NCBI GenBank assembly: GCA_000004985.1
Contig: GG738866.1
Reading direction: 5' to 3' (one strand)
DNA length: 64,000 bases
Source of the DNA: Naegleria gruberi
Lineage: Eukaryota
The translations under genes and the position numbers were made by a program. Under the pieces are notes generated by a model. That model worked only from the letters and a program-made list of their open reading frames with translations. It did not search any database and had not been told where the DNA came from. Every line of letters begins with the position of its first letter. Position 1 is the first letter of the stretch. Positions 1 to 64,000 of this stretch are shown here, in pieces.

Positions 1-56
1 CTTATAAACTAATGGATTCATAAATTTTAGAAATTTGTGTGAAATAGTTCACTTAC

Positions 57-992
57 CATTGGAAGCAGCAGCTGGAATGTTAGCAACGAACAAGAGTAAA
101 ATCCACAACCAAGCATTTGGATCATCACCTCCAGCACTATTGGCAAACATTGGGAAAATATCAATAATAATACCAATCATGACAAGCAAAACACCTCCGA
201 TGTGATAAACATTGTAACGGAAATGTAAAAAGAAGAAACTGGCAACCATGTTAATAAAAACGACACTTTGACTCATCAAAACGTTGACAGGTCCACTCAC
301 AAGTGCTGATGGAATTGTAGAAATCAATGTGTTCAAACTGTCCATAATACCCATAACAATAAACTTATAGGATGGGAATGTACGCATTTCCTTGCTGATA
401 GTTCCTCTGTACATTTTGAACCACTAAAGATGTGTTAAATAAACACAATCATCATTTGTTACTTCTTCTATTACTATAGGGAGTGAAAAAACTTACAGTC
501 ACTGGCCAAGATACGAAACAAAATCCCAAACTCAGGAAAACATCGGCCAACATGTATCTAATAAAGAATATCAATTCAATTCATCAACATCAACATCATA
601 TTATTCACAAGAGAATTATTTCACGCCAACAAAAAGAATCATTCGATCGGAATACATTATTTTCACAAGTCATCATCATCACTATGGTCATCATCATTAT
701 AAAAACAAAACAACACCTACTCGTAATTTCTCATCTTTTTAGTCATTCTCACATAGAGTACAAAATCGACACTTCTTGCCAAAACCATGACTACAGTCGC
801 AACGTACAACAAAATTGATTCTTTAAACTTTGATTGTTTGCTTTTATCATTGTCATCATGAGTTAACTCGGTCAAATTTGCTTCATCATTTTGAAATTGG
901 GATGGGTCATACGGAGAAGCCTCTGTACTATAGTATGATTGAATGGCGTGATTGTTGCCACCACCACTCGATGTTAATCGTTGTGTACTCAT
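57..992 (-). CDS. CRT-like (chloroquine-resistance-transporter family) membrane protein, 5' part of gene; 3' exons lie beyond the window start
   Basis: Exons resolved by frame and splice logic: 721..992 (ATG at 992, TM1), 497..557 (61-nt micro-exon encoding TM2 'YMLADVFLSLGFCFVSWPVT'), 57..423 (TM3-4). Donors are GTAGGT, GTAAGT and GTAAGT, and acceptors end TTAG. Exon 3 ends at AAT G|GTAAGT at 57, so the gene continues leftwards out of the window. The translated segment 'LHFRYNVYHIGGVLLVMIGIII' and flanks align to the PfCRT region '[23 protein letters not shown]' (from memory). Confidence 0.55.
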
Positions 993-1337
993 TTTTTTTG
1001 TTGTTGTAAAGAGAAAGTTTTTGGCGGAGAGTTGTGGAGTTGAAAACTCCTGGAGAATCTTTGATGGTTGGAATTTTCATGAATTTTTGAATTGTCGTTT
1101 AAGAATTCGATTCATTAAGGAATTTAATGATGGTAAGAGAGAATTTAAACGAGCTAGCAACATTAATTTCAAAGTGAGTTGGTATTTTTAGTCCAAATAT
1201 TCTGTTCACATTCTTCTCTACAAAGTTCACTTGTTTTTATGAGTAGTCCAAAGTGTGAACAGCAGTTCTTCAAACGAAATCTTGACATAATTAGGCCTGT
1301 TTCGGTTATGCATGAAAATTAAAATTTCTTAAAAAAA

Positions 1338-2690
1338 ATGATTGCACTTTCTGTGGTTGGTGATGGTCATGGTTCTTCACCGGGTGGCTTTCATCCAGAT
1401 CATTCCGTATCTTACAGTTTAGATTCACTGGCGAGTAGTTTTATAGGAAACGAAATTAACGAAACGGACGAAAGTAAGAAAATTAACAAATATGAACTCC
1501 CTTCCTATTCATCGAGTATTCATGATAATTCCTTTTCAAAAATTGAATCTTTTACGAATAGAATGAAAAAGAATTTTCACAAGAAGAAGGCAAAAAATCA
1601 AATAGATTTAATCAAGTCAATTGAATCTTACGAAAAAGCTTTGGAATTTTGTTTGAAAACGAATGATAATGCGAGTGCTGCTGGAAAGTTACATGTATAT
1701 ATAGGAAATTTGTATATGAAAAGATATTTAGAAAGGTTTCAGAAGGCATCTCAGAGGAAGTGGAATAATTTGGAAGATTTGGGTTTGAATCGTCCTTTTA
1801 AAAATGAAAGTCCTGAAAAGGAATATTGTGTGGAAGAGATTATTACATTAATTTCGGATAGATCTTTCATTATGAATCAGTTTATTTCATATGAGAAGGA
1901 TTTACTCTTATTTTCAGAGACTCTTTCGAATACGATCACATTAGAAAGAAATGAGCTAGCTTACACAGCACTGCATCACTATTTAAAGGGCCTCTCCAAT
2001 TTTCCTTTGAATATCAATTCATACTTGGGAATGGCTAAATTATTCTCCCTCTATGGAATGTATTTCTATTCGATTCCTCTTTTTAAGAGATGCATTGACA
2101 TGGTGAGAGCTTGTCGAAAGAAGAAAAACCCAAAACTTTTCAAATTCATCACTGAAGAATCATATACCAGTGCAAGTGAGGAGTTAGCTAAATGCTATCT
2201 CAATATTGGAAATTACAAGAACAGTGTCTACCTCTTCAAGAAGGCACTAAGTAAGAAGGAATTCAAAGATAGTTCACTACTTGGTTATCTTGCCATTTCA
2301 CTCTTTGAACTGAATCCAACCAAGAATAGAGCTGAAAGTTTACATTGTCTCAAGTTGGCCATTACCAACAGTCCAGATTTAGGTTTCCCATATGCATGTC
2401 TTGCATTTATTAATTATGAAATTCCTGAGCAACCTAAAGATGATATTCTCGATCTTTTCATTTCTTCCCTCGAAAAATCAACCAATGATCCAATTGTAAA
2501 CCATTACTATTCCAAATACCTGATGAATGAGAAGAGATTTGACAAGGCATTCAATCTATTAAGAGATGCCTATATGAATTCACCTCCAAACATTGAACTT
2601 TACATATCCCTTTCCAAATCTCTTGAGCTGATAGGTCAGTCATCAAGTTTCCTACAGGAAAAAATCAAATCCATCCAAGTGCTCACTTGA
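1338..2690 (+). CDS. TPR-like helical-repeat protein (function unassigned)
   Basis: 450-aa uninterrupted ORF starting at a real ATG at 1338 in an A-rich context. Amphipathic helical repeats with a TPR-like pattern; no specific family recognised. Confidence 0.45.
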   Translation: MIALSVVGDGHGSSPGGFHPDHSVSYSLDSLASSFIGNEINETDESKKINKYELPSYSSSIHDNSFSKIESFTNRMKKNFHKKKAKNQIDLIKSIESYEKALEFCLKTNDNASAAGKLHVYIGNLYMKRYLERFQKASQRKWNNLEDLGLNRPFKNESPEKEYCVEEIITLISDRSFIMNQFISYEKDLLLFSETLSNTITLERNELAYTALHHYLKGLSNFPLNINSYLGMAKLFSLYGMYFYSIPLFKRCIDMVRACRKKKNPKLFKFITEESYTSASEELAKCYLNIGNYKNSVYLFKKALSKKEFKDSSLLGYLAISLFELNPTKNRAESLHCLKLAITNSPDLGFPYACLAFINYEIPEQPKDDILDLFISSLEKSTNDPIVNHYYSKYLMNEKRFDKAFNLLRDAYMNSPPNIELYISLSKSLELIGQSSSFLQEKIKSIQVLT

Positions 2691-2924
2691 ATTTCTAGTA
2701 ATTTTTCTCATTGTAAAACAAGTTCTTCATTGTTGTAAAATTTTACTGCAATTCCAAAAAAACAACCCAAATTCTAAATTTAAAAAAATACAGCAATTCA
2801 ATCCGTACGGAATTTGTTCTTTTTGAATTTCGGAAGAGACACGTTTGTTTTCCAGTTAGTAAAAATCATCAGCAAGAGGAGCTCATCTAGAAATTTAGTT
2901 TAATAATTTACATATTAAATAAAA

Positions 2925-3932
2925 ATGTCTTCAGGACACAACGATAGTAATAACATCAATTTATTAGATAATAATTTAGAAACAACATTAAATACAGTGG
3001 GATCATCATCAGCGTTTGGAACCAGTATGCAAACTTTACAAGATAGTGACGTCTTTGATGACGAAATGGATGAAATTTTAGCTTCCTATAAACAAGAATT
3101 TGATTTGGAAGCAAGTGCTTTGAAGGAATTGGAAGAAGGATCACCAACATCAGACATTGAAAATGTCAATGGTCCTAACAATTTGGATTATTCATTAGAT
3201 GAAGTACCAGTTGATGATGGTGAGCCAAAGTTTGTTTGCGACACAACAATTCCTGGAGTTGCCAAACATTTGAGAATGCTTGGAATTGACACTCTTCATC
3301 ACGATAACTTTTCCCAAAATTATATTCTCTACTTGGCTAGAACTCAACACAGAACTATTCTAACATTTAGTATGAAATTACAAAAAAATATTGACCAAAT
3401 TTTAAACAATTACAAAAAGAAAAAGGAACGAGTTGAAGAATTGAAAAAGAAATTGAATGAACTACAAGTTGAAGATGAAACAAAGCCACAAATAAGTAAT
3501 AGTTCAGCTACTACTTCTACTCCTTACAATAAGTGGAAAGAAACTAAGGAAAAGATTCAAACAAGAATTGAACAATACGAAATGGACTTGAGTGATCCAA
3601 TTTTGAGCTACCCTTACAAATATTATTTGTTAAAGACCAAAGGAAGATATAATCAAATTAACGAAGTTGTAAATACATTCAAAATCAGATACATCCCAGA
3701 GAAGATGTTTACTAGATGTGCATCTTGCAGTGGAACTTTACGAAAGATTCCAAACAAGGAAGAAGTCAAGCACTTGCTTGAACAAAATACCTACAATGAC
3801 AATGATCATTATTCTATGTGCAATAGATGTAAGCAATTGTTCTGGGGAATTCACATTGAAAATCCAGCCCAAAGAGAAGCTGTCGAAAAAGCCATAGCGT
3901 TCTGTGAAGAATATTCCTACAAGGGTGATTAA
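2925..3932 (+). CDS. Mut7-C / PIN-like nuclease-domain protein with C-terminal Cys4 zinc ribbon
   Basis: 335-aa ORF with a real ATG. 'FVCDTTIPGVAKHLRMLGIDTL' matches the Mut7-C N-terminal consensus (rFlcD..LgkLarwLRllGyDt). The C-terminus carries 'CASCSG...C..CNRC' in zinc-ribbon spacing. Confidence 0.45.
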   Translation: MSSGHNDSNNINLLDNNLETTLNTVGSSSAFGTSMQTLQDSDVFDDEMDEILASYKQEFDLEASALKELEEGSPTSDIENVNGPNNLDYSLDEVPVDDGEPKFVCDTTIPGVAKHLRMLGIDTLHHDNFSQNYILYLARTQHRTILTFSMKLQKNIDQILNNYKKKKERVEELKKKLNELQVEDETKPQISNSSATTSTPYNKWKETKEKIQTRIEQYEMDLSDPILSYPYKYYLLKTKGRYNQINEVVNTFKIRYIPEKMFTRCASCSGTLRKIPNKEEVKHLLEQNTYNDNDHYSMCNRCKQLFWGIHIENPAQREAVEKAIAFCEEYSYKGD

Positions 3933-4024
3933 ATAAATAAGTTAGTGTAGATTTTATATACATCATCTAAAGTTACAAGAATGTCACAGATATTGATCTA
4001 TTTCAAAAATAATTGTTGGTCAAC

Positions 4025-4904
4025 TTAATAGTAACCACCACCATATGGTGGATATCCCATTGGTGGAGGAACACCATAGGCTTGTTGTTGTGGATATCCA
4101 GTAGTATAAGTTGTTGATTGAGTCATCATTGGTTGTTGCATCATTGGTTGCATCATAGGTTGAGTTTGAACCATTGGCATCATTGTTGGATGCATCATTG
4201 GTTGCTGCATCATAGGTTGTTGCATCATTGGTTGTTGCATCATCATTGGCTGTTGCATCATTGGTTGTTGCATCATTGGTTGCATCATCGGCTGTGACAT
4301 CATGGCTTGACCAAAATCAAGAGCATTCAATTCAACCATCAAAACTCCTGATCTAGCTCCCATTAAATTCAATGTCATTCTTTCTGGAACTCCTCTTCTC
4401 AAAGTATTCAATTGAACAACAGCAGATCCCAATGGATCATCATTACTAATTAAATCCTTGTCATATAAATCAAAAGTGACAGATTCTCTCATAGGATCCA
4501 TAACACTGACAGTGAAACTTTCAAACCAGGCAGGATTCAAAGTCATAGGCTTGGTAGAAGTACGATGTTTAGCACGTCCACATTTAATAATACAATATCT
4601 ATTTATCAAATTTCCAATCAAGTCCGAAATATTCATCATTAAAATATTCGAAAATTTTCATGATGATTTTTTTAATATATTGTTATTATTATATAATTAT
4701 TTAAATTAATAAAATTGATGAAAACAATGATAAACATTTTAATAGACAATATAAAACATACGGATCACTAGTACCTGTAATATCTTTTGCGACAAGATTA
4801 TGTGCACTCAAAACGGTAATATTCAAGGTTGGCATTGCGTGAAGATAGATGGCCTTGGTGTGGAGGTAATTTTTTGGTTTTATTTTGTTATTGGGTGACC
4901 ACAT
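4025..4904 (-). CDS. C2-domain protein with C-terminal Met/Gln/Pro-rich repeat and YPxxGY tail
   Basis: Two exons: 4762..4904 (ATG at 4904; an alternative ATG lies at 4835) and 4025..4598. The intron spans 4599..4761, with donor GTATGT immediately after 'GATCC' and acceptor AATAG. The spliced product reads '...DITGTSDPYCIIKCGRAKHRTSTKPMTLNPAWFE', the C2 core (DPYv..k.k....KT..i...lNPvWnE). The tail is (QPMM)n followed by 'GYPPYGGGYY'. Confidence 0.55.
4123..4306 (-). repeat. Coding minisatellite (12-15-nt units, 'catcattggttg ttgcatcattgg...') encoding a (Q-P-M-M)n tract
   Basis: The tandem imperfect units are directly visible. They translate on the minus strand to 'MMQPMMQQPMMQQPMMMQQPMMQQPMM'. 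Confidence 0.6.
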
Positions 4905-5394
4905 CAAATCGATCAAGGCGTCAGAGTTTCGTTTTGTTCCGTTGTCCGATTATTAATAGAATTTAAGTTATTGTGGTGTTGTAAACAAGAAAATATTTTA
5001 ATTGGAAGGGGTGGTTGAAAAGGAAAAGAAGCGACGCTCTTGAATCTTATGGTAATACAGTGAAGTATTAGATTGAACCTTAAAGATCATTATTATTCAA
5101 TTAAAAGTAATGAGAATGGTTTTGCTCACGGTGGTTGTTGGACACATGTCAAAAAGACTTTTTTTGACTAGAAAATATCTTCACAAACCACAACCATGAT
5201 CCTCGAAAATCTACCGAACAGATACAGAATAAGAATTCTGATCAATCTTTCATTTTGTGAGACTCGTTCCTAAACATCACCGTTCAGTTGGGCAGAATTG
5301 GAATAGTATCAAAATTTAAGGTTGTTTGTCTTATTTCTGGACCTTAAAAAACATGAATAAGAAGGAAAATCCATTTTAATTACCAGATTTACTC

Positions 5395-5610
5395 AAACAA
5401 AGTCACAAAACCAACTATCGGTGTTGAATACGGTGCTAAATCTATTGAATATGATGGTGTTTCTATCAAGGGTCAAATTTGGTTACGTACATAACGTTTT
5501 ATTCATGGAAACATCTTTTGATAGTCTAACGTAGATGAAGCTTTCACCACACTTTTGAAGGAAATTAACAAGACTCATTTGATTGAAGAATGCTCTCAAT
5601 GTTTGTCCAC
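5395..5610 (+). pseudogene. Rab-family small GTPase gene relic (fragments only)
   Basis: One frame reads 'IYSNKVTKPTIGVEYGAKSIEYDGVSIKGQIW' (Rab effector/switch-I region, 'TIGVdF...dgk.vklQIW'). Stops follow directly where 'DTAGQE' should be. About 50 nt downstream another frame gives 'VDEAFTTLLKEINKTHL', a Rab C-terminal helix. No P-loop, G4 or G5 is present and there are multiple stops. Confidence 0.3.
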
Positions 5611-6307
5611 CAATTACCAAGAAGGTATTAAACGAAAATGGAGTTTGCATTCAATGCTAAAATTGGAGGAAACTATTAGAAATTGATTTGGAAAAAGTTT
5701 GGTTGGTGTTTAAATATGCTCAATGTAATTCTGTTCTTGCTACGTGGATTGATTTGACTGATGATTCAATGATTACGGCTTTGGGAGATTCTATGGTAAA
5801 CAAGATATTTCTGAAGGCTGTGTGGAAATCTGCCGATATTTTGAATCAAAGTTTTAAAGCTTTGAAACAATTGTTACATGTAAACAAATTCATTAAGACT
5901 CACTCTCAAGAAAATTCAACAAACAATTTCACAACTTAAACTACGGTTTGTTAATTAATCGTAAATCCATAACACCATCTATAAGTGCGCCATGATGTAA
6001 ACATGCAGTGAAGATCTACTGAATTTCCATAGAACAATTTTCATGCTGATCTACACATTCATCATGATTTACACTTGTCAATCTACATGCAGCTTTAGTA
6101 ATACTTTAGTTGAAAGTGGTCCATTGGAATATCTACCCATTTTTGAGCAACCAATTTACTGTGAGTAATGAGTGTATGCAGATAGATGACACTCAAAGGT
6201 CAATAAATGATTATCTGCTACTCAATTTCATCTTCATCTAAAACACATGCACAACACTTCTCAAAACTCTCGCAAATAATTTTATTCACACTCTAGATTA
6301 CAAATAT

Positions 6308-7156
6308 TTACAAATTTTGCTTGAAAGCAATATTCAAAACAGCTAAAGTAATTTGATCCATAAAATTAGCTTCCAAATCACTTGAATTTAACACATAGGA
6401 CAATTCAGCCTTTCTACCTGATGAAACTGAACCATTTGAATTGGAACTCGACGACGATCTATCATCAATGTGTTGAGTGAAATGATGATGAACAGTATTC
6501 GATGTAGAACCACATACAAGTCCAGGCCATCTTCCCATGTTTAATTCGTAAAATCTTCTTTTCAGAGTTGACAAGGAAATTCCCAATTCTTTAGCAGCAA
6601 CAGTTTGTGGAAGTGGCATGACTCGAATTAAATCAGAAACAGTTACACTAATCTTACTCTTCTTCTTATTGGAGGAAGGTGAAGATGCATGTGATGATTT
6701 TTTGCTATTATTTGATTCTCTCTTTCTCTTTTGAATGCCTCGAGCAGATGGAGAGGATGAAGAATTGTTGTGTTGGTGATGTTGGTTATTTGAAGAGGAT
6801 TTACTGGATGTATGACTGAGTGGAGATGAGGTTGTGTTTCTATTGGTATGGCTGTGACTTGTGGATCTGTTTTTGGTTGTGGATGTTGGTTGAGTGGTAG
6901 TAATGTGGTGGTTGGAGGTTTGTTGGGCTGTGGAGTTCATCATCATTGGTGTTGTATATGGGTTAGAAGAAGCTGGGAAGGAGGATATGATTGGGCATGG
7001 TCTTGTAGCAGTTGGGACAGGTTTCGAATAGTTAGAAATGAGATTAGTTTGTTGTTTATCCTCAAACATGTTTGAAGGTGAAGAAGAAGTGCTTGTTGGA
7101 TAAATATTATGTGTATTTTGGAACATGTGGCTTTCAGATGGATAATGACAAAGCAT
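6308..7156 (-). CDS. RWP-RK domain transcription-factor-like protein (Ser/Thr/Asn-rich)
   Basis: The open frame runs 6308..7219; the first ATG is at 7156, and the frame opens with TTG after a TAA stop. The C-terminus 'VSDLIRVMPLPQTVAAKELGISLSTLKRRFYELNMGRWP' matches the RWP-RK core (..AA..LGvs.T.LKr.cR..Gi.RWP). Confidence 0.5.
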   Translation of the reverse strand: MLCHYPSESHMFQNTHNIYPTSTSSSPSNMFEDKQQTNLISNYSKPVPTATRPCPIISSFPASSNPYTTPMMMNSTAQQTSNHHITTTQPTSTTKNRSTSHSHTNRNTTSSPLSHTSSKSSSNNQHHQHNNSSSSPSARGIQKRKRESNNSKKSSHASSPSSNKKKSKISVTVSDLIRVMPLPQTVAAKELGISLSTLKRRFYELNMGRWPGLVCGSTSNTVHHHFTQHIDDRSSSSSNSNGSVSSGRKAELSYVLNSSDLEANFMDQITLAVLNIAFKQNL

Positions 7157-8522
7157 ATTGGTTGAGATGATTAGTTTGTTTTTTTTGTTTATGGAAATCT
7201 GAGAATGAGACCTAAACAATGTTTAATACGAAACTCATGAAGTGAATATGGAGGACAACTACTGAACGCACATTTAACCCCTCTCTAATTCTAATAACTT
7301 TTTGTTGAAACTCTCGACTCAGGACCTTGTTGAATGTTCGCTTTGGAGAACAAGGTCAAGAAAAGAATCAACAATATATTTCAAACTGAAGGATTTATTA
7401 ACAGGTTGTGATGGGTGGAGTTTTCGAAGAAATGCCCAGCATAGCTCAAGTTTCCCACCAATTTATTCAAAGCTAAATTGAACAGTAATGATTTGGAGAG
7501 GATGCTGGTGTTTTGGAAGGAACAGGCCTAAGAACAACAATGAGGTGCGAAAGTGTTCAAATGAGGACCACTAATGAAGGCTATTTTGTTGGTACACTTT
7601 ACTTTTTGGAGGTTAACGAGACATTTAGCCGCAGGAATAGGAATTATTGACAGTTGCCTTTTGATTGATGTATTGAGGATGGATTTGATTCAACTAATAC
7701 CTAAAACTCCACTAAACATCTCAATAATTCTTAATGTTCTACAGTAAAAACTCATTGAACAACTTGATTGGGAATTTCAAAGATTGATTATTTACAGTGA
7801 TTTGAATGGTTTATTGCAATCACCTATAACTTGAATCAATGCTCAGTTCTTGTGCATACCACAATGGCAAACAAGTGATAAGGCTCACTTCAATTAGAGG
7901 TTACAATTCGAAACACAAAGGTTCCTTCATTGGATAATTGGAATGTGCCACTTGGAATGCGTGTTCAGTCAAGGACTTTGTTTGTTCCTCAACTAGAACT
8001 GCAGCTGTTCTTTGATTTTTTAACATTGTTTTACGTTGTTCTGGCATCAGAAAATAAATTCTCTTCACATGCTCCACTTAAACTTGATTGTCAAAATGAT
8101 TGTTCACATGTGTAGGCTAGACAATGAATACAAATGAAAATTGATGGATAAGTTTGCTGCTACACATGTGAAAATCAGTTTCACTATCTATTAAATATTA
8201 TCTTTCCACATGAATACATGCACTATAATTTCTAACATGGATGAATTGAAAAACAGGAACTGAAATATTACATTCATGGATAAAAATGATATAAACACAA
8301 TTCAACAATTATAGGAAGTAGCTTGCTATGATTGGATCGAAATATGTTACAAAGTCTGATGCATGCTGATATTTGAAAAGGCACAGATATTGAATGAATA
8401 ATATTGCAAGGTTTTTCATAAAATTGATAATATTGAGCTTATTAAAATCTCTGTGGATCTATCGCTTCCACATTTCATTTTGGCTAATTTCACAATCCAC
8501 TTTTGTTGGAATATTCCAACCT

Positions 8523-9044
8523 CTAATCTTCTTCATAATTTACAATAAATCCAACATCTTGAAAAGTGAAATCCTTCTTATACAAGTGATCCTTCCTCAT
8601 ATGTTCGTCTCTCTGTTCACTTGTTCTAAATTTTGCATTACAAATAGATTTATCCTCAACCAAACATTGATAACAATCCTTTTTGAGTGCCATAACACTA
8701 AAGAATGAATCATGATTTTCCTCTAAATGCACCGATAAGAGAAATGCACTCGGAAACACTCTACTACATTCCGTACAGACATGTTTATGAAGACTTTCCA
8801 AATGATGCTCAAATTCGAAATTATTTCCAACATATTGACCACATAAATCACAATTAAATCCTTCCTCAGTTGTTGCTTCATCTGTACAATTACTATCCAA
8901 GTACTCTTCAATTGATGATGTTTCATTTGAATCATCATGAGCCATGATGGTAGAATCAAGGAATGTCGAAGAACAACTCCCAACACAAAAAAATGAATCA
9001 ATCGGAGAGATAATTCTCTTCAATCGAGGGAATGCATTTTTCAT
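8523..9044 (-). CDS. ZNF511: ZNF511-like C2H2 zinc-finger protein
   Basis: 173-aa ORF with a real ATG at 9044. 'HVCTECSRVFPSAFLLSVHLEENHDSFF' and 'YQCLVEDKSICNAKFRTSEQRDEHMRKDHLYKKDFTF' are collinear with human ZNF511 'NVCSFCKRAFPSGHLLDAHILEWHDSLF...YQCLVEGCTEKFKTSRDRKDHMVRMHLYPADFRF' (from memory). Confidence 0.55.
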   Translation of the reverse strand: MKNAFPRLKRIISPIDSFFCVGSCSSTFLDSTIMAHDDSNETSSIEEYLDSNCTDEATTEEGFNCDLCGQYVGNNFEFEHHLESLHKHVCTECSRVFPSAFLLSVHLEENHDSFFSVMALKKDCYQCLVEDKSICNAKFRTSEQRDEHMRKDHLYKKDFTFQDVGFIVNYEED

Positions 9045-9166
9045 CTTTCTATTTTTTTAATATTTTGTTAATATTTTCTCAGAATATTTTGTAATGGTTA
9101 CCAAACTCCGAATTCCCCTCCTTTCAAGAAATAATTCAATTAAAAAACAAATATTTAAAAAAACAA

Positions 9167-11559
9167 ATGGCAAGAACAAGACAAACGGCGAGAGCCTTCC
9201 ACAACAGCAGACCAGAAGAACCCTGCTTTACCAATGATGTTCAACAAACAGAATTATTCAGCAAATTGTTGAGAGAAAATTGTCAAGCTTTACGTTCGGA
9301 TGATGATAAATCTTTGCACTCGAGACTTGCCCAATACAAGAATTGTACCAAACTTGCCCAATTGTGGATGTTGGAAGATATGATGAAGAGTGAGAATGAT
9401 CATGATCAATCAATCAATGATGTAGAATATTTGAAACAATTACCGGAAGAATTAAAGATTGAAATTGTTTCTTTTATTCCAACATACAGCAGATATCCTT
9501 CCGTGTCTACCATTCTCGAATGTTACAGCGTTGGTGGAGGAGAACTTGCCTCTGTTCCAGAGGTTGAATATTTGGATGTTTGGTTCATGACCTTTATGAA
9601 ATATAGATTGGTGTCAAAATCCTTTAAAGTTGCTATGGAAAACTTGTTATTCAAACCTTGTCTAACAATGGACTTGATATTACTGGTTTTGTTATGAAAT
9701 GTTTCCTCTCAATTGATAGGAGAATTTGGTTTGTTTACTCATTGTTGGAATCTCACAATAGATTTATTCAAGGTGAATGGGATGGCAAGTTCAACTTGGT
9801 TGAATATCCTTTTTCACATCCTCAAAATGATTACGATTATGCAACACAATTTGGTGGCTCATTTACTTTTGGAAATAATGAGAATAATTCAACTAAATTT
9901 GAATCAACTAATAATAATCTTGATTTGAGCTCTATTGATTTTAATTCAATCAAATCCATTGAGGAAGAATTAATTACAAAGAATGAATTCTCTCTCGAAA
10001 CACCATTTGATATTACTTGTCAGTCTAAGGAGAAACAAGTTGTTGATCTAGTAGCGAAACAGAGTGTGAGAATTGCACAAGTCTACAATCAATTCAGCCA
10101 TACAAATATGTCTGCAAGAAGCGACTTTTCCAATAATTGCATCAATGGTTCTATTAAAACCCTTGCAATTTCACTCTCAAGTACTACATTTGTGAGTGGA
10201 ATACTTGATCTACTTCCTAACATTGAGCATCTTACCATTATTCTTTATGACAGTTTGGAGCTATACCATAGTTTGGCCAATTTAAGATTGACGAGCAGAA
10301 CTAATTTACAATCAGTGAACGTAATAGCACTAAAAAATCTTATATGGAGCGATTTTGCAGGATTTTTTCCTCCTAAGATTACTACTTTTTACACTTTCCT
10401 ACAAGATGGGCCATTAAATCAGTATCATGGTTTAGAGATGTATCTCGACGGTAAGCTAATGCAAAACGAATTTACCCAACAAATTGCAACTGATCCCTCT
10501 TTGATTACACCGAAACTCTTTTTCAAATCATGTGACTTTAAATTTTTCAAAGAAATAGCTCACAAGTACACGCTCTTCCCATTTATATCAGGAATTAGCT
10601 TTTTCTTTAGGGTTAGCAAATTTACTTCTTTGGAAGAACAAAAATCCTTTACAAACTTTATTGCCAAAAACTATCCACTGGAGGGTAAGTATCATTTTCA
10701 TTTCGATTAACACGTAGAAGATTTTGCATTATTTTTTGCAGGAATGCAAAGAAGTAATGACATGAAAGATCTCAGTTGGAAACAATACTTGATATACCTT
10801 TCAAATAGTTATCACAATGGTAGAGTAATGACTGACTCATCAAATGTACCTCATTTACTATACTATGGATTGGATTTAACAAACAATATACTCAAACTAA
10901 GTTTTCCAAATGGTAATCTTGCAGCTTTATTATTGGCTCATTTGAAATTTTTGAAAGAAAAGAATTTGTATCAGATAGATGTGTTTCCATTGAAGCAATG
11001 TTTTATTCGTCATCATAAAACAAAACCGTGGATGGAGCAAGCTTTGAAATTATTGTTCTTTGCCTGTGAAAATTTAACAGAGGTTGAAAAATTAGACTTC
11101 TTTGGAGACTTTAAGTGTTCTCATTATAGTTTCAGTATTGTTCATATAATAATAATAGGATTTCAAGTGGATGACTACATTTTCCAATCTTTAATTAAGC
11201 ATATTCCAACTCAATCCCTTCTTGTAAAGACTTCAAATATTTCTGTTAGCAATACCTTCTTTCATACCCTACATATTGCCATGAAAAACCCACAGTTAAG
11301 TAATGACACCATTTTAAAATTAATAGAAAAAGAGCCAGCATTGGTATTACAAGTGGATAATGAAAATCTCACACCCCTTCATTATGCCTGTAGTGGTAGT
11401 AGTAATAGATGGCCTCTTATTCCACACTTAGAGAAGATTGCTGGTCCAAATTGTTGGTTTGCATTAGATTCAAATCAAAATTCACCTCTTGATTATGTAA
11501 AACTTGTTACGGGATCTTTCAGTCATCTCTTTCCATACGGACCTAGCCAACTGTTATAG
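9167..11559 (+). CDS. F-box domain protein with C-terminal ankyrin-like repeats (multi-exon; first junction unresolved)
   Basis: Real ATG at 9167. 'LPEELKIEIVSFIP...YRLVSKSFKVAMENLL' is F-box-like. The frame shifts +1 somewhere in 9628..9697 with no acceptable GT..AG pair, so this junction is unresolved (unrecognised splice or a 1-nt indel). The next intron is clear: 10685..10741, GTAAGT...TTTTTTGCAG, giving '...NYPLE|G|MQRSND'. The final exon is 10742..11559 and contains 'TPLHYACSGSS...NSPLDYV', which is ankyrin-like. Confidence 0.45.
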
Positions 11560-11731
11560 ATTTAGGATTCAGAAACCAAATCATTCAAATGTTGCACAGA
11601 ATCCTTAAATGCCGAAACGTGTGGTCTCTCAGGTCGTTATTGATACAAGAGACATTAATAAACTTACTTTTATTTAGAATTCAGAAACTGGGTAACTCGT
11701 AATATTTATAATTCGCCAAGTTGAGTTGGAG

Positions 11732-12877
11732 TTAGAAACATTTTCTGTGCACAATGCAAGGGCCAGCCTCTTCGTATTCTTCATTCGTTATCCACATATG
11801 TTGAAAGGTTGAAAGACTCGCCAGGATCGAGCCACCAATCCAGTTAGAGTACTTTCTCTCTGGTGGAGCCACAACCTTAATTTTCATGGCTGTTGGGCTG
11901 AGAGCTACCACTTCTTTGGTCAATCTTTCTGCCATTCCTTCTGTTAACGATAAACCACCTCCAATTAATAAATTTCCATATAAATCCTTTCTATTGTCAT
12001 TGTCAGTTGCTGCAATGGAATTAAAAAATATTTCACCAATTCCTGGTATTTCTTTCCCAATTATTGTGGGATTGAATAATATTTCTGGACATGCAAACCG
12101 TTCGTGAGATAGATTCAACACTTGACCATCTGGTAGTTCATATTCCATATCTAATTCACTAGAACATTGAGTTTTTTCATACTCTTTATCATAATCCAAT
12201 GCTATATAACAAACTTTCTTAATCATTTCCTCCACAATTGATCTTTGATTTGTTAAATTCATTCCCTTACTCTCCTTCAACAAATGAATCATATAATCAA
12301 CCATATTTGATCCTCCGAAATTAAATCTTAAAGTTGATTCTGCAAATGTATATCCCTGAAAAACAGGTTGAATTTGAATTACACCATCTCCTAAACACAT
12401 ACTCAATGCTGTTCCTCTCCCAGATGCATAAACAGCAAGAACAGGAGCTGGTGTCTTGTGAACTCCTCTCATTTCAAACTTTTCAAAACAATATTCCACT
12501 AGTTTTTCAGAATTAGAATTTGGATTCATTACTGCATCTGAAAATAAAACATTACTTCCACGAATATGCTCTTGACTTAATTTCAATTCATTAAAAAACG
12601 TAAATTCCAATAATATATCCATCAAATCCCAATTTTTAACAATTCCATTCTGAATAGGATAGTGAAGATTTAATATTCCTCTTCTACTGTGATTCTTTGC
12701 TTCATCACCAATATAGGTTGATCGTTGACTTGGACAGATCATGGCTGGTAAATATTTTGCTGTCCCGATACAAGAAGAAAAGACTGCACGTGGAGCATCA
12801 TCTCCTGCAAAACCTGCTTGAATAGACGAGCTGCCACAATCTAGAACAAGGTTCAGAGGTTCATCTACTACTGACAT
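11732..12877 (-). CDS. Divergent actin / actin-like protein (381 aa)
   Basis: Single ORF with a real ATG at 12877. 'IQAGFAGDDAPRAVF', 'LPDGQV', 'KIKVVAPPERKYSNWIGGSILASLSTFQHMWI' and the exact actin C-terminus 'IVHRKCF' are present. Overall it is clearly diverged from conventional actin (roughly 45% identity, by eye). Confidence 0.7.
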   Translation of the reverse strand: MSVVDEPLNLVLDCGSSSIQAGFAGDDAPRAVFSSCIGTAKYLPAMICPSQRSTYIGDEAKNHSRRGILNLHYPIQNGIVKNWDLMDILLEFTFFNELKLSQEHIRGSNVLFSDAVMNPNSNSEKLVEYCFEKFEMRGVHKTPAPVLAVYASGRGTALSMCLGDGVIQIQPVFQGYTFAESTLRFNFGGSNMVDYMIHLLKESKGMNLTNQRSIVEEMIKKVCYIALDYDKEYEKTQCSSELDMEYELPDGQVLNLSHERFACPEILFNPTIIGKEIPGIGEIFFNSIAATDNDNRKDLYGNLLIGGGLSLTEGMAERLTKEVVALSPTAMKIKVVAPPERKYSNWIGGSILASLSTFQHMWITNEEYEEAGPCIVHRKCF

Positions 12878-12944
12878 TTTTTTAAGTTCACTTGTCTTGG
12901 TGTTTGGTTACTGCAAGACAGTTTTCTTTTAAAAATAAAATTAT

Positions 12945-13016
12945 CCTCCCATGCCGGGAATTGAACCCGGACCTCCTGGGTGAAAGCCAGGTATCCTAGC
13001 CATTGGACTACACGGG
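12945..13016 (-). tRNA. tRNA-Glu (anticodon UUC), 72 nt, no intron, CCA not encoded
   Basis: Minus-strand sequence TCCCGTGTAGTCCAATGGCTAGGATACCTGGCTTTCACCCAGGAGGTCCGGGTTCAATTCCCGGCATGGGAG. It folds as a cloverleaf with a 7-bp acceptor stem (one G-U), anticodon loop CTTTCAC and a T-arm GGTTCAATTCC. A T-run follows on the minus strand (TTTATTTTT). Confidence 0.9.
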
Positions 13017-13027
13017 AATACATTCAA

Positions 13028-13038
13028 ATTGAAAATAT
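13028..13038 (-). promoter_or_regulatory. Conserved tRNA 5'-flank element AATATTTTCAA at -12..-22, shared with the second tRNA-Glu copy
   Basis: Plus-strand 'TTGAAAATATT' sits 12 nt from the tRNA 5' end at both copies (13028 and 63588). The wider 17-nt match is TTCAWATTGAAAATATT. Confidence 0.4.
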
Positions 13039-13143
13039 TACCCTCATCAAAATTATTTTTAATTTACATTGTGAATTGATTAGTTATTTTTTGATGGTTA
13101 TTATTGGTGGATACTTCTTTAATCACACAAAATCTTAATTTTA

Positions 13144-16100
13144 TTAAGCATAATAGGAAGGAGAGCTGGTTTGGAATAGGTCATGAAGAGTTCTTAATTG
13201 ATCCTCAGTGAATTTCATTTCATGAATTTGCCACATATCTGAATGGCATTTGATAAATTCTTGGAATGTCTTTTTAACAGTTTCTCTAATAGATTGAACA
13301 CTATCATTGGAGAACTTGGCCAAAAAGACGAGCATTTCTGGCATAAAATCAGGAATGGAATATGGGAATGCCAAAGCAACAGCGCTCAACCCAAGGATAC
13401 CACTGTGACGATCAATACTTTCCTTTGGGAGTTTGTCATTGGTTGTCTTCTTTGGTTTGGTTGCCTTTTCTTGGAATTCAGGAATCAACTTTTTCGAATA
13501 GTCAGTGCTGCTGATCTTTAAGAAACCTGAGAGCGTAATAGAGGCCATTTGTCTAACTTCTGGCTGAGAGTCTCTGAGCATTGCTGTAATAATTTCAAAT
13601 AATTTTGGAAGCTTTTCTTGCAAGAAGAATTGTTGTCTATAAGCAAATATTTGTAAACATTCCAAAAGTGCGCTTCTAATAGACCAATTAGCAAAGTTGG
13701 AACATTCCTTGGTTACAATTTCATCATACAAAAAGTCAATCAATTCATTGGCCAAACGAGAAGTGAATGCATATCCAGAAAGGATAATGATATCATTTTG
13801 GCAAATAACTTGTAAATCCTCATCATGAGAAGTTGTATGTTCATAAATCTTGGATACCAATTTGATATGATTCATTATTTCTCCAGATCCACAGTGAGGA
13901 GAACTTGAGTTGAACAAACTAGCAACAAAGCACAAGACAGTCTTGCTGAGATTCTTAAAGTCAGAGTATTGACGTTCGAATTGTGGGCTCTCTGAAGGAA
14001 GTGATCTTAAAGACTTTTCCATTGATTCAAGTGATCCATAAACCTTGAGGTTGAATTTCCTGAGGAATTCATGTTGTGATTCGTCAGTGGAAGCATTCAC
14101 CAAACCAAATGTTGGAAGATTGTTATGTTCCAATCTTCTTGGATGCCATAAGGATTTAAAGATAAAGGAAATAAACAGTCCTACGTATTCTCTAACTTGT
14201 TCAGAGTGATGAGAAAGAGAAATTGAAAATATATCTTCCAACAATTGTTTCATAATGGTTGGACTTCTCCAACTGATTTCACCAACAATACCATACAAAT
14301 ATTTCAAATATCTAACTTGAGCGTTGCTGTCAGCTTCATTATCCTTCTTTTCGAGGGCAGCTCTGGTCTTCTTAGCAATAAAATCTACAATCCATCCAAT
14401 ACGTCTGATATCTTTATCACAGACAGCAAACTCAAATCCTTCACACAATTCAGAAATACAACTCATAGAACAATTTTCCAAGACTTTTTCAAATATTTCT
14501 GGAATGATGAATTCGTGGATGGCTTTAACCTGTTGATCATAATCCCAGTGTTTCATACCTCTGATTAATCCTCCCATAATTTCAGAAATTAAAGCCACAT
14601 GGTGAGTTTCTTCAGTTTTACCTGTTCCAATAGTTGGCATTAAAAGTGATTGAATGTAAGGTTTACACATATCAAGAATACCAACACTACCAGCTTCACA
14701 TGGGAAAACCTGGAACAAACCCTTAAATAATTGAGCATTAGATTCATTGAAACCATCATCTCTAATACTCAATAACTCAATAAAGTTTTGTACGAAATCC
14801 TCTTCTATTACTGTTGAATAAATTTCCTTTTTGAAAATATTATGTTGCGTGGTATCTTTTGGAGCAGAATAGTCATAAACTTCGACTTTAGAAGGTAAAT
14901 TAAACCATCCAAAGTAGTTCTTCTCATAAAACTTGGCATTCTTGAACTCTTCAGCAGAATTTAAATTGGTACCCAATGCAACCCAATCAAGAGTATTGTG
15001 TTTGGTCTTTGGTTCAGGTTCAACCATTTTCGTTGGTTGTCTTGGCTTGTATTGGCTCAAAATTAAATTGACTGCTTCGTACGAAATTATTCTAGTCTTT
15101 TCTAAATCACTAATCATTTGTCTAATTGTAAATTTAGCAGCTTCAATAGGGAATACTTGATCTGGTCTAATCATTAACATTAAGAAACTGCTGACAAGAG
15201 TTTGGTATTTCCAATGCCATCCTCCATTCATTTTGGCAAGATCTGAAACATTAATGATTAAACTTCTATATTTTTCTCTATCTTGATCAGTTGCAATTTG
15301 AATATGATAGAATGCATTGAAATAGGTTTCATAGAGTTGTGCCAAACGTTGTTGGATACTTTGCTTTTCAATATGGCTGGTTTGACAAAGAATCATAATA
15401 AGTTTAGAACACAAATCCCAATCTCTGATAACACATGAAACTGCAAATGGTTTTTCCAAAATGAAAATAGCACCTGTTCTTTGTTCATCAGTTGAATTCT
15501 TGTCTGCAAGAACATCAATGAGCAGTGGTAAGAAACTCTTAATTACTTTGTCAGAAAACTTATTAATACATGACATTAATACAGATTGAGCACGTTTTCT
15601 AACTTCAGAGTAAGAGTGGAGTGAGAGACGGAACAAATCATCGAGTAATCTTTGATGAGATTTGGTGTAAGGAATAGACTCATTATGTATAACACATCTG
15701 ACTTTGTATTCCAATAGGGCTTGGATTAAAAGTAAATATCTTGGATACTTGTTTGGAGTCTTTGTAAAAACATCCTTATAACTGTGTTGTTTTACAAAAT
15801 CATGAGAAGATTTCTTCTTCTTGTATCTGTATCTAGTGTTACCACCTCTCATAGCTATCATTGGGAAGAATACTTTACAAACCTTTCCAATAAGATTTGG
15901 ATCCTTATCAGATCTATGTTCGAGAATAATAGTAGTAAGTTCATGAAGAGTATCACAAACTTGTTCATATCCCACAGTCAGAGGTACATCAGGACAACGT
16001 TTAGCAACACACAACCCAGCTTCAATCAGTCTAGAGTTTGGATATTGATTCATATCCTCTAGAATATCCTTATCAAATTCTGGGAATAAAGTATTACCAC

Positions 16101-18732
16101 CTCTCATCACATATCTGATAAATATTAAACTATTTTTCAGTTTTTGAATATCAGGAATGTTACCTTCCTTCTCTTTCATAACTTTTACACATGTTTTTAC
16201 ACAATCCAGAGATAAATTGAGATAAGTATTGCAAAGTTCATTAGCAAACCTCAACTCTTCTTGAGATGGAATATGCCAATTAATTTCAAAATCATCCAGT
16301 GAAATAAATTCTCCCCATGAGCTCCAATGAGAATGTTTTTTAAATTCTTCAGTATTCCATTGGCTAGCATTCACAGACTTGAGTTCCATCAAGTAATATT
16401 TTGTAAGAGAACGAAGAATATTTCTGAATAATTTTCCACTTGTCTTGACAACCTTTCTCTTGTCGCTTACATAGCATAAAGATATAATTGTTTCAAGTTG
16501 AGATCTGTACTTTAAGAGGTGATGGCCTGTTCTGTAACAAACCTGTCCTAGGATTTGTAAATAATATTGTGTTTCCATCTCGGTTAAATTCTTAAGCGAT
16601 TTTCCATCTCTATTTACAAGTTTATGATAGAGCATTGGAATAAACATTGCCAATGTCTGTTCAGGATATGCATAACTTAGTGAGGAGCACATGTGTGCAA
16701 TATTCTTTCTTGCATTAATTAAAAAGTTGGTTTCTACAAATTTGTAAATTCTCTTCAAGCAAATATCCAACAAGTCAGTAGACATTTGATTAAACAGTAA
16801 ATCACAAAGACCCCAGAACATACTAGGAGATATTATATCTGAATCACCTTGGTTTGCCTTTGGATCTTGTTGATGAGATAAGACATTGAAGATTCTTTCT
16901 AAAAGTTCAATACTCCACTCTTCGAAAATTCTAATAACCTCAGGAGGTGTTCTATCTCCAATTGAGGAACCTGTTGTACATAATGGAACACAAACCAAGA
17001 GGGAAGTATAGAATTTGAAAGTGGAGAAGGTTTTTGTTGGATCATTTACATCAATGCCAGGCAGTGTTAATTGGAGTAAATTTGAAAGATAATTTGCACC
17101 TTCAGGATAAATAGAATACTTAAGGAGAGGGAAAACAACCAAAGAAAGGGTTTCTAAAGCAGAAATAGTTTGATGAGTACTCGTTAAAGTTTCTAATGCA
17201 TAAAAACTTCTTTCCATTAATGAAGGAAAGACTTCTTCAGGAGAAATGTAAGCCAAATGCTTGAGTGAGTGATTGGCACATGTGGTCATTTGACTACTCT
17301 TTGAGAATAATGATGTCATAGCTAAAGGTTGAACTATTTGAACAAATGCTTTACAGTCATCACTGCTTAATCTATATTCCTCTGGAATCCAAGAATATCC
17401 TCCATTCTTTGAAGGAATATAATTATTCTCAGAGAATTGATTCATACCTCTTTCAATATCCAATCTCTTACCAAATTTTGTACATAAAATGAGAAGGAAA
17501 TCGGCACATTTTGTTGTCCATTGTCCTTCGTTTGAAGGCTGATAAAAGTTGGAGATGGATTTGATTAATTGTTTCAAATATTTAAGGGTATTTGAATTTT
17601 TAGAAATCATCCAAACAATTAATTTAGCTGAATTTGCTAAAAGTAAATTTTTAGCAATATCAAATGGTGTAATTAAATTAAGTTCATCTGATGGATATTC
17701 ATCATAATTCGATGGTAATGGAGTGTTACCAATAGGTAAATCAAAGCATTTCATGACTTTAGTGAAAATATATTCCAAATATGGATCCCAGTTAATATAA
17801 CCAGATTGATCTTGTGACAAATTAGCAAACAGTAAAAAGAAGCTCAAGTCCCAAGTTGGATAAACACCAATCCAATCCCAGATACCCAAAAATTCATCCA
17901 TCCATTTTCCATAGTGATTATTTTTGAATACCTCCTGACTTTTGTTGTCATTTCCTTCCAATCTTGTTGGTAAAAATATACTTAAGAAGGATTGGGCTTT
18001 GAATATTTTGTGATCATTAATACATAACATTGGTCTGAAAAATTCTAGCATTTCTTCAGTAGAATTAGTGGAGAAATACCTCTTGATTTTTCTAACCAAG
18101 TCAATTAGAGCAGCACCATGTTCTCTTGGACTATAGGTAGAAATACGAAATTTCTTGAAATATGTTTGGTCAAGAATATCATAAACTACTCTCCAATCAA
18201 AAGTAATATCGAGTACTTCTCCTTTTTTAATGAGAGAAGACAATCCATAACAACATTTTGCTTGAGTTGAAAAATCAACACTATAGATATTCTTACTAGC
18301 AATCTTTAGGATGTTGTATAATATTAAACACAATTCCTCCTTTTCCTTGATTAGTAGAGGATATTTAATCTCGGTATATCTTTTTAATAAAAGAAGAGAA
18401 TAATCTAAATGTTCCCAGTTAATATTTTCTACACAAAGATCATTTGGAGTATACATTCTAAAATGTTGAAACAATTCCTTCCTCCATTCATCACTTTCCT
18501 CTGGAATTACTTTACTAATCTCAGGTGGAAGGAATTTATGATATTTATACAACATTCTTTCTGTCTTTACTTTTTTGTTTTTGTTTTCTTCATTGTTTGG
18601 TAATTCTGCAATTATGGAACCTGAATCGGATGACAGTGTTGATGATGGTACAATCTCTTTATGAGTGGCATCGTCTTCCTCGTAGGTACGCTTCATTTTT
18701 TTATAGTCTGCTTTTGAATGGAAATTATGCAT
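13144..18732 (-). CDS. PSME4: Proteasome activator Blm10/PA200 (PSME4) homolog, 1862 aa
   Basis: Single 5.6-kb ORF with a real ATG at 18732. Size and all-helical HEAT-like repeat composition fit PA200. The C-terminus ends '...SSPSYYA', the conserved Blm10/PA200 HbYX ('YYA') proteasome-docking tail. Confidence 0.6.
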   Translation of the reverse strand: MHNFHSKADYKKMKRTYEEDDATHKEIVPSSTLSSDSGSIIAELPNNEENKNKKVKTERMLYKYHKFLPPEISKVIPEESDEWRKELFQHFRMYTPNDLCVENINWEHLDYSLLLLKRYTEIKYPLLIKEKEELCLILYNILKIASKNIYSVDFSTQAKCCYGLSSLIKKGEVLDITFDWRVVYDILDQTYFKKFRISTYSPREHGAALIDLVRKIKRYFSTNSTEEMLEFFRPMLCINDHKIFKAQSFLSIFLPTRLEGNDNKSQEVFKNNHYGKWMDEFLGIWDWIGVYPTWDLSFFLLFANLSQDQSGYINWDPYLEYIFTKVMKCFDLPIGNTPLPSNYDEYPSDELNLITPFDIAKNLLLANSAKLIVWMISKNSNTLKYLKQLIKSISNFYQPSNEGQWTTKCADFLLILCTKFGKRLDIERGMNQFSENNYIPSKNGGYSWIPEEYRLSSDDCKAFVQIVQPLAMTSLFSKSSQMTTCANHSLKHLAYISPEEVFPSLMERSFYALETLTSTHQTISALETLSLVVFPLLKYSIYPEGANYLSNLLQLTLPGIDVNDPTKTFSTFKFYTSLLVCVPLCTTGSSIGDRTPPEVIRIFEEWSIELLERIFNVLSHQQDPKANQGDSDIISPSMFWGLCDLLFNQMSTDLLDICLKRIYKFVETNFLINARKNIAHMCSSLSYAYPEQTLAMFIPMLYHKLVNRDGKSLKNLTEMETQYYLQILGQVCYRTGHHLLKYRSQLETIISLCYVSDKRKVVKTSGKLFRNILRSLTKYYLMELKSVNASQWNTEEFKKHSHWSSWGEFISLDDFEINWHIPSQEELRFANELCNTYLNLSLDCVKTCVKVMKEKEGNIPDIQKLKNSLIFIRYVMRGGNTLFPEFDKDILEDMNQYPNSRLIEAGLCVAKRCPDVPLTVGYEQVCDTLHELTTIILEHRSDKDPNLIGKVCKVFFPMIAMRGGNTRYRYKKKKSSHDFVKQHSYKDVFTKTPNKYPRYLLLIQALLEYKVRCVIHNESIPYTKSHQRLLDDLFRLSLHSYSEVRKRAQSVLMSCINKFSDKVIKSFLPLLIDVLADKNSTDEQRTGAIFILEKPFAVSCVIRDWDLCSKLIMILCQTSHIEKQSIQQRLAQLYETYFNAFYHIQIATDQDREKYRSLIINVSDLAKMNGGWHWKYQTLVSSFLMLMIRPDQVFPIEAAKFTIRQMISDLEKTRIISYEAVNLILSQYKPRQPTKMVEPEPKTKHNTLDWVALGTNLNSAEEFKNAKFYEKNYFGWFNLPSKVEVYDYSAPKDTTQHNIFKKEIYSTVIEEDFVQNFIELLSIRDDGFNESNAQLFKGLFQVFPCEAGSVGILDMCKPYIQSLLMPTIGTGKTEETHHVALISEIMGGLIRGMKHWDYDQQVKAIHEFIIPEIFEKVLENCSMSCISELCEGFEFAVCDKDIRRIGWIVDFIAKKTRAALEKKDNEADSNAQVRYLKYLYGIVGEISWRSPTIMKQLLEDIFSISLSHHSEQVREYVGLFISFIFKSLWHPRRLEHNNLPTFGLVNASTDESQHEFLRKFNLKVYGSLESMEKSLRSLPSESPQFERQYSDFKNLSKTVLCFVASLFNSSSPHCGSGEIMNHIKLVSKIYEHTTSHDEDLQVICQNDIIILSGYAFTSRLANELIDFLYDEIVTKECSNFANWSIRSALLECLQIFAYRQQFFLQEKLPKLFEIITAMLRDSQPEVRQMASITLSGFLKISSTDYSKKLIPEFQEKATKPKKTTNDKLPKESIDRHSGILGLSAVALAFPYSIPDFMPEMLVFLAKFSNDSVQSIRETVKKTFQEFIKCHSDMWQIHEMKFTEDQLRTLHDLFQTSSPSYYA

Positions 18733-19204
18733 TTCGAGGCAATGGGTAGTGGCAATGTGATGGAGTGCTTTGTGCGTTCATGTTGTGTGCTTGATTCAAC
18801 CTTTAGCTTCGCTGCTGAAAAATATTGAAGTCTTAAAATTAAGATTATTATTCCGGAAGGCACAAACAACTAAAAATACTTGTATTATTACTTGCATTAT
18901 ATAATTCCAAATAATCATTTAGATGATCTAATTGGACCATTACAATACTAATAAATCATATTCTTGTTCGTTTGATGTTTGGAATTAGATCATTTGTTAT
19001 TCTCATGTCTTCAAAATATTCTATCCAGATAGCCTGGTTGAGAATCTTTCTTGAGGTGTTGGAAATATTCTTGTCGTGTTCAAACTTGTTGAAGAAGGTC
19101 ACCACAAAACACTTAAAGCGAAGGGGTGATAAACTGCATATTCAATAAAATAATAGATTTTCGAATCGAAAAAAAACAATACAACTACTAGACGGCATTT
19201 AACA

Positions 19205-20812
19205 ATGAGAGAACAAAACAACTATTTCAAACCACAACAAAGCCGTTATCAACCATACGACCGTAATGGTGGTGGTAGTGGGGGATACAATAATCAAAGA
19301 GGTGGCGGTGGTGGCCGTTATGGAGGTGATAACGAATTCAGAAACGATAGAGGTCCAAGATCATTCAACGATAATGAAGCAAGTGCTGGTCCAGCACACA
19401 TCAGAGAAGATGAACCAGAAGAAGATTTATTCAATAAGAGAAACACTGGTATTAACTTTGAAAAGTATGAAAATATTCCTATTGAAGTTTTTGGTAGAGA
19501 TCCTCCAACTCCACTCGCCACTTTTGAAGAAGCCGATTTACATGAACTTTTAATGACTAACGTTAAGAAGAGTGGTTATACTAAACCAACACCAATTCAA
19601 AAGCACTCTATGCCTGCTATTGTTACTTCAAAGAGAGATATGATGGCTTGTGCTCAAACTGGTTCCGGTAAGACTGCTGCTTTCCTCTTGCCAATTATTA
19701 ATGCTCTCTTAAAATCAGGAATTCACAAGGATAAGAGAAGATTTGCTCCAAACAAGGGTAATCCAAAGGCTGTCATTCTTGCTCCAACTAGAGAATTGTG
19801 TCAACAAATTTATGATGAATGTAGAAAGTTCATCTTCCAAACTTATTTGAAGACTGTAGTTGTTTATGGTGGTGCTTCAAGTGGTTATCAAATGAAACAA
19901 TTAGAAAGAGGTGTTGATATTCTTGTTGGTACTCCAGGTAGAATGAATGACTTTATTCAAAGAGAAAAGCTCGACATGTCTGGTGTTCAATATTTGGTTT
20001 TGGATGAAGCTGATAGAATGTTGGATATGGGTTTCGAACCACAAATTAGATCTATTGTCGAAGGTAGTGGAATGCCACCAAAGGGTGATCGTTTAACTTT
20101 ATTATACAGTGCTACCTTCCCTAAGGAAACACAAAAGTTAGCTCTCGACTTTTTACATGATGAATTGTTTGTTCAAGTTGGTATTATTGGTGGTACTACT
20201 GATAACATTACACAAAGTTTCTATCAAGTTGACAGACGTGGTAAACAAGATAAGCTTGTTGAAGTTTTGACTGAAAAGAAGGAAGAAAGAGAAAAGACTC
20301 TTGTCTTTGTCCAACAAAAGAGTACTTGTGATCGTATTTATGAATTGTTGACTCCTCTTGGATTCAAATGTTCAGTTATTCACGGTGATAAGGATCAAAG
20401 ATCTAGAGAAAGATCATTGAGACAATTCAAGGATGGTTATACTAATATTCTTGTTGCTACTGATGTTGCTGCTAGAGGTTTGGATATTGAAAAGGTAGCT
20501 CACGTTATCAATTATGATTTGCCAAAGGAAATTGATTCATACATTCACAGAATTGGTAGAACTGGTCGTGTTGGTAACTTGGGTATTGCTACTGCTTTCT
20601 TTGATCCATCTGAAGATGGTAAATTGTGTAGAGAATTGGTTAAGATTTTGAAGGATGCCAATCAAGAAATTCCAGAATTTATTGAAAATGCTGCTTACAA
20701 TCCATTTGGCGGTAGAGGTGATGGTGGTTTCAGAAGAGGAGGCGGTGGCTTCAGAGGAGGTAGAGGTGGTGGTAGAGGTGGATTCGGTGGTGGATTCAAC
20801 AAGAGATGGTAA
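19205..20812 (+). CDS. DEAD-box RNA helicase, DDX3/Ded1 subfamily
   Basis: All DEAD-box motifs are present: Q motif, 'AQTGSGKT', 'PTRELCQQI', 'DEADRMLDMGF', 'SAT', 'HRIGRTGR'. The N- and C-termini are RGG/GYNN-rich ('GGRGDGGFRRGGGGFRGGRGGGRGGFGGGFNKRW'), as in Ded1/DDX3. Intronless. Confidence 0.85.
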   Translation: MREQNNYFKPQQSRYQPYDRNGGGSGGYNNQRGGGGGRYGGDNEFRNDRGPRSFNDNEASAGPAHIREDEPEEDLFNKRNTGINFEKYENIPIEVFGRDPPTPLATFEEADLHELLMTNVKKSGYTKPTPIQKHSMPAIVTSKRDMMACAQTGSGKTAAFLLPIINALLKSGIHKDKRRFAPNKGNPKAVILAPTRELCQQIYDECRKFIFQTYLKTVVVYGGASSGYQMKQLERGVDILVGTPGRMNDFIQREKLDMSGVQYLVLDEADRMLDMGFEPQIRSIVEGSGMPPKGDRLTLLYSATFPKETQKLALDFLHDELFVQVGIIGGTTDNITQSFYQVDRRGKQDKLVEVLTEKKEEREKTLVFVQQKSTCDRIYELLTPLGFKCSVIHGDKDQRSRERSLRQFKDGYTNILVATDVAARGLDIEKVAHVINYDLPKEIDSYIHRIGRTGRVGNLGIATAFFDPSEDGKLCRELVKILKDANQEIPEFIENAAYNPFGGRGDGGFRRGGGGFRGGRGGGRGGFGGGFNKRW

Positions 20813-21067
20813 AAATCCTCTATAGTTTTTTGCGAGCACAATAAATTGTGGCTCACAAGCGCGGTAGGAATAAGTGAAATAGAGATCTAGTTCAGGTAGT
20901 TAAATTGCTAATTGCAATTTTCAATGCAATGTGAACTGTTTAGAGCTAGATTTTGAAGAAACATGTGTTGTCTATCGTGCTTGCGCAGCTTGTAAATATT
21001 ATTAATAACTGAGTACCCTAGGCTATTTAAGGCCAATTTTGTTTCTAAGGCAACTAACTGAATATTT

Positions 21068-21111
21068 TGTGATGCGATTTTTTGGTTAATAAAATGATTA
21101 ATCGCATCACA
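21068..21111. other. Perfect 12-bp inverted repeat (TGTGATGCGATT / AATCGCATCACA) with 20-nt loop, 260 nt downstream of the helicase stop
   Basis: Read directly from the sequence in the helicase 3'-flank / hydrolase 5'-flank region. Function unknown. Confidence 0.35.
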
Positions 21112-21264
21112 TTTTTATGAATTAGTTGAGTTAGTATGTGAACATTGTTTCGTTTTTCAAAAATATCAAGTTCTCTTTCAATGTCTAATAATATTTCTAT
21201 TCTTCAAGAAAAGATAAATTTTAAGAGTCCGTATCAGTGCTATTAGGAAAATTAAGAAAAAAAA

Positions 21265-22171
21265 ATGACAACAACTAAACTTTCAAATCCTACAACCAAA
21301 CACGATCTTTGTGTCTACGAATGGAACGACACATTCAATGATGAAGCAACAAAACCTGAAAAATTAGTTTGTATTTTTCACGGAGCTGGTAAGTGACAAT
21401 TTTGAAAATTGATAAAAAATCGAATGTTAAAAAGGAGGAAGAGGATTGCAGTTTGAAAAAACATGCGAAATTTTAGCTAAAAACCATCCAGATTGGCATT
21501 TTGTCACGTTTGATCAAGTTGGTCATGGAGGATCTTTTTCAAGTGATATTTCATACCAGTGGTCTGATTTTGAATTTGATTCACTCTACTCAAATGCAGA
21601 ATTCATTGTAAATCATTTCAGAAATAAGTATCAACAAAAAGATCACAAAATTGAACTGTGTATTGCTGCTCATAGTGTGGGCAGTGGATTGGCTATGCGT
21701 TACTGCATCAATCATAGAGACATTGTGTCAAAATTAATTTTACTTGGAACAAAACCTGAGGCTCCAGGAAAATCACCTGTTTGGGTATTTCCTTCTTTAT
21801 TTTTGGAATTAATTCGAGGTGTTTTCTCTGCATCATTTGCCAAGCTGGCATATCATGAGTCAACTCCAATAGAAGTGAAAGAAGCCGAGTCAGAACACAC
21901 TAAAAACAATACCATGTACATGATGAAAGCTATTTGCACACAACTCATATGGCCAACTCAGGAGGAAATTGCTACTATTAAGGTAAAGACACTAGTCATT
22001 TCAGGAGAAACAGATGGTTTAACACAACCTGAACGTGGTAAAGTAGTGCATGAACTCATTGAAAATAGTCAATTCTGCATTATTGAAGGTGCCTCTCACA
22101 ACATGATGATTGAAAAGCCATCCATTCTAGCAGAGAAAATTGAACAATTCTTCATTGCAAATGAACAATAA
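21265..22171 (+). CDS. Alpha/beta-hydrolase fold protein (paralog A)
   Basis: Exon 1 is 21265..21388 (MTTTKLSNPTTKHDLCVYEWNDTFNDEATKPEKLVCIFHGAG|). The intron spans 21389..21434 (GTAAGT...AAAAAG, phase 1). Exon 2 is 21435..22171. The spliced product has the 'HGAGG' oxyanion motif, the nucleophile elbow 'AAHSVGSG' and a C-terminal 'GASHNMMIEKP' catalytic His region. Confidence 0.6.
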
Positions 22172-22408
22172 AGTTTACAATCCATTGTGTTTAACTGTTG
22201 CAACCGAAACTTTTGCCAACTTTTCTCGAACGGAAATAGTCTAATAAGGAAGACTTTCCCTTAGATGGATCTTTTGAAAAATGTCAAAGAAGAGCGGCAA
22301 AATAATTAATACAAAGCAATCGGTGCAGTAGAGACAACAGAAGGTGATATATTTTTTAGCTGCCTCATTAATGATTGCCACAGAGATAACAGAACGACCA
22401 AAAAATAA

Positions 22409-24193
22409 ATGACAACGCTACTCACTGAAGTGCCTCCTCGGATTTCTCTTGAGGATAGCTTGATTTTGAATAAGGAAGAAGAGATTGAGGATGAAGGGGA
22501 GATGAATCATCATCAACAACAAATACAAGAATATAGGCGGAATAGCCAACAACATTTCTCTCCAATTTATATCAAGCAGGATGCAGAGGAAAAGAGTTCA
22601 AAAGGGTCATCATTTCATTCGGGGAAGAAGAGGAGTGCTTCATCATCATCAAAGCGATTTCTAACCCACAAGAATAGCATTAAGAGTATGAGCAAATATT
22701 CAGTTTCTGGGGATACTAATTTTTCTCCTAAAAAACTTCCATCAATACATATCGCCATACGACTAAAAAGTCACCCTCGGATTTTACTCCAATCAATTCA
22801 TCACTAGGATTGCAATTCTCTCCTGTACCAACAAGTTCTACTCTCTTAATGAAAATACATTGCTCATTTTTCTGTAGAGGAACACTTTGTAAACATGAGG
22901 ATTATCTAAGAACTGTACAATCAGAACATCAAAAGAAGGAAATGTCTTCATCAGTCACCTCTCCTAAAAGAATTAGAAAGTATTATGCTATTGAGGGGCT
23001 GAATTCTCATCATGTTACTAATAATGTAATTGCTTCTCAAAGATTATCGAGTCGATTAATCAAAAAGTTTGATATTATAGGACAATTTAAACACTACAAT
23101 GTAGTATCTGTTGTAAATTTACAGGAGAGAGGAGAACATGCTTATTGTGGAGATGGAATTTTGGAAAAGAGTGGATTTTCATATGATCCTGAGGAGGATT
23201 TAATGAAACATAAGAGTATGTATAATATTGTCTTTAGATTTGAATTTTTGAATTTCTATCAGTTCAATACTATAGTTATGCTTTCCAAGACATGTCAATA
23301 CCAGATTTAAACTTGATGATTAGTGTAGTAAAAACAATGAAATTGGATTCAGAAAAAGGAAGGATACTTGTACATTGTCACGCTGGTTTAGGAAGAACTG
23401 GACTTGTGATTTGTTGCTTTCTGATTTATTGTAAATATTTTCATAATCCAACAAAAGCTATACTATTTGTGAGAAGTAGAAGACCTGGAAGTATTCAAAC
23501 GAAATCTCAGGTTCAATTTGTTTCTCAATTTTATAATTTTTTGACAAGGAGTAGAACATTTTTTCATTCGGCCACATTAAAACTTGCAATGGAAAAGCAA
23601 AGAGCAATCTGTAAGTAATAATTTCCATTCTGAAAATCCTAAAAGTTATGTTTTAAGGTTGTGGTACAGAATATATAATTCTAAGGAGAACTCCCAAATT
23701 AGTTTTCGAGATTTGCCAACAATTATCAAACATTTTATTTGCTTCGAATAATTTACCTCAATTATTAACAAATTTCTTCCTGTTTAGTCCTGACACAATA
23801 ACACGAGATTTGGACGCTTACAAGAGCAAAATCAATATCGATGACTGGTCAAGCCTGAGGAGGTGTAATAATTTCCCAACTCTCACCTACTTACTGTTTG
23901 ATTGGTTGGAAGGATTCGACCCTCCAATCCTTGATCAAACCCTTGATTTTGACCCAAATGAAGATTTGGGGTGGAATTTAAAAGTAAGAGGAATGGTTTT
24001 AGAGGTGGAAATTGTTAACGTCCTTGTTCGAACTCTATCACAAATGTTTAGAAGATTAATTGATCAATCATTGGCCGAATCGTTTGTTTTGTTATTCCTG
24101 TATAAATTGTGTAAGACAACCCTAGGTGCAGAGGAAGACATTGTTAGATCTTTTATTCGTCAAATGAAAAGAGGATCAACCACAAAATGTTAA
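22409..24193 (+). CDS. PTPDC1: PTPDC1-like protein tyrosine/dual-specificity phosphatase (multi-exon; 5' exon uncertain)
   Basis: The secure part is 22848..23215, 23263..23610 and 23658..24193, with introns 23216..23262 (GTATGT..TATCAG) and 23611..23657 (GTAAGT..TTTAAG). 'VVNLQERGEHAYCG', 'GFSYDPE', 'ILVHCHAGLGRTGLVICCFLIY' (CX5R active site), 'RPGSIQTKSQVQFVSQF' and the C-terminal 'DDWSSLRRCNNFPTLTYLLFDWLEGF' are collinear with human PTPDC1 (from memory). The upstream ORF 22409..22807 looks coding but is in a different frame with no clean splice, so it is either an unrecognised junction or a frameshift. Confidence 0.6.
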
Positions 24194-24311
24194 TAAACAA
24201 TATTTTCACTATTTGAATTGGGAGTAGTTTGTTTCTTGTTATCTTCACCTTTCATTAACTTTGGCTATGTGTTTATAAACCAGTGTGACATTGAAATCAT
24301 CAATCAAAAAA

Positions 24312-27300
24312 ATGTCAGGAGAGCAGTAAGTCATTTAAAAATCTTTGCACCATCGATCTAATCACAATAACAACAACAACAATAGCCACTTGATTATATA
24401 CGATTTTGAAGCGACCAATGAAGGTGAACTAACAGTAAAAGAAGGTGAAATTATTGAAGTTATGGAAGTTTACGATGATGGTTGGAGTTTATGTAAACGA
24501 CAAAAACAAAAAGGTTTAATTCCCTCATCGTATTATGATGAAAATCCATGTGATGGAGCAAATACACCAGGAGCTTCATCACTCGCATTTTCTCTCAATT
24601 CGAATAATTTAAATTTAAACGAACTTCAAATTGATGATAAATCAGCCATTTCGGCCAACAAACATGTGAGCATTTCGGCTGGAGGAATTAAAATTGTTAG
24701 AAAGGATTTGGGAAATGCCTCATCTTCCAATTCTAAACTTTATTCACCAACCGGTCCAATGGTAAGTTTTTACAAATTTTTATTGTAATTGACATTTATT
24801 ATTACAATTGTTAATTATTAATATTTAATAACAATTATTTAATATTAATGTGATCTTTATATAAATTGATAGAAACACTCAAAAACTGAAGCCTTTGCTT
24901 TGATTACAAAATTCATTACACAATCTGCCAAACGTAAGAAACTTCGTGATTGGATGTCAATTAAGGAAAATAGAAGTTTCCGTAAACGTAATGAATTAGT
25001 TAGAGAATTATTACAGACTGAAGAAAGTTATGTTCAGTCACTTCGTTTATTTGTAAATTCCTATGCTAAACCAGCAAAAGCAAATACTCAATTATTATCT
25101 GAAAAGAAATCAAAAATCATCTTTTCAAATATTGAACAAATTTTGGGTATTAATGAAACTGTATTGGCTAGTTTACAAGCAGCTATTATGAAATGGCCTT
25201 CAAAGAATGAATTGGGTGAAACATTTAATAGAATGGCACCTTTTTTCAAGGCCTATGTAACTTATATTAACAATTATGATGCAGCTTTTGAATTATTGGA
25301 AAGATGTGAAAAGAAAAAGAACAAATTCTTCCAATACATGTCAGATCAAACTGCTAAAAACCCAACAGAACACGGTTTGAGATCACTTTTGATTATGCCA
25401 GTTCAAAGGTTTGTAATTTTTAATTGTTGATTTTTACAAAATATTGAACTTTTTTCATGAATTATGTACTTCTACTATTTTGATAATGAATAGAATTCCA
25501 CGTTACAAAATGTTATTGGAACAAATTCTTGCATCAACACCTCAAGAACATGTTGAATATAAACACTATGAAACTGCATTAAAGACCATCAGTGATGTTG
25601 CTGTATTCGTGAACGAGAGAAAGAGGCAAGAAGATGATTCCAACGTCATCTTCACAGATTTAAAGACCAAATTGAGCAAACACTACAAGGCACTTGTAAA
25701 ACCAACAAGAAAAGTTATTAGAGATTATGTTTTCAGAATGAGAACAAGGGAAAAAGTTGAAAAGGAAGAATATAGAGGATATATTTTCACAGATGCAATG
25801 ATTATCTTACAGGAACAAAGTGGTTTATTCAATCTTTCAAAGAAATCATTCATGTTTGTTTACTTTTCATTCACAAAACTTCTTGGAAGAAATGGAGCTG
25901 AAATCAAGTTGAGTTACATTAACGGAGGCAAGGAAACAGACTTTTCCTTGATTGCAGCATCAGAGGAGGATGCCAAAGCTCTCTATGAAACATTCGACGA
26001 AAGAATCAAGAGTATTGAAGAAAGTCAAAGTTTCAAGAATATGAAACTCGATAGAGATTGTTACTCTGTCGGTAGAGAAAGAGCTAGTTTGGCTGAGAAG
26101 AGAGATGAAACTAAAGCTAAATTGGAAGCCAATGTAAAGCAATTCCATTCATCTGAAAAGAAATTGAAGAAATTGGATCAATCATTACAAAATCATGAAC
26201 AAGAATTGAAAAAGCTTGTTGAACTCATTTGTAGGGAACGAGAAGAAAAGAGTAACACTATCAAGGAAATGGAAGGAATCCAAGTTCAATGTGCAGATAT
26301 TCAAGTTCAACTCAAGAATAATTTGGAGGAAATCAAACAACGTGATGAAATTCTCTTTGATAAGATGTTACACAATGTTGGAGAGGACTTTGGTCTCGTT
26401 TTTGGTGAAGACAACCTTGTAGACGTACCTTCTGAATTGAAGAAAGCTCCAATCAATAATACTGTCTATATGAACTCGAGCAGTTCATACAAGCACATTG
26501 ATATTCAAGCCATTCTGAAAGAGGTTTCCAAAGTGGATGTCTCCATTGGTACAAGACTTGATTTTGAGAGTGATTCACCTGCAAGGTCAACACCAGTCAG
26601 TAGTAGCAGTAATATTTCACCTCAAAATATCAGTTCATTCACAGACAATTCTCCAAATACTCCAACAACTACTTCTCGTCCTAAACACATTCTTCCTCCA
26701 CCTTCTGAACTCAGAAAGTCCATGAATGGTACAAGTGATTTGGGTTTGGCAGCAGCTAAAATGAATTTCAATAATCCACAACCTCCACCACGTCCACCAC
26801 CATCCAAAACTCCAATCAACAAGCCAAGTGTTTCACCTCCTTCCACTACCAACTCACCAACTACGAGCTCTTTTGGAACTGGTAAACTATTGCCACCACC
26901 AAAACCAAGTGGCTCACCAACAACAGCAGTTCCACCACCTCCTTCAACTCAACCACCACCTCCAAAGAAACCCAACATTATCTCCACTCCTCCAAGTACC
27001 ACTGGAAATAACTCTTTCAAAACAGCTGCCTCTAAATTCGGCAATGATTTATCATCTCCAGGAAAGACCAGTACAACCACGTCACCATTCGGATCTTCAA
27101 CAAATTCAAATAGTTCCTCTTCATTGAGAATTGGTGGATTTAACAAGCTTAATACTCCATCATCAAATACTCCATCATTACCTTCTCCAAGAGACAAACC
27201 ATTACCGAAACCTGTTCCTCAAGTTCCACAAACTCAGTCAGTTACTAGCAACAGCAATGGCAGTACTCCAACACTTGTGAAGAAAACTCCTCTTCCACCT

Positions 27301-27315
27301 CCCAAAAAACTATAA
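24312..27315 (+). CDS. SH3-domain RhoGEF (Dbl-homology) protein with coiled-coil and Pro/Ser/Thr-rich tail
   Basis: Four exons: 24312..24325 (14 nt: ATG TCA GGA GAG CA|GTAAGT), 24386..24761, 24873..25408, 25494..27315. The SH3 domain is 'LIIYDFEATNEGELTVKEGEIIEVMEVYDDGWSLCKRQKQKGLIPSSY'. The DH domain is 'RNELVRELLQTEESYVQSLRLFVNSY...', with 'PVQR|IPRYKMLLEQIL' rejoined across the third intron, which is the DH consensus. Confidence 0.65.
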
Positions 27316-27641
27316 ACTATTTTCTCTTGTACTTTAGAATAATACTCAATCATCAACACTGCTCTTCATAATGAATTCAATCCATCTCATTTGGGTATCT
27401 TCATTAAGAAAAAGATGAAGGAACCTGCTCTTATCAAATTATTATGGAAGTTTATTGCTACTACTAATCCATTCAATATCTATTTTAGATGCCACATGTT
27501 TGTATTGTTAAAATAAATACAAATATTGTATGAGTACTTGGTGCTTAAATTTTGCGCCATTTTGTATTACACAAAAATTTAAAATACAAAAAAAAGACAA
27601 CACTCAACAACGTGCCTCTTTTCCCCCTCATATAAAACACA

Positions 27642-28407
27642 ATGTTAAAGTCAAGTGGTAGGTTTTTATATTGTTTGAAGAGGATTAGTGATACATTGAT
27701 GCTGATTAGGATTTTTTACTGACCAAGATAAGGCTAATGCTGCTAACGCTTTTGAATTTGCTACCAAATCGCTGGTGGAAAAGAAGGCCAGAGAAAATAT
27801 TAAAGCAGAAGAGGACAAGAATAAACCAAGATATGTACAACGAGATGTTTTCATTAAAGATAGTAGTTCCGGATTGAGGGAAGATAGACCAAAGGAAGAA
27901 AAGAAAAAAGACGAAGATGATGAATATGACTATCTTCTTGAGGAAGATGATGATGAAGAATTGAGATCACTCAGAGAACGAAGACTTCAAATTTTGAAGG
28001 AAGCAAACTCAAAGAAAATGGAATTGATTAATACACGCCAACACGGTAAATATGTGGAAGTTGAGGAAGGAGCATTTTTGGATACCGTGCTCAAGAGCAA
28101 GTATTGTGTTTGTCACTTTTTCCATAATGACTTTGAAAGATGTAAAATTGTTGATAAGCATTTAGGAACTCTCTGTCAAAAGTATTGGCAAACCAGATTC
28201 TTCAAGGTTAATGCTGAAAAGGCTCCATTTTTCATTTCTAAACTCCAAGTCAGAATGCTTCCAGCAGTTATTTGTTTTAAGGATGGTGTAATGGTGGACA
28301 GATTTGATGGTTTTGAGGAATTGGGAGGTGCTGATGATTTCCCAACAGTTAAAATGGATATGAGATTAATCCAATCGAAATGTGTTGGAGCTGACTTGCA
28401 ATTGTAA
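27642..28407 (+). CDS. TXNDC9: TXNDC9 / phosducin-like protein 3 (thioredoxin-like) homolog
   Basis: Exon 1 is 27642..27657 (16 nt, ATG TTA AAG TCA AGT G|GTAGGT). Exon 2 is 27710..28407. 'GKYVEVEEGAFLDTVLKSKYCVCHFFHNDFERCKIVDKHLGTLCQKYWQTRFFKVNAEKAPFFISKLQVRMLPAVICFKDG' is collinear with human TXNDC9 '[82 protein letters not shown]' (from memory). The first exon and intron are inferred from splice consensus only. Confidence 0.55.
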
Positions 28408-28457
28408 ATTATTAAATATTTAACTAACTTATTTTCAAAATCTATTTAAACTTTAAT

Positions 28458-30799
28458 TTAAGGTGTTGTGCTTTCTTGTGAAGATTCAGTAGTTTCTGTT
28501 GATTCAGTCTTTTCCTCAACGATTGTGGATTGTTCTTGTGGTGGAACTTCAGTTACTTGCTCTTCTGGTTGACTTGTTGGTTCCTCGTTAGTTGATTGTT
28601 CTGTTTGTTCAACTGTTTCCTTAGTTTCTGTTTCGGTTGTTTGTTCAGTTTGGGTGGTGGTAGTTTCCTTAGATTCCTTTTGGGCTTTCTCTTGTTTTTC
28701 TTTAGCACGTTGTTCCACAATTTGCTTTTCCTTTTCAATTATTTCCACGACAGCCTTCACTTTCTCTTCTGTTTCACCAAAGACAGTGATGGAAGAATCC
28801 TTTAAATTGACCTTAACGATAGTATCAGTTTCTGTTTGAATTTTAGATCTTTGTTTGTTAATATTCCTAGCAACCTTAACATCAACCCTCAAAACTTGTT
28901 TGTGTTGAGTTTTTCTTTCATGTTCAAGTTCTTTAGAAATGATGGCTTCAACTTGAGATTTGGCCTTTTGGACTTCATCTTGTTTGTATCCTGTAATCTT
29001 GATAGTGTTTGATTTCTTCACAACAGTTACCCGTGTGTTAGTTTCCTTTTGAATCTTTTGGGAGGCTTCAATAATTACTTCTCCATGAGCTGGCTTTTGG
29101 AGTGGAATTTCAGCAATTGAGGCATCCTTCATGAGTTGTGCAACATGCTTGATAGCAACATCAGCACCTGATCCAGTTCCTGAAATTTTAACTACGTTAG
29201 CCTTCTTGTCGATAACTGTATTGACAACTCCGTCAAGATTTTGAATCTTTTTGAGGTTTTCTCCTTTCAATCCAAACAAGAGATCGATCATATCTTCGTG
29301 AGATTGACCAAGTTTGGTGATTTGAATTGTCTTTTCTTGGAGACCCTTTTCCAAGAATTCGTTAATGAGCTTTCTGGCAGCCTTAATTTGTTCAGTTGAG
29401 CCAGTTATTTTACAAGAACCTTCGAGCTTGTCTACGAAAATATCAGCTCCGGTTTCCTTCTTCCATTGAGAAACAACTCTGGTGAGTGGAACAAACATTT
29501 CCATCTTGAAACGAATTGAAGTTGATTCAGTCTTCTTTTTGGTGGTGAATAACTTTTCAATTAATTCCTTAGCTACAGCAACAGTTTCTGGAGTACCCTT
29601 AATAACAACTTGACTCAACTCCTTATTGATATTGACATCAGATCCAGATTTTTCTCTGATACTCTTAATGGTGGCACCCTTTTTACCAAAAACTTTTCCA
29701 ATCATTTCTGGATCAATGTTCATCTTTTCTGTGTGAACAAACTTTGAGAGACTATCAACTTCTTCTTGGATTTGCAATCTCTTGAGAGTGAGTTCTGTAA
29801 TTTCATTTTTAATGTCTGATCCAGTAACAACAGCTTCTCTGCTCTTGGTATCAATTAATTCAAGCAATTCCTTTCTTTCCTTCTTGAGCTGAGCAATTTG
29901 CTTTCTAGCCTTGGTGATGAATTTCTTCAATTCGTCAGATCCAGTGACTGATTCAGAAGCCTCTACAAGCATTGGTTCGTATTGTTGTTTAGCTCTCTTT
30001 AAAGCCTTCTTCTTTTCTGAAATTTCCTTTTCAGCCTTTTGGAAATTATTAACAACAATTTGGTATCGTTTGTGAACATCGTGTTGTTTGACAAGTATAT
30101 TCTCATATTCGTCGTATAATCTTTTAGCATCTCTCAACTTGTTGAATTTTGTCTTGAGTTGTTTCAATTCAGATTCTGGTGTTTCCTTAGATTCAAGTTT
30201 AGCCTCAACCTCACTCATAGCCTTGTTGTATGCAGCTACAGTAGAGTATGGCAAAGAAGATTTCTTAGCAATAATAATTTCTTTCTATTTTGAGAAAGAT
30301 CCAAATAATTCCGAAATGAATATGTTATGTAAAATGTTGTACATACCAATGAAGCTCTTTCATTATCTATTGCTCCCTTTTCCTCTTCAAGATTTTGTTT
30401 GTTTACCAAAGCAGTATCATAATCAACTTCGAATGATCTCAACTTGGATTTAATTAAATTCTTCTTTTCTCTTTCCAATTTATTTTCCTCAAGTTTTGAT
30501 TCAGCTTCAGCCAATTTTTGTTTGATTTCACTTTCAATTTTATCAATTTGTTGATTGAGACTCTTTACACGTTCTCTAGTTTCACTCAACTCTTTGTTAC
30601 TCAACACGGAAGATTCCTTGAGTGTTTTAGAAAGATTACTAGTATGAGATTTAATTAACTTGTTGATTTCACTGAGACGCTTCTTCTTTTCCTTTTCAAT
30701 ACGGATTACATCATCAAGAGTCAAGGAGACTTGTGGTGCTGTTGTTGTATTCCCTTCTTCAATAAAAGTTGGTTCTTCTTCCGTAGGTTGTGAAAGCAT
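28458..30799 (-). CDS. Multi-KH-domain RNA-binding protein with N-terminal coiled-coil
   Basis: Exon 1 is 30347..30799 (real ATG at 30799, 'MLSQPTEEEP...'). The intron spans 30285..30346 (GTATGT...AAATAG). Exon 2 is 28458..30284. Several KH-like GXXG-context modules are present ('VFGKKGATIKSIREKSGSDVNI', 'LFGLKGENLKKIQNLDGV'), with Lys/Glu-rich coiled coils and an acidic T/E/Q-rich C-terminus. Confidence 0.5.
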
Positions 30800-31144
30800 T
30801 TTTTCTATTATGAAAATTCGGAAGCCTTTCAAATGATGAATTTTGAGCGCGAAAAGTCCAAGTTGCAACTTCATGCAGACGATCAAGTCATTTTACAAGT
30901 GTTGTCATGATGATTGTTTTTAATGAATTTCGGAATTTTAAAAATGATCATTTCCCAAGGAGGAACATTATCTTCTAATTTGAATCTTTTTCCTTCCAAC
31001 AACATAACTTATTTATCAACACTGATGAATTATTAATATTAATTTTATCACAATTGTTCCAGTGGATAAGGAATTAGAACAATGCAAATGTTACAACTTC
31101 CAAGTAAAAAACAATAACTATAACACATCAATTTTAAAAAAAAA

Positions 31145-31798
31145 ATGAGAAGACTTTTCGGAGGAAGTAAGGACAAGGCACCAACTGTTACTCTCGATGA
31201 TACAAGCAAGAGACTGGAAGATCGTCAGGAAGTGCTCGGAAAAAAGATCAAACAGCTGGAGGCAGAGCTGGCCAAGTTGAGGGATCAAATTAAAAAGACT
31301 CCGAATCAAATGATGCAAGAAAGATTAAAGCAAAAAGCTATGCAAGTATTAAAACAAAAGAAAATGTATGAAAAACAACAAGAATCATTGATGGGACAAC
31401 AATGGAATGTGGATCAAACTAATTTTACAGTCAATACTGTCAAGGATTCTGTTGATACAATTAATGCAATGAAGTACGCATCTAAAACTTTGAAGAAACA
31501 ATTCAAAGAAGTTAACGCCGATAAAGTTGAAGATTTATATGATGATATTGCGGATCAAATGGAAGATGTGAATGATTTACAAGAAATCATGTCACGATCA
31601 TATCAAACACCTGAGGAAGTTGATGATAATGATTTGATGGCAGAACTGGATATGCTTGAAGGTGATATGGTTGCAGAAGATGATTCTTATTTGGATATTG
31701 ATGTGGATGTTCCTAGCAAGAATATTAGCACTGGCAAGCTCACTAAAAAGCAACAAGAGGATGCTGATTTGGAAAGAGAACTCGGTCTGCTACAATAA
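31145..31798 (+). CDS. ESCRT-III subunit CHMP4 / Snf7 (Vps32)
   Basis: 217-aa intronless ORF. 'LKQKKMYEKQQESL', 'VDTINAMKYASKTLKKQFKEVNADKVEDLYDDIADQMEDVNDLQEIMS' and the acidic C-terminal tail are collinear with CHMP4B 'LKRKKRYEKQLAQIDGTL...NMGYAAKAMKAAHDNMDIDKVDELMQDIADQQELAEEIS' (from memory). Confidence 0.75.
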   Translation: MRRLFGGSKDKAPTVTLDDTSKRLEDRQEVLGKKIKQLEAELAKLRDQIKKTPNQMMQERLKQKAMQVLKQKKMYEKQQESLMGQQWNVDQTNFTVNTVKDSVDTINAMKYASKTLKKQFKEVNADKVEDLYDDIADQMEDVNDLQEIMSRSYQTPEEVDDNDLMAELDMLEGDMVAEDDSYLDIDVDVPSKNISTGKLTKKQQEDADLERELGLLQ

Positions 31799-31942
31799 GG
31801 TCATTTAATGATTCTAAAATTTTGCTTGCGTTGTTTTGTACATAAGTTACTTGTATATTAATTAAATTGATTTCAATTCATTTTCTGTCAACTAATTAAC
31901 AGTGTACATTTGTTTTGATGTATTTTAAAAAGAAAGTGATCT

Positions 31943-33332
31943 CTAATTCAGTAAACGATTCAATAAATCTCCAATGGTCATACCATCTCTTTCTAACCAT
32001 TCTGGTTTATCATTCCATTCATCGCCCAGTGCATATGAGGAGCCGATTACTTGTCAGTGTGGAGACAATCTTTTGAATGGCAACCTTAATCTCCAAAGTA
32101 GCACCATAAGCCCCACATCCCCATCGTCCTGAATTGATTAATTGACCATTGAATTGTGAAAATGCACTGTAGGCTTTTGTTATTTCTCTCATGATACACT
32201 TGTTGGATCTTTCATTTAATTCTACTTCAGTATCAAATGGAATAGCATCAATAAAAAGGAGAGTTTGTGGGCTACCAAATGGTTGCAAATAATTCAGAGA
32301 TTCATTCAAGGCATTCGATTCTTTCAAGTAAACATGTCTATTAAATGTGAAATCAGTGACATTTTCCAATTGTCTATAAACTCCTTCTACAATCAAACAT
32401 TCCTCTGCTTCAATTTCTTTACAAATCATTGAAAATGGAAGCATTTCAGGGTAAATTCCAAAGAATAATTCTTCCTGAGTTGAGTAACTTCCTGGACCAA
32501 TCATTTTGTTTGCAAAAACAGTAGAAATTGAAGTTCTTGTGGACATTTGCTCCATTCTTGAAGGTAGAATTTCCATTACTTGCTTTTCAATTAATTTTTC
32601 CATATTTTCTTCAACCAATTGTTTCACATTATTAGAATCTACTCGAATTCTCCTCACTGAAATCTTTTCATTCAAAAAATTCGAATAGCTTTCATCCCTT
32701 TTAGACAATTCAACTATTCTAAACATTCTCCTCAAATAATTTGCCAATATTTTCAAATAAGTTTCACTCGAAGGAGTCGACTTGTGAGTCCACTCTCTCA
32801 AACTCGTCTCAAATCCAACAAACTTTCTTCCACATAATTGTTTCTTTGGATATTGAATTGCTCCAATCAACATACAGGCCACAAGAGTTGCAATTTGCAA
32901 TCTGGTCAACTCTACCTTCTGATTAGCTTCTGAACATAGTAAAACTTGCCCATCTGGGAATAATTCAGGAAGAAGCAACACTAAACCTTTCACACAATCC
33001 AATAATTCACCATTACTTTCACACAGTGAATCAAGCGTAGAAACACATGTCTTCATGTATGTTAATTCCAACTCATTCTCATCAAACTTTCGGGAAATTA
33101 CAAAATTTGATGAAGAATTACTAGATTCCCGATAGGAACGTAATAAATCAATTATTTGAGTCAATGAATATGATGTTGAATCATCATTATCAATGCATAG
33201 AGCTTGACAAATGGTCCAAAAAGAAACACTTTCTAATTCTTGGTCTTTTTCTGATAATTTTACAATGCCAGAATTTAAAACTTGATCGATAGGTGAGGTT
33301 GGAAGGATGAGGTAACGTTCTTGTTGTGACAT
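31943..33332 (-). CDS. PARG: Poly(ADP-ribose) glycohydrolase (PARG), with apparent +1 frameshift near the 3' end
   Basis: Real ATG at 33332. The annotated frame stops at 32019 ('...LICTGR*'). 'GPGSYSTQEELFF' matches the PARG GGG-X6-8-QEE signature, and 'EITKAYSAF...SGRWGCGAYGATLEIKVAIQ' matches PARG 'ELNKAYCGF...[20 protein letters not shown]'. Removing one G from the GGG run (C-run at 32025..32027 on the plus strand) continues the frame as 'LICTGDEWNDKPEWLERDGMTIGDLLNRLLN*' to 31943, which resembles PARG 'YFTFGDSELMRD...LTVGDVYKLLLRY'. Confidence 0.6.
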
Positions 33333-33616
33333 TTTTTTAATTTTTGTTTACAAAAGAGATTCAATGCTGAATATGAATCTCATTTTGAATGTTACACACT
33401 AGATATTACTAGTTTATGTTTGGCGTTGAATATTATCCTTGTGTGACAATCAAAGGAAATATGAAGTAACACAGAAATTTCCTCCATTTACCCAGCTCTA
33501 CACTCGAGATATAAAAAACTCTAGTGCTACTTTTCAATCCTTTCACTTACAGCTGTACATGGATGCTTTCAGGTTGCCTTAATATGCGTTCATGATAAAA
33601 TCATCCACTAAGAAAA

Positions 33617-36600
33617 ATGCTCACAAGCCCTAGAGAAGAATTTGCAGACTCGGGTGATGAAGATGATAAGGACGTTATCGATCAATTTAAAAAGCTGATA
33701 CGGCTTTCTAGGAATTCAAAACAAAATCATAGGAATTTTGCAAAAACTGAAATATCAAACAATATGAATTTTGGAAAGAATAACACTACAAGTGAAAAGG
33801 AAGAAAAAGTCAGTGGTATAGCTAATATGGTGATGAAACGGTTAATGATGGGAAAGTTTGTTACACAAGTCAGGCCTCATTTTCTCTCTGCTGTTCTATA
33901 TTCCGATGAGAGTAGAGAGGACGATTGTTCATCAGTAGCCAATGTATTGTACTCTCGACTCGTTGATTCAATTTCAAAAACTTCTAGGTCGCAAACCATT
34001 GTTCTTAATGGAAAAACAACAAGAAAGAGAGTGAAAACAACATTAACCTTGTTGAACCTTTTATTAGGAGCAAAAGGTAGTGCATCTATTGCTTCCGAAC
34101 AGCTTTCGTTATTTTACAGATTTGGTTCAACTAGTTTGGAACATGGAGAGTACTTGAAACCACTCTTTGCTTTCAATATTGGAATTACATTCAAAACTGA
34201 AAAGGGTTCGTCACAACTATCAGCTCTCGATTTTGATGTGGCTGCTTCTCTTTTCAATAGGTTTGAGATTGAATATTTACTTGAGAAGAAGAGTCCTTAC
34301 CAAACAGCTGTTCAATGTATTGTAGAAAGAATTGAAATATTCAAAGACTTGTTGTGTGCACCTTCAAAAATGTTAGAACCTCTGCTGGGCCAAACTTTTG
34401 TTGAATTGAAATATTTCGCTTTCATTAATAACTTGAAAAAGGAGGTACCAATGTCAGAGTCTAGGTTTTATGATTTTCTCAAGAATATTAAGAGGGCTCT
34501 TTTGTGTTCAACAAGAGAGATTAATACTCTTCTAAGAACGTTATCCATCATACTGCTATTATTGGATTTGGAAGATAACACATCATCTGATGCTTTCAAT
34601 GAGGCTATAAAGTCTGAAATAGAAAGCCATTTGGAAACATTTGACTCTGAGTTACTGGGTCAAATATGTGAAATATTACACATGGAACAATTTGAAGTAT
34701 TGAAAAGTGTTGGAATGATGATAGACAATAAGAGAGAAGAGCTAGGATTTGCGTTTACCAAGTGCACTAGTTTTGTTTGTATTTTGGTTGAATCACTATT
34801 CAGATGGATAGGACAAAAATGTAAAAAAGCATCAAAAGATTTTGTAAATAGTATTGAAATTGATGAGAATCTTGAATGCGAAAATATAGCAGCAGTTCAC
34901 ATTATAAGTTTCCCAGAATTGTCAGCAGAAAAGAACATCATTTATTCCTTTGGAGATTTATGGTGTAATGCCAGTTCTGAGCACGCCTACTCTTGGGCTT
35001 TACAATTTTTGGTAGAGGATATTTCAACAACCCATACAAAGGAAGGATTTGTGACTGATCCTCTTATTGATATTTTAGAAGGTTCTTCAAGCAGAGAAAT
35101 TATTGACTTTTTGTTTGGGAATACTGGTTTATTGTGTTCCTATCCTTCTCTTTCAGATACATCAACTTACCACGACAGAAAGGATGCTATAGATAAGGTT
35201 ATTTTCTTCTTCCGTAATAATTCATATTATGGACTAAGCAGTGTAAATATGGATCAAAATGATGGAAATCACTACATGATTAACCATTCATTTGGAAAAT
35301 TCAAATATGAAGTTGGTTCATTCTTTCCAAAATATATCAATGAAGATGTCCAGCACCAAATATTGAAGGCTGGAATACCAAGTGTTGAAATATCTGATCT
35401 ACACAAGGATTTCCTTCATTCAATGAAGAGTTTATTCTCACCGACTGCCTTGAACTCGGATCCGACTTTTGTAACCTTTTTCCATTTGAAAACCAATACA
35501 TCAACTAATGATTTAATGCAACAAATGATTAATAGCCAAGTTATGACAGTCTCTGATGTATGTGAAAAGTCCTTTGATGTTACTCTTTCGAAGAAATCAT
35601 TCTGGAAAGTTTTTCATCCACTTTCATACAAAAAGTTTTCAAAAGATACCGCTCTTGACCTGGCAGTTTCAAAGATACTTCTCCACTCTATTGGATTTCA
35701 AAAGAGTGGTCAAACACAATTTTATTTTATTGGCAAATCCTCAGTTATGCTTAAAAGAGATACTTACGAAACATTGAGAGCGCACGTTTTTGATGTTATG
35801 AATGAAGCTGCAACAGTTATTCAAAAGTTGTGGAGGCGCTATAAGTTGAAAAAGAAATTGAGGGAATCTATTAAGGAGGCTATTGAAAACAACAGGAAAG
35901 AAATTAAAAAGAAGCCCTCTCCTCAAAAAATTGAAATACCAAATGAAGAAGTGCTGTTTTCAAAGCCAAAGATGGCTGTCAGCACCACTCCTCTAAGCGA
36001 AAAGAAGAAGAAACTTCAAAAGTCATATGCTTATGGATTAGTAAAAAGAAAAGAGGCAATTAAAAAGAGAGCCGCTTCTCCAATGAAGAAACCAAAGCCA
36101 CAAAAGGTAGAAAAGGTGGATATCGACACTCAGGTATCTGTAATTCAAGCATTAATTCGTGGTAAATTGGCAACCAGACATATGTCTAAAAAAGTTGACC
36201 TTAGTTTAAAGATCCAAAGATTGTACAGAGAAAAGAAGAGGAATGATATTGAAAGAGAAATAAGAAAAAGAAAGATTAATGTGATAAAAAAGAGAAACGA
36301 GCAAAAGAAACATGAGATTGAAAAATTGAATGTTGCCGCTAGGAAGATTCAACAAGCATGGGTCAACTATAAGGAAAATTATTTTCAAAAACAACTAATT
36401 GAGGCAGTGATCATAATTCAAAGGGCTTGGAGAGCTTACAAGTTGAAAAGGTCATTGAAAATTCTTCTAAAGATAAGACGAGATGGAGAGAGAAGGAAGA
36501 AAGAATATGAAGAAAGGGAAAGAAGACTGAAAGATAAAGAGATGCAAGTTGTAAGAGAAACCAAAGAATTGGAATATCAAAAACATATACTTGAAGAAAA

Positions 36601-37303
36601 GGAGAAGCTTTTTGTGAAACAGCACATTGTAGATAAAAAGCTGAAGGAAAAGGAAGAGCAGGTATGGAATTCATTACAAGAAATCAGCAATAGTCTGATT
36701 CATTCAAATAGAACTCAACTACCATTAAGCAGCCCTCCTCAACCACCTTCGAAAATTAGCAATCTTCCACTGCTACCTTCAAGTCAGCCAAAAAGACAGT
36801 TGGATGATTCATCAAAAGTTGCAACTAAAATGAGAGAATCATCAGTGAGAACAAAAACCAATATCACAAACGTGTCTAATAACTCAGAAGATAACTCGAG
36901 TTCTAACAAGAAAATTTCATATGCAGACCTGCTAAAAGAAGCCTATGGATCAGCATTCGAATCGAAAATTAAACCAAAACCTCCTTCTCTGAAAAAGGTC
37001 AACAAGACAGAATCAGAAATTGACAAATCAAAGATTGCATCTCCAAGAAAAGTCACTACCAATTCCCAAAACAAGAGTACCATTATTACAAATATTCCAA
37101 CAAGCAGAGTAGTTCCAAAACAACCAATACTTGAGCGTCAAACCCTTAATACTTCAAAATATCACCCTAGTACCATAATAGTTCCAGAAAAAGCAATGAA
37201 ACAGATGATTGAACGTAATGAAAAGAAGTCCAAGAAACCTAATGAAACGTGGAATCAATGGAATTTGCTTGTTCAGGAATTATCTAACGAATTTAATCCC
37301 TAA
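33617..37303 (+). CDS. IQ-motif (calmodulin-binding) protein, 1228 aa, with Lys/Glu-rich coiled-coil tail
   Basis: Single ORF with a real ATG. There are at least three IQ motifs ('AATVIQKLWRRYKLKK', 'VIQALIRGKLATRHMSKK', 'AARKIQQAWVNY...AVIIIQRAWRAYKLKR'). The N-terminal ~650 aa is not assigned to a family. Confidence 0.5.
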   Translation: MLTSPREEFADSGDEDDKDVIDQFKKLIRLSRNSKQNHRNFAKTEISNNMNFGKNNTTSEKEEKVSGIANMVMKRLMMGKFVTQVRPHFLSAVLYSDESREDDCSSVANVLYSRLVDSISKTSRSQTIVLNGKTTRKRVKTTLTLLNLLLGAKGSASIASEQLSLFYRFGSTSLEHGEYLKPLFAFNIGITFKTEKGSSQLSALDFDVAASLFNRFEIEYLLEKKSPYQTAVQCIVERIEIFKDLLCAPSKMLEPLLGQTFVELKYFAFINNLKKEVPMSESRFYDFLKNIKRALLCSTREINTLLRTLSIILLLLDLEDNTSSDAFNEAIKSEIESHLETFDSELLGQICEILHMEQFEVLKSVGMMIDNKREELGFAFTKCTSFVCILVESLFRWIGQKCKKASKDFVNSIEIDENLECENIAAVHIISFPELSAEKNIIYSFGDLWCNASSEHAYSWALQFLVEDISTTHTKEGFVTDPLIDILEGSSSREIIDFLFGNTGLLCSYPSLSDTSTYHDRKDAIDKVIFFFRNNSYYGLSSVNMDQNDGNHYMINHSFGKFKYEVGSFFPKYINEDVQHQILKAGIPSVEISDLHKDFLHSMKSLFSPTALNSDPTFVTFFHLKTNTSTNDLMQQMINSQVMTVSDVCEKSFDVTLSKKSFWKVFHPLSYKKFSKDTALDLAVSKILLHSIGFQKSGQTQFYFIGKSSVMLKRDTYETLRAHVFDVMNEAATVIQKLWRRYKLKKKLRESIKEAIENNRKEIKKKPSPQKIEIPNEEVLFSKPKMAVSTTPLSEKKKKLQKSYAYGLVKRKEAIKKRAASPMKKPKPQKVEKVDIDTQVSVIQALIRGKLATRHMSKKVDLSLKIQRLYREKKRNDIEREIRKRKINVIKKRNEQKKHEIEKLNVAARKIQQAWVNYKENYFQKQLIEAVIIIQRAWRAYKLKRSLKILLKIRRDGERRKKEYEERERRLKDKEMQVVRETKELEYQKHILEEKEKLFVKQHIVDKKLKEKEEQVWNSLQEISNSLIHSNRTQLPLSSPPQPPSKISNLPLLPSSQPKRQLDDSSKVATKMRESSVRTKTNITNVSNNSEDNSSSNKKISYADLLKEAYGSAFESKIKPKPPSLKKVNKTESEIDKSKIASPRKVTTNSQNKSTIITNIPTSRVVPKQPILERQTLNTSKYHPSTIIVPEKAMKQMIERNEKKSKKPNETWNQWNLLVQELSNEFNP

Positions 37304-37371
37304 TCAACTGTTTAAATTGGATATTAAAATAAAATATTTAAAAAAATAAAAATAAAAAAATCACTATCAAC

Positions 37372-40300
37372 ATGTCGGAGGAAACACCTGTGGAACAACA
37401 AATATCCTCCAATATTGATGATGATCATCATCAGGTGGAAAATACTACCACTAGCATCACTGAGGATACCAACAATGATACATCGACTGTTAATGAACAA
37501 ACAGAAGATGAAACAACAAATATTGTCGAACAAACCTCCGAAGAATCAAAGCAGGAAGAAACAACAATTGAAGAAAATACATCAATAGAAGAAAAACAAT
37601 CTGTTGAATGTAATAACAATGACGATACTATTATTCAACCAACAACAGAAGAATCTACAAAGGTAGAAGAACAAGTAACTTCTCCAACGAGTGAGACCAA
37701 TTTTGATAATGGTGATTGGTTGGATGGTGATTCTTTTGCCACAACCGATGATCATCAACAAGAAACATTGTATAATAACGATCAATCTTCTACTGAAAAT
37801 AGCACACTGCCCGAACAAACAAATCTAGTGAGTGATAGTGTTATTTCTGCTCAATCAACAGATGAACAACAAGAAGCAACAACAACAAACACTGAGGAAC
37901 CAATAGTTGAAGAACAATCATCCGAAAAAGTAATTCCTAATACTTCATCACAGGAAGATTTTGGAGATTATTCAGAGGATGCTTCAGAAGCAATAGTTAT
38001 TGGAGAGACAATGCACGAACACAATTCATCCCAAGATGTAAATAATCAAGTGGAAATACCTTTGGAAGAATCTGTACAAACCAATGAGTCCAACACCTTG
38101 GAAAGTACAAACAAAGTAGAACATTCCGATAGTGTTGTTGAAGAGACTAATAACGAAAATTCAGATGAGGGATTTGCAAATAATGATGATTTTGGTGATT
38201 TCCCAAGCACAGCAACAGCAACCATGGAAACACCAACTATTGAGGAGCCATCAACAATAGTGGAATCTACATCTCAAGAGGGTAGCAACCAAACTTCTAC
38301 TGAGGATAATCTTAATTCGTCTGAACAACCTGCCGAAGATCAACTTGAGGAATCAACCAATCCATCAGAAGAAGGTAATAAGCCAGAAACAACTGTAGAA
38401 ACTGAATTCTCCTCCGTCCAAGAGGAGATGAAGTTTGCAAATGATGAAGATTTTGGAGATTTCCCAACATCGACCGAGGTGGAAACATCCCAACCTGCAC
38501 ATATTAATGAAACAACTGAACCAGTCAGAGAATTTGCAGAAGATGAAGATTTTGGAGATGTTCCAGTATCTACTGTGGTGGAAACATCCCAATCTACACT
38601 CGTAAAGGAAACAATCTCTGAACCTGTACCGGTTCAAGAATTAGCCAAGGATGAAGATTTCCCAACATCTACAGAGGAAACAGCCCAAAAAGAAGAGCAT
38701 GTTAATGACACGAATGAAAAAATAGAATCTGTTGATTCAACAGGCCAAGAAATTGAAATTGTTCAACCAACCACACAAGTTACTGGGTTTGACGATAATG
38801 ATAATTTTGGTGAATTCCCAGAGGTTGCTGAAAATACTCATAAGGTAAAAGGGTTTGGTGATGACGATGATTTTGGCGAATTCCCAACAGAACAACCAAG
38901 TGCACACACTGAAACTGTTATACAGCCAGCAACACAAGAGGAGAAGTTTGTAAATGATGAAGATTTTGGAGATTTCCCTCAACCTACACTCACAAATGAA
39001 ACAATTTCTGAACTAGAATTTGCCAAGGATGAAGATTTTGGAGATTTCCCAACATCAACTGAGGAAACAACCCACGTAAATGAAACAAGTTCTGAACCAG
39101 TTCAAGAATTTGCTCAAGGTGAGGATTTCGGAGATTTCCCAACATCTACTGAGGAAACATCCCACGTAAATGAATCTACTAACCCACCAACAGATGAAAC
39201 AAATGGTGGATTTGCAGAGGATGATGATTTTGGTGATTTTGCTCCAGCAGTTGAATCGACTGAGGCTAATGCAGAGGATGATTTTGGTGATTTTGCTGAA
39301 CCTACAACAGATTCTACTACAGAACAACCAACAACTACAGCAGATCATAATGAAGAAGACTTTGGAGATTTCAATGAGCCTACCCAAGAATCTACTAAGG
39401 AAGATGAAGACGATTTCGGTGGATTTGGGGAAGCAAAGGAGGAGGAAGAAGAACCTGTTGCTAAACCAGTTGAGATCAATTATGCAGATCTTCTTAAGGA
39501 TCAAAAACATGTTATTGATTCTATTCTTTCAATTGACCAGATCAAAAACGAGGACGAATTTTCCAAAGTTAAACAATCTGTTCACAATTTAGTTAGTATG
39601 CTTATACCAACTGAACTTGCAGGAAATCCAGAGAGAACTGACATTACTGGAGAATCTGGAAATACTCTAGAAAAACTATTCAATATGAATTCCAATCACA
39701 ATGCAGATATTTTAAGCAAAATGTCTGTTTGGCAAAATAGTTGTGTGGAAAAACACTTTTTACTCTCACTAGGAATGGAAAAAAAGAAGAATAAGAAGCT
39801 TAACAAACCACTCAGAAAAGCACTTCACAGAAGAACAGCTTCCACAACCTACTCGACACCAATTTCTGGAGATACCCCTCAAAAACCAAAGATTGATACT
39901 CCAAATGTAGATCAAAGAATGAAGATTGATGAAATTGGTAACATTTCTCAAAGAATGCTAGGAGCAAGACATAGAAGAGTTGGTTCCACTGTGACTGACC
40001 TTCATCTTTCTCCAAGAACTGTTCCATTAGGTGTAAACACAATGGAACAGGCTGTTTCACCAACCGCTACAAGTCCACTCCCAACTACTCCTGTATCTAC
40101 CAATAAGTTTACTGGAAACGTTCCATCACCAAGTTTATCGGCTCAACACACTGATGATCTCATCAATTCTTACACTCCATCTATCAATACGCCTTCCTCA
40201 AGTAAGCCAAAGAATGCTGAATTGGATGATATTGCAGCTTTAGTATTTGGTTCTGGATTTGCCTCTCCAACAAAGGAGATACCAAAGACAGAAGTCAAGG

Positions 40301-42228
40301 TTGCAACCAGTACCATCAAAATTACAACCACTTCTGCCTCGCCTTCAGGTGTTGCTCCTCAATCATCAACTGCATCTCAAAAACCTTCTGCTAGTAACAA
40401 TGGTTTTGATAACGATGACTGGGGAAGAATCATTCCAAACATTTCCACAAATACCAATGATGTTAAACCTGTTAAGCTAGATTCACCTGGTTTTGAAAAC
40501 GACACCAAACAATCTGCTACTATTTCCCAACAACCAAAGCCATCTCTATCACCTGTTAAAAAAGAAAGTGTTGTTTCTGCCAACGACGATTTTGGTGACT
40601 TCCCAGAACCAAAGTCAACAAAAGAAGAAACTGAATGGTCAAGTAATGATTCATGGGATGCACCTCCTCAAACATCTCCAAAAGCTACTTCAACAACTGA
40701 CTCTTGGTCTACACCTGAGCCAAAGGAGGTTTCAAATGATTCTTGGGGAGATGACAACAAGTGGACTGAACAATCATGGGAACCTTCACCACCAAAAGCA
40801 ACAGAAACTAAATCAGAAGTGCCAGTCAAGAAGATTGAATCTTCTGTTGTCTCAGCTAGTGAAGATGATTTTGGAGATTTCCCAGAACCAAAAGATCATG
40901 ACCCACAACAACACGATTCTTGGGGAAATACCCAAAATAATTCATGGGAAAGTTCTAGCAATAATTGGGCATCAAATAATGATTCATGGGGAACTTCTCA
41001 AAATGACTCCTGGACAACCCAAGTTGACTCTTTCAAACCTGAGCCAACCTCTTGGGAAAGCTCGTCCATAAGCAATACTAACAATGCTGCCAGCTCAACA
41101 CCATCATTTACTGATCAAGGTTTTGCCAATGATGATTTTGGAGATTTCCCAGTTGTAAAGGAGGATTCAAAGCCTCAAGCAGATTCTTGGGAAACTCAAA
41201 TACCAACCACTATTGAACCAGTCCAAACACCAGAAGCTTCAGTTCCAACTCCATCGTTCCAAACTACATCTCAACCTAATAGTGGATTTGACGACTTCCC
41301 AAAACAACAAGACGAGCAAGGTTTTGGTAACGATGATGATTTTGGAGATTTTCCAGAGCCACAAGACCATTCCCTTAAACAAAATGACAACGATGATTTT
41401 GGTGATTTCCCAGAGCCTCAAGATCACAAACCACAAGATGATTCATGGGGAAGCAACATTCAACCTGTCTCTAACAACGACTCTTGGCTTTCAGCTATTC
41501 CTACAAATGTACAAACTTCTGTTAAACCTGCTCAATTAGGAGGGTTCGATGATTGGTTGTCTCCTGCAACAGTTTCAACTCCACCTGCACAATCAACAGG
41601 TACACCGCTAAGTACCCCTCAACCAATTTCAGATGATTGGCTTTCAGGATCCATTTCTACTCCAACAGTTCCTCAGTCTCAACAAACAACTCAACCTACT
41701 GTAGTTGCTGATGATTGGCTCTCAGGATCTAGCTCTACAACAGCTCTTCCCCAAACTCAACCTGTTGGTGATGATTGGCTTTCTGGCTCCATTTCCACTC
41801 CAACAACACAATCATGGTCAACTGCTGCTGTTGCATCAACTGTTGAAACAACTGAGGATGATAGCTTTGGAGATTTCCCAGAACCAAAGGATCACGAACC
41901 AAACCATCAAGATAACGATGACGATTTTGGTGATTTCCCAGAACCTCAAGATCATGTACCAAAACAAACATTTTCCAATGATGGATTTGATACTTTCCCA
42001 GTTTCACAAAATATTATTATTCCTCCTGTTCAAACAAAGCCAATTGGTGGATTTGACGATTGGTTATCTACTCCAACCTCTCAATCAACAGGGTTTTCCT
42101 CCCAACCAACTTCCCAACCTGTAATTTCTGATGATTGGCTCTCCACTACCACCAGTGCTACTACTTCTCAACCATCTACAAATAATACTGCTGCTGGTAA
42201 ACCAAATGATCTTTTTGAATTTTTCTAA
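37372..42228 (+). CDS. Acidic low-complexity protein with ~27 [DE]n-F-G-D-F-P motifs, Ser/Thr/Pro-rich middle, and 'DDWLS'/'DSW' Trp-acidic repeats
   Basis: 1618-aa intronless ORF with a real ATG 68 nt after the IQ-gene stop. Motif copies include 'NDDDFGDFPST', 'NDEDFGDFPTST', 'EDEDFGDVPVST', 'DDDFGEFPTE', 'DDDFGDFA', 'EDDFGDFPEPKDH' (x5), plus seven '[FGSA]DDWLS[GTP]' and several 'NDSWG' copies. There is one non-repetitive segment (~aa 700-840, 'INYADLLKDQKHVIDSILSID...'). Product assignment is inferred. Confidence 0.55.
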   Translation: MSEETPVEQQISSNIDDDHHQVENTTTSITEDTNNDTSTVNEQTEDETTNIVEQTSEESKQEETTIEENTSIEEKQSVECNNNDDTIIQPTTEESTKVEEQVTSPTSETNFDNGDWLDGDSFATTDDHQQETLYNNDQSSTENSTLPEQTNLVSDSVISAQSTDEQQEATTTNTEEPIVEEQSSEKVIPNTSSQEDFGDYSEDASEAIVIGETMHEHNSSQDVNNQVEIPLEESVQTNESNTLESTNKVEHSDSVVEETNNENSDEGFANNDDFGDFPSTATATMETPTIEEPSTIVESTSQEGSNQTSTEDNLNSSEQPAEDQLEESTNPSEEGNKPETTVETEFSSVQEEMKFANDEDFGDFPTSTEVETSQPAHINETTEPVREFAEDEDFGDVPVSTVVETSQSTLVKETISEPVPVQELAKDEDFPTSTEETAQKEEHVNDTNEKIESVDSTGQEIEIVQPTTQVTGFDDNDNFGEFPEVAENTHKVKGFGDDDDFGEFPTEQPSAHTETVIQPATQEEKFVNDEDFGDFPQPTLTNETISELEFAKDEDFGDFPTSTEETTHVNETSSEPVQEFAQGEDFGDFPTSTEETSHVNESTNPPTDETNGGFAEDDDFGDFAPAVESTEANAEDDFGDFAEPTTDSTTEQPTTTADHNEEDFGDFNEPTQESTKEDEDDFGGFGEAKEEEEEPVAKPVEINYADLLKDQKHVIDSILSIDQIKNEDEFSKVKQSVHNLVSMLIPTELAGNPERTDITGESGNTLEKLFNMNSNHNADILSKMSVWQNSCVEKHFLLSLGMEKKKNKKLNKPLRKALHRRTASTTYSTPISGDTPQKPKIDTPNVDQRMKIDEIGNISQRMLGARHRRVGSTVTDLHLSPRTVPLGVNTMEQAVSPTATSPLPTTPVSTNKFTGNVPSPSLSAQHTDDLINSYTPSINTPSSSKPKNAELDDIAALVFGSGFASPTKEIPKTEVKVATSTIKITTTSASPSGVAPQSSTASQKPSASNNGFDNDDWGRIIPNISTNTNDVKPVKLDSPGFENDTKQSATISQQPKPSLSPVKKESVVSANDDFGDFPEPKSTKEETEWSSNDSWDAPPQTSPKATSTTDSWSTPEPKEVSNDSWGDDNKWTEQSWEPSPPKATETKSEVPVKKIESSVVSASEDDFGDFPEPKDHDPQQHDSWGNTQNNSWESSSNNWASNNDSWGTSQNDSWTTQVDSFKPEPTSWESSSISNTNNAASSTPSFTDQGFANDDFGDFPVVKEDSKPQADSWETQIPTTIEPVQTPEASVPTPSFQTTSQPNSGFDDFPKQQDEQGFGNDDDFGDFPEPQDHSLKQNDNDDFGDFPEPQDHKPQDDSWGSNIQPVSNNDSWLSAIPTNVQTSVKPAQLGGFDDWLSPATVSTPPAQSTGTPLSTPQPISDDWLSGSISTPTVPQSQQTTQPTVVADDWLSGSSSTTALPQTQPVGDDWLSGSISTPTTQSWSTAAVASTVETTEDDSFGDFPEPKDHEPNHQDNDDDFGDFPEPQDHVPKQTFSNDGFDTFPVSQNIIIPPVQTKPIGGFDDWLSTPTSQSTGFSSQPTSQPVISDDWLSTTTSATTSQPSTNNTAAGKPNDLFEFF

Positions 42229-42357
42229 GTAAGGGATTAATTTTAATGCAAAATAATTGTAGAGATAAACAGAGATATGTTTAATAATAACGACTAGTAT
42301 TTATAAAAAGATAAGCTTTTTAATTTGGAAGTTTCCTAATTAATCACATTAAAAAGA

Positions 42358-45300
42358 ATGTCTGCTCTTAGCCACATCCTTAACACCCTCACCCTCCTCA
42401 TCACAATACTTCTGCTCACATCTCTATCACTCGGAGCCAAACAGCCATACATTCTTCCATACTGTGCCAAACTAACAGTAGAACCTTACAATGTGAAAAT
42501 TGCTACAGCTTCCACAACCATAACTTTCAAATCGACATCTGATCTGTGGTTCTTTCTCGACTCTTCATACTTTGCCCTTATTCCAAACAATACAGATCAT
42601 GGCAAGTTTGCTGACTTTGCTCGTTATTGTGTCTATTTGATGGACACTTCAACTTCCTACACTTATTTACCAGCTGTGAATAGTATGAATTTGACGAGTA
42701 CTAAAACTTTCACAGCCACATTTACCAGTTTACCAAATAACAAGAGACTCTCACTGTCAATGTCAAGTTGTTTCTTTACATTATACAGAGAGAGTGAATA
42801 TCATCAAGAGCTTGTGCCAATTCCACCAATTAGTATCTACAATTATGCAACTGGTACTGGAACTGTTTCATCTTTTGCTCCGACCTATGATTATGATTCA
42901 TACTATGCCAAGTATTGTCTTAATAAGGCAACGAATGATTCAAGATATTCAGCAGAGACTTTCACCAGCACAACTTCAACATCAACTGTAGCCAGTTCTT
43001 TATCTTTGATATCGGAAAGCACTTTTGCAAAAACATATTCCAATTCTGGACTATCTATTTCTGGTAAATGGAAAACAGACTCGTTCTCTTCGCAAATTAA
43101 TTCATTCACCTATTCCAATTACAATTATCAACTCTTCAATCCAATCAATATGAATTTCAAGAAAAATGCAACTTTTATCAAGTATCCTCTCAAATGGAAA
43201 CGTCACATTAATGTGGCATCTGAGTCTGTCAGTTTCACAGTGCCATCAGATACTTCCATCACAAAGAGATGTGCAGATCCTCAAGAATTACAAGATTTAC
43301 TCGACACCTGCATTTCTACCAATCAAATTTTTAAGGTAAATGATGTAGAAGGAGGAACTCCATGGCATTATGGAGCTAATCCTTCATCTCCAGCTGAGGT
43401 TTCAGATGTCAACATTTTAATAACCTATTCTTATTACGAAGCTATTTTCTATTCAGGACTGGCTCTTCCTTATTTGAGAGCTCTCATAGTTAATGGAACT
43501 TTGACAATTGCAAGAACTGACATTTCAAATTCATATTTTTATTGTGCAAAGAATACTTTGAGAAACCAATTCCAATATTGGGATTCCACAGTTTATCACT
43601 TTATCAAGTTTAGTACTATTCATAACATGTATTCATTTGATTCAAGTAGGAAGAGTTATGATTTGAATACAATGGCAGGAATTGGCATTGGATCTCAAAA
43701 TATTCAATTGACTAATTTCGAAAATCAAAATGCAAAGAGTGAGAATGGAGTTTCTTTGCAGATTAGTGATACTTCACTGGATGATACATTCTATTCTCAA
43801 ACAAGAGTTGTTCCAATCTATCAATATAACGAAACAATCAATTCAGTTTTTGATTTGACATTTATTTATGATTCTGAGCTTGGATCCAAGACAGGTGGTG
43901 CTTTGGTGACACAGGAAGATTTTGTGACAACTTATAAATCAACTGCTTGTGCTGAAAAGTATGGTTCCAGACTTGATACTCAATTGAGCAATTTCTTTAC
44001 GTCAAGTGCTTATACTTTTATTAGAATTCCAGAGTTTGCCAATAGACTAAACTATTCCAAGTCTATTTCCTATAATATAACATCAAACTCTATACAAATG
44101 AATTATCTAAACACTGAGCAAGCCGTTCAGTTCAGTTTACTAGTAGATTCTTCATTATTAGTTTACAAAGAGGCAAGAATTTCACTTGCAGATTATTCCT
44201 TCTTTGTAACACCAAATAGACAAGAATGGAATGAAATGAATGCTACCTTGAATGTAAATATAACAAATAGTGGAGAAATTAAAGGAACTTTTCAAGTGAC
44301 AGCAACTTGTGGTTCACCAATCACAGTTAAGGAAGCTAATGTCAAGACTGCTGACATTGAAAATGGAAAATCAACTTTGATTCAATTTGGAGTGACCAAT
44401 TCAGAATGGAAATCATATAAGGATTTACTAAATGTTTCCTGTTTGGTAAATGTTAAAATTATTAAGGAAGAATTATGGACCAGTACGAATAAGGAAATTA
44501 CTATATATGAAACTATTGTTTTGGATCATGGTTACTTTGTACCATATTGCGAACAAAAATATAACGAGCCATTTATTGAATTTTCTGAGAGCCATTTGAA
44601 TCAATCCAAATTTACAAGAATTTCGAATACGTTTTACAATTCTATTCTATTCGCAGTGAAAAGCAATACAACAGATCAAATTTCTGCCAGATACAGTATA
44701 TCAGTCATCCCAACAGACGATAACCCATTTATTCTTTCAAATTCTTCAATACTGACCTTTGAATTAATACCTCAACAAGAAACAACTCTGAATTTGGAAA
44801 TTGTGGGAATTGACTTTGAGAAAATCATGAAAGAACGAATTAATCTGAGCAATTATACCTTCCAAATCACAATCCAGAATATGGATACAGCTGACTGTTG
44901 GTCCGATTATGGAAAATCCATCATCCAACCATTCACGTTCCATGTCGAATATTTGTGTCCAGACAATTTCGTAGGAGTTTTGTGTGATATTCCAGTATGT
45001 TATGGATACAATGCCACAGATATGGAGAACGTATGCTATGGACATGGGTCATGTCTAGCACCAGATACTTGTTCCTGCTTGAATGGTTATACTGCAGATA
45101 ATTGCTCTATACCTATTTGTTTTGATTACAATTCGACTGATGTCAGAGTGTGCTCATCACACGGTGAATGTTTATCACCAGATAATTGTCAATGTTCAAA
45201 TGAATGGACTGGTGATGAGTGTAGTATTCCAATATGTTTTGGAATTCCAGCAAATATTGAATCCACTTGTTATGGTCATGGTAACTGTTCTAATCCAGAT

Positions 45301-48300
45301 ACGTGTCAATGTATTTCAGGATATACATCATCTAATTGTTCAATTCCAGTTTGTTTTGGATTTAATGCTTCAGATATTTCAAATGTTTGTTCAAATCATG
45401 GACAATGTGTTTCACCTGATAACTGCCAATGCGAAAATGGTTATACTGGACTTAATTGCTCAATTCCAATTTGTTTTGGTAAGCATTTACTCATGAATGA
45501 ATCAGGTTTGATCTGCTCAACTCATGGTCATTGTGTGGATACAGACATTTGTCTTTGTTTTGATGGATATTATGGTCCACAATGTGAACTACATAATTGC
45601 TTCAATGTCCCGTTCAACGATTCAAACGTATGTTATGGACATGGTAATTGTACAGAACCAGACCAATGCCAATGTCAAGATGGCTACACTTCATCAAATT
45701 GCTCAATTCCAATTTGTTATAGTTATAATGCATCTGATATTTCAAATGTCTGTTCTACACATGGCAAATGTACTGAACCTGATGTGTGTGCATGTGATAG
45801 TGGGTACACTTCTTTGAACTGTTCAATTCCAATTTGTTTTGGAATTCATTTAGCAATGAATGAATCAATGTTAATTTGTTCATCACATGGTTATTGCGTT
45901 GAACCAGATACATGCATTTGCGAGAATGGATATTATGGAGCAATGTGTGAAATGCATAATTGCTTTGGTGTGAAATTTAATGACTCCACTGTATGTTATG
46001 GACACGGAAATTGCTCACAACCAGATTCCTGTGTTTGCTCAGATGGTTATACATCTGATAATTGCTCAATTCCAATTTGTTTTAACATCACAGCTTCAAA
46101 TTCACAAGTTTGTTCATCACACGGTGAATGTTTATCACCAGATAATTGTCAATGTTCAAAAGAATGGACTGGTGATGAGTGTAGTATTCCAATTTGTTTT
46201 GGAATTCCAGCAATTAATGAAACTGTTTGTTATGGACATGGTAATTGTTCTAATCCAGATACGTGTCAATGTAAATCAGGATATACTTCATCGAATTGTT
46301 CAATTCCTCTTTGTTATGGATTTAATGCTTCAGATATTTCAAATGTTTGTTCAAATCATGGACAATGCCTTGCTCCTGACACTTGCCAATGCGAAAATGG
46401 ATATACTGGACTTAATTGCTCAATTCCAATTTGTTTTGGTAAGCATTTACTCATGAATGAATNNNNNNNNNNNNNNNNNNNNNNNNNNNNNNNNNNNNNN
46501 NNNNNNNNNNNNCATTCCAATTTGTTTTGGAATTCCTGCAACCAACGAATCTGTTTGTTATGGACACGGCAACTGTACCTATCCAGACTATTGTACATGT
46601 AAGCATGGTTTCACATCTAGCTACTGCTTCATGCCAATGTGCTATGGATACAACGCCTCAGATGCTCAAGTTTGCTCTTCACATGGCCAATGCATCTATC
46701 CAGAGTTGTGTAAATGCTCAACTGGGTATACCTCAGAAAATTGTTCAATTCCTATTTGTTTTGGCGTTCATATCTTGATGAATGAAACAGCTCCCTGTTC
46801 CTCACATGGCCATTGTGTTGCTCATGACATTTGTCAATGTTATGACGGATATTATGGAGATAATTGTGAAATACATAATTGTTATGGAGTACCATTCAAT
46901 GATTCTGCAATGACTTGTTATGGCCATGGTAATTGTTCATCTCCAGATATTTGTCTTTGTGAAGAAGGTTATGTTTCGGATAATTGTTCGTTACCAGTTT
47001 GTTTTGGGCTCAATTCTTCTGATTCTAATGTTTGTTCTTCTCATGGACAGTGTATTAAGCCCAATGAATGTGAATGTTCGGTTTATTTTACAGGATTGCT
47101 TTGTGATATTCCAATATGTTTTGGAATTCCAGCAAGTAATGAATCTACTTGTTATGGACATGGTAATTGTTCTAATCCAGATACGTGTCAATGTATTTCA
47201 GGATATACTTCGGATAATTGTTCAATTCCAGTTTGTTTTGGATTTAATGCTTCAGATATTTCAAATGTTTGTTCAAATCATGGACAATGTATTTCACCTG
47301 ATAACTGCCAATGCGAAAATGGATATACTGGACTTAATTGCTCAATTCCAATTTGTTTTGGAAAACATTTACTCATGAATGAATCAGATTTGATATGCTC
47401 AACTCATGGACAGTGTGTGGATACAGACACTTGTCTTTGTGGTGATGGATATTATGGTCCACAATGTGAACTCCATGATTGTTTCCAAGTGCAATTCAAC
47501 GATTCAAACGTATGTTATGGACACGGTAATTGTACACATCCAAACCAATGCCAATGTCAATATGGTTACACTTCATCCAATTGCTCAATTCCAATTTGTT
47601 ATAGTTATAATGCATCTGATATTTCAAGTGTTTGTTCTGCACATGGTCAATGTATTGAACCTGATTTATGTGAATGTCTAAATGGTTACACTTCTTTGAA
47701 CTGTTCAATTCCAATTTGTTTTGGAATTCATTTAGAAATGAATGAGTCAATGTCAATTTGTTCATCACATGGTTATTGCGTTGGGCCAGATACATGCATT
47801 TGTGAGAATGGATATTATGGAGCAATGTGTGAATTGCACAGTTGTTTTGGTGTGAAATTTAATGACTCCACTGTATGTTATGGACATGGAAATTGTTCAC
47901 AACCAGATTCCTGTGTTTGCTCAGATGGTTATACATCTGATAATTGCTCAATTCCAATTTGTTTCAACATCACAGCTTCAAATTCACAAGTTTGTTCATC
48001 ACACGGTGAATGTTTATCACCAGATAATTGTCAATGTTCAAATGAATGGACTGGTGATGAGTGTAGTATTCCAATTTGTTTTGGAATTCCAGCAAGTAAT
48101 GAAACTGTTTGTTATGGACATGGTAATTGTTCATATCCAGATACGTGTCAATGTAAATCAGGATATACTTCATCGAAATGTTCAATTCCTATTTGTTTTG
48201 GATTTAATGCTTCAGATATTTCAAATGTTTGTTCAAATCATGGACAATGCCTTGCTCCTGACATTTGCCAATGCGAAAATGGTTATACTGGATTTAATTG

Positions 48301-51300
48301 CTCAATTCCAATATGTTTTGGAAAACATTTACTCATGAATGAATCAGATTTGATCTGTTCATCCCATGGTGGGTGTATTTCACCTGATACATGTCTATGC
48401 GATAATGGATTTTATGGCCCACAATGTGATTTATTCGATTGTTTTGGAATACAATATAATGATTCGAATACTTGTTATGGAAATGGTAAATGCATTTCAC
48501 CAAATTTGTGCGAATGTTACGATGGATGGACATTTACAAATTGCTCCATTCCTTTATGTTATAATTTAACAGCCTCTGATACGAATGTTTGTTCTTCACA
48601 TGGAAATTGTCTGAAACCTAACGAATGCCAATGTCACGAAGGATTTACATTTGAAAATTGTTCAATTCCAATTTGTTTTAACGTGAACGCATCAGATTCT
48701 AATATTTGCAGTGGACATGGTACATGTATCTCTCCAAATAATTGTTCATGTGAAGAGAATTATTTTAATGCCAATTGTGAAGAAACTACTTGTTTTGGAC
48801 TTGTTTCTAATAGTTTACAAAGTTGTGGTGGATTTGGTAATTGTACAGCATTTGATATTTGTGAATGTGACTCGAAACATGTTGGAGAAAACTGTTCCAT
48901 TACTTTTTGTTTCGGATTACTTTCTAACAATTCGAACAATGTTTGCTCGGGCAAAGGTCAATGTTTAGAATACGACCACTGTAACTGTTCACAAGGTTAC
49001 TATGGAGAATCATGCGACTTATTCGATTGTTTCGACATGCCAAAAAATTCTTCACTTGTCTGTTCAGGAAAAGGTAAATGTTTAGATTCGAATATTTGTA
49101 AATGCGGTATAGGATTTTATGGAGATTATTGTCAAGATTTTGATTGTTTTGGAATTCACAAAGATGATCCAAATGTCTGTTCTAGAGTTTCTCCATGTAC
49201 TTCTCCCAATAATTGCTCCTGTCCAGCTGGATATTACGGAGCTAGTTGTGAACTATTCAATTGCTTTGAAATTCAAAGCAACTCCTCTAAAGTTTGTTCT
49301 GAACATGGGAAATGTCACTTGCCAAATAATTGTTCTTGTGAAGAAGGATATTTTGGGAGAGATTGTTCAGAATTTGAATGTAATTTCATTCACAAAAATA
49401 ATGAAACTGTTTGCAGCTCAAATGGAAAATGTCACTCACCAAATAATTGTTCATGTTTTGATCATTATTATGGAGAAGATTGCGAATTATTTAATTGTTT
49501 TGGGAAAGCATTCAATTCTTCACTGGTTTGCTCTGGAAATGGCCAATGCCTCGATTACAATAATTGTAAATGTAATATATCATTTTTAGGTGTGGAATGC
49601 CAAGATTTTACCTGCCATGGATTACATTTTAATGATTCGAATGTTTGCAGTGGAAATGGAAGCTGTTTATCTTTGGATAATTGCACATGTTTTGATGGAT
49701 TTACTGGGAGTGATTGTGAAATTAATATTCCAGATCCAATTATTGAGAGAAATGAAACTAATAACCAAACTGAAACAACAAATTCAACTCTATTTAGTAA
49801 TCAAACAAGTAGTGATGATAATTCTACCCTGTTTGATAATTCCACTTTGATTAATGGAAATAATCAAACTGAAATGTCTAATTCAACTTTAGAAAGCAAT
49901 CAAACTGTTGTTATTGAAAACTCAACACTACCATTAACGAATCAAACCCTTAATTCATCTTCCATAAATGGAAATCAAACTGAGGTATCAAATTCAACAG
50001 CACTCACAAGTAACCAAACTAATGTTATTGATAATTCTACTTCTTCTGAAAATTCAACATTATCAGCCACCAATCAAACTTTGAATTCCACTTCTGTAAA
50101 TATTAATAACCAAACCGAAACTAATTCTACTGATTCCAATAATTCCACTCTAGAGTCGTGTTCTCAACATGACGGTATACAATGTTCTGGTAATGGATTT
50201 TGCAATCATTCTGAATGTATTTGTGAAAATGGTTACCACGGAACCGATTGCAATCTATTCGAATGTTTTGGAATCAATTCGACTAATTCTCAAGTCTGTT
50301 CTGGTAATGGCCAGTGTGAATCTCCTAATTTATGTGCCTGTAAAGAAGGATATCTATCACCCAATTGTTCCTCATTCACTTGCTTTTCCAAACTAAACTC
50401 AGAACCATTAGTTTGCTCTGGACACGGATATTGCCAAGATCTAAACTCGTGCCAATGTGATTCTGGTTTCTATGGCCCTCAATGTGACCTTATCAAATGC
50501 TTCTCCGTCCTCTCCAATGAATCATCAACAGTTTGTCAAGGTCGTGGAAATTGCACAAATCCTGACACATGTCAATGTGAAACGGGATATCACGGTCCAG
50601 AATGTAACATTCCAGTATGTTTTGGCAATTACAATGAAAATTCAACAAGTGTTTGTAATGGAAATGGTCAATGTTTTGCAAAGGATACATGTCAATGTAA
50701 TGAAGGATATCTTGGTGAAGAATGTCATTTGACAGTCTGTAACAAAACTTCATGTGTTTATGGTGTTTGTGAAAGTGCTTTGAATTGTAAATGTAATGTT
50801 GGATATGGAGGAAAAAATTGTGAGCAAGTCATTTGTTTTGGTCATTTGGCATCTGACATTAATGTTTGTAAGGGAAATGGATATTGCATAGCTCCTGACA
50901 AGTGTAATTGTTCAAGTTTGAAATATAGTGGAAAGGAATGTCAATTCGAACAAGATTCTGATGAGCAATGCTCCATTTATGGAGATTTAACAATTTTTAA
51001 TTCTAATTGGATGAGTGAAAGTTTGAAAATTGGTTTGAGTGGAAAATTGAATCAAACTTTGAGGTCAACTATCAAATATTCTCCTAATTTATTTTCAATG
51101 AATAGTTTCAAATATCTAATCAAGATTCAAAATAACGGAATTAGAAGTTTCGAATATTCTATTCGATCATATTGTGAAAATGGAAATTCTTTCAAGAGTT
51201 TAGGAAAGATGGTTAACTCTATTGAAAGCTCTAAATCATTAACTCAATACGAAAGTATCCAAATTGAAAATGATGCTTTTGGATTTGCATTCTATTCTCT

Positions 51301-52696
51301 TGACGAAAGATTTGAAAATATCGAATGCAATATCGAACTGAGTATGAAACCTCTAGATAGAAAAGACAATTGTTTGGTTTATGATTCTATTCATGATCCT
51401 ACTTCTTCATATAACTACAAAATATTGATGATATTTGAGAATGTTGATTCTTGCCTCTTTATGAAAGAAAATGAAAATGGTCTAGTTGACTTGACCATTC
51501 AAAATTCAGTCCTATCAAGCCTCACAAATCAATCTTCTGAATTATACAATTATGAAACCAATTCTACAGAAAGCTATCTTAAAATTCTTTCCATTTTCCC
51601 ACAGAAGCGTAATAATTGGCAAATAATCCAGTCAACCAATGACAACAACACAACAACCTCAACATCTGCATCTCTGTTAATCACAGCTCAATTAATCAAT
51701 CCAGAAAATCTCTACGGTATATTCATTCCTGCTCTATACTGCCAGGACGACAGTATTTCAAGTGGGGACTCCTTTACAACAAGTTCTAGCTCTCTAACTC
51801 TTTATCATGAAATGTCAAAATTAGTTTTCCAATTCAACATTACAATTCAAAACATTTCACAAGATTTGATTGATTATGGAAGAGTCAGAGGTGGTAAGGA
51901 AGGCACAGCATCCATTAATATCGATTCCATGAACCTTAATTGTTCATTACTACTCATACCATCACCTGCCAAATGTTGGACATCAAAAATTGATAACCAA
52001 TCCAAACGTTCTCTTCCACAACCTTCTACTCAACTCCAACTCTACCTCCAATCACTCAAAAAACTAATATGTCACTTTACCCTGCCAATTGTCTCTGGCG
52101 AATTTAAATTCATCCAAAGTGTCAGATCATTCGAAATTGCCCTAACCTATACTTGTATGACTCTTGGATTCGCCTCAATGATTTGCACAACCAAAGGTCC
52201 AAGAGATCGTAAACACTCCCTACTACAGTTAGTAGATTTCGTAAAACAAACTAGACGAAACAAGCTCGAACAAGATGAACAAGACGAAACTCATTCCACC
52301 CATGAAACAGAGAAAAATTTACCTTACTGCGACAATTGTGGGCATAAAACCTTGAAAAAGGCGAAATTTGAGATTAGCTTTGATGGTCAACAATCAGAAA
52401 GTGAAATTGGATTTTTCGTGTGCGAACAGCAAGAATGTTTTGAAGCATTGTGTTCGTTATACAATGAAAATTATAGTGAATATTTCACATGTTATGATTG
52501 TAGATCTGGTCAATTGGTGAAATTCCCGCCATTTTTGATGGTGGGTGTGGATTGTGTTGATGATTTGCCTGCTGGTGCAGAATCACAAATTTTGTTGAAT
52601 GCCTTTGATGCTGATGAATATGGAGATCTTGATGAAGAAACAGTAGACGAAACATTTGATACAGTGTTATTGGATTCGAATACTAGTAGATCTTGA
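42358..52696 (+). CDS. Giant secreted/type-I-membrane EGF-like-repeat receptor-like protein (>3400 aa), interrupted by an assembly gap
   Basis: ATG at 42358 is followed by a signal peptide ('MSALSHILNTLTLLITILLLTSLSLGA'). A Cys-poor N-terminal domain of ~850 aa comes first, then roughly 60 EGF/tenascin-type modules ('CS.HG.C..PD.C.C..GYT...CSIPICFG') dense in N-glycosylation sites. These are followed by a Ser/Thr/Asn-rich stalk, further EGF modules and a non-EGF domain. A candidate TM 'IALTYTCMTLGFASMICTT' is followed by a 'KGPRDRKHS' tail carrying 'CDNCGH...C....C...CYDCRSG' and an acidic C-terminus. The ORFs 42358..46602 and 46457..52696 are separated only by the N-gap. Confidence 0.6.
45228..48340 (+). 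repeat. Intragenic tandem repeat, ~962-bp unit (~10 EGF modules), at least 4 copies at ~90-97% identity
   Basis: The unit start 'GTAGTATTCCAAT(A/T)TGTTTTGGAATTCCAGCAA' recurs at 45222, 46183, 47101 and 48065. Long near-identical stretches are shared (for example 45301-45480 vs 47161-47350). The assembly gap falls inside copy 2. Confidence 0.7.
46463..46512. other. Assembly gap (50 N)
   Basis: Run of N bases. It lies within the high-identity tandem repeat array of the EGF-repeat gene, so the true length is unknown. Confidence 0.95.
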
Positions 52697-52759
52697 TCAT
52701 TTCACAAATCAACAATCTTCAATTACAAATAAAGGCATTCGCTTTGTTTCAGTGTTTCA

Positions 52760-52930
52760 CTCACTTCTTACAATTCGCAAGTCCCAACCAACACTTTCAC
52801 TTTTCACACTTGACATTTGGCAGATAACTCTGCCATCCCAACACCTCACACCATCTCCAACCAACAAACTCTTCCTCACCATCCACTATCTCCAATATCA
52901 CCTTTTGACCCATTCACTCCCATTGTAAAC
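52760..52930 (+). promoter_or_regulatory. G-depleted, C/T/A-rich tract in the 5' flank (presumed leader/promoter) of the GATA-factor gene
   Basis: A run of ~170 nt with very few G ('ccaaccaacactttcacttttcacacttgacatttggcagataactctgccatcccaacacctcacaccatctccaaccaacaaactcttcctcaccatccactatctccaatatcacc'), 150-320 nt upstream of the ATG. This composition is atypical for the window. Confidence 0.3.
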
Positions 52931-53079
52931 AGTTCCAAATATGACTCGTGAAAATGAATTATAAAACATTGCATGTCATTAGATTAGATGCGGTTGTGGA
53001 AACCGTTACCAATCTAGTCAAGTTGGCCCTTCTGGTAGTTGTGGCAAATCATTTCCATGTTAAAAAATCTTGAAAAAAA

Positions 53080-55401
53080 ATGTTTCCACAACAACAATTT
53101 GACAATAGACAGCAAATGTCACATCAAGACGAAGAAGATGGCGGCTCTGGATCGTTTCATCTGCCATCGATTCATACGTTTATTCAGAATTCGAATAGTG
53201 GTAATTCGCAGCAACAACCACATCATAGCTATCCAAGTCCACATTATCCATTTTCTTCTCCATTTCTTTCGGCTTCCCATGGTTCGAACAGTTCAAGACC
53301 ACGTTCTCAAGATTCGATAATGAGTGGTCTTTCGAATTTCAGTAATCATCATTCATCACATTCGAATAATGTTTCTAATAATTTCCAATATCATCACCAA
53401 CAGTTTTCGAATAATCAGCAACACAATAATCATCAGGATTATTCTAATAATCATAATCAAATGGAAGATGAATCACCAACCATGTCCTCTTCAACCTCCT
53501 CCTTTTCGAATAATGACAACCAACTTTCGAATAACAACCAACATCGAACCCAACGATCCAATTCCTCTCTGATGACCAACCACCAACTCAACAGAAAAGC
53601 AGTCATCACTCCAAATGGCATTAATCTACCTCCAAGTCTTTCCCACAACAATTATTCGAATCCTCACCAACACTATCCTATTCTACCCCAGCAACAACAA
53701 CAACACAACCTTGTTACTCCACAACAACAACCTCCATCCAACAGCACCACGCCATCGTTGTCCACTACCAATCACATTTCTAATAATGTAGTTATTGGAA
53801 CCTTTCCAGTTGGAAATTCCTATTCTTATCATTCACCTCAACAATCTCTTCATCACGTGCAACAACAACTTTATATTCATCACGATCCACAACAACAACA
53901 AACTTTCTTTCCCACCACTCCAAATTCAACTTCATCTTCAACTGCTCCTCCTCCGATGGTGGTGGTTCATCATCAACCTTTAAATGCACATGTAATGATG
54001 AATACCAATACTACTAATAATAATACATTGGCCAATAATAATAATAATTATTATAATCATTCTCATGGTGCTGCTAATAATAATGCTAATAATGCTAATA
54101 ATAATGAATTTTATCCACCATTGCCACCAAAGCCATCACGTCCAGTGCCAATTTCCAATATTTCATTCAGTGGCATTGTTAATAATTATAATAATAATAA
54201 TAATAGCAGTAAGGATAATCAATTGTCTTGTGCATCATTGTCGACAAGTAATGCTTCGTCAGTGAATGGACAATCGGCAGTGATGATGACGAATCAGTTT
54301 GGGATTAATCCACTACCTTGGGATAATAATAGTAAGATGATTAGGTCATTTTCGAATTTTCAACCTAAACCACCTAAAAAGACAAAGAGTTCTGTAAAGC
54401 AATGTGAAAATCCAAAGTGTAATGCTACTGATACTCCATTATGGAGGTAAGTATTTGATATTTTTATTGTAAATATTTAACATTTTACAATAATTATGTG
54501 AAATTTCTTAATTTGAATCACATGTATTAGAAAGGGATATTTCGTCGAAGGTGGAAGAAGAGCCAATTTGTGTAATGCTTGTGGACTTCATTATCGTAAG
54601 GGACATTTTTGTAAATTTTGTAATGAAATTTACAGAGATGTTAATGAGCTCGTTTCCACAGAGCCATGGATTTTGTGTTGCGCTTGTGAGAGGTATATGC
54701 ACAGAAAGTGTGTTCAACAGGCAGGTATTTCCCTTCCAAAATCTCAAAGTCATCAACACATTTCACAATCAGTGAATGATCAGTTCTATTGTGATGAATG
54801 TGGAGGTACTAGGACATTACAATCATCCATCACTGCAACTGCAATCAACAATGATCCTGCCACTGCTGTCAGCAGCACTTCCACAACAATGCTCACTGAA
54901 AAGATGGATGAAACCTCCTTTGAATCAAGTCCAATCCTTAATGCAATTGCCAACAATTCAACCTCACCACCAAAGACATCACCTGGTTGTAGACCTCTTT
55001 CATTCCAAGCTCCTCCATCAACTGCACAAGTGAGAGTTGCAACTAGACCATTCACTGTGAGTGCAGACAGAGAGAATGTAGTCTCACTTTTAATGAGACA
55101 CAATGAGACCAACGTGATGGGTATGATGAATGCTCCAAATCCATTTGTAAATAATACTGCTTCTGCTGCAAATGTTGAAGAAGAAAATGGTGAAAATCAC
55201 AATTCTTCACAACAACATGAAACAACCTCTGGTCTCAACAATTATTACAATTTGAAGAATAGACCACTTCCTCCAATTCCATCCAATAATGGAAAAGTTT
55301 TTGCAGAGCAAACAAATTCAACAACAACCTCACCACCAAATATGAGAGAAGGTAATACTCTACCTTCCATTAATTTCCTACTCACACCTCCAAATAATTA
55401 A
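53080..55401 (+). CDS. GATA-like zinc-finger transcription factor (poly-N/Q-rich) with atypical finger spacing
   Basis: Exon 1 is 53080..54446 (real ATG). The intron spans 54447..54530 (GTAAGT...TATTAG, phase 2). Exon 2 is 54531..55401. The spliced finger reads 'CENPKCNATDTPLWR|KGYFVEGGRRANLCNACGLHYRKGHF'. The TPLWR and CNACGL hallmarks are present, but the spacing is C-X4-C-X22-C-X2-C rather than the canonical C-X2-C-X17/18-C-X2-C. A second Cys/His cluster follows ('CKFCNEIY...CCACERYMHRKC'). Confidence 0.6.
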
Positions 55402-55448
55402 TTTTTGAAATCAAGAGCAAACTTTATTCGAGTTGACATTGTAATAAA

Positions 55449-56186
55449 TTAAAACATATTGAAGGCACAACTTGTTGAGGTTCCTGACCTAGTCATTTTG
55501 ATTTGGTGGTGCTCTCTTTCTTCTTCTTTATCTTCTTTCGTGATGATTCTCTTTCTTTTGATATCATCTAGGGATTCATTTACAGAGGTGGGTTGGTACT
55601 TGTATGAGTTTTCTTTTAGGAATTGATCAAAGGATTGGAAATTGTTGGGAGTAATGGTTAGGTGGAGGTAATTATTAGGAAGGGAAGGAGGATTGGAAGG
55701 TATGGCCTGATTCATTGAGGTGGTGACACCTCCTTGATTACCTAGATTACAGTGTTGTTGAGGAAAATTGTCAGATTGGCAAACCATCATATCATTGGTT
55801 GATACAATTTTTGCATTATGGGAAAAGTCTTGTATGTTTGTGGGAATCTGCATTCCTGAATAATCACTTGTTGGATGTTGATAAATTGAGGTAGGGGTGG
55901 ATGTATTTGTGAAAGATGGTCTAGAATTATCATTAGATTGATTATTAAATATTGACAGGTGTTGATGGTAGTTATTGTTATATTGTTCCAAGTATTGTGA
56001 TGAGAGTGTAGGAGGAGAATGATGGTTTGTGAAAGGAAGTGGTTGACCACCATGTTGTTGTATGTTGTTAGTGGATGCTGCTGAAGGATTGCAATATAAA
56101 TTAATGTAGGAAGGCAAAGAAGATGATCTTCTTAAACTACTATTAGGAGATTCAAATCTACCACCTTCAAGGTATTTAGGTTTCAT
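55449..56186 (-). CDS. Hypothetical low-complexity (Asn/Ser/Gln/Pro-rich) protein with basic-acidic C-terminal segment
   Basis: The open frame runs 55449..56195 and the first ATG is at 56186. No recognisable domain. The coding status rests only on ORF length and composition. Confidence 0.3.
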   Translation of the reverse strand: MKPKYLEGGRFESPNSSLRRSSSLPSYINLYCNPSAASTNNIQQHGGQPLPFTNHHSPPTLSSQYLEQYNNNYHQHLSIFNNQSNDNSRPSFTNTSTPTSIYQHPTSDYSGMQIPTNIQDFSHNAKIVSTNDMMVCQSDNFPQQHCNLGNQGGVTTSMNQAIPSNPPSLPNNYLHLTITPNNFQSFDQFLKENSYKYQPTSVNESLDDIKRKRIITKEDKEEEREHHQIKMTRSGTSTSCAFNMF

Positions 56187-57883
56187 AATGTACACGGAAT
56201 AATTTACAAAAATTCACAAGACTGTCTAATCAGTCACTTAGTTATACTTCTTATTATTAGGAATCACAAAAATACACAATGTGTTCCTCCAAAATCTTAT
56301 GAAAAACCGAACGATATGATGATGTCCTCTTTTTCAAAAGCGAAAGTGTTTGTAGTATTTGATGTTTTGGCTATTTTTTTTAACCTTCATTCAATCTTTC
56401 ACTACTCGTGATGATAAACAATATCAAAATACCAAATCAAGCCTTACCCAAAGGCTCAGAGTTGAAAGTTGTTCTTCTTGCTCGATGCCATAGTGGTGAT
56501 GAATAATACAAAAGTTTGTAATGATGATGTAAGTAAAAAATTGGAGGGATTTTTTGCAGCTCAAAGTGCCTTGTCAGAACTAGATTGGTGTTGTAGTTGT
56601 TGGTTCAATAAGGATCCATACGGATTGTAGGGATAATGGAATGCTGTCTATATGGTATTTAGCTGAGAATTGAGTAATACATTGCTGGTACTACAACACT
56701 ACGATTCAATGAATACTACTACGAACAAAACTGTACAATTTTTGATCTACAGTACTCTTCATTATTCAAATAGTAATTTAGGAGTAATTCAAATAGTCCC
56801 TCGACGATGACTATTCAGCTAGATGTTGAGGTATTCATCAATGATAATCACCATCTGGTGTTGATAATTTTTTTGAGGTTGCATCTCACTAAGGTAACAA
56901 GAGAGAATATTCACTACAAGCATTAAGGGTCTTTATTTGGAGTTTTTGAGATGAAGAGTTTCAATGTAAGCAATGTTAAAAATCAAATAGAGGTGACATG
57001 TTTCTTTTAAATTCATTATTTCTTCCTTCTTGACAATAAAGACAGGTACCTCTTAGTTTACAAAGAGTTTTTATAATCAATATAAAAATTACTCTACTTC
57101 CTAGCACCACAATACTATTATGAATCTACTCTTCTTTTTTGCTTGTAATATCTGATTAACAAATTATTGAGGAAAATTTCATTTCTTTTAAATTGATTCA
57201 ATCTATCAATTTGAACACTTAGCATATTCACGGTCAAACTCCCAGCTTTTCCTGCAATTATAACTTGTTATTTCGTAATTAATTTATAAAACAAACTCAT
57301 TTGGTCCATTATGATCCATCACTTGAGGGTTTAATTAATAATAATATCTGAAATATTGTCTAATTGATCAGATTGATTTCTGCTTGTAAATCCATTCTAA
57401 GGTACAATAACAACATCCAATATTAACGTTAACCAAAGAGTAAGCCACTTACAAGTCAATGGTTATAGACAACATCTATCAACAAAGTTCACAACCCAAA
57501 TTTGCACAGTGATCGTTAACATTTAATTGACAATCAACCTTTTGGGAAGTTGACAGAAATTTATCAGTTACAACATTCATTATTGTCAACTCAAGCTTAC
57601 AAGTCAGTTTGCAGCTTGTAGTATATGTGAAAAGCTGATAAGGTTTTTCACTACTTTGTCTCTTGTTCTCTAAATTGAAACTTCTCTCGTTCAGCAATTA
57701 ACCAAAATCTAAAATGTCAAATTTTCAAAAATCACTTCCATCATTATTAAGGAGATTCTCTTAACAATAACTCATATCCAATAACGTGATTCTCTAGAAC
57801 AACCTCCTACTAACATCCAAAAAAACTGTCTTTGATGGATTCAAATAAACAATAGGCAACACTTTCTGGAGCAAACCAATCAA

Positions 57884-60800
57884 ATGTCCACATCATTTCA
57901 ACAGCTTTCAGAAAAAATGAAACGAATGTTTGGAAGCCGTACGAACAATACTGACAAATCAAAAGATCAGTACGTTCTTGGCTCTTCCTCCAATAACAAC
58001 AACAACAACAATACCAACAGTAATAATAACAATGGTAGTAATACTAATGGTGGTAATACTACTACTTCTACCAATAATTCTCAACAACCTACTACATCAA
58101 GTCAACCACCACCACAAAATTCATCCAAACAAGCACCACCAAGAAAAGGATCACGGAATATGGAAATTTCCAGACCAACTAGTTTTAGATTATTGCAAAG
58201 TTTCGCCACAACAGACTCCAATTCTTCTTCATCAAAATCTAACGGCCATCCATATTCAAATGGCGGGGAAAGTAAAAAAAATTCATCATCAAATGGCAGC
58301 AGCAATACATCCTCATCCGCATCATCTACAAGTGCAACGAGTAATAGTCAGACTAGTAGTAGTAGCAGCAGTAGCCTTTCGATTGTTTCGTCCATTGATA
58401 CACAATCATTGAGTTCTCAGGGATCCGTTTCGGGAGATGTAAATATTACCATCAATGATGATCATCATAGCAATGGTCAGCAAAATATGAATTCGGGAGA
58501 GAGAAGTGAATCACCCAATTCAATCACTCCACAAAAGTTGCAAATACCCTCTCCAAAGGCTATGCATCATGGAAGAAGTCCAACATCTTTCAATGTTCCT
58601 TCCTTAACTTCAGTGTTGGTGCAACAGGGCGATAAGGTGCATCATCGAACAAAGTTTAATGAAATTTCTGTTCGTCAATTATCTCCAATGAGTTCTAGAT
58701 CTCCAGTCAAATCTCCTGAATTGGAGTTGACAGAAGAAAGACTCAATAAGATAAATGAGGATTTTGAGGCTGTTTTAAAGAGTAGAGCAGTCAAGCAATA
58801 TGGTATGTTTATTGATATATGTTTTAGTATATTTAATCCTGAATATTATTAGAAATTGAATACGTGAAAAAGAATTGGTCTTTGAAACAAAAACTAGTTT
58901 TTATTCAAATGAACGAGCAACTCAATAACATGTCGAGTGAGAATTCTTATAATGATCCAAATTCAGAGCCATTGACAGTTGCTGATGAAATTAGAGAAAC
59001 TCTTGTAGTCATCTTTTCTTACTTACAAGATTATGAATATCTCATTACAAACGTCAGAACTCATCACAGAAGATTGCACGTAATCTTGGAAACTGTGAGA
59101 CACTTATCTGTTGCCTTAAGAACACGCGAGATTAATTTTGTTACCGAGTTTATTCAGCAAGATGGTATTAATGCATTAAGTCTTTTATTGACCAAAGTTA
59201 ATAGAATTTACAAACTGAACTTGCATACAGAGAAACAAAGAAAGAAGAAGATTTCTTATCAATTAACCGAGTTGGAAATTTTACAACAAATCATCTTGTG
59301 TTTCCATTCTATTGTTGATACAGATGAAGGAATGGAAGCATTGATTGCACACTCTGATGTTATCAAACACTTGTTAATGATTTGTGACTTTGAAGCATTC
59401 CTCAAGGAAATGTTGGACTATTCAAACTTTATTACTAATAACAGTAGAAATGAAACTGTTCAAAGTCCAAGAGGAACAAAACCATTTAGCACTCAAACTA
59501 ATACCTCATCCTCTGGAGCAGAGAATAATGATGGATCAAGTTCAGACGAAGAGCCTGAAAATGATGCTCAATCTATTTCTGTTCTTTCCTCACCAAGAGA
59601 ATCTAGAAGAAAAACGACAGAGACACTGAAAGGTCTTGTCAACCAAATGATTGTTCAAAAGTCTAACCTAAGATCTAAAATTCTAGTCCTGTTATCAGTT
59701 GTGGCCTACTATGGCGAGAATGGTTTTTGGATCATTTTAGAATCTGTCAATAGCTATAAATTGATGAAGAATGAAAAGCACAGATTCAAAGAAATGTTCC
59801 ACTGTATGGAATCAGTTTTTTATCACGAGCAAGAGCTAGCAGCTCACATTTTAATGTTTATGAATTCATTCCTTTATGCTTCTAAGAATTCGAGTTTTGC
59901 AAGTCATATATATAGAGAATTTATTAACTTTGATGTTAAGAAATTTGTCAGCGAAAAGTATGCCAGCAAGGAGGAAATTACAAATGGAAAACTCTTAAAT
60001 CAGTGTAAAATGTTCCTTGACTTTGAAAATAACGAAAGAAGAATATTCCAAAATGCTTTCAAAGGAGATGGTATTTCTAAGGAAGACGAAGACCTTTGGC
60101 TTTCCTTGTCAGATCCTGTTGAAATTGCCAAAGTAATGAAAATGAGATTGAGTGAATCTGCCGAGTCTAATAGTAGTATGATTAATACCATGAAATTGTT
60201 ACTTCTCATAACTATGAATAAGAATAAGGACAAACTTGACTCCAAGTGGACCCTCGTTGAAAAGGTACTTGCAGATACTATTACACCTTCTGGAGATGTG
60301 ACAGAAAAGAGTGGTGGAGCTGACAGAATTGAATCTCTCAAATTACAAACAACTATTGATTTGCAAAGAGACAGTATCAAGGCACTGGAAAAGGAACGCA
60401 CTCAAGCATTGGATATTATCTCACAATTAACAGACATCACTAGAAACAATAAGGAAAATGCAACAGTTAGTGTTTCTAAATTCGATTCTCAAGACAATCC
60501 TCTGCTCGACAAGCTTGTCGATTTTTCAAAGAATCCACTCGCTGAAAAGTATTCATTCTCTGTAAATATTGTGGAACCTGTAGAAGCTCTCATTCCTCCA
60601 CCTCCTGGTATGGGTGGTATTCCACCACCACCAGGTTCTGGCATTCCACCTCCACCTGGAATGGGAATACCTCCACCTCCTGGTATGGGTGGCATTCCAC
60701 CTCCACCAGGCTCTGGTATTCCACTACCTCCTGGTGTTCCACCACCACCTGGAATGCCTGGTGTTCCTCCACCGCCAGGTTCTGGTATTCCAATGCCTCC

Positions 60801-62133
60801 TGGTGGTGGCTTTTTTGGAATGAAAACCAAACTTCCAAAATTACCAGAGCTTAAAGCCACCAAAGACACTAAAAAGATTCACATAGCAGGCGACAAGATC
60901 AATAACAAGGACATTGAAGGAACTGGTTGGATGAGTATTTTAGAAGAAAATGCTGAAAAAATGAGCAAGATATTCGACAAGAATCTATTCGAAAATAACT
61001 TCCAAAAGAAGGAAACAAGAGATGCTCCATCGCAAGAAAAGGAGAATGTTCCTACTCTTGTTTCATTCCTTGACTCGAAGACTTCATACCAACTTGCATT
61101 GTTATTGGGCTTTTTGAAGAAGAATGAAAGAGAAATTAGAAAACATGTAATTGATTTGAATGAAAAGGAACTTCAAAAGCAAACTATTCACAGTTTGAAA
61201 GACTTGTGTCCTGAAGAAGACAAATTCAAGGAAATTGAAAGTTTCGTACAGAAAGGAGATGGTTATTTGGAACAGCTGGAACCTGGTGACAAACTCTTCT
61301 ATGCCATGAAAGACATTCCAAGACTTAAACAAAGATTCACTGCATGGTCAAGCCAAATTTACTTTGAAGGATCTGTTATTAGTGTAGAACCAGATATTGA
61401 ATCCTTGAATAGAGCATGCAAGAATATTGTGCAATGCAAGAGTTTACAAAGATTGATGACATTAATAGTATTGCTTGTCAACTTTTTGAATAAGGCCAAG
61501 ACTGACAAGGACAGAGTTTATGGTTTCAAGCTTAACTTTTTGACAAAACTTGGTGATATCAAATCTTCTAGCGATCCAAATCGTTCAATGATGAATTATC
61601 TTTGCGAATTCTTGTTGGCCAAGGATGACAAGTTAATTCCAGAACTTCTCAAGGAATTGAAAGACTATGCTGAAGTCGGATCTAGAATTGAGCTTCCAGA
61701 ATTGAAGAAAGAAATTGGCAAACTTAACGAGTCCTTAAAAGTCATTCAAACTGAACTCGAATTCTACAAGAAGGAGCAAAAGTTTATCAATGACAAATTC
61801 CCAAAGCAATTGGATGAATTCTATCAATATGCCAAATCTGAAATGCAAAAAATTAACAAGGCCCAAGAAAAATTGGAAAAGATTTTGAAAGAGGTTGCCA
61901 AATTCTTTGGCGAAAAGGAGAAGGATGTCTGCGATACTCCTCACTTATTCTTCACTGCTGTTTCAAACTTCTTGAAACAACTCGACGCTACTTTTACCAA
62001 GCTCAAGGAAGAAAAGGAAAAGAACAAGGATGACCAATTAAGAAAAGAATTGAAGAACTTTTTGCAGAATAGAAGACCAGAAGGAAACATGACCATTCTC
62101 TCAGCAGTAGCTAACGGTGATATTAAACAATAA
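57884..62133 (+). CDS. Formin (GBD/FH3 - FH1 - FH2)
   Basis: Exon 1 is 57884..58802 (Ser/Asn-rich N-terminus). The intron spans 58803..58852 (GTATGT...TATTAG, phase 1). Exon 2 is 58853..62133. The FH1 region is 'PPPPGMGGIPPPPGSGIPPPPGMGIPPPPG...'. The FH2 region includes 'GDKLFYAMKDIPRLKQRFTAWSSQIYFEGSV...LQRLMTLIVLLVNFLN...GFKLNFLTKLGDIKS'. Upstream is an armadillo-like GBD/FH3 region. Confidence 0.8.
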
Positions 62134-62157
62134 AACAAACATAGATGATTAATCAAT

Positions 62158-63346
62158 TTAAATAATGAATTTTTTGAATTCTTCATGTTCAGCAAAGAAG
62201 TTCCACATTGTTGTGTCAGCTTTGGTCATTATTTGTCTGTTTGGTTCTTGTTTCTTGACGTGTGTAACTGTTCTATCGAATTTATCATGCACAGAACCCT
62301 CATCTGAATCCTTTAAAAAGTTTACAATCAATTGAGCTGTATCTTGTTCTCTTTCCATGAAGAACATGTGTCGTGTATTGTTCAAAATGACAAATCTCGA
62401 CTTGCTATTCTCCTTCAATAAATCATAATAGATTGGGAAACATTCAGTACTTGGAACTGTCAAATCAAAGATTGACCAAATGAGGAAAACTCTAATATTT
62501 GATTTACCAACAATTCGAATCTGTTCATCACTTCCCTGCAATGGAAAATTACTTTCGAAAAATGTAAATATTCAATGTCATCATAATACCTACGTAAATG
62601 AATTAACAAATGAAGTTACTTGAGAATTATTCTCATCTTCCTTATTTTTCATTTCCACTGCGTATTTCATTCTCTCCTGAACTAGAGAATCATTCAAATC
62701 AAAAAGTCCAGTAGCAACCTTTTGTTCATCAGTTGATGCCTTATGCAAAGCTCCATAAACAACATTTCCCAACCATGGAACCTTTACAAGTGAACTTCCA
62801 AATGGCAATTTCCAAGTTGCACCAGCAGGTGAAAACAAAATCAAATCATCCACAATATCCGAATGTTTAGCAGCAAAATGTACAGATACACATCCACCCA
62901 TCGAAAATCCAATCTGTTATTCTCGGTCTCTTTGTTTCTAATTTGATTCCAATCATTATTTTGAATACATTATATATTCATCATGATCAAAATATATACC
63001 AACCTCTTTTTGTATGAGCTTTAATAATTAAATTATCAATCAATTCATACAACTGATCCACAAACAAATCAGCCGAATGTTCAATCTCTGGATTTTCAGA
63101 TTTTCCTCTTCCGTACTTATCATAACGTAAATAAATTGTTTTTTCCGATGATGCTGATGATGAATTCAAAGTCTGCTCAATAGCCTTCATCAAATGTAAA
63201 TAAGAATAGGAGTGTGAGGAAATTCCACAAACAAAAACAATGGCATGATCCACTTGATCAGATTCCGATGGTCCATCCAAGATGTATCTGGTTTTTCCGT
63301 GCTTGGTTTTCAAATAGGTACAATTGTCTGCTGGCAATGTTTGCAT
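62158..63346 (-). CDS. Alpha/beta-hydrolase fold protein (paralog B), three exons, one junction out of frame
   Basis: Exon 1 is 62999..63346 (ATG at 63346). Exon 2 is 62594..62913 ('IGFSMGGCVSVHFAAKH', the GXSXG elbow). Exon 3 is 62158..62551 ('NNTRHMFFMEREQ', catalytic His region). Intron 2 (62552..62593, GTAGGT...CGAAAG) is frame-consistent. Across intron 1 (62914..62998, GTATAT...AACAG) the only GT/AG pairs leave a 1-nt phase mismatch at 'AGAGGTTG|GTATAT', which points to a G-run indel or an unusual splice. Architecture and motifs parallel the hydrolase at 21265..22171. Confidence 0.5.
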
Positions 63347-63504
63347 TTTTTTTAAAATTGTATTGTAAATTATTTTAATCTACCGATTCGTTGACTAATA
63401 TTACAATTTAACAATAAGATAGAAGACCATACTTTATGAAAATTGTTGAAGAGTCGCTATTTGTTTCTAATATTGAAAAATAGAAAAGAAATAGTAAAAT
63501 TATC

Positions 63505-63576
63505 CTCCCATGCCGGGAATTGAACCCGGACCTCCTGGGTGAAAGCCAGGTATCCTAGCCATTGGACTACACGGGA
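63505..63576 (-). tRNA. tRNA-Glu (UUC), second copy, identical over 72 nt to 12945..13016
   Basis: Identical sequence. The immediate flanks are also conserved: 'TAAAATTATCC' on the 3' side and 'TTCAWATTGAAAATATT' at -12 on the 5' side. Confidence 0.9.
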
Positions 63577-63587
63577 TCTTGTTCATA

Positions 63588-63598
63588 TTGAAAATATT
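63588..63598 (-). promoter_or_regulatory. Conserved tRNA 5'-flank element (second copy)
   Basis: Plus-strand TTGAAAATATT at the same 12-nt offset from the tRNA 5' end as at 13028. Confidence 0.4.
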
Positions 63599-64000
63599 TC
63601 ATAAATGTAATCAAGATAGCAAAATATTTCGTAAAGTTTGAGTACTGAACGTTTAGGAAATTCACAAGCTTAATAGAATCAAATGCTGTTAAAAAATATT
63701 AATTTCAAATGAATGAGTATCTTAATTTCATTAGGCTTAAATGTCGATGAGATTATCATTGCAGCTTTTTATAGAACTTGACAGTAAACTTATCTTCTGT
63801 CAAACACGCAATTTAGTCAACCCAGTTATCTTGGAACAAAACATTAAAGGAATGCAAGTACCAGTGCTAACGGCGGCGAACAGACGAAAAAAAATGATTG
63901 ACATTCGCTTTGGTAAGTTGCTTTCTAATACATAAACTAATCAGCAAAGTAATCTCATTACTAGTACTTGCGTTGTGGTCAAGTGTTGCTCTCGCACAGC

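Follow-up and report, generated by a model that had tools for sequence, protein, structure and literature searches.

Our analysis indicates that two tRNA-Glu(UUC) genes of Naegleria gruberi, found in the 64 kb stretch of DNA that we analysed (the window), share short flanking blocks on both sides, and that these blocks give way abruptly to surroundings that match at background level. We read the shared flanks as what the RNA polymerase III (Pol III) transcription unit comprises beyond the mature tRNA, that is, as start and stop signals, and the pair itself as dispersed, intact nuclear gene copies, ordinary genes of the type 2 Pol III class; taken jointly, we regard this reading as about evenly poised between right and wrong. 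The pair, two members of a large tRNA family in a compact genome with short shared flanks that are probably functional, is a real but ordinary feature.

The gene pair and its shared flanks

The window contains exactly two tRNA genes according to ARAGORN and Rfam RF00005, both tRNA-Glu(UUC) and both on the minus strand, at 12946-13017 (copy 1) and 63505-63576 (copy 2), with an offset of 50,559 nt. Each is 72 nt long, is called by ARAGORN as Glu with anticodon TTC, and scores 67 bits against the RF00005 covariance model, compared with a gathering score of 29, which identifies both as cloverleaf tRNAs. The genes are intron-free, do not encode CCA, and are identical at 72 of 72 positions, as the sequence-only reading had claimed; that reading also placed copy 2 correctly, set copy 1 one base off (at 12945-13016), and omitted the strand. 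A permissive Rfam scan (E <= 0.1) returned no further RNA families in the window. The internal promoter elements, read from the sequence, are an A box, TAGTCCAATGG, at positions 8-18 (2 mismatches to TRGCNNAGTGG) and a B box, GGTTCAATTCC, in the T arm (1 mismatch to GGTTCGANTCC). Both are close to these textbook consensus forms.

We compared the flanks of the two copies in register and in RNA sense, a comparison that covers one isoacceptor with n = 2. Upstream, a shared block of the form AATATTTTCAAT[T/A]TGAA, at -22..-6 from the mature 5' end, is identical at 16 of its 17 positions. Exact pattern matching and the in-register comparison place it at 13023-13039 (minus strand) in copy 1, where it reads AATATTTTCAATTTGAA, and at 63582-63598 (minus strand) in copy 2, where it reads AATATTTTCAATATGAA. 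Between block and gene lies a 5-nt spacer at -5..-1, TGTAT in copy 1 (13018-13022, minus strand) and CAAGA in copy 2 (63577-63581, minus strand), in which none of the five positions agree. The upstream flank of copy 1 thus runs ...GGGT, AATATTTTCAATTTGAA, TGTAT and then the tRNA, and that of copy 2 runs ...ATGA, AATATTTTCAATATGAA, CAAGA and then the tRNA. Downstream, the trailer GATAATTTTA at +1..+10 is the same in both copies at all ten positions (12936-12945 and 63495-63504, respectively, both minus strand); it is followed by TTTTTAAAAG... in copy 1 and by CTATTTCTTT... in copy 2.

Outside these blocks, the flanks match in register at 25% of 567 positions, which equals background, and the identity falls to this level abruptly at -23 and at +11. 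At the measured background, the probability of at least 16 identities in 17 upstream positions is ~3e-9 and that of 10 in 10 downstream positions is ~1e-6; therefore, the flank match is not due to chance. The 17 nt of conserved 5' flank that had been proposed are borne out by these data, as is the claim that conservation stops beyond the flanks, and of the 11 nt proposed for the 3' flank ten are indeed flank, the eleventh being the discriminator G of the tRNA itself.

The block appears to belong to the tRNA genes. Its pattern has two exact matches in the whole window, both at the tRNA-Glu copies, and since it is absent from the rest of the window and from the ~109 kb of related loci described below, it is linked to tRNA genes and is not a word that recurs in intergenic DNA. 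In addition, the upstream surroundings of the two copies are unrelated: the 3' end of a PA200 gene lies above copy 1, and above copy 2 the last 424 nt of the window have stop codons in all frames, which leaves at least 424 nt free of open reading frames. The block therefore follows the tRNA, not a neighbouring gene.

How the differences are distributed bears on another explanation, which we consider possible though rather doubtful: that a unit of ~104-109 bp, made up of the tRNA together with ~22 nt of its 5' flank and 10 nt of its 3' flank, reached a second site by duplication, or was made uniform by gene conversion, fairly recently in the N. gruberi lineage, so that the flanks are identical without having a function. 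In line with this, a repeat search returned one two-copy family, of 109 nt (12931-13039 and 63490-63598, 93% identity, 50,559 nt apart), and the N. gruberi genome has a reported 924 tRNA genes, an unusually large complement that implies much recent tRNA gene duplication (PMC2888827). However, of the six mismatches in the 32 flank positions, five are consecutive at -5..-1, directly beside 17 positions that agree at 16, and such clustering has p ~8e-4 under uniform decay in simulation. A gene conversion tract is expected to be continuous, yet -5..-1 has diverged; the identity stops abruptly at both ends; and the unit, as read from the sequence, carries no flanking target-site duplication. Segmental duplication would appear as contiguous identity with evenly scattered differences, a pattern that the tRNA-Glu flanks do not display. 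Because five of six mismatches are consecutive, constraint on short flank signals is favoured over plain decay, and the mismatch pattern accordingly seems to favour constraint on two short elements rather than the decay of a recent duplication. A young duplicate with one complex mutation at -5..-1 would nonetheless give the same pattern, and selection is not rigorously separable from shared ancestry in a comparison of two copies of one isoacceptor.

Flank elements and Pol III transcription

When positioned by TFIIIC, TFIIIB and Pol III usually open the DNA and start transcription ~10-13 nt before the mature 5' end. The upstream block, at -22..-6, would cover this zone of opening and initiation. 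Within it, both copies conserve an AT-rich AATATTTT at -22..-15 and the sequence TTTTCAA, the CAA of which stands at -14..-12. In the mechanism that we propose, the T-run plus CAA at -18..-12 would serve as a start-site-proximal (initiator-like) element, and the spacer at -5..-1, together with the sequence outside both blocks, would be free to vary. The element may be peculiar to the tRNA-Glu(UUC) isoacceptor family; the two Glu(UUC) copies that share the motif are the only tRNAs of the window and represent a single isoacceptor. That transcription starts here, that the block acts in the promoter and that selection has kept the flanks alike is what we infer from the letters of the two flanks.

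The sequence-only reading had called the upstream element TATA-like and the downstream one a terminator. The shape of the conserved block and the presence of a run of four T agree with functional elements on both sides, and the TATA assignment fails because the block is too near the gene. TATA-like boxes of tRNA genes have been reported at about -34..-29 relative to the mature 5' end (PMC3082873), and PMC10137851 places the TATA-like box of other type 2 promoters at -31/-24 from the start site; AATATTTT, at -22..-15, is nearer the gene than -34..-29, and we rejected it as a canonical TATA-like box. Since AATATTTT is nearer the gene than the reported TATA elements, the upstream block suits a start-site-proximal element better than a site for TBP. 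Similarly, the CAA start-site motif of plants and yeast is reported at about -7..-3 (PMC3082873), and the CAA of the tRNA-Glu block, at -14..-12, falls outside that published interval and inside the expected Pol III start zone.

Farther upstream lie AT-rich boxes that do not align between the copies, TAAAAATAAT in copy 1 (-44..-35) and GAAATATTTT in copy 2 (-54..-45), and these could be TBP sites. We also observed that GAAATATTTT occurs twice in the flank of copy 2, at -54..-45 and at -24..-15, exactly 30 nt apart (window 63599-63630), and that a similar AAATAATTTTG stands at -41..-31 in the flank of copy 1 (window 13048-13058). The GAAATATTTT pair and AAATAATTTTG are possibly TATA-like boxes and possibly mere AT-rich background.

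The upstream block has a further property, a near-palindrome, which reads TTCAA-T-TTGAA in copy 1; its core, TTCAATTTGAA, is palindromic over 5+5 positions in copy 1 and over 4+4 in copy 2. A heat-shock or STAT-type site was considered and rejected, as the spacing in the block is TTC-N5-GAA and such sites have N2 or N3. Pairing between leader and trailer was also rejected, given that it is not conserved from copy to copy. A bolder proposal, to which we assign a low probability, is that the 17-nt block with TTCAA-N-TTGAA, fixed 5 nt from the gene, might be a so far undescribed control element of many Naegleria tRNA genes. As part of the same unlikely proposal, it could act as a Pol III promoter or initiator, or as a factor-binding site, specific to Heterolobosea, and it might be linked to the expansion of N. 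gruberi to ~924 tRNA genes. Our literature search turned up no study of the flanks of Naegleria tRNA genes or of Pol III promoter elements in Naegleria. If the block were general, it would be the first Pol III promoter element outside the gene to be defined in Heterolobosea, and it would aid the design of Naegleria small-RNA expression cassettes as well as comparisons of Pol III promoter evolution across Discoba.

On the 3' side, the discriminator G is followed in both copies by a 9-nt trailer, GATAATTTT, which ends in the first run of four T, at +6..+9 (12937-12940 in copy 1 and 63496-63499 in copy 2). Copy 1 has a second run, of five T, at 12931-12935. Pol III termination occurs at runs of at least four T. 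The 3' block fits a Pol III terminator, with the T-run itself observed and its role assigned by this rule, and Pol III would stop at the first run of four T, at the end of GATAATTTT. In plants, a role in re-initiation has also been shown for the poly-T motif (Yukawa et al. 2000, cited in PMC3082873). We noted, as a separate matter, that the Pol III T-runs of copy 1, TTTTATTTTTAAAAG, lie 50-60 nt before the ATG of the downstream actin-family gene, where a Pol II TATA-like element could perhaps be expected as well.

The downstream identity ends just past the first T-run, at the expected end of a Pol III transcript, and this would also suit a mobile unit, a SINE-like element of tRNA origin or a retroposed copy of a pre-tRNA, with the block and the T-run as the two ends of the transcript, and the large size of the tRNA gene family (924; PMC2888827) is compatible with this. 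We nevertheless consider it very improbable. The tRNA conforms throughout to the canonical form, it lacks a SINE body or tail, and the similarity stops 10 nt past it; target-site duplications or direct repeats are absent around the unit, and a reverse-transcriptase open reading frame is absent beside either copy, in agreement with the earlier claim that no retroelement lies nearby. Moreover, the diverged positions -5..-1 would fall within the supposed transcript, and transcription with a 22-nt leader would begin 30 bp from the A box, an unusually long distance.

Neighbouring genes and related loci

Both tRNA genes lie close to protein-coding genes. Upstream of copy 1 is the gene for the proteasome activator PA200/PSME4 (13144-18732, minus strand), which has the Pfam PSME4 mid, HEAT and C-terminal domains and is 74% identical to its N. 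lovaniensis orthologue; 126 nt separate its stop codon from the tRNA 5' end. Downstream of copy 1 is the actin-family gene NAEGRDRAFT_48860 (11732-12877, minus strand; Pfam Actin, 2e-99; 100% match to an N. gruberi protein), which encodes a protein ~50% identical to conventional actins and whose ATG (12877) lies 68 nt past the tRNA 3' end. Copy 2 is followed, after 158 nt, by the ATG (63346) of an intron-containing gene in three open reading frame pieces (62158-63346, minus strand), possibly an alpha/beta-hydrolase, for which the sole Pfam match is a weak, sub-threshold one to Hydrolase_4 (E = 0.0036). A formin that is 100% identical to an N. gruberi protein lies at 58864-62133; with the actin-family match, it identifies the DNA as that of N. 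gruberi and not of D. discoideum. Both downstream genes are co-oriented with their tRNA, as had been claimed; of the distances given before, 68 nt is exact, and 159 nt and 128 nt (the latter from the PA200 stop) become 158 and 126 nt on measurement. The A-run AAAAAAATG is present right before the ATG of both downstream genes (in 12878-12945 and 63347-63504).

This proximity had been taken to raise transcriptional interference or insulator function, an idea for which we find no support, as the tight spacing matches the compactness of the window. In this window, which has a GC content of ~34%, spacers of 34-470 nt between large open reading frames are typical, and since such spacers are the rule, the close Pol II and Pol III neighbours are explained by genome compactness. 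Indeed, a compact genome with 924 tRNA genes (PMC2888827) predicts that tRNA genes are squeezed among Pol II genes.

Compactness also bears on the explanation that the block is a site for a sequence-specific factor apart from basal Pol III initiation (for example, a dimeric protein on TTCAA-N-TTGAA) that regulates the Pol II neighbours or forms a boundary or insulator. The palindromic core TTCAATTTGAA speaks for it, as do the co-oriented ATGs 68-158 nt downstream of both tRNAs, and tRNA genes serve as barriers or silencers in yeast. However, the block lies on the side of the tRNA that faces away from the downstream genes and is missing from all other intergenic regions of the window, a 5+5 palindrome is only weakly improbable in AT-rich DNA, and short spacers are normal in the window. 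A dimeric-factor site at TTCAATTTGAA is possible but no more than weakly indicated by this symmetry, and we judge the explanation as a whole to be improbable.

Elsewhere in the window, we observed two sets of protein-coding repeats. An open reading frame of 1618 aa (37372-42228, plus strand), for which the sole Pfam match is a weak one to LAA2, contains a ~42-nt unit, present in at least 15 copies, that encodes (D/E)DFGDFP-like motifs, and these may form an array of adaptor-ear-binding motifs. Two adjacent EGF-repeat open reading frames of 1414 and 2079 aa (42358-52696, plus strand; Pfam EGF_2 and Teneurin EGF) contain 300-nt blocks, at 45220, 46180, 47102 and 48062, that are 86-94% identical, and this similarity points to recent tandem duplication within them.

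To place the pair among relatives, we compared six loci, ~109 kb in all: the PA200 loci of N. lovaniensis, Willaertia magna and a Naegleria-like metagenome contig, and the formin loci of N. lovaniensis, a Logan assembly and another metagenome contig. Across these six loci, we found no tRNA, no match to any Rfam family and no copy of the block motif. PA200 is followed directly by an IQ-motif gene in the N. lovaniensis locus (15578-15706) and in that of the Naegleria-like metagenome contig (5868-5974); in the window, the IQ-motif gene is on the other strand at 33617-37303, 15 kb from PA200. Because these two loci have this gene directly after PA200, a rearrangement breakpoint is placed at the PA200 3' end (window 13018-13146), and copy 1 is, on this comparison of loci, lineage-specific and located at that breakpoint. 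None of the N. lovaniensis, W. magna and Naegleria-like metagenome loci has a tRNA after PA200, a further point in favour of recent copying of the ~104-109 bp unit. For copy 2, synteny with the window stops at the formin stop, so that an empty site is not definable at this locus.

Searches of wider collections gave little that resembles the pair. When metagenomes were scanned with 43 nt of the tRNA sequence, the only contigs returned were two that carry tRNA clusters and are unrelated to the window. A pattern that combined the motif with generic tRNA features matched once in bacterial and archaeal genomes, by chance and with no tRNA at the site, and had no match in viral contigs. The two JGI contigs are dense clusters in their own right, with 8 tRNAs in 2 kb in Ga0213866_10065360 (1-2035) and 19 tRNAs in 5.2 kb in Ga0224499_10002186 (1-5191); in these contigs, the gap from tRNA-Val to tRNA-Glu(UUC) is 6 nt, and the tRNA-Glu shares 43 nt with the Naegleria gene.

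Comparison with known systems

Several known systems resemble the Naegleria pair to different degrees. tRNA-targeting retrotransposons (TRE5, TRE3 and DGLT-A of Dictyostelium and Ty3 of yeast; PMC5006619) share with it only the general theme that tRNA genes are landmarks of compact genomes; they differ in that no element lies beside either Naegleria copy, and Naegleria is unmentioned in PMC5006619. An earlier remark on such elements in D. discoideum is not applicable, the organism being N. gruberi. The tRNA/small-RNA pairs of trypanosomatids likewise consist of Pol III genes and belong to compact Discoba genomes, and sequences ~100 bp upstream of a tRNA matter functionally there. A tRNA/snRNA pair of this type was rejected for our locus: neither copy has a divergent small RNA gene above it, no other Rfam matches occur in the window (E <= 0.1), and the PA200 coding end lies above copy 1.

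The resemblance is greater for plant and yeast tRNA genes (PMC3082873; Yukawa et al. 2000), which likewise have an AT-rich element and a CAA at a fixed, short upstream distance and a poly-T terminator. In these systems, the upstream TATA/CAA and poly-T flanks boost Pol III initiation and re-initiation (PMC3082873; Yukawa et al. 2000). The positions differ, with TATA at about -34..-29 and CAA at -7..-3 in plants and yeast, compared with the AT-rich element at -22..-15 and CAA at -14..-12 in the Naegleria pair. The scope differs as well, since the upstream motifs are general across tRNA genes in plants, whereas one isoacceptor pair was compared in Naegleria. Animal tRNA genes provide a parallel of another kind: gene copies that agree in anticodon have an upstream motif in common, and their flanks are otherwise different (Zhang et al. 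2011, PMC3082873); these isoacceptor motifs were defined from whole genomes with many copies, and ours from two copies in a heterolobosean protist. Altogether, the plant and yeast flanks and the animal isoacceptor motifs are the closest precedents for the Naegleria pair, which would work as they do but differs from them in the positions of its elements and in its lineage.

Follow-up and report, generated by a model that had tools for sequence, protein, structure and literature searches.

A 1618-residue protein of Naegleria gruberi as a probable member of the aftiphilin/Laa2 family of AP-1 accessory proteins

HEATR5 proteins are conserved across eukaryotes, and two of their cofactors, Laa2 and aftiphilin, link the HEATR5 scaffold (Laa1 in yeast, HEATR5B/p200 in humans) to the clathrin adaptor AP-1. 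Laa2 is a protein of ~280 amino acids, and aftiphilin (PF15045, Clathrin_bdg/Clba box) is a partner of HEATR5B/p200 as well as of γ-synergin. A single functional FxxΦ motif has been described for Laa2, and the interaction between Laa1 and AP-1 is abolished when this motif is mutated (PMC10798858). The regions of Laa2 and aftiphilin that bind HEATR5 are not globular but are composed of several short helices with linkers between them, and the consensus for ligands of the γ ear is an acidic FxxΦ, or ΨG[PDE][ΨLM] (PMC10798858). The AP-1-binding cofactors of HEATR5 evolve fast and are identifiable only within single groups, with clear homologs of Laa2 reported in fungi only and those of aftiphilin in animals only (PMC10798858).

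The window analyzed here is a stretch of 64,000 nucleotides of contig GG738866.1 from Naegleria gruberi (assembly GCA_000004985.1). A single uninterrupted open reading frame, located on the plus strand at positions 37372..42228, represents an intronless complete coding sequence of 1618 amino acids plus stop (NAEGRDRAFT_79642/XP_002677523.1). Its product is 100% identical over the full length to the N. gruberi entries EFC44779.1, XP_002677523.1, and D2VED3, and is annotated in the databases as a "predicted protein". The neighboring genes are unrelated housekeeping and signaling genes, uninformative on function. An earlier sequence-only reading of this DNA had described an acidic protein with exactly these coordinates, strand, and length, and its acidic character is evident from 327 Asp and Glu versus 83 Lys and Arg residues; Ser, Thr, Glu, Asp, Pro, Asn, and Gln make up ~65% of the chain. 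The comparisons described below suggest, with a probability of roughly 0.68, that this protein is a giant, mostly disordered accessory protein of AP-1 belonging to the aftiphilin/Laa2 family and serving as a cofactor of HEATR5.

The chain starts with an acidic leader rich in Thr, Glu, Gln, and Asn (residues 1–195, 37372..37956), which contains no FGDF motif, is poorly conserved, and has a net charge of about −49 over 200 residues. Arm 1 (residues 196–685, 37957..39426) carries 13 acidic F-G-[DEG]-[FYV] motifs, most of them within the module Φ-F-[AGV]-x-[DE]2-3-F-G-D-F-P. It is followed by a conserved helical core (residues 698–801, 39463..39774) that ends with W-QNS-CVEKHFLLSLG and forms the putative HEATR5-binding region. 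The next segment (residues 802–965, 39775..40266) comprises a basic stretch with KKKNKK, HRRTAS, and RHRRVGS, giving a net charge of +11 across residues 801–900, and another block of conserved sequence that finishes with AELDDIAALVFGS, in which the pattern EL..I..LVF/W is present in all relatives. In arm 2 (residues 1015–1592, 40414..42147), seven FGDF motifs are interleaved with 23 acidic Trp motifs. The chain terminates in DLFEFF-COOH (42208..42225), identical in N. fowleri, while the other relatives end in [LF]DDF[LFM]; the starting MSEE is also kept in N. fowleri. All of these elements are encoded on the plus strand.

The core and its immediate surroundings connect this protein to Laa2. 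A trimmed segment consisting of residues 655–812, which includes the last FGDF motifs of arm 1 together with the core, matches the Pfam profile PF17104 (YBL010C/LAA2) with 28.5 bits (E 2.1e-6), above the gathering cutoff of 24.7 bits. The non-repetitive segment, for which the sequence-only reading had recognized no folded family, passes this cutoff once the adjacent FGDF motifs are included. The equivalent segment of the N. fowleri protein scores 34.7 bits (E 2.8e-8), and that of the relative P0005 scores 25.4 bits. All three are placed on positions 2/3–141/142 of the profile, with the same end point at SLG, and the match is limited to the first half of its 292 positions. It is the trimmed segments that pass the cutoff, whereas the full-length N. 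gruberi and N. fowleri proteins remain below it, at 21.6 and 22.9 bits, respectively. Control segments with FGDF motifs only gave either no match to PF17104 or 8.4 bits, and the helical core by itself had no match in Pfam, so the match to PF17104 needs the FGDF motif. Because convergence can produce short linear motifs, some of the score against the profile might be unrelated to shared ancestry.

An AF2 model of residues 698–824 contains helices 704–719, 727–744, 764–771, 775–785, and 791–799, connected by linkers, with no globular fold (pTM 0.33, mean pLDDT 66.6). This layout of short helices agrees with the published description of the HEATR5-binding regions, and residues 698–801 may be regarded as a putative counterpart of the HR1-3 and Clba box of Laa2 and aftiphilin. 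Laa2 of S. cerevisiae (YBL010C), the AP-1-binding cofactor of Laa1, shows the same succession of an acidic FxxΦ motif, short helices, and an end of the box resembling W..S....L..LG. It differs from the N. gruberi protein in length and valency, as the latter extends over 1618 residues, carries ~20 motifs placed on both sides of the core, and includes, in addition, an array of Trp motifs.

An exhaustive hmmsearch of 1.84e9 proteins yielded eight members of the family, including those of N. gruberi and N. fowleri as well as KAL0487498.1 of Acrasis kona; the core matches its relatives with E values between 8.6e-17 and 1.5e-4. The search for orthologs proposed in the sequence-only reading had presumed an amoebozoan host, but the host is Naegleria, a member of Heterolobosea. 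In the full-length relatives P0004, P0005, and P0007, acidic [DE]FGDF motifs are located upstream of the same core, while P0006 and P0008 begin within the core or just before it. When the short family members were compared by hhalign with verified animal aftiphilins, the alignment was colinear, extending over 208 columns with a score of 47.8 (E 2.3e-5), versus 15–19 for reversed sequences and 11–20 for 30 window-shuffles. Features common to both sides are the acidic [DE]FG[DE]F motif upstream (the verified aftiphilins carry DDFGDF and EFGDF), the helical regions with W-x2-S-x4-5-L-x-SLG (putatively HEATR5-binding in this family), and, as a second colinear match, the C-terminal LPDLSF[VM] of the short relatives. 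The motif LPDL[ST]F is found in P0004–P0008 and in all aftiphilins examined; LPDLSF is absent from the proteins of N. gruberi and N. fowleri, both of which end with DLFEFF instead. The N. gruberi protein also differs from aftiphilin in having no WxxF motif and a several-fold higher number of FGDF-type motifs, and a Pfam scan detected no match to PF15045 (the Clba box of aftiphilin) in any member of the family. The core segment of N. gruberi is paired by hhalign with QWGGSHSNKKLLCSLG of aftiphilin. If the comparison is restricted to the core, the match is weak (19–27 columns, score 22–23), with 2 of 25 shuffles scoring as high; as this match is not significant on its own, the proposed homology does not rest on it. 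No solved structure was found among PDB sequences, whether aftiphilin or the profile of the family served as query, and a literature search for Naegleria together with aftiphilin or HEATR5 returned no reports.

The second class of motifs in this protein is formed around Trp. Out of 25 Trp residues, 23 are located within residues 1017–1589, and the repeats described earlier as DDWLS and DSW were recovered as six DDWLS and one DSWLS, together with nine DSW, four of them DSWG. The acidic residues precede the Trp rather than follow it, with Gly, Ser, Leu, Thr, or Glu mostly found in the next position. Examples of sequences from the array are GGFDDWLSP and NDSWGTSQNDSW. Candidate partners named for these motifs in the sequence-only reading are appendage, muniscin-homology, and KLC-TPR domains. 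No W..[FW] motif (WxxF type) is present anywhere in the protein, nor does any part of it conform to the KLC-TPR-type [LM]-x-W-[DE]. An interpretation of the Trp repeats as GW/WG Argonaute hooks was set aside, given five WG, no GW, and the coat-accessory context. Dense arrays of short motifs are found in disordered endocytic accessory proteins, such as the D-P-W-G array of epsin and the arrays of other appendage ligands. The array in N. gruberi resembles that of epsin in the density of a short acidic Trp motif within a disordered region rich in Ser, Thr, Pro, and Asn (here D-S-W-G and D-D-W-L-S), but the middle residue is Ser or Asp rather than Pro.

An alternative that we consider unlikely, though less so than the others discussed below, is that the protein is a multivalent scaffold of appendage ligands serving another coat pathway (for example, the α/β ears of AP-2, TSET, or the γ appendage of COPI). 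The likeness to Laa2 and aftiphilin would then be due to convergent acidic Phe motifs combined with a helical segment similar by chance. Such a reading could draw on the weakness of the core-only similarity to aftiphilin, on the dependence of the PF17104 match on the FGDF motif, and on two features atypical of γ-ear ligands (the Trp motifs and the PEPKD tail); aftiphilin and γ-synergin have also been found in the interactomes of AP-2 and AP-3 (PMC10798858). However, chance similarity would have to place three divergent members on the same span of the Laa2 profile with the same end at SLG, bring LPDLSF to the same C-terminal position in the short relatives and in aftiphilin, and yield an order-dependent profile score more than twice that of any control. 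We retain an aftiphilin/Laa2-type AP-1 accessory protein as the preferred reading.

The FGDF motifs form two clusters, at residues 196–685 and 1074–1522, as the sequence-only reading had it. Their array is real and well beyond chance, with 15 exact copies of FGDF against a mean of 0.016 and a maximum of 1 in 2000 shuffles, but the earlier figure of ~27 copies was too high. There are 17 copies of FG[DE]F and 11 of the strict [DE]2-3-FGDFP, and the count reaches 20 if FGDY, FGDV, and FGGF are admitted; degenerate remnants (DEDFP, GFDDFP, and GFDTFP) bring the total to roughly 23–24. Five of the seven motifs in cluster 2 belong to the module FGDFPEP[KQ]DH. Sequences of the array that represent candidate γ-ear ligands include DDDFGDFPEPKD and NDDDFGDFPEPKDH. 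The pattern ΨG[PDE][ΨLM] is matched at 18 sites, each of them in acidic surroundings, and 12 sites match a stricter GAE expression, which we take to be the ELM pattern. Known γ-ear ligands have neither the conserved PEP[KQ]D[HE] tail that follows FGDF here nor a Trp array. Assignment of the motifs to the ears of γ-adaptin or GGA had been proposed from the letters; its AP-1 part gains support from PF17104, from the aftiphilin alignment, and from the fit to the consensus, while GGA is an unlikely partner, because GGAs have been reported as restricted to opisthokonts (PMC3191125).

The core F-G-D-F is also found in the motifs of alphavirus nsP3, USP10, and HSV-1 ICP8 that bind G3BP (PMC4450067, PMC4967826), and it was suggested before that this protein might be a ligand of the NTF2-like domain of G3BP. 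As a clustering scaffold, it would nucleate or dissolve condensates resembling stress granules, and the identity of all four residues in 15 exact copies, as well as a multivalency typical of condensate scaffolds (nsP3 itself uses two copies), speaks for this reading. The known ligands of G3BP, however, conform to (L/I/F/Y)-x-FGDF, in which the residue at position −2 is a hydrophobic anchor filling subsite 1 of the pocket (PMC4967826). In N. gruberi this position is occupied by Asp, Glu, or Asn in 17 of 17 copies of FG[DE]F, and by a hydrophobic residue in none of them, for which reason the suggestion is not supported. The residues preceding the motif are acidic throughout, which is also the case in γ-ear ligands; FGEF, FGGF, and WG[DE]Φ variants are interchangeable across the family; and the adjacent domain matches a family of AP-1 accessory proteins. 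Binding of G3BP is, accordingly, an improbable function for this array.

Comparison with the ortholog from N. fowleri reveals that the two arms differ in their conservation. Loss of the array in orthologs, a possibility raised with the first description of the motifs, is not observed: in the C-terminal arm, the N. fowleri protein has FG[DE]F opposite six of the seven FGDF sites, and the motif columns are 76% identical (32/42) versus 31% (175/557) for the remaining columns. The N-terminal arm is ~19% identical; it has 13 motifs in N. gruberi, a copy number peculiar to this species, against three in N. fowleri. At the DNA level, the FGDF motif is encoded almost invariably as TTT GGW GAT TTC (TTT for the first Phe in 16 of 17 copies and TTC for the second in 14 of 17), which suggests descent by internal duplication, and tandem-repeat detection found just one unit of 99 bp, repeated 1.8 times, because of which the array is not a recent tandem array, and recent tandem duplication as its sole origin was rejected. 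That the arrays might be a functionally neutral, low-complexity expansion by internal duplication around a single functional block in the center, a view to which the nearly fixed codons, the 13 versus 3 copies of the N-terminal arm, and the surviving 99-bp repeat lend some support, is very improbable in the face of the selective conservation of motif columns and C-terminal sites and of the recurrence of this motif type in animal aftiphilins and, preceding the helical core, in the full-length relatives.

For an AP-1 accessory protein of the aftiphilin/Laa2 family, a mode of action may be proposed, the binding steps of which we infer. By homology, the short central helices (residues ~704–801, ending with W..S....L.SLG) would dock along the C-terminal HEAT solenoid of Naegleria HEATR5. 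The two acidic arms flanking this core, with ~20 copies of [DE]2-3-F-G-[DE]-F, could present one binding site for an AP-1 γ ear in each copy, as suggested by the fit of the motifs and by the role of the single FxxΦ motif of Laa2. If each copy engaged one ear, the avidity of the protein would allow many AP-1 complexes to be recruited or cross-linked on TGN or endosomal membranes. In the C-terminal arm, the ~23 D[SD]W motifs of the acidic Trp class, together with the conserved DLFEFF terminus, probably engage a second site associated with the coat.

We can speculate, tentatively, that the aftiphilin/Laa2 family is not an invention of opisthokonts and that it was present in the ancestor of Discoba and opisthokonts, near the last eukaryotic common ancestor, and was inflated in Naegleria into a hub of 1618 residues with ~20 γ-ear and ~23 acidic Trp ligands. 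Such a hub could organize AP-1 coats through avidity or in the manner of a condensate, and could couple them to a second machine via D[SD]W and DDWLS. If this is true, the heterolobosean family would link the Laa2 and aftiphilin families, whose origin would then lie far deeper in eukaryotic evolution. The same family would provide a signature with which cofactors might be sought in other protists and in plants, consisting of acidic FG[DE]F, helices, W..S....L.SLG, EL..IA.LV[FW], and LPDLSF. The extreme valency of the N. gruberi protein would offer a natural test of how the number of ligands relates to the recruitment of AP-1, and, in a genus to which the pathogen N. fowleri belongs, an entry annotated as a predicted protein would become a trafficking factor open to experimental testing.

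The reading frame at 37372–42228 (+) is single and unbroken, and its 1618-residue product is identical end to end (100%) to the N. gruberi protein EFC44779.1 (XP_002677523.1, UniProt D2VED3, NAEGRDRAFT_79642), annotated as a 'predicted protein' and with no precomputed Pfam domains in its database entry. The host is thus a heterolobosean (Discoba) and not an amoebozoan, as had been presumed in the sequence-only reading when it proposed a search for orthologs. The protein is acidic (327 Asp and Glu versus 83 Lys and Arg), and outside residues ~700–965 its composition is of the disordered type, with Ser, Thr, Pro, Asn, Gln, Asp and Glu amounting to 62–79% of each 100-residue window, compared to 44–59% in the centre. 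A search of 5.8e9 clustered proteins yielded a single close homolog, FDP41_011287 of N. fowleri (1554 residues; 38% identical across 46% of the query sequence), which keeps the MSEE... start, the identical C terminus DLFEFF, and a central block that is ~63% identical (~80% mean column identity).

The non-repetitive central segment had been assigned to no folded family. When scanned against Pfam, the full-length proteins of N. gruberi and N. fowleri fall just below the curated cutoff (24.7 bits) of PF17104 (YBL010C/LAA2), with 21.6 and 22.9 bits, respectively, both at profile positions 2–141/142. Trimmed so as to begin at the last FGDF motifs and end with the core, both pass the cutoff, with 28.5 bits (E 2.1e-6) for residues 655–812 of the N. 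gruberi protein and 34.7 bits (E 2.8e-8) for the N. fowleri equivalent; P0005, one of five short relatives described below, reaches 25.4 bits (E 1.8e-5). The core alone (residues 698–812) gives no LAA2 match, nor does an FGDF-only control (residues 500–660) match the model, and an FGDF/Trp control (residues 1290–1450) scores 8.4 bits (E 2.7). Since either element alone fails, the match requires both the FGDF motif and the core, correctly spaced. Laa2 is the yeast cofactor that joins the HEATR5 protein Laa1 to AP-1, an interaction that is lost upon mutation of its FxxPhi motif, and both Laa2 and its counterpart on human HEATR5B, aftiphilin, contact the HEATR5 C terminus by three short helical regions, HR1–HR3 (PMC10798858). 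The bipartite layout of the Naegleria protein, with an acidic FxxPhi motif followed by candidate HEATR5-binding helices, is like that of Laa2.

An HMMER search of 1.84e9 representative proteins (E ≤ 0.001) with a profile of the two Naegleria cores (residues 698–882) matched only eight, namely the two Naegleria proteins, one Naegleria-like fragment, and five shorter proteins (380–590 residues, E 8.6e-17 to 1.5e-4), one of them from another heterolobosean, Acrasis kona (KAL0487498.1). The short relatives share a common order, in which an N-terminal acidic region with two to four [DE]FG[DE]F motifs leads to the core, 'LE.LFK....HN..L.KM..W.DS.IEK.FL.SIG', followed by 'EL..IA.LV[FW]', a K/E-rich stretch, 'DDDGFG', 'LPDLSFVV', and a C-terminal [LF]DDF[LFM]. 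The N-terminal motif region is visible only in P0004, P0005, and P0007, with P0006 and P0008 starting inside or just before the core. P0006 (380 residues; locus L001, metagenome contig Ga0401357_00080, 2001..3143) starts 10 bp past an 815-residue gene call on the same strand; its gene model is probably truncated at the N terminus, and the true protein would take in the acidic FGDF region. An AlphaFold2 model based on a seven-sequence alignment consists of five short helices with linkers (residues 704–719, 727–744, 764–771, 775–785, and 791–799), and, because its pTM is 0.33 and its mean pLDDT 66.6, the core is predicted not to be a globular domain. PDB sequence searches with the family profile and with aftiphilin found no solved structure for the family.

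The aftiphilins used for comparison were source-named proteins with PF15045 and at most 92% identity to the query, collected by a search seeded with an aftiphilin C-terminal sequence; the comparisons rest on the retrieved database sequences and not on that seed. Profile–profile alignment of the five short relatives with seven aftiphilins gives a score of 47.8 (E 2.3e-5, probability 76%) over 208 colinear columns that span the acidic Phe motifs and HR1/HR2, placing 'W.DS.IEK.FL.SIG' opposite 'WGGSHSNKKLL.SLG'; reversed profiles score 15–19, and 30 shuffles in 25-column windows 11–20. A second colinear match is the C-terminal '..LPDLSF[VM]' common to the short relatives and the aftiphilins. The probability that both families carry the same six-residue motif within ~60 residues of the C terminus by chance is, by inference, roughly 1e-4. 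The evidence from these alignments favours true membership in the Laa2/aftiphilin family, although convergent short motifs may supply part of the similarity. With the acidic N-terminal parts removed, just a W..S..LG segment of 19–27 columns aligns, with a score of 22–23 that is reached by 2 of 25 shuffles. PF15045, the 'Clba' box that overlaps HR2–HR3 in aftiphilin (PMC10798858), is matched by no family member in Pfam scans, and, unlike aftiphilin, the N. gruberi and N. fowleri proteins have no LPDLSF. NAEGRDRAFT_79642 also differs in size, with 1618 residues compared to ~280 in Laa2 and ~936 in human aftiphilin.

The FGDF array is genuine and non-random, with 15 exact copies compared to a mean of 0.016 and a maximum of 1 in 2000 residue shuffles, but the ~27 copies first counted are too many; FG[DE]F occurs 17 times, a relaxed count including FGDY, FGDV, and FGGF gives 20, and a few decayed remnants bring this to ~23–24. 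Both reported clusters are present (residues 196–685, 13 copies; residues 1074–1522, 7 copies), as is the near-invariant module of the second, FGDFPEP[KQ]DH, in five of its seven copies. A young tandem array was rejected as the sole origin, with one 99-bp unit, repeated 1.8 times, as the only detectable DNA-level repeat. The four codons of the motif hardly vary from TTT GGT/GGA GAT TTC (first Phe TTT in 16 of 17, second TTC in 14 of 17; TTT:TTC gene-wide 50:25), which suggests that the units share descent via internal duplication, or that codon preference depends on context.

Loss of the array in orthologs, one of the outcomes that would have refuted the sequence-only reading, was not found. 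FDP41_011287 has 11 FG[DE]F motifs, among them FG[DE]FPEPK[DE]. When the C-terminal arms are globally aligned, six of the seven N. gruberi FGDF sites pair with an N. fowleri FG[DE]F, and column identity is 76% (32/42) within motifs versus 31% (175/557) elsewhere. In the N-terminal arm, 13 FGDF copies in N. gruberi compare to three in N. fowleri, accompanied by many FE[AS]xF[DE]-type motifs; copy number is therefore lineage-specific. FxDxF-like sequences (FEADFED, FDANFDVD, FDADFDVDFDADFE) replace many FGDF copies at residues ~280–400 of the N. fowleri protein and in P0005–P0008, and fast turnover between acidic-Phe motif classes within the family is indicated. In cluster 2 (40591..41949, residues 1074–1526) the motif is lengthened to FG[DE]FPEP[KQ]D[HE] in both species. 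This PEP[KQ]D[HE] tail is not known from any gamma-ear or G3BP consensus; it may represent a longer binding epitope or a site for a second reader.

All copies lie in acidic context, as in the AP-1 binding-site consensus of FxxPhi within an acid-rich region (PMC10798858); 18 match PsiG[PDE][PsiLM] and 12 a stricter ELM gamma-ear expression. Variants within the family include FGDF, FGEF, FGGF, and W-G-[DE]-Phi, and verified aftiphilins carry DDFGDF, EFGDF, and WGDF. The proposed assignment to gamma-adaptin or GGA ears thus fits in its first part; since GGAs reportedly occur only in opisthokonts (PMC3191125), the likely receptor is a gamma ear of AP-1 and not a GGA ear. The other partner proposed for FGDF, the G3BP NTF2-like domain, is weakened, as its ligands carry an extended (L/I/F/Y)-x-FGDF with the upstream hydrophobic residue in subsite 1 of the pocket (PMC4967826), whereas position −2 is hydrophobic in none of the 17 FG[DE]F copies and is always Asp, Glu, or Asn.

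The Trp-acidic repeats, described earlier as seven of DDWLS type and several DSWG, are borne out as six DDWLS, one DSWLS, and nine DSW. Residues 1017–1589 contain 23 of the 25 Trp residues, nearly all after [DNS][DSN], and a motif scan of the array found no WxxF. N. fowleri retains acidic Trp motifs (DSWLS, DDWMF), but only ~7 of 18 motifs align with a Trp there, so that the class persists although its sites shift. If the D[SD]W/DDWLS array is analogous to epsin's DPW array, its target may be a second site of the appendage type. Between core and cluster 2 (39772..40266, residues 801–965) lies a conserved basic stretch, KKKNKK...HRRTAS...RHRRVGSTVTDLHLSPR, then AELDDIAALVFGSGFASPTKE, in which the R-x-x-S sites HRRTAS and RHRRVGS resemble basophilic-kinase sites; the stretch is possibly regulatory. 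This region also contains 'PTKE(P)', like the aftiphilin 'LEPTKEP' just downstream of the Clba box, perhaps by coincidence.

Upstream, the 1228-residue frame 33617..37303 (+) combines, in its C-terminal half, several IQ motifs for calmodulin binding (PF00612, 29 bits) with a coiled-coil-like region rich in Lys and Glu, with no Pfam domain recognised in its N-terminal ~700 residues. Downstream, two giant frames with teneurin/EGF-like repeats ('CSIPICFG...'), 42358..46602 (+, 1414 residues) and 46457..52696 (+, 2079 residues), probably encode one secreted or surface protein of ~3400 residues broken by a 50-N assembly gap (46463..46512). The window also holds genes for a PSME4/Blm10-like proteasome activator (13144..18732, −), a DEAD-box helicase (19205..20812, +), a RhoGEF fragment (25444..27315, +), a KH-domain protein (28458..30254, −), PARG (32019..33332, −), and a formin with FH2 and GBD (58864..62133, +). 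These six are unrelated housekeeping or signalling genes, and with no trafficking cluster in the window the gene context is uninformative.

We infer that NAEGRDRAFT_79642, which on trimmed sequence stands above the Laa2 model cutoff, works like Laa2 and aftiphilin. The helical core would anchor it on the C-terminal solenoid of Naegleria HEATR5, and the two acidic arms would offer ~20 putative gamma-ear ligands, recruiting or cross-linking AP-1 by avidity at TGN/endosomal membranes. It differs from Laa2 and aftiphilin in this valency of ~20 copies, in having an arm to either side of the anchor, and in adding a second, Trp-based array. Literature searches found nothing on Naegleria with aftiphilin or HEATR5; clear Laa2 homologs are reported only from fungi and clear aftiphilin homologs only from animals (PMC10798858). 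The mechanism would not be new, and the protein is of moderate interest as a putative evolutionary bridge between the two and as a case of extreme motif multivalency.

What the first reader, a model, noticed from the sequence alone, without database searches (positions are those of the whole stretch)
42358..52696. Giant EGF-repeat receptor-like gene with at least four tandem ~962-bp intragenic repeats and an assembly gap inside the array
An open frame of more than 10 kb encodes a signal peptide, a ~850-aa Cys-poor N-terminal domain and ~60 tenascin-type EGF modules, followed by a glyco-stalk, more EGF modules, a candidate TM and a Cys4 cytoplasmic tail. Copies of a 962-bp unit (~10 EGF modules) start at ~45222, 46183, 47101 and 48065 with >90% identity. 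The 50-N gap sits inside copy 2, so the true copy number is unknown, and collapsed or expanded copies are likely. High-identity intragenic tandem repeats are hot spots for unequal recombination, which could give length-polymorphic surface receptors, for example for adhesion or self/kin discrimination in a social amoeba.
Basis: partly seen in the sequence, partly recalled or inferred. Interest (0 to 1): 0.6.

Follow-up and report, generated by a model that had tools for sequence, protein, structure and literature searches.

The report
HAP2-like head on giant EGF stalk
This is one very large surface-protein gene of the amoeboflagellate Naegleria gruberi (not a social amoeba): its long EGF-repeat stalk has grown by duplicating blocks of repeats, and its tip resembles the gamete-fusion protein HAP2, a resemblance that routine annotation misses.

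Summary
Two ORFs (42358-46602 and 46457-52696) flank the window's only gap (50 N, 46463-46512). Together they encode one type I glycoprotein of at least 3,428 aa: signal peptide, an 864-aa Cys-poor head, about 46 six-Cys EGF modules (not about 60), an N-glycan stalk, a conserved juxtamembrane domain, a transmembrane helix and a zinc-ribbon-like tail.

The 960-bp unit is 8 modules, not about 10. Only two full copies exist (45223-46182 and 47105-48064, 93% identical). Copy 2 is cut by the gap after 280 bp. Copy 4 keeps only three modules. The 590 bp after the gap are only 60-72% similar to the other modules. The latest event duplicated a block of at least 11 modules (93.8% identity, dS 0.15, dN/dS 0.29).

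Eight window ORFs exactly match Naegleria gruberi NEG-M proteins, so the "social amoeba" reading fails. Homologues exist only in Naegleria and Willaertia, each with its own block duplications.

The parts
42358..42435 (+). Start codon and signal-peptide-like hydrophobic N-terminus (aa 1-26).
   Evidence: Kyte-Doolittle maximum 2.09 at aa 7-25.
42358..44949 (+). N-terminal head of 864 aa with 12 Cys, predicted to be mostly beta strand.
   Evidence: Its only homologues are from N. gruberi (two paralogues), N. fowleri and W. magna.
43936..44406 (+). Region homologous to HAP2/GCS1 (aa 527-683). It holds the C..(N/T)QL..F motif, the (L/I)PE(Y/F) motif, the 'hIEhD' strand and the start of the Ig-like domain III.
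44494..44943 (+). An extra beta-sandwich after the domain III-like part (aa 713-862), ending in the invariant CWS..GK motif.
   Evidence: AF2 pLDDT of about 50-80 in this stretch. Invariant columns. No Pfam match.
44986..45222 (+). EGF modules A01-A02 (diverged b-like and h-like).
45223..46182 (+). Repeat unit 1: 960 bp, eight EGF modules a-h (39+40+42+39+40+42+39+39 aa). Modules e f g are an older copy of b c d (363-bp period).
46183..46462 (+). Repeat unit 2: modules a, b and the first 14 aa of c, cut by the gap. 95.7% identical to the start of unit 4.
46463..46512 (.). Assembly gap (50 N) inside module c of unit 2. The reading frame shifts across it, so the length is a placeholder.
46513..47104 (+). 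Five diverged modules B01-B05 (a', b/e', c', d/g', h'), 60-72% like the others. They look like an older 5-module unit.
47105..48064 (+). Repeat unit 3: a full copy of unit 1 (93.2% nucleotide identity).
48065..48661 (+). 'Unit 4': modules a b c, followed by diverged d-like and h-like modules (B14-B18). Over the first 279 nt it is 95.7% identical to unit 2 and 89.6-90.3% identical to units 1 and 3; over all 363 nt of a-c it is 85-87% identical to units 1 and 3.
48662..49717 (+). Nine more diverged EGF modules (B19-B27).
49715..50152 (+). Asn/Ser/Thr-rich stalk: 146 aa with 23 N-glycosylation sequons.
50159..50941 (+). Seven membrane-proximal EGF modules (C01-C07).
50942..52132 (+). Cys-poor juxtamembrane extracellular domain of about 390 aa. 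It is conserved in N. fowleri (42% identity) and W. magna (33%). Its fold is unknown.
   Evidence: The AF2 model is unusable (pLDDT 38). No Pfam or PDB match.
52133..52192 (+). Transmembrane helix (EIALTYTCMTLGFASMICTT), followed by the invariant K-x-PRDR motif.
   Evidence: Kyte-Doolittle 1.39. Aligned with the more hydrophobic segments of the orthologues.
52193..52696 (+). Cytoplasmic tail of 167 aa plus the stop codon.
52328..52438 (+). Invariant C-x-N-C-G-H ... V-C-E-x-Q-x-C-F-(D/E)-A-L motif: four Cys, a candidate zinc ribbon.
   Evidence: Invariant columns C461, C464, C492 and C497. Weak Pfam hit to Zn_ribbon_NOB1, E 0.0042, in 2 of 3 members.

Best explanation
SHOWN
- Window 42358-52696 is one gene of Naegleria gruberi NEG-M. 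The assembly breaks it at a repeat.
- It encodes a type I membrane glycoprotein of at least 3,428 aa.
- The parts, in order, are:
  - a signal peptide;
  - a head whose second half is homologous to the HAP2/GCS1 (fusexin, class II fusogen) ectodomain, including its Ig-like domain III;
  - one extra beta-sandwich;
  - about 46 six-Cys EGF modules, interrupted by an N-glycan-rich linker;
  - a conserved 390-aa juxtamembrane domain;
  - one transmembrane helix;
  - a cytoplasmic tail with an invariant four-Cys, zinc-ribbon-like motif.

INFERRED FROM MODULE SIMILARITY
- The EGF array grew stepwise. An ancestral 5-module unit (a b c d h, about 597 bp) gained an internal b-c-d copy (e f g, 363 bp), giving the 8-module, 960-bp unit.
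- That unit duplicated in tandem.
- Most recently (dS about 0.15) a block of at least 11 modules was copied about 1.9 kb downstream.
- The scaffold gap falls inside this block. It most likely hides at least the rest of unit 2 (about 0.7 kb), and possibly more, closer copies.

INFERRED MECHANISM
- The rod-like glycosylated EGF array holds the HAP2-like head far from the cell's own membrane. That distance is of the order of 100 nm if extended, taking 2-3 nm per EGF domain from general knowledge.
- At that distance the head can bind or insert into another cell's surface. It cannot complete the canonical class II hairpin, which needs domain III, the stem and the transmembrane helix to be contiguous.
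- The protein is therefore best read as a fusexin head re-used for cell-cell recognition or tethering. Stalk length is tuned by unequal recombination, and the conserved tail couples it to the cell interior.
For: - **One gene.** Both gap flanks lie in EGF modules of the same type and orientation, with no stop codon. The N. fowleri orthologue is a single 2986-aa model from an assembly that is ungapped here. The W. magna locus has one uninterrupted ORF of 3275 aa.
- **Organism.** Eight exact protein matches to N. gruberi NEG-M.
- **Repeat history.** Unit 1 versus 3 is 94.6% identical and unit 2 versus 4 is 95.7%, but unit 1 versus 2 is only 91%. The block is 93.8% identical, with dS 0.151, dN 0.044, dN/dS 0.29 and 61 of 61 Cys kept. 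Repeat periods of 363, 597 and 960 bp are seen.
- **Recurrent block duplication in the family.** The best module match within a protein averages 0.71-0.83, whereas the best match across species never exceeds 0.65. N. fowleri has internal copies at 98-99% identity. W. magna has copies at 87-96%.
- **HAP2 relationship, sequence evidence.** PF10699 is the top Pfam family for 4 of 5 heads, always on the same profile positions, about 186/280-437/451. The N. fowleri head exceeds the gathering score (33.6-36.5 bits against 27.4). The family profile hits Fusexin1 at E about 1e-3. It also hits A. thaliana HAP2, weakly (E 0.56), with the motifs in the same order.
- **Topology.** There is no hydrophobic segment between the signal peptide and the C-terminal transmembrane helix. 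The helix, the PRDR motif and the Cys motif are conserved across three genera.
Against: - The window protein's own Pfam score (19.3 bits) is below the gathering cut-off, and one paralogue (P0002) gives no hit.
- Only the C-terminal half of the HAP2 profile is matched. The N-terminal 430 aa give nothing. In HAP2, domains I/II and the fusion loops would lie there.
- hhalign against the first 399 aa of the canonical Naegleria HAP2 is weak (E 0.014, probability 3%).
- The head has few Cys, whereas HAP2 ectodomains are disulfide-rich (general knowledge).
- No expression, localisation or polymorphism data exist, so the tethering function is pure inference.
- The gap prevents formal proof that the two ORFs are joined.
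Confidence: 0.6

Rival explanations
1. Generic EGF-repeat adhesion or receptor protein, essentially the first reader's view without the social-amoeba part. The head is just a string of Ig-like beta-sandwiches, and the HAP2 similarity reflects only a common Ig/CARDB-like domain.
For: - Foldseek returns only generic tandem beta-sandwich proteins at TM about 0.1.
- The strongest sequence match to a solved structure, Fusexin1, covers only the domain III-like 75 residues.
- The window protein is below Pfam's cut-off.
Against: - The Pfam matches extend about 100 positions upstream of domain III, into the HAP2-specific C..NQL / LP.Y / IE.D segment. They do so in the same order in four divergent proteins.
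- One orthologue passes the curated threshold over 256 residues.
- No other Ig-like Pfam family scores better.
Confidence: 0.15
2. A working gamete or cell fusogen: a true HAP2 paralogue that still merges membranes. This could happen after proteolytic removal or folding-back of the EGF stalk, or by acting in trans with the canonical HAP2.
For: - The HAP2-family relationship.
- Naegleria keeps a meiosis and syngamy gene set and has several HAP2-annotated orthogroups (PMC9928731).
- The head, transmembrane helix and tail are conserved across three genera under purifying selection.
Against: - About 2,500 residues, including rigid EGF modules and a second globular domain, lie between the domain III-like part and the transmembrane helix. 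Canonical class II fusion needs these elements to be adjacent (established knowledge of class II fusogens).
- The region that should carry the fusion loops is not recognisably conserved.
- A canonical HAP2 is a separate gene, EFC41606 in orthogroup OG0000563.
Confidence: 0.12
3. Assembly artefact. The two high-identity blocks on either side of the gap are the same region assembled twice (two haplotypes), or the two ORFs belong to different genes brought together by scaffolding.
For: - A gap sits exactly between the two blocks.
- The reading frames differ across it.
- False duplications at gap edges are a known assembly artefact (general knowledge).
Against: - The copies differ by 6.2%, with dS 0.15 and both copies constrained. 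This looks like old paralogous copies rather than two assembled copies of one region.
- The right-hand contig starts with five modules that have no counterpart left of the gap.
- Tandem copies also occur within each contig: unit 1 with unit 2, and unit 3 with unit 4.
- Orthologues assembled without gaps show the same architecture and their own internal duplicates.
Confidence: 0.05

Closest known systems
HAP2/GCS1 gamete fusogens and archaeal Fusexin1 (fusexin superfamily, Pfam PF10699)
   Same: - Type I orientation with an N-terminal extracellular beta-rich head.
- Matches in the same order to profile positions about 186/280-451, including the C..NQL motif region and the Ig-like domain III.
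   Different: - The head is separated from the transmembrane helix by an extra beta-sandwich, about 46 EGF modules, a glycan linker and a 390-aa domain, instead of a short stem.
- The N-terminal half is not recognisably HAP2.
- It has few cysteines.
- A canonical HAP2 is encoded elsewhere in Naegleria genomes.
Tenascin/teneurin-type EGF arrays (Pfam PF25024 EGF_TEN, PF23106 EGF_Teneurin, PF07974 EGF_2)
   Same: Contiguous six-Cys EGF modules best matched by these models, forming a long extracellular rod.
   Different: - Modules are 39-42 aa, with a 10-13-residue first loop carrying an N-glycosylation sequon.
- There is no YD shell, FN3 or fibrinogen domain.
- Topology is type I, not type II as in teneurins.
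- The organism is a protist, so the relationship is at the level of the domain, not of orthology.
Multi-EGF type I receptors of phagocytes (MEGF10, Draper, CED-1, PEAR1, SCARF)
   Same: Signal peptide, EGF array, single transmembrane helix and cytoplasmic tail. Pfam EGF_PEAR1L also hits (E 1e-28 to 1e-35).
   Different: - There is no EMI domain.
- There is no NPxY or YxxL motif in the tail (read).
- The tail has a zinc-ribbon-like motif instead.
- The array is several-fold longer.
Surface adhesins with intragenic tandem repeats that vary in copy number (for example yeast FLO/ALS adhesins, mucins; general knowledge)
   Same: In-frame tandem repeats in the extracellular stalk of a surface glycoprotein. 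Repeat turnover is lineage-specific in every homologue examined.
   Different: - The repeats here are blocks of folded EGF domains (5-11 modules, 0.6-1.9 kb), not short Ser/Thr-rich units.
- The visible copies are already 6% diverged.
- Polymorphism between strains has not been shown.

Membership tests
HAP2/GCS1 (Pfam PF10699) | Score at or above Pfam's gathering cut-off (27.4 bits). | tested here: inconclusive
   The window head scores 19.3 bits (E 4.7e-4) when the sub-region is scanned. It gives no hit when the whole head is scanned. The N. fowleri orthologue scores 33.6-36.5 bits, above the cut-off. W. magna scores 24.9, paralogue P0003 scores 20.2, and paralogue P0002 gives none.
HAP2/GCS1 (Pfam PF10699) | Conserved motifs in the same order, and Ig-like domain III. 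| tested here: met
HAP2/GCS1 (Pfam PF10699) | Complete class II three-domain ectodomain with fusion loops at the tip of domain II. | tested here: inconclusive
   Profile positions 1-180 are matched by none of the five heads. The AF2 model has pLDDT below 50 over aa 172-600.
HAP2/GCS1 (Pfam PF10699) | Domain III followed by a short stem and the transmembrane anchor. | tested here: not met
   No hydrophobic segment occurs before aa position about 3,300. The EGF array, linker and C-domain intervene.
HAP2/GCS1 (Pfam PF10699) | Required for, or sufficient for, gamete or cell fusion. | not testable with these tools
   This needs genetics or heterologous fusion assays.
EGF-like domain arrays (tenascin/teneurin type) | Repeated six-Cys pattern matching the EGF profiles above their cut-offs. 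| tested here: met
   EGF_2 at 170.8 and 370.4 bits, and EGF_TEN at 147.8 and 355 bits. There are 279 Cys in the arrays, equal to 46.5 modules. Modules are listed.
Type I single-pass membrane protein | N-terminal signal peptide, one C-terminal transmembrane helix, and basic residues on the cytoplasmic side. | tested here: met
   Signal-peptide-like segment with Kyte-Doolittle 2.09. The transmembrane helix is weak in the window protein (1.39) but aligned with clearer helices in the orthologues. It is followed by the invariant K-x-PRDR motif.
   There are two full copies (93.2% identical), one copy cut by the gap after 280 bp, and one copy of three modules. Five diverged modules lie between copies 2 and 3.
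Dictyostelid (social amoeba) gene | Genome of origin is a dictyostelid. | tested here: not met
   Exact matches to eight Naegleria gruberi NEG-M proteins on one 469-kb scaffold.

The most novel reading that the evidence does not exclude
A class II fusogen head (HAP2/fusexin) has been re-used in the Naegleria/Willaertia lineage as the tip of a roughly 100-nm glycosylated EGF stalk. It would act as a long-reach device for capturing or recognising a mating partner, or another cell, before the canonical HAP2 acts. Rapid block duplication in the stalk would change reach or compatibility between strains. This would be a fusexin working away from its own membrane, and a handle on the still unobserved sexual cycle of Naegleria.
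Probability: 0.15. Interest if true: 0.8.

Novelty: new variant of a known kind. Interest (0 to 1): 0.55.

Why it matters
HAP2/GCS1 is the ancestral eukaryotic gamete fusogen. Its mechanism depends on the head, stem and membrane anchor being contiguous.

A conserved family in which a HAP2-like head sits about 2,500 residues from the anchor would mean one of two things: the fold has been recruited for something other than hairpin fusion, or the accepted geometry is not obligatory. Either outcome interests people working on cell fusion and on the origin of sex.

Sex has never been seen in Naegleria, although its genomes suggest it. A surface protein with a HAP2-like tip is a concrete candidate marker to look for.

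There is also a practical point. The similarity disappears when full-length proteins are scanned, and the N. fowleri and N. gruberi proteins have never been cited under the accessions searched. Standard annotation therefore labels them only 'EGF-like' or 'predicted protein'.

The repeat and gap part of the finding is by itself ordinary: a repeat-induced assembly break in a draft genome.

Tried and rejected
- **Dictyostelid origin.** Rejected by exact matches to N. gruberi proteins.
- **Word-indexed homology searches.** The head alone and the 5-sequence head alignment both found nothing. The exhaustive search did find relatives.
- **Spanning the gap, or finding more relatives, in JGI metagenomes.** A 41-nt exact pattern from the right flank gave no match. 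A degenerate-pattern scan with the head alignment also gave none.
- **Finding the public gene model for this locus.** None of the five candidate products starting at Met codons 46631-47375, nor the three starting at 47738-47825, is in the collection. Look-ups of the neighbours gave no annotated N. gruberi locus. The annotation status therefore stays unknown. No self-hit appeared or 32 either.
- **C-domain as an internal duplicate of the head.** hhalign E 0.58, rejected.
- **Fold of the juxtamembrane domain and tail.** The AF2 model has pLDDT 38 and is unusable. There were no significant Pfam or PDB hits beyond a weak zinc-ribbon match.
- **Foldseek of the head model against the PDB.** Only generic beta-sandwich matches at TM about 0.1. 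The afdb50 library was unavailable.
- **phmmer of the best-scoring N. fowleri sub-region against the PDB.** Nothing found.
- **Synteny with the N. fowleri and W. magna loci.** None, judging by the neighbours' Pfam content.
- **Gene-conversion tracts between the two blocks.** The longest identical run, 77 bp, is not unusual under a uniform model (P = 0.40).
- **Rfam.** Only two tRNAs in the window.
- **Literature.** Nothing on these accessions or on this architecture.


Full report
**1. What is in the sequence**

On the + strand there are two long ORFs, 42358-46602 (1414 aa) and 46457-52696 (2079 aa). They overlap only formally, across the single N run of the window at 46463-46512, which is 50 N.

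The last codons before the gap read ...SIPICFGKHLLMNE. The first codons after it read (S)IPICFGIPATNES. Both flanks therefore lie inside EGF modules of the same family and orientation. The left flank ends on codon position 1 and the right flank starts on codon position 3. An intact frame therefore needs a missing length of 1 mod 3. Fifty is 2 mod 3, so the N run is a placeholder and the apparent frame shift means nothing.

**2. Protein anatomy**

- A hydrophobic N-terminus with signal-peptide character (aa 1-26).
- A head of 864 aa with 12 Cys.
- 12.5 EGF modules before the gap and 27 after it.
- A 146-aa Asn/Ser/Thr linker with 23 sequons.
- Seven more EGF modules.
- A Cys-poor domain of about 390 aa.
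- A weakly hydrophobic segment, EIALTYTCMTLGFASMICTT (Kyte-Doolittle 1.39), followed by KGPRDRKH.
- A 167-aa tail.

That makes 46.5 EGF modules, not about 60. Pfam calls them EGF_2, EGF_Teneurin and EGF_TEN. The protein has 132 N-x-S/T sequons in all, and the EGF modules carry about 1.85 each.

**3. The repeats**

The unit is 960 bp and holds eight modules, a-h, of 39+40+42+39+40+42+39+39 aa. Modules e f g are an older copy of b c d. That is the 363-bp period found by Tandem Repeats Finder and seen as the 363/597 spacings.

The module map is:

b' h' | a b c d e f g h | a b c-[gap] | a' e? c' g' b' | a b c d e f g h | a b c d? h? | diverged modules.

- Units 1 (45223-46182) and 3 (47105-48064) are complete and 93.2% identical.
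- Unit 2 is visible for only 280 bp.
- 'Unit 4' keeps only modules a-c.
- The 592 bp after the gap are 60-72% like the other modules.
- Unit 1 resembles unit 3 (94.6%) and unit 2 resembles unit 4 (95.7%) more than neighbours resemble each other (about 91%).

The last event was therefore the duplication of a block of at least 11 modules, 45223-46461 onto 47105-48343. That block shows 77 differences in 1239 nt, dS 0.151, dN 0.044 and dN/dS 0.29, with all 61 Cys kept.

These are real, constrained, fairly old copies rather than allelic duplicates. With a longest identical run of 77 bp they are only moderate substrates for recombination today.

The description as four >90% tandem copies of about 10 modules is not.

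**4. Organism**

Eight other ORFs of the window are exact matches to Naegleria gruberi NEG-M proteins on one 469,335-bp scaffold. They are EFC44769, 44770, 44772, 44777, 44778, 44779, 44855 and 44858. The 'social amoeba' reading is therefore wrong. A metagenome contig (L001) is 99.7% identical to window 17206-21196, so a near-identical strain occurs in the environment.

**5. Relatives**

An exhaustive HMMER search with the head found only three cluster representatives in 1.84 billion:

- two N. gruberi paralogues, EFC49472 and EFC42319, both at 34% identity;
- Willaertia magna KAL9658154, at 29%.

The C-terminal domain found a fragment that belongs to N. fowleri KAF0982280 (FDP41_011210), 2986 aa, named 'EGF-like domain-containing protein'.

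N. fowleri and W. magna share the whole architecture. This includes the transmembrane helix, the K-x-PRDR motif and an invariant C-x-N-C-G-H...V-C-E-x-Q-x-C-F motif in the tail. That motif has a weak zinc-ribbon Pfam match.

The W. magna locus has one uninterrupted ORF of 3275 aa, so its 2171-aa gene model is too short.

Paralogue EFC42319 carries the same head on a different C-terminal architecture.

**6. Repeat turnover is a property of the family**

EGF modules resemble other modules of the same protein far more than any module in another species. The mean best identity within a protein is 0.71-0.83, and the maximum across species is 0.65.

- The N. gruberi paralogue EFC49472 has a 5-module unit repeated at least 3.5 times. 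Its gene model ends, with frame anomalies, inside its array.
- N. fowleri has internal copies at 98-99% identity, at offsets of 591 and 873 bp.
- W. magna has copies at 87-96%.
- A short-read contig of N. fowleri type also breaks inside the array.

Block duplication and assembly failure in these arrays are thus recurrent.

**7. The head is HAP2/GCS1-like**

Sequence evidence:

- Scanned alone, the N. fowleri head hits Pfam PF10699 (HAP2-GCS1). The hit has E 2.1e-8 and 33.6 bits against a gathering cut-off of 27.4. It covers residues 464-719 on profile positions 182-436 of 515.
- Scanning only the homologous 310-320-aa sub-region makes PF10699 the top family in four of five heads. All four hit the same part of the profile:
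  - window aa 527-683 (E 4.7e-4, 19.3 bits);
  - EFC42319 (E 2.4e-4);
  - W. magna (E 9.2e-6);
  - N. fowleri (E 2.9e-9, 36.5 bits).
- The family profile hits archaeal Fusexin1 (7p4l) at E about 1e-3.
- It also hits A. thaliana HAP2 (5ow3), weakly (E 0.56). The motifs come in the same order: C..NQL..F, LP.Y, an IE..D strand, and N.GE.e..f.l.f.C of domain III.

Structure evidence:

- A template-free AF2 model of the window head is poor overall (pLDDT 50.9) but reasonable over aa 600-860.

Caveats:

- The first 430 aa match nothing.
- hhalign to the first 399 aa of the canonical Naegleria HAP2 is weak, although it aligns on the C..GNQL motif.
- The canonical HAP2 of Naegleria is a different gene: OG0000563, EFC41606, KAF0982544/5 (PMC9928731 supplement).
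- The HAP2 hit vanishes when the full-length proteins are scanned. This explains why public names mention only EGF.

**8. Mechanism**

The parts list and its conservation are shown. The function is inferred.

Class II fusogens act by inserting the tip of domain II into the target membrane. They then trimerise and fold domain III and the stem back, so that the transmembrane anchor meets the fusion loops (established knowledge). Here an extra beta-sandwich, about 46 EGF modules, a glycan linker and a 390-aa domain lie between the domain III-like part and the anchor. The canonical hairpin therefore cannot bring the two membranes together.

The most economical reading is a fusexin-derived head used for recognition, tethering or insertion at a distance, on a stiff glycosylated spacer. 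Unequal recombination between multi-module blocks changes the length of that spacer. The conserved transmembrane helix, PRDR motif and zinc-ribbon tail provide the link to the cell interior.

The rivals are a generic EGF adhesin with a chance Ig-like resemblance, a still functional fusogen, and an assembly artefact. They are weighed in their own sections.

**9. Verdict**

The repeat-plus-gap observation is real but over-stated, and by itself it is ordinary.

The interesting result is the cryptic HAP2-like head on a giant EGF stalk. It is conserved in Naegleria and Willaertia, and I found no description of it in the searchable literature. I class it as a new variant of a known kind.

Noticed in passing
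window 12945-13018 (-) and 63505-63576 (-): Two tRNA-Glu(UUC) genes with identical Rfam scores, about 50 kb apart. They are the only RNA genes found in the window.
   Followed up: no
L001 (ENA ERZ929261, contig k127_227156) against window 17206-21196: A metagenome contig is 99.7% identical over 3992 bp, with 10 mismatches and 1 gap. A near-identical N. gruberi strain was therefore present in that environmental sample.
   Followed up: partly
L004 10233-20060 (Willaertia magna JBEGDK010000005.1): The locus holds one uninterrupted ORF of 3275 aa, but the deposited model KAL9658154 has 2171 aa. The model seems to splice out about 1100 in-frame residues of the EGF array.
   Followed up: partly
P0002 (N. 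gruberi EFC49472 / XP_002682216), C-terminal 200 aa: The paralogue's gene model ends abruptly inside its own 5-module EGF repeat, with frame-anomaly-like residues (...FMIFHCHDGY......SNSSCEIPLC...). This suggests a second assembly or model break in an EGF array of the same genome.
   Followed up: no
P0003 (N. gruberi EFC42319 / XP_002675063): The same HAP2-like head is joined to a different body: three or four EGF modules, a long N/S/T-rich linker, an unrelated region of about 800 aa, a clear transmembrane helix and a short tail. The head is therefore used as a module in more than one Naegleria surface protein.
   Followed up: partly
P0005 (N. fowleri KAF0982280), aa 464-719: The Pfam HAP2-GCS1 hit passes the curated cut-off when the head is scanned alone. 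It is absent when the full 2986-aa protein is scanned, and absent from the precomputed domain list. Annotation pipelines therefore miss it.
   Followed up: yes
window 53080-54450 (+): A 456-aa ORF directly downstream of the gene has no Pfam family. Its product is not in the protein collection, unlike most neighbouring ORFs. It may be unannotated, or it may contain an intron.
   Followed up: no
window 42358-52696: No public protein containing this gene's head or C-domain was found, although its neighbours EFC44778 and EFC44779 are present. The gene may be unmodelled or mis-modelled in the N. gruberi annotation. Alternatively it may be hidden in a sequence cluster represented by an EGF-only fragment.
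   Followed up: partly
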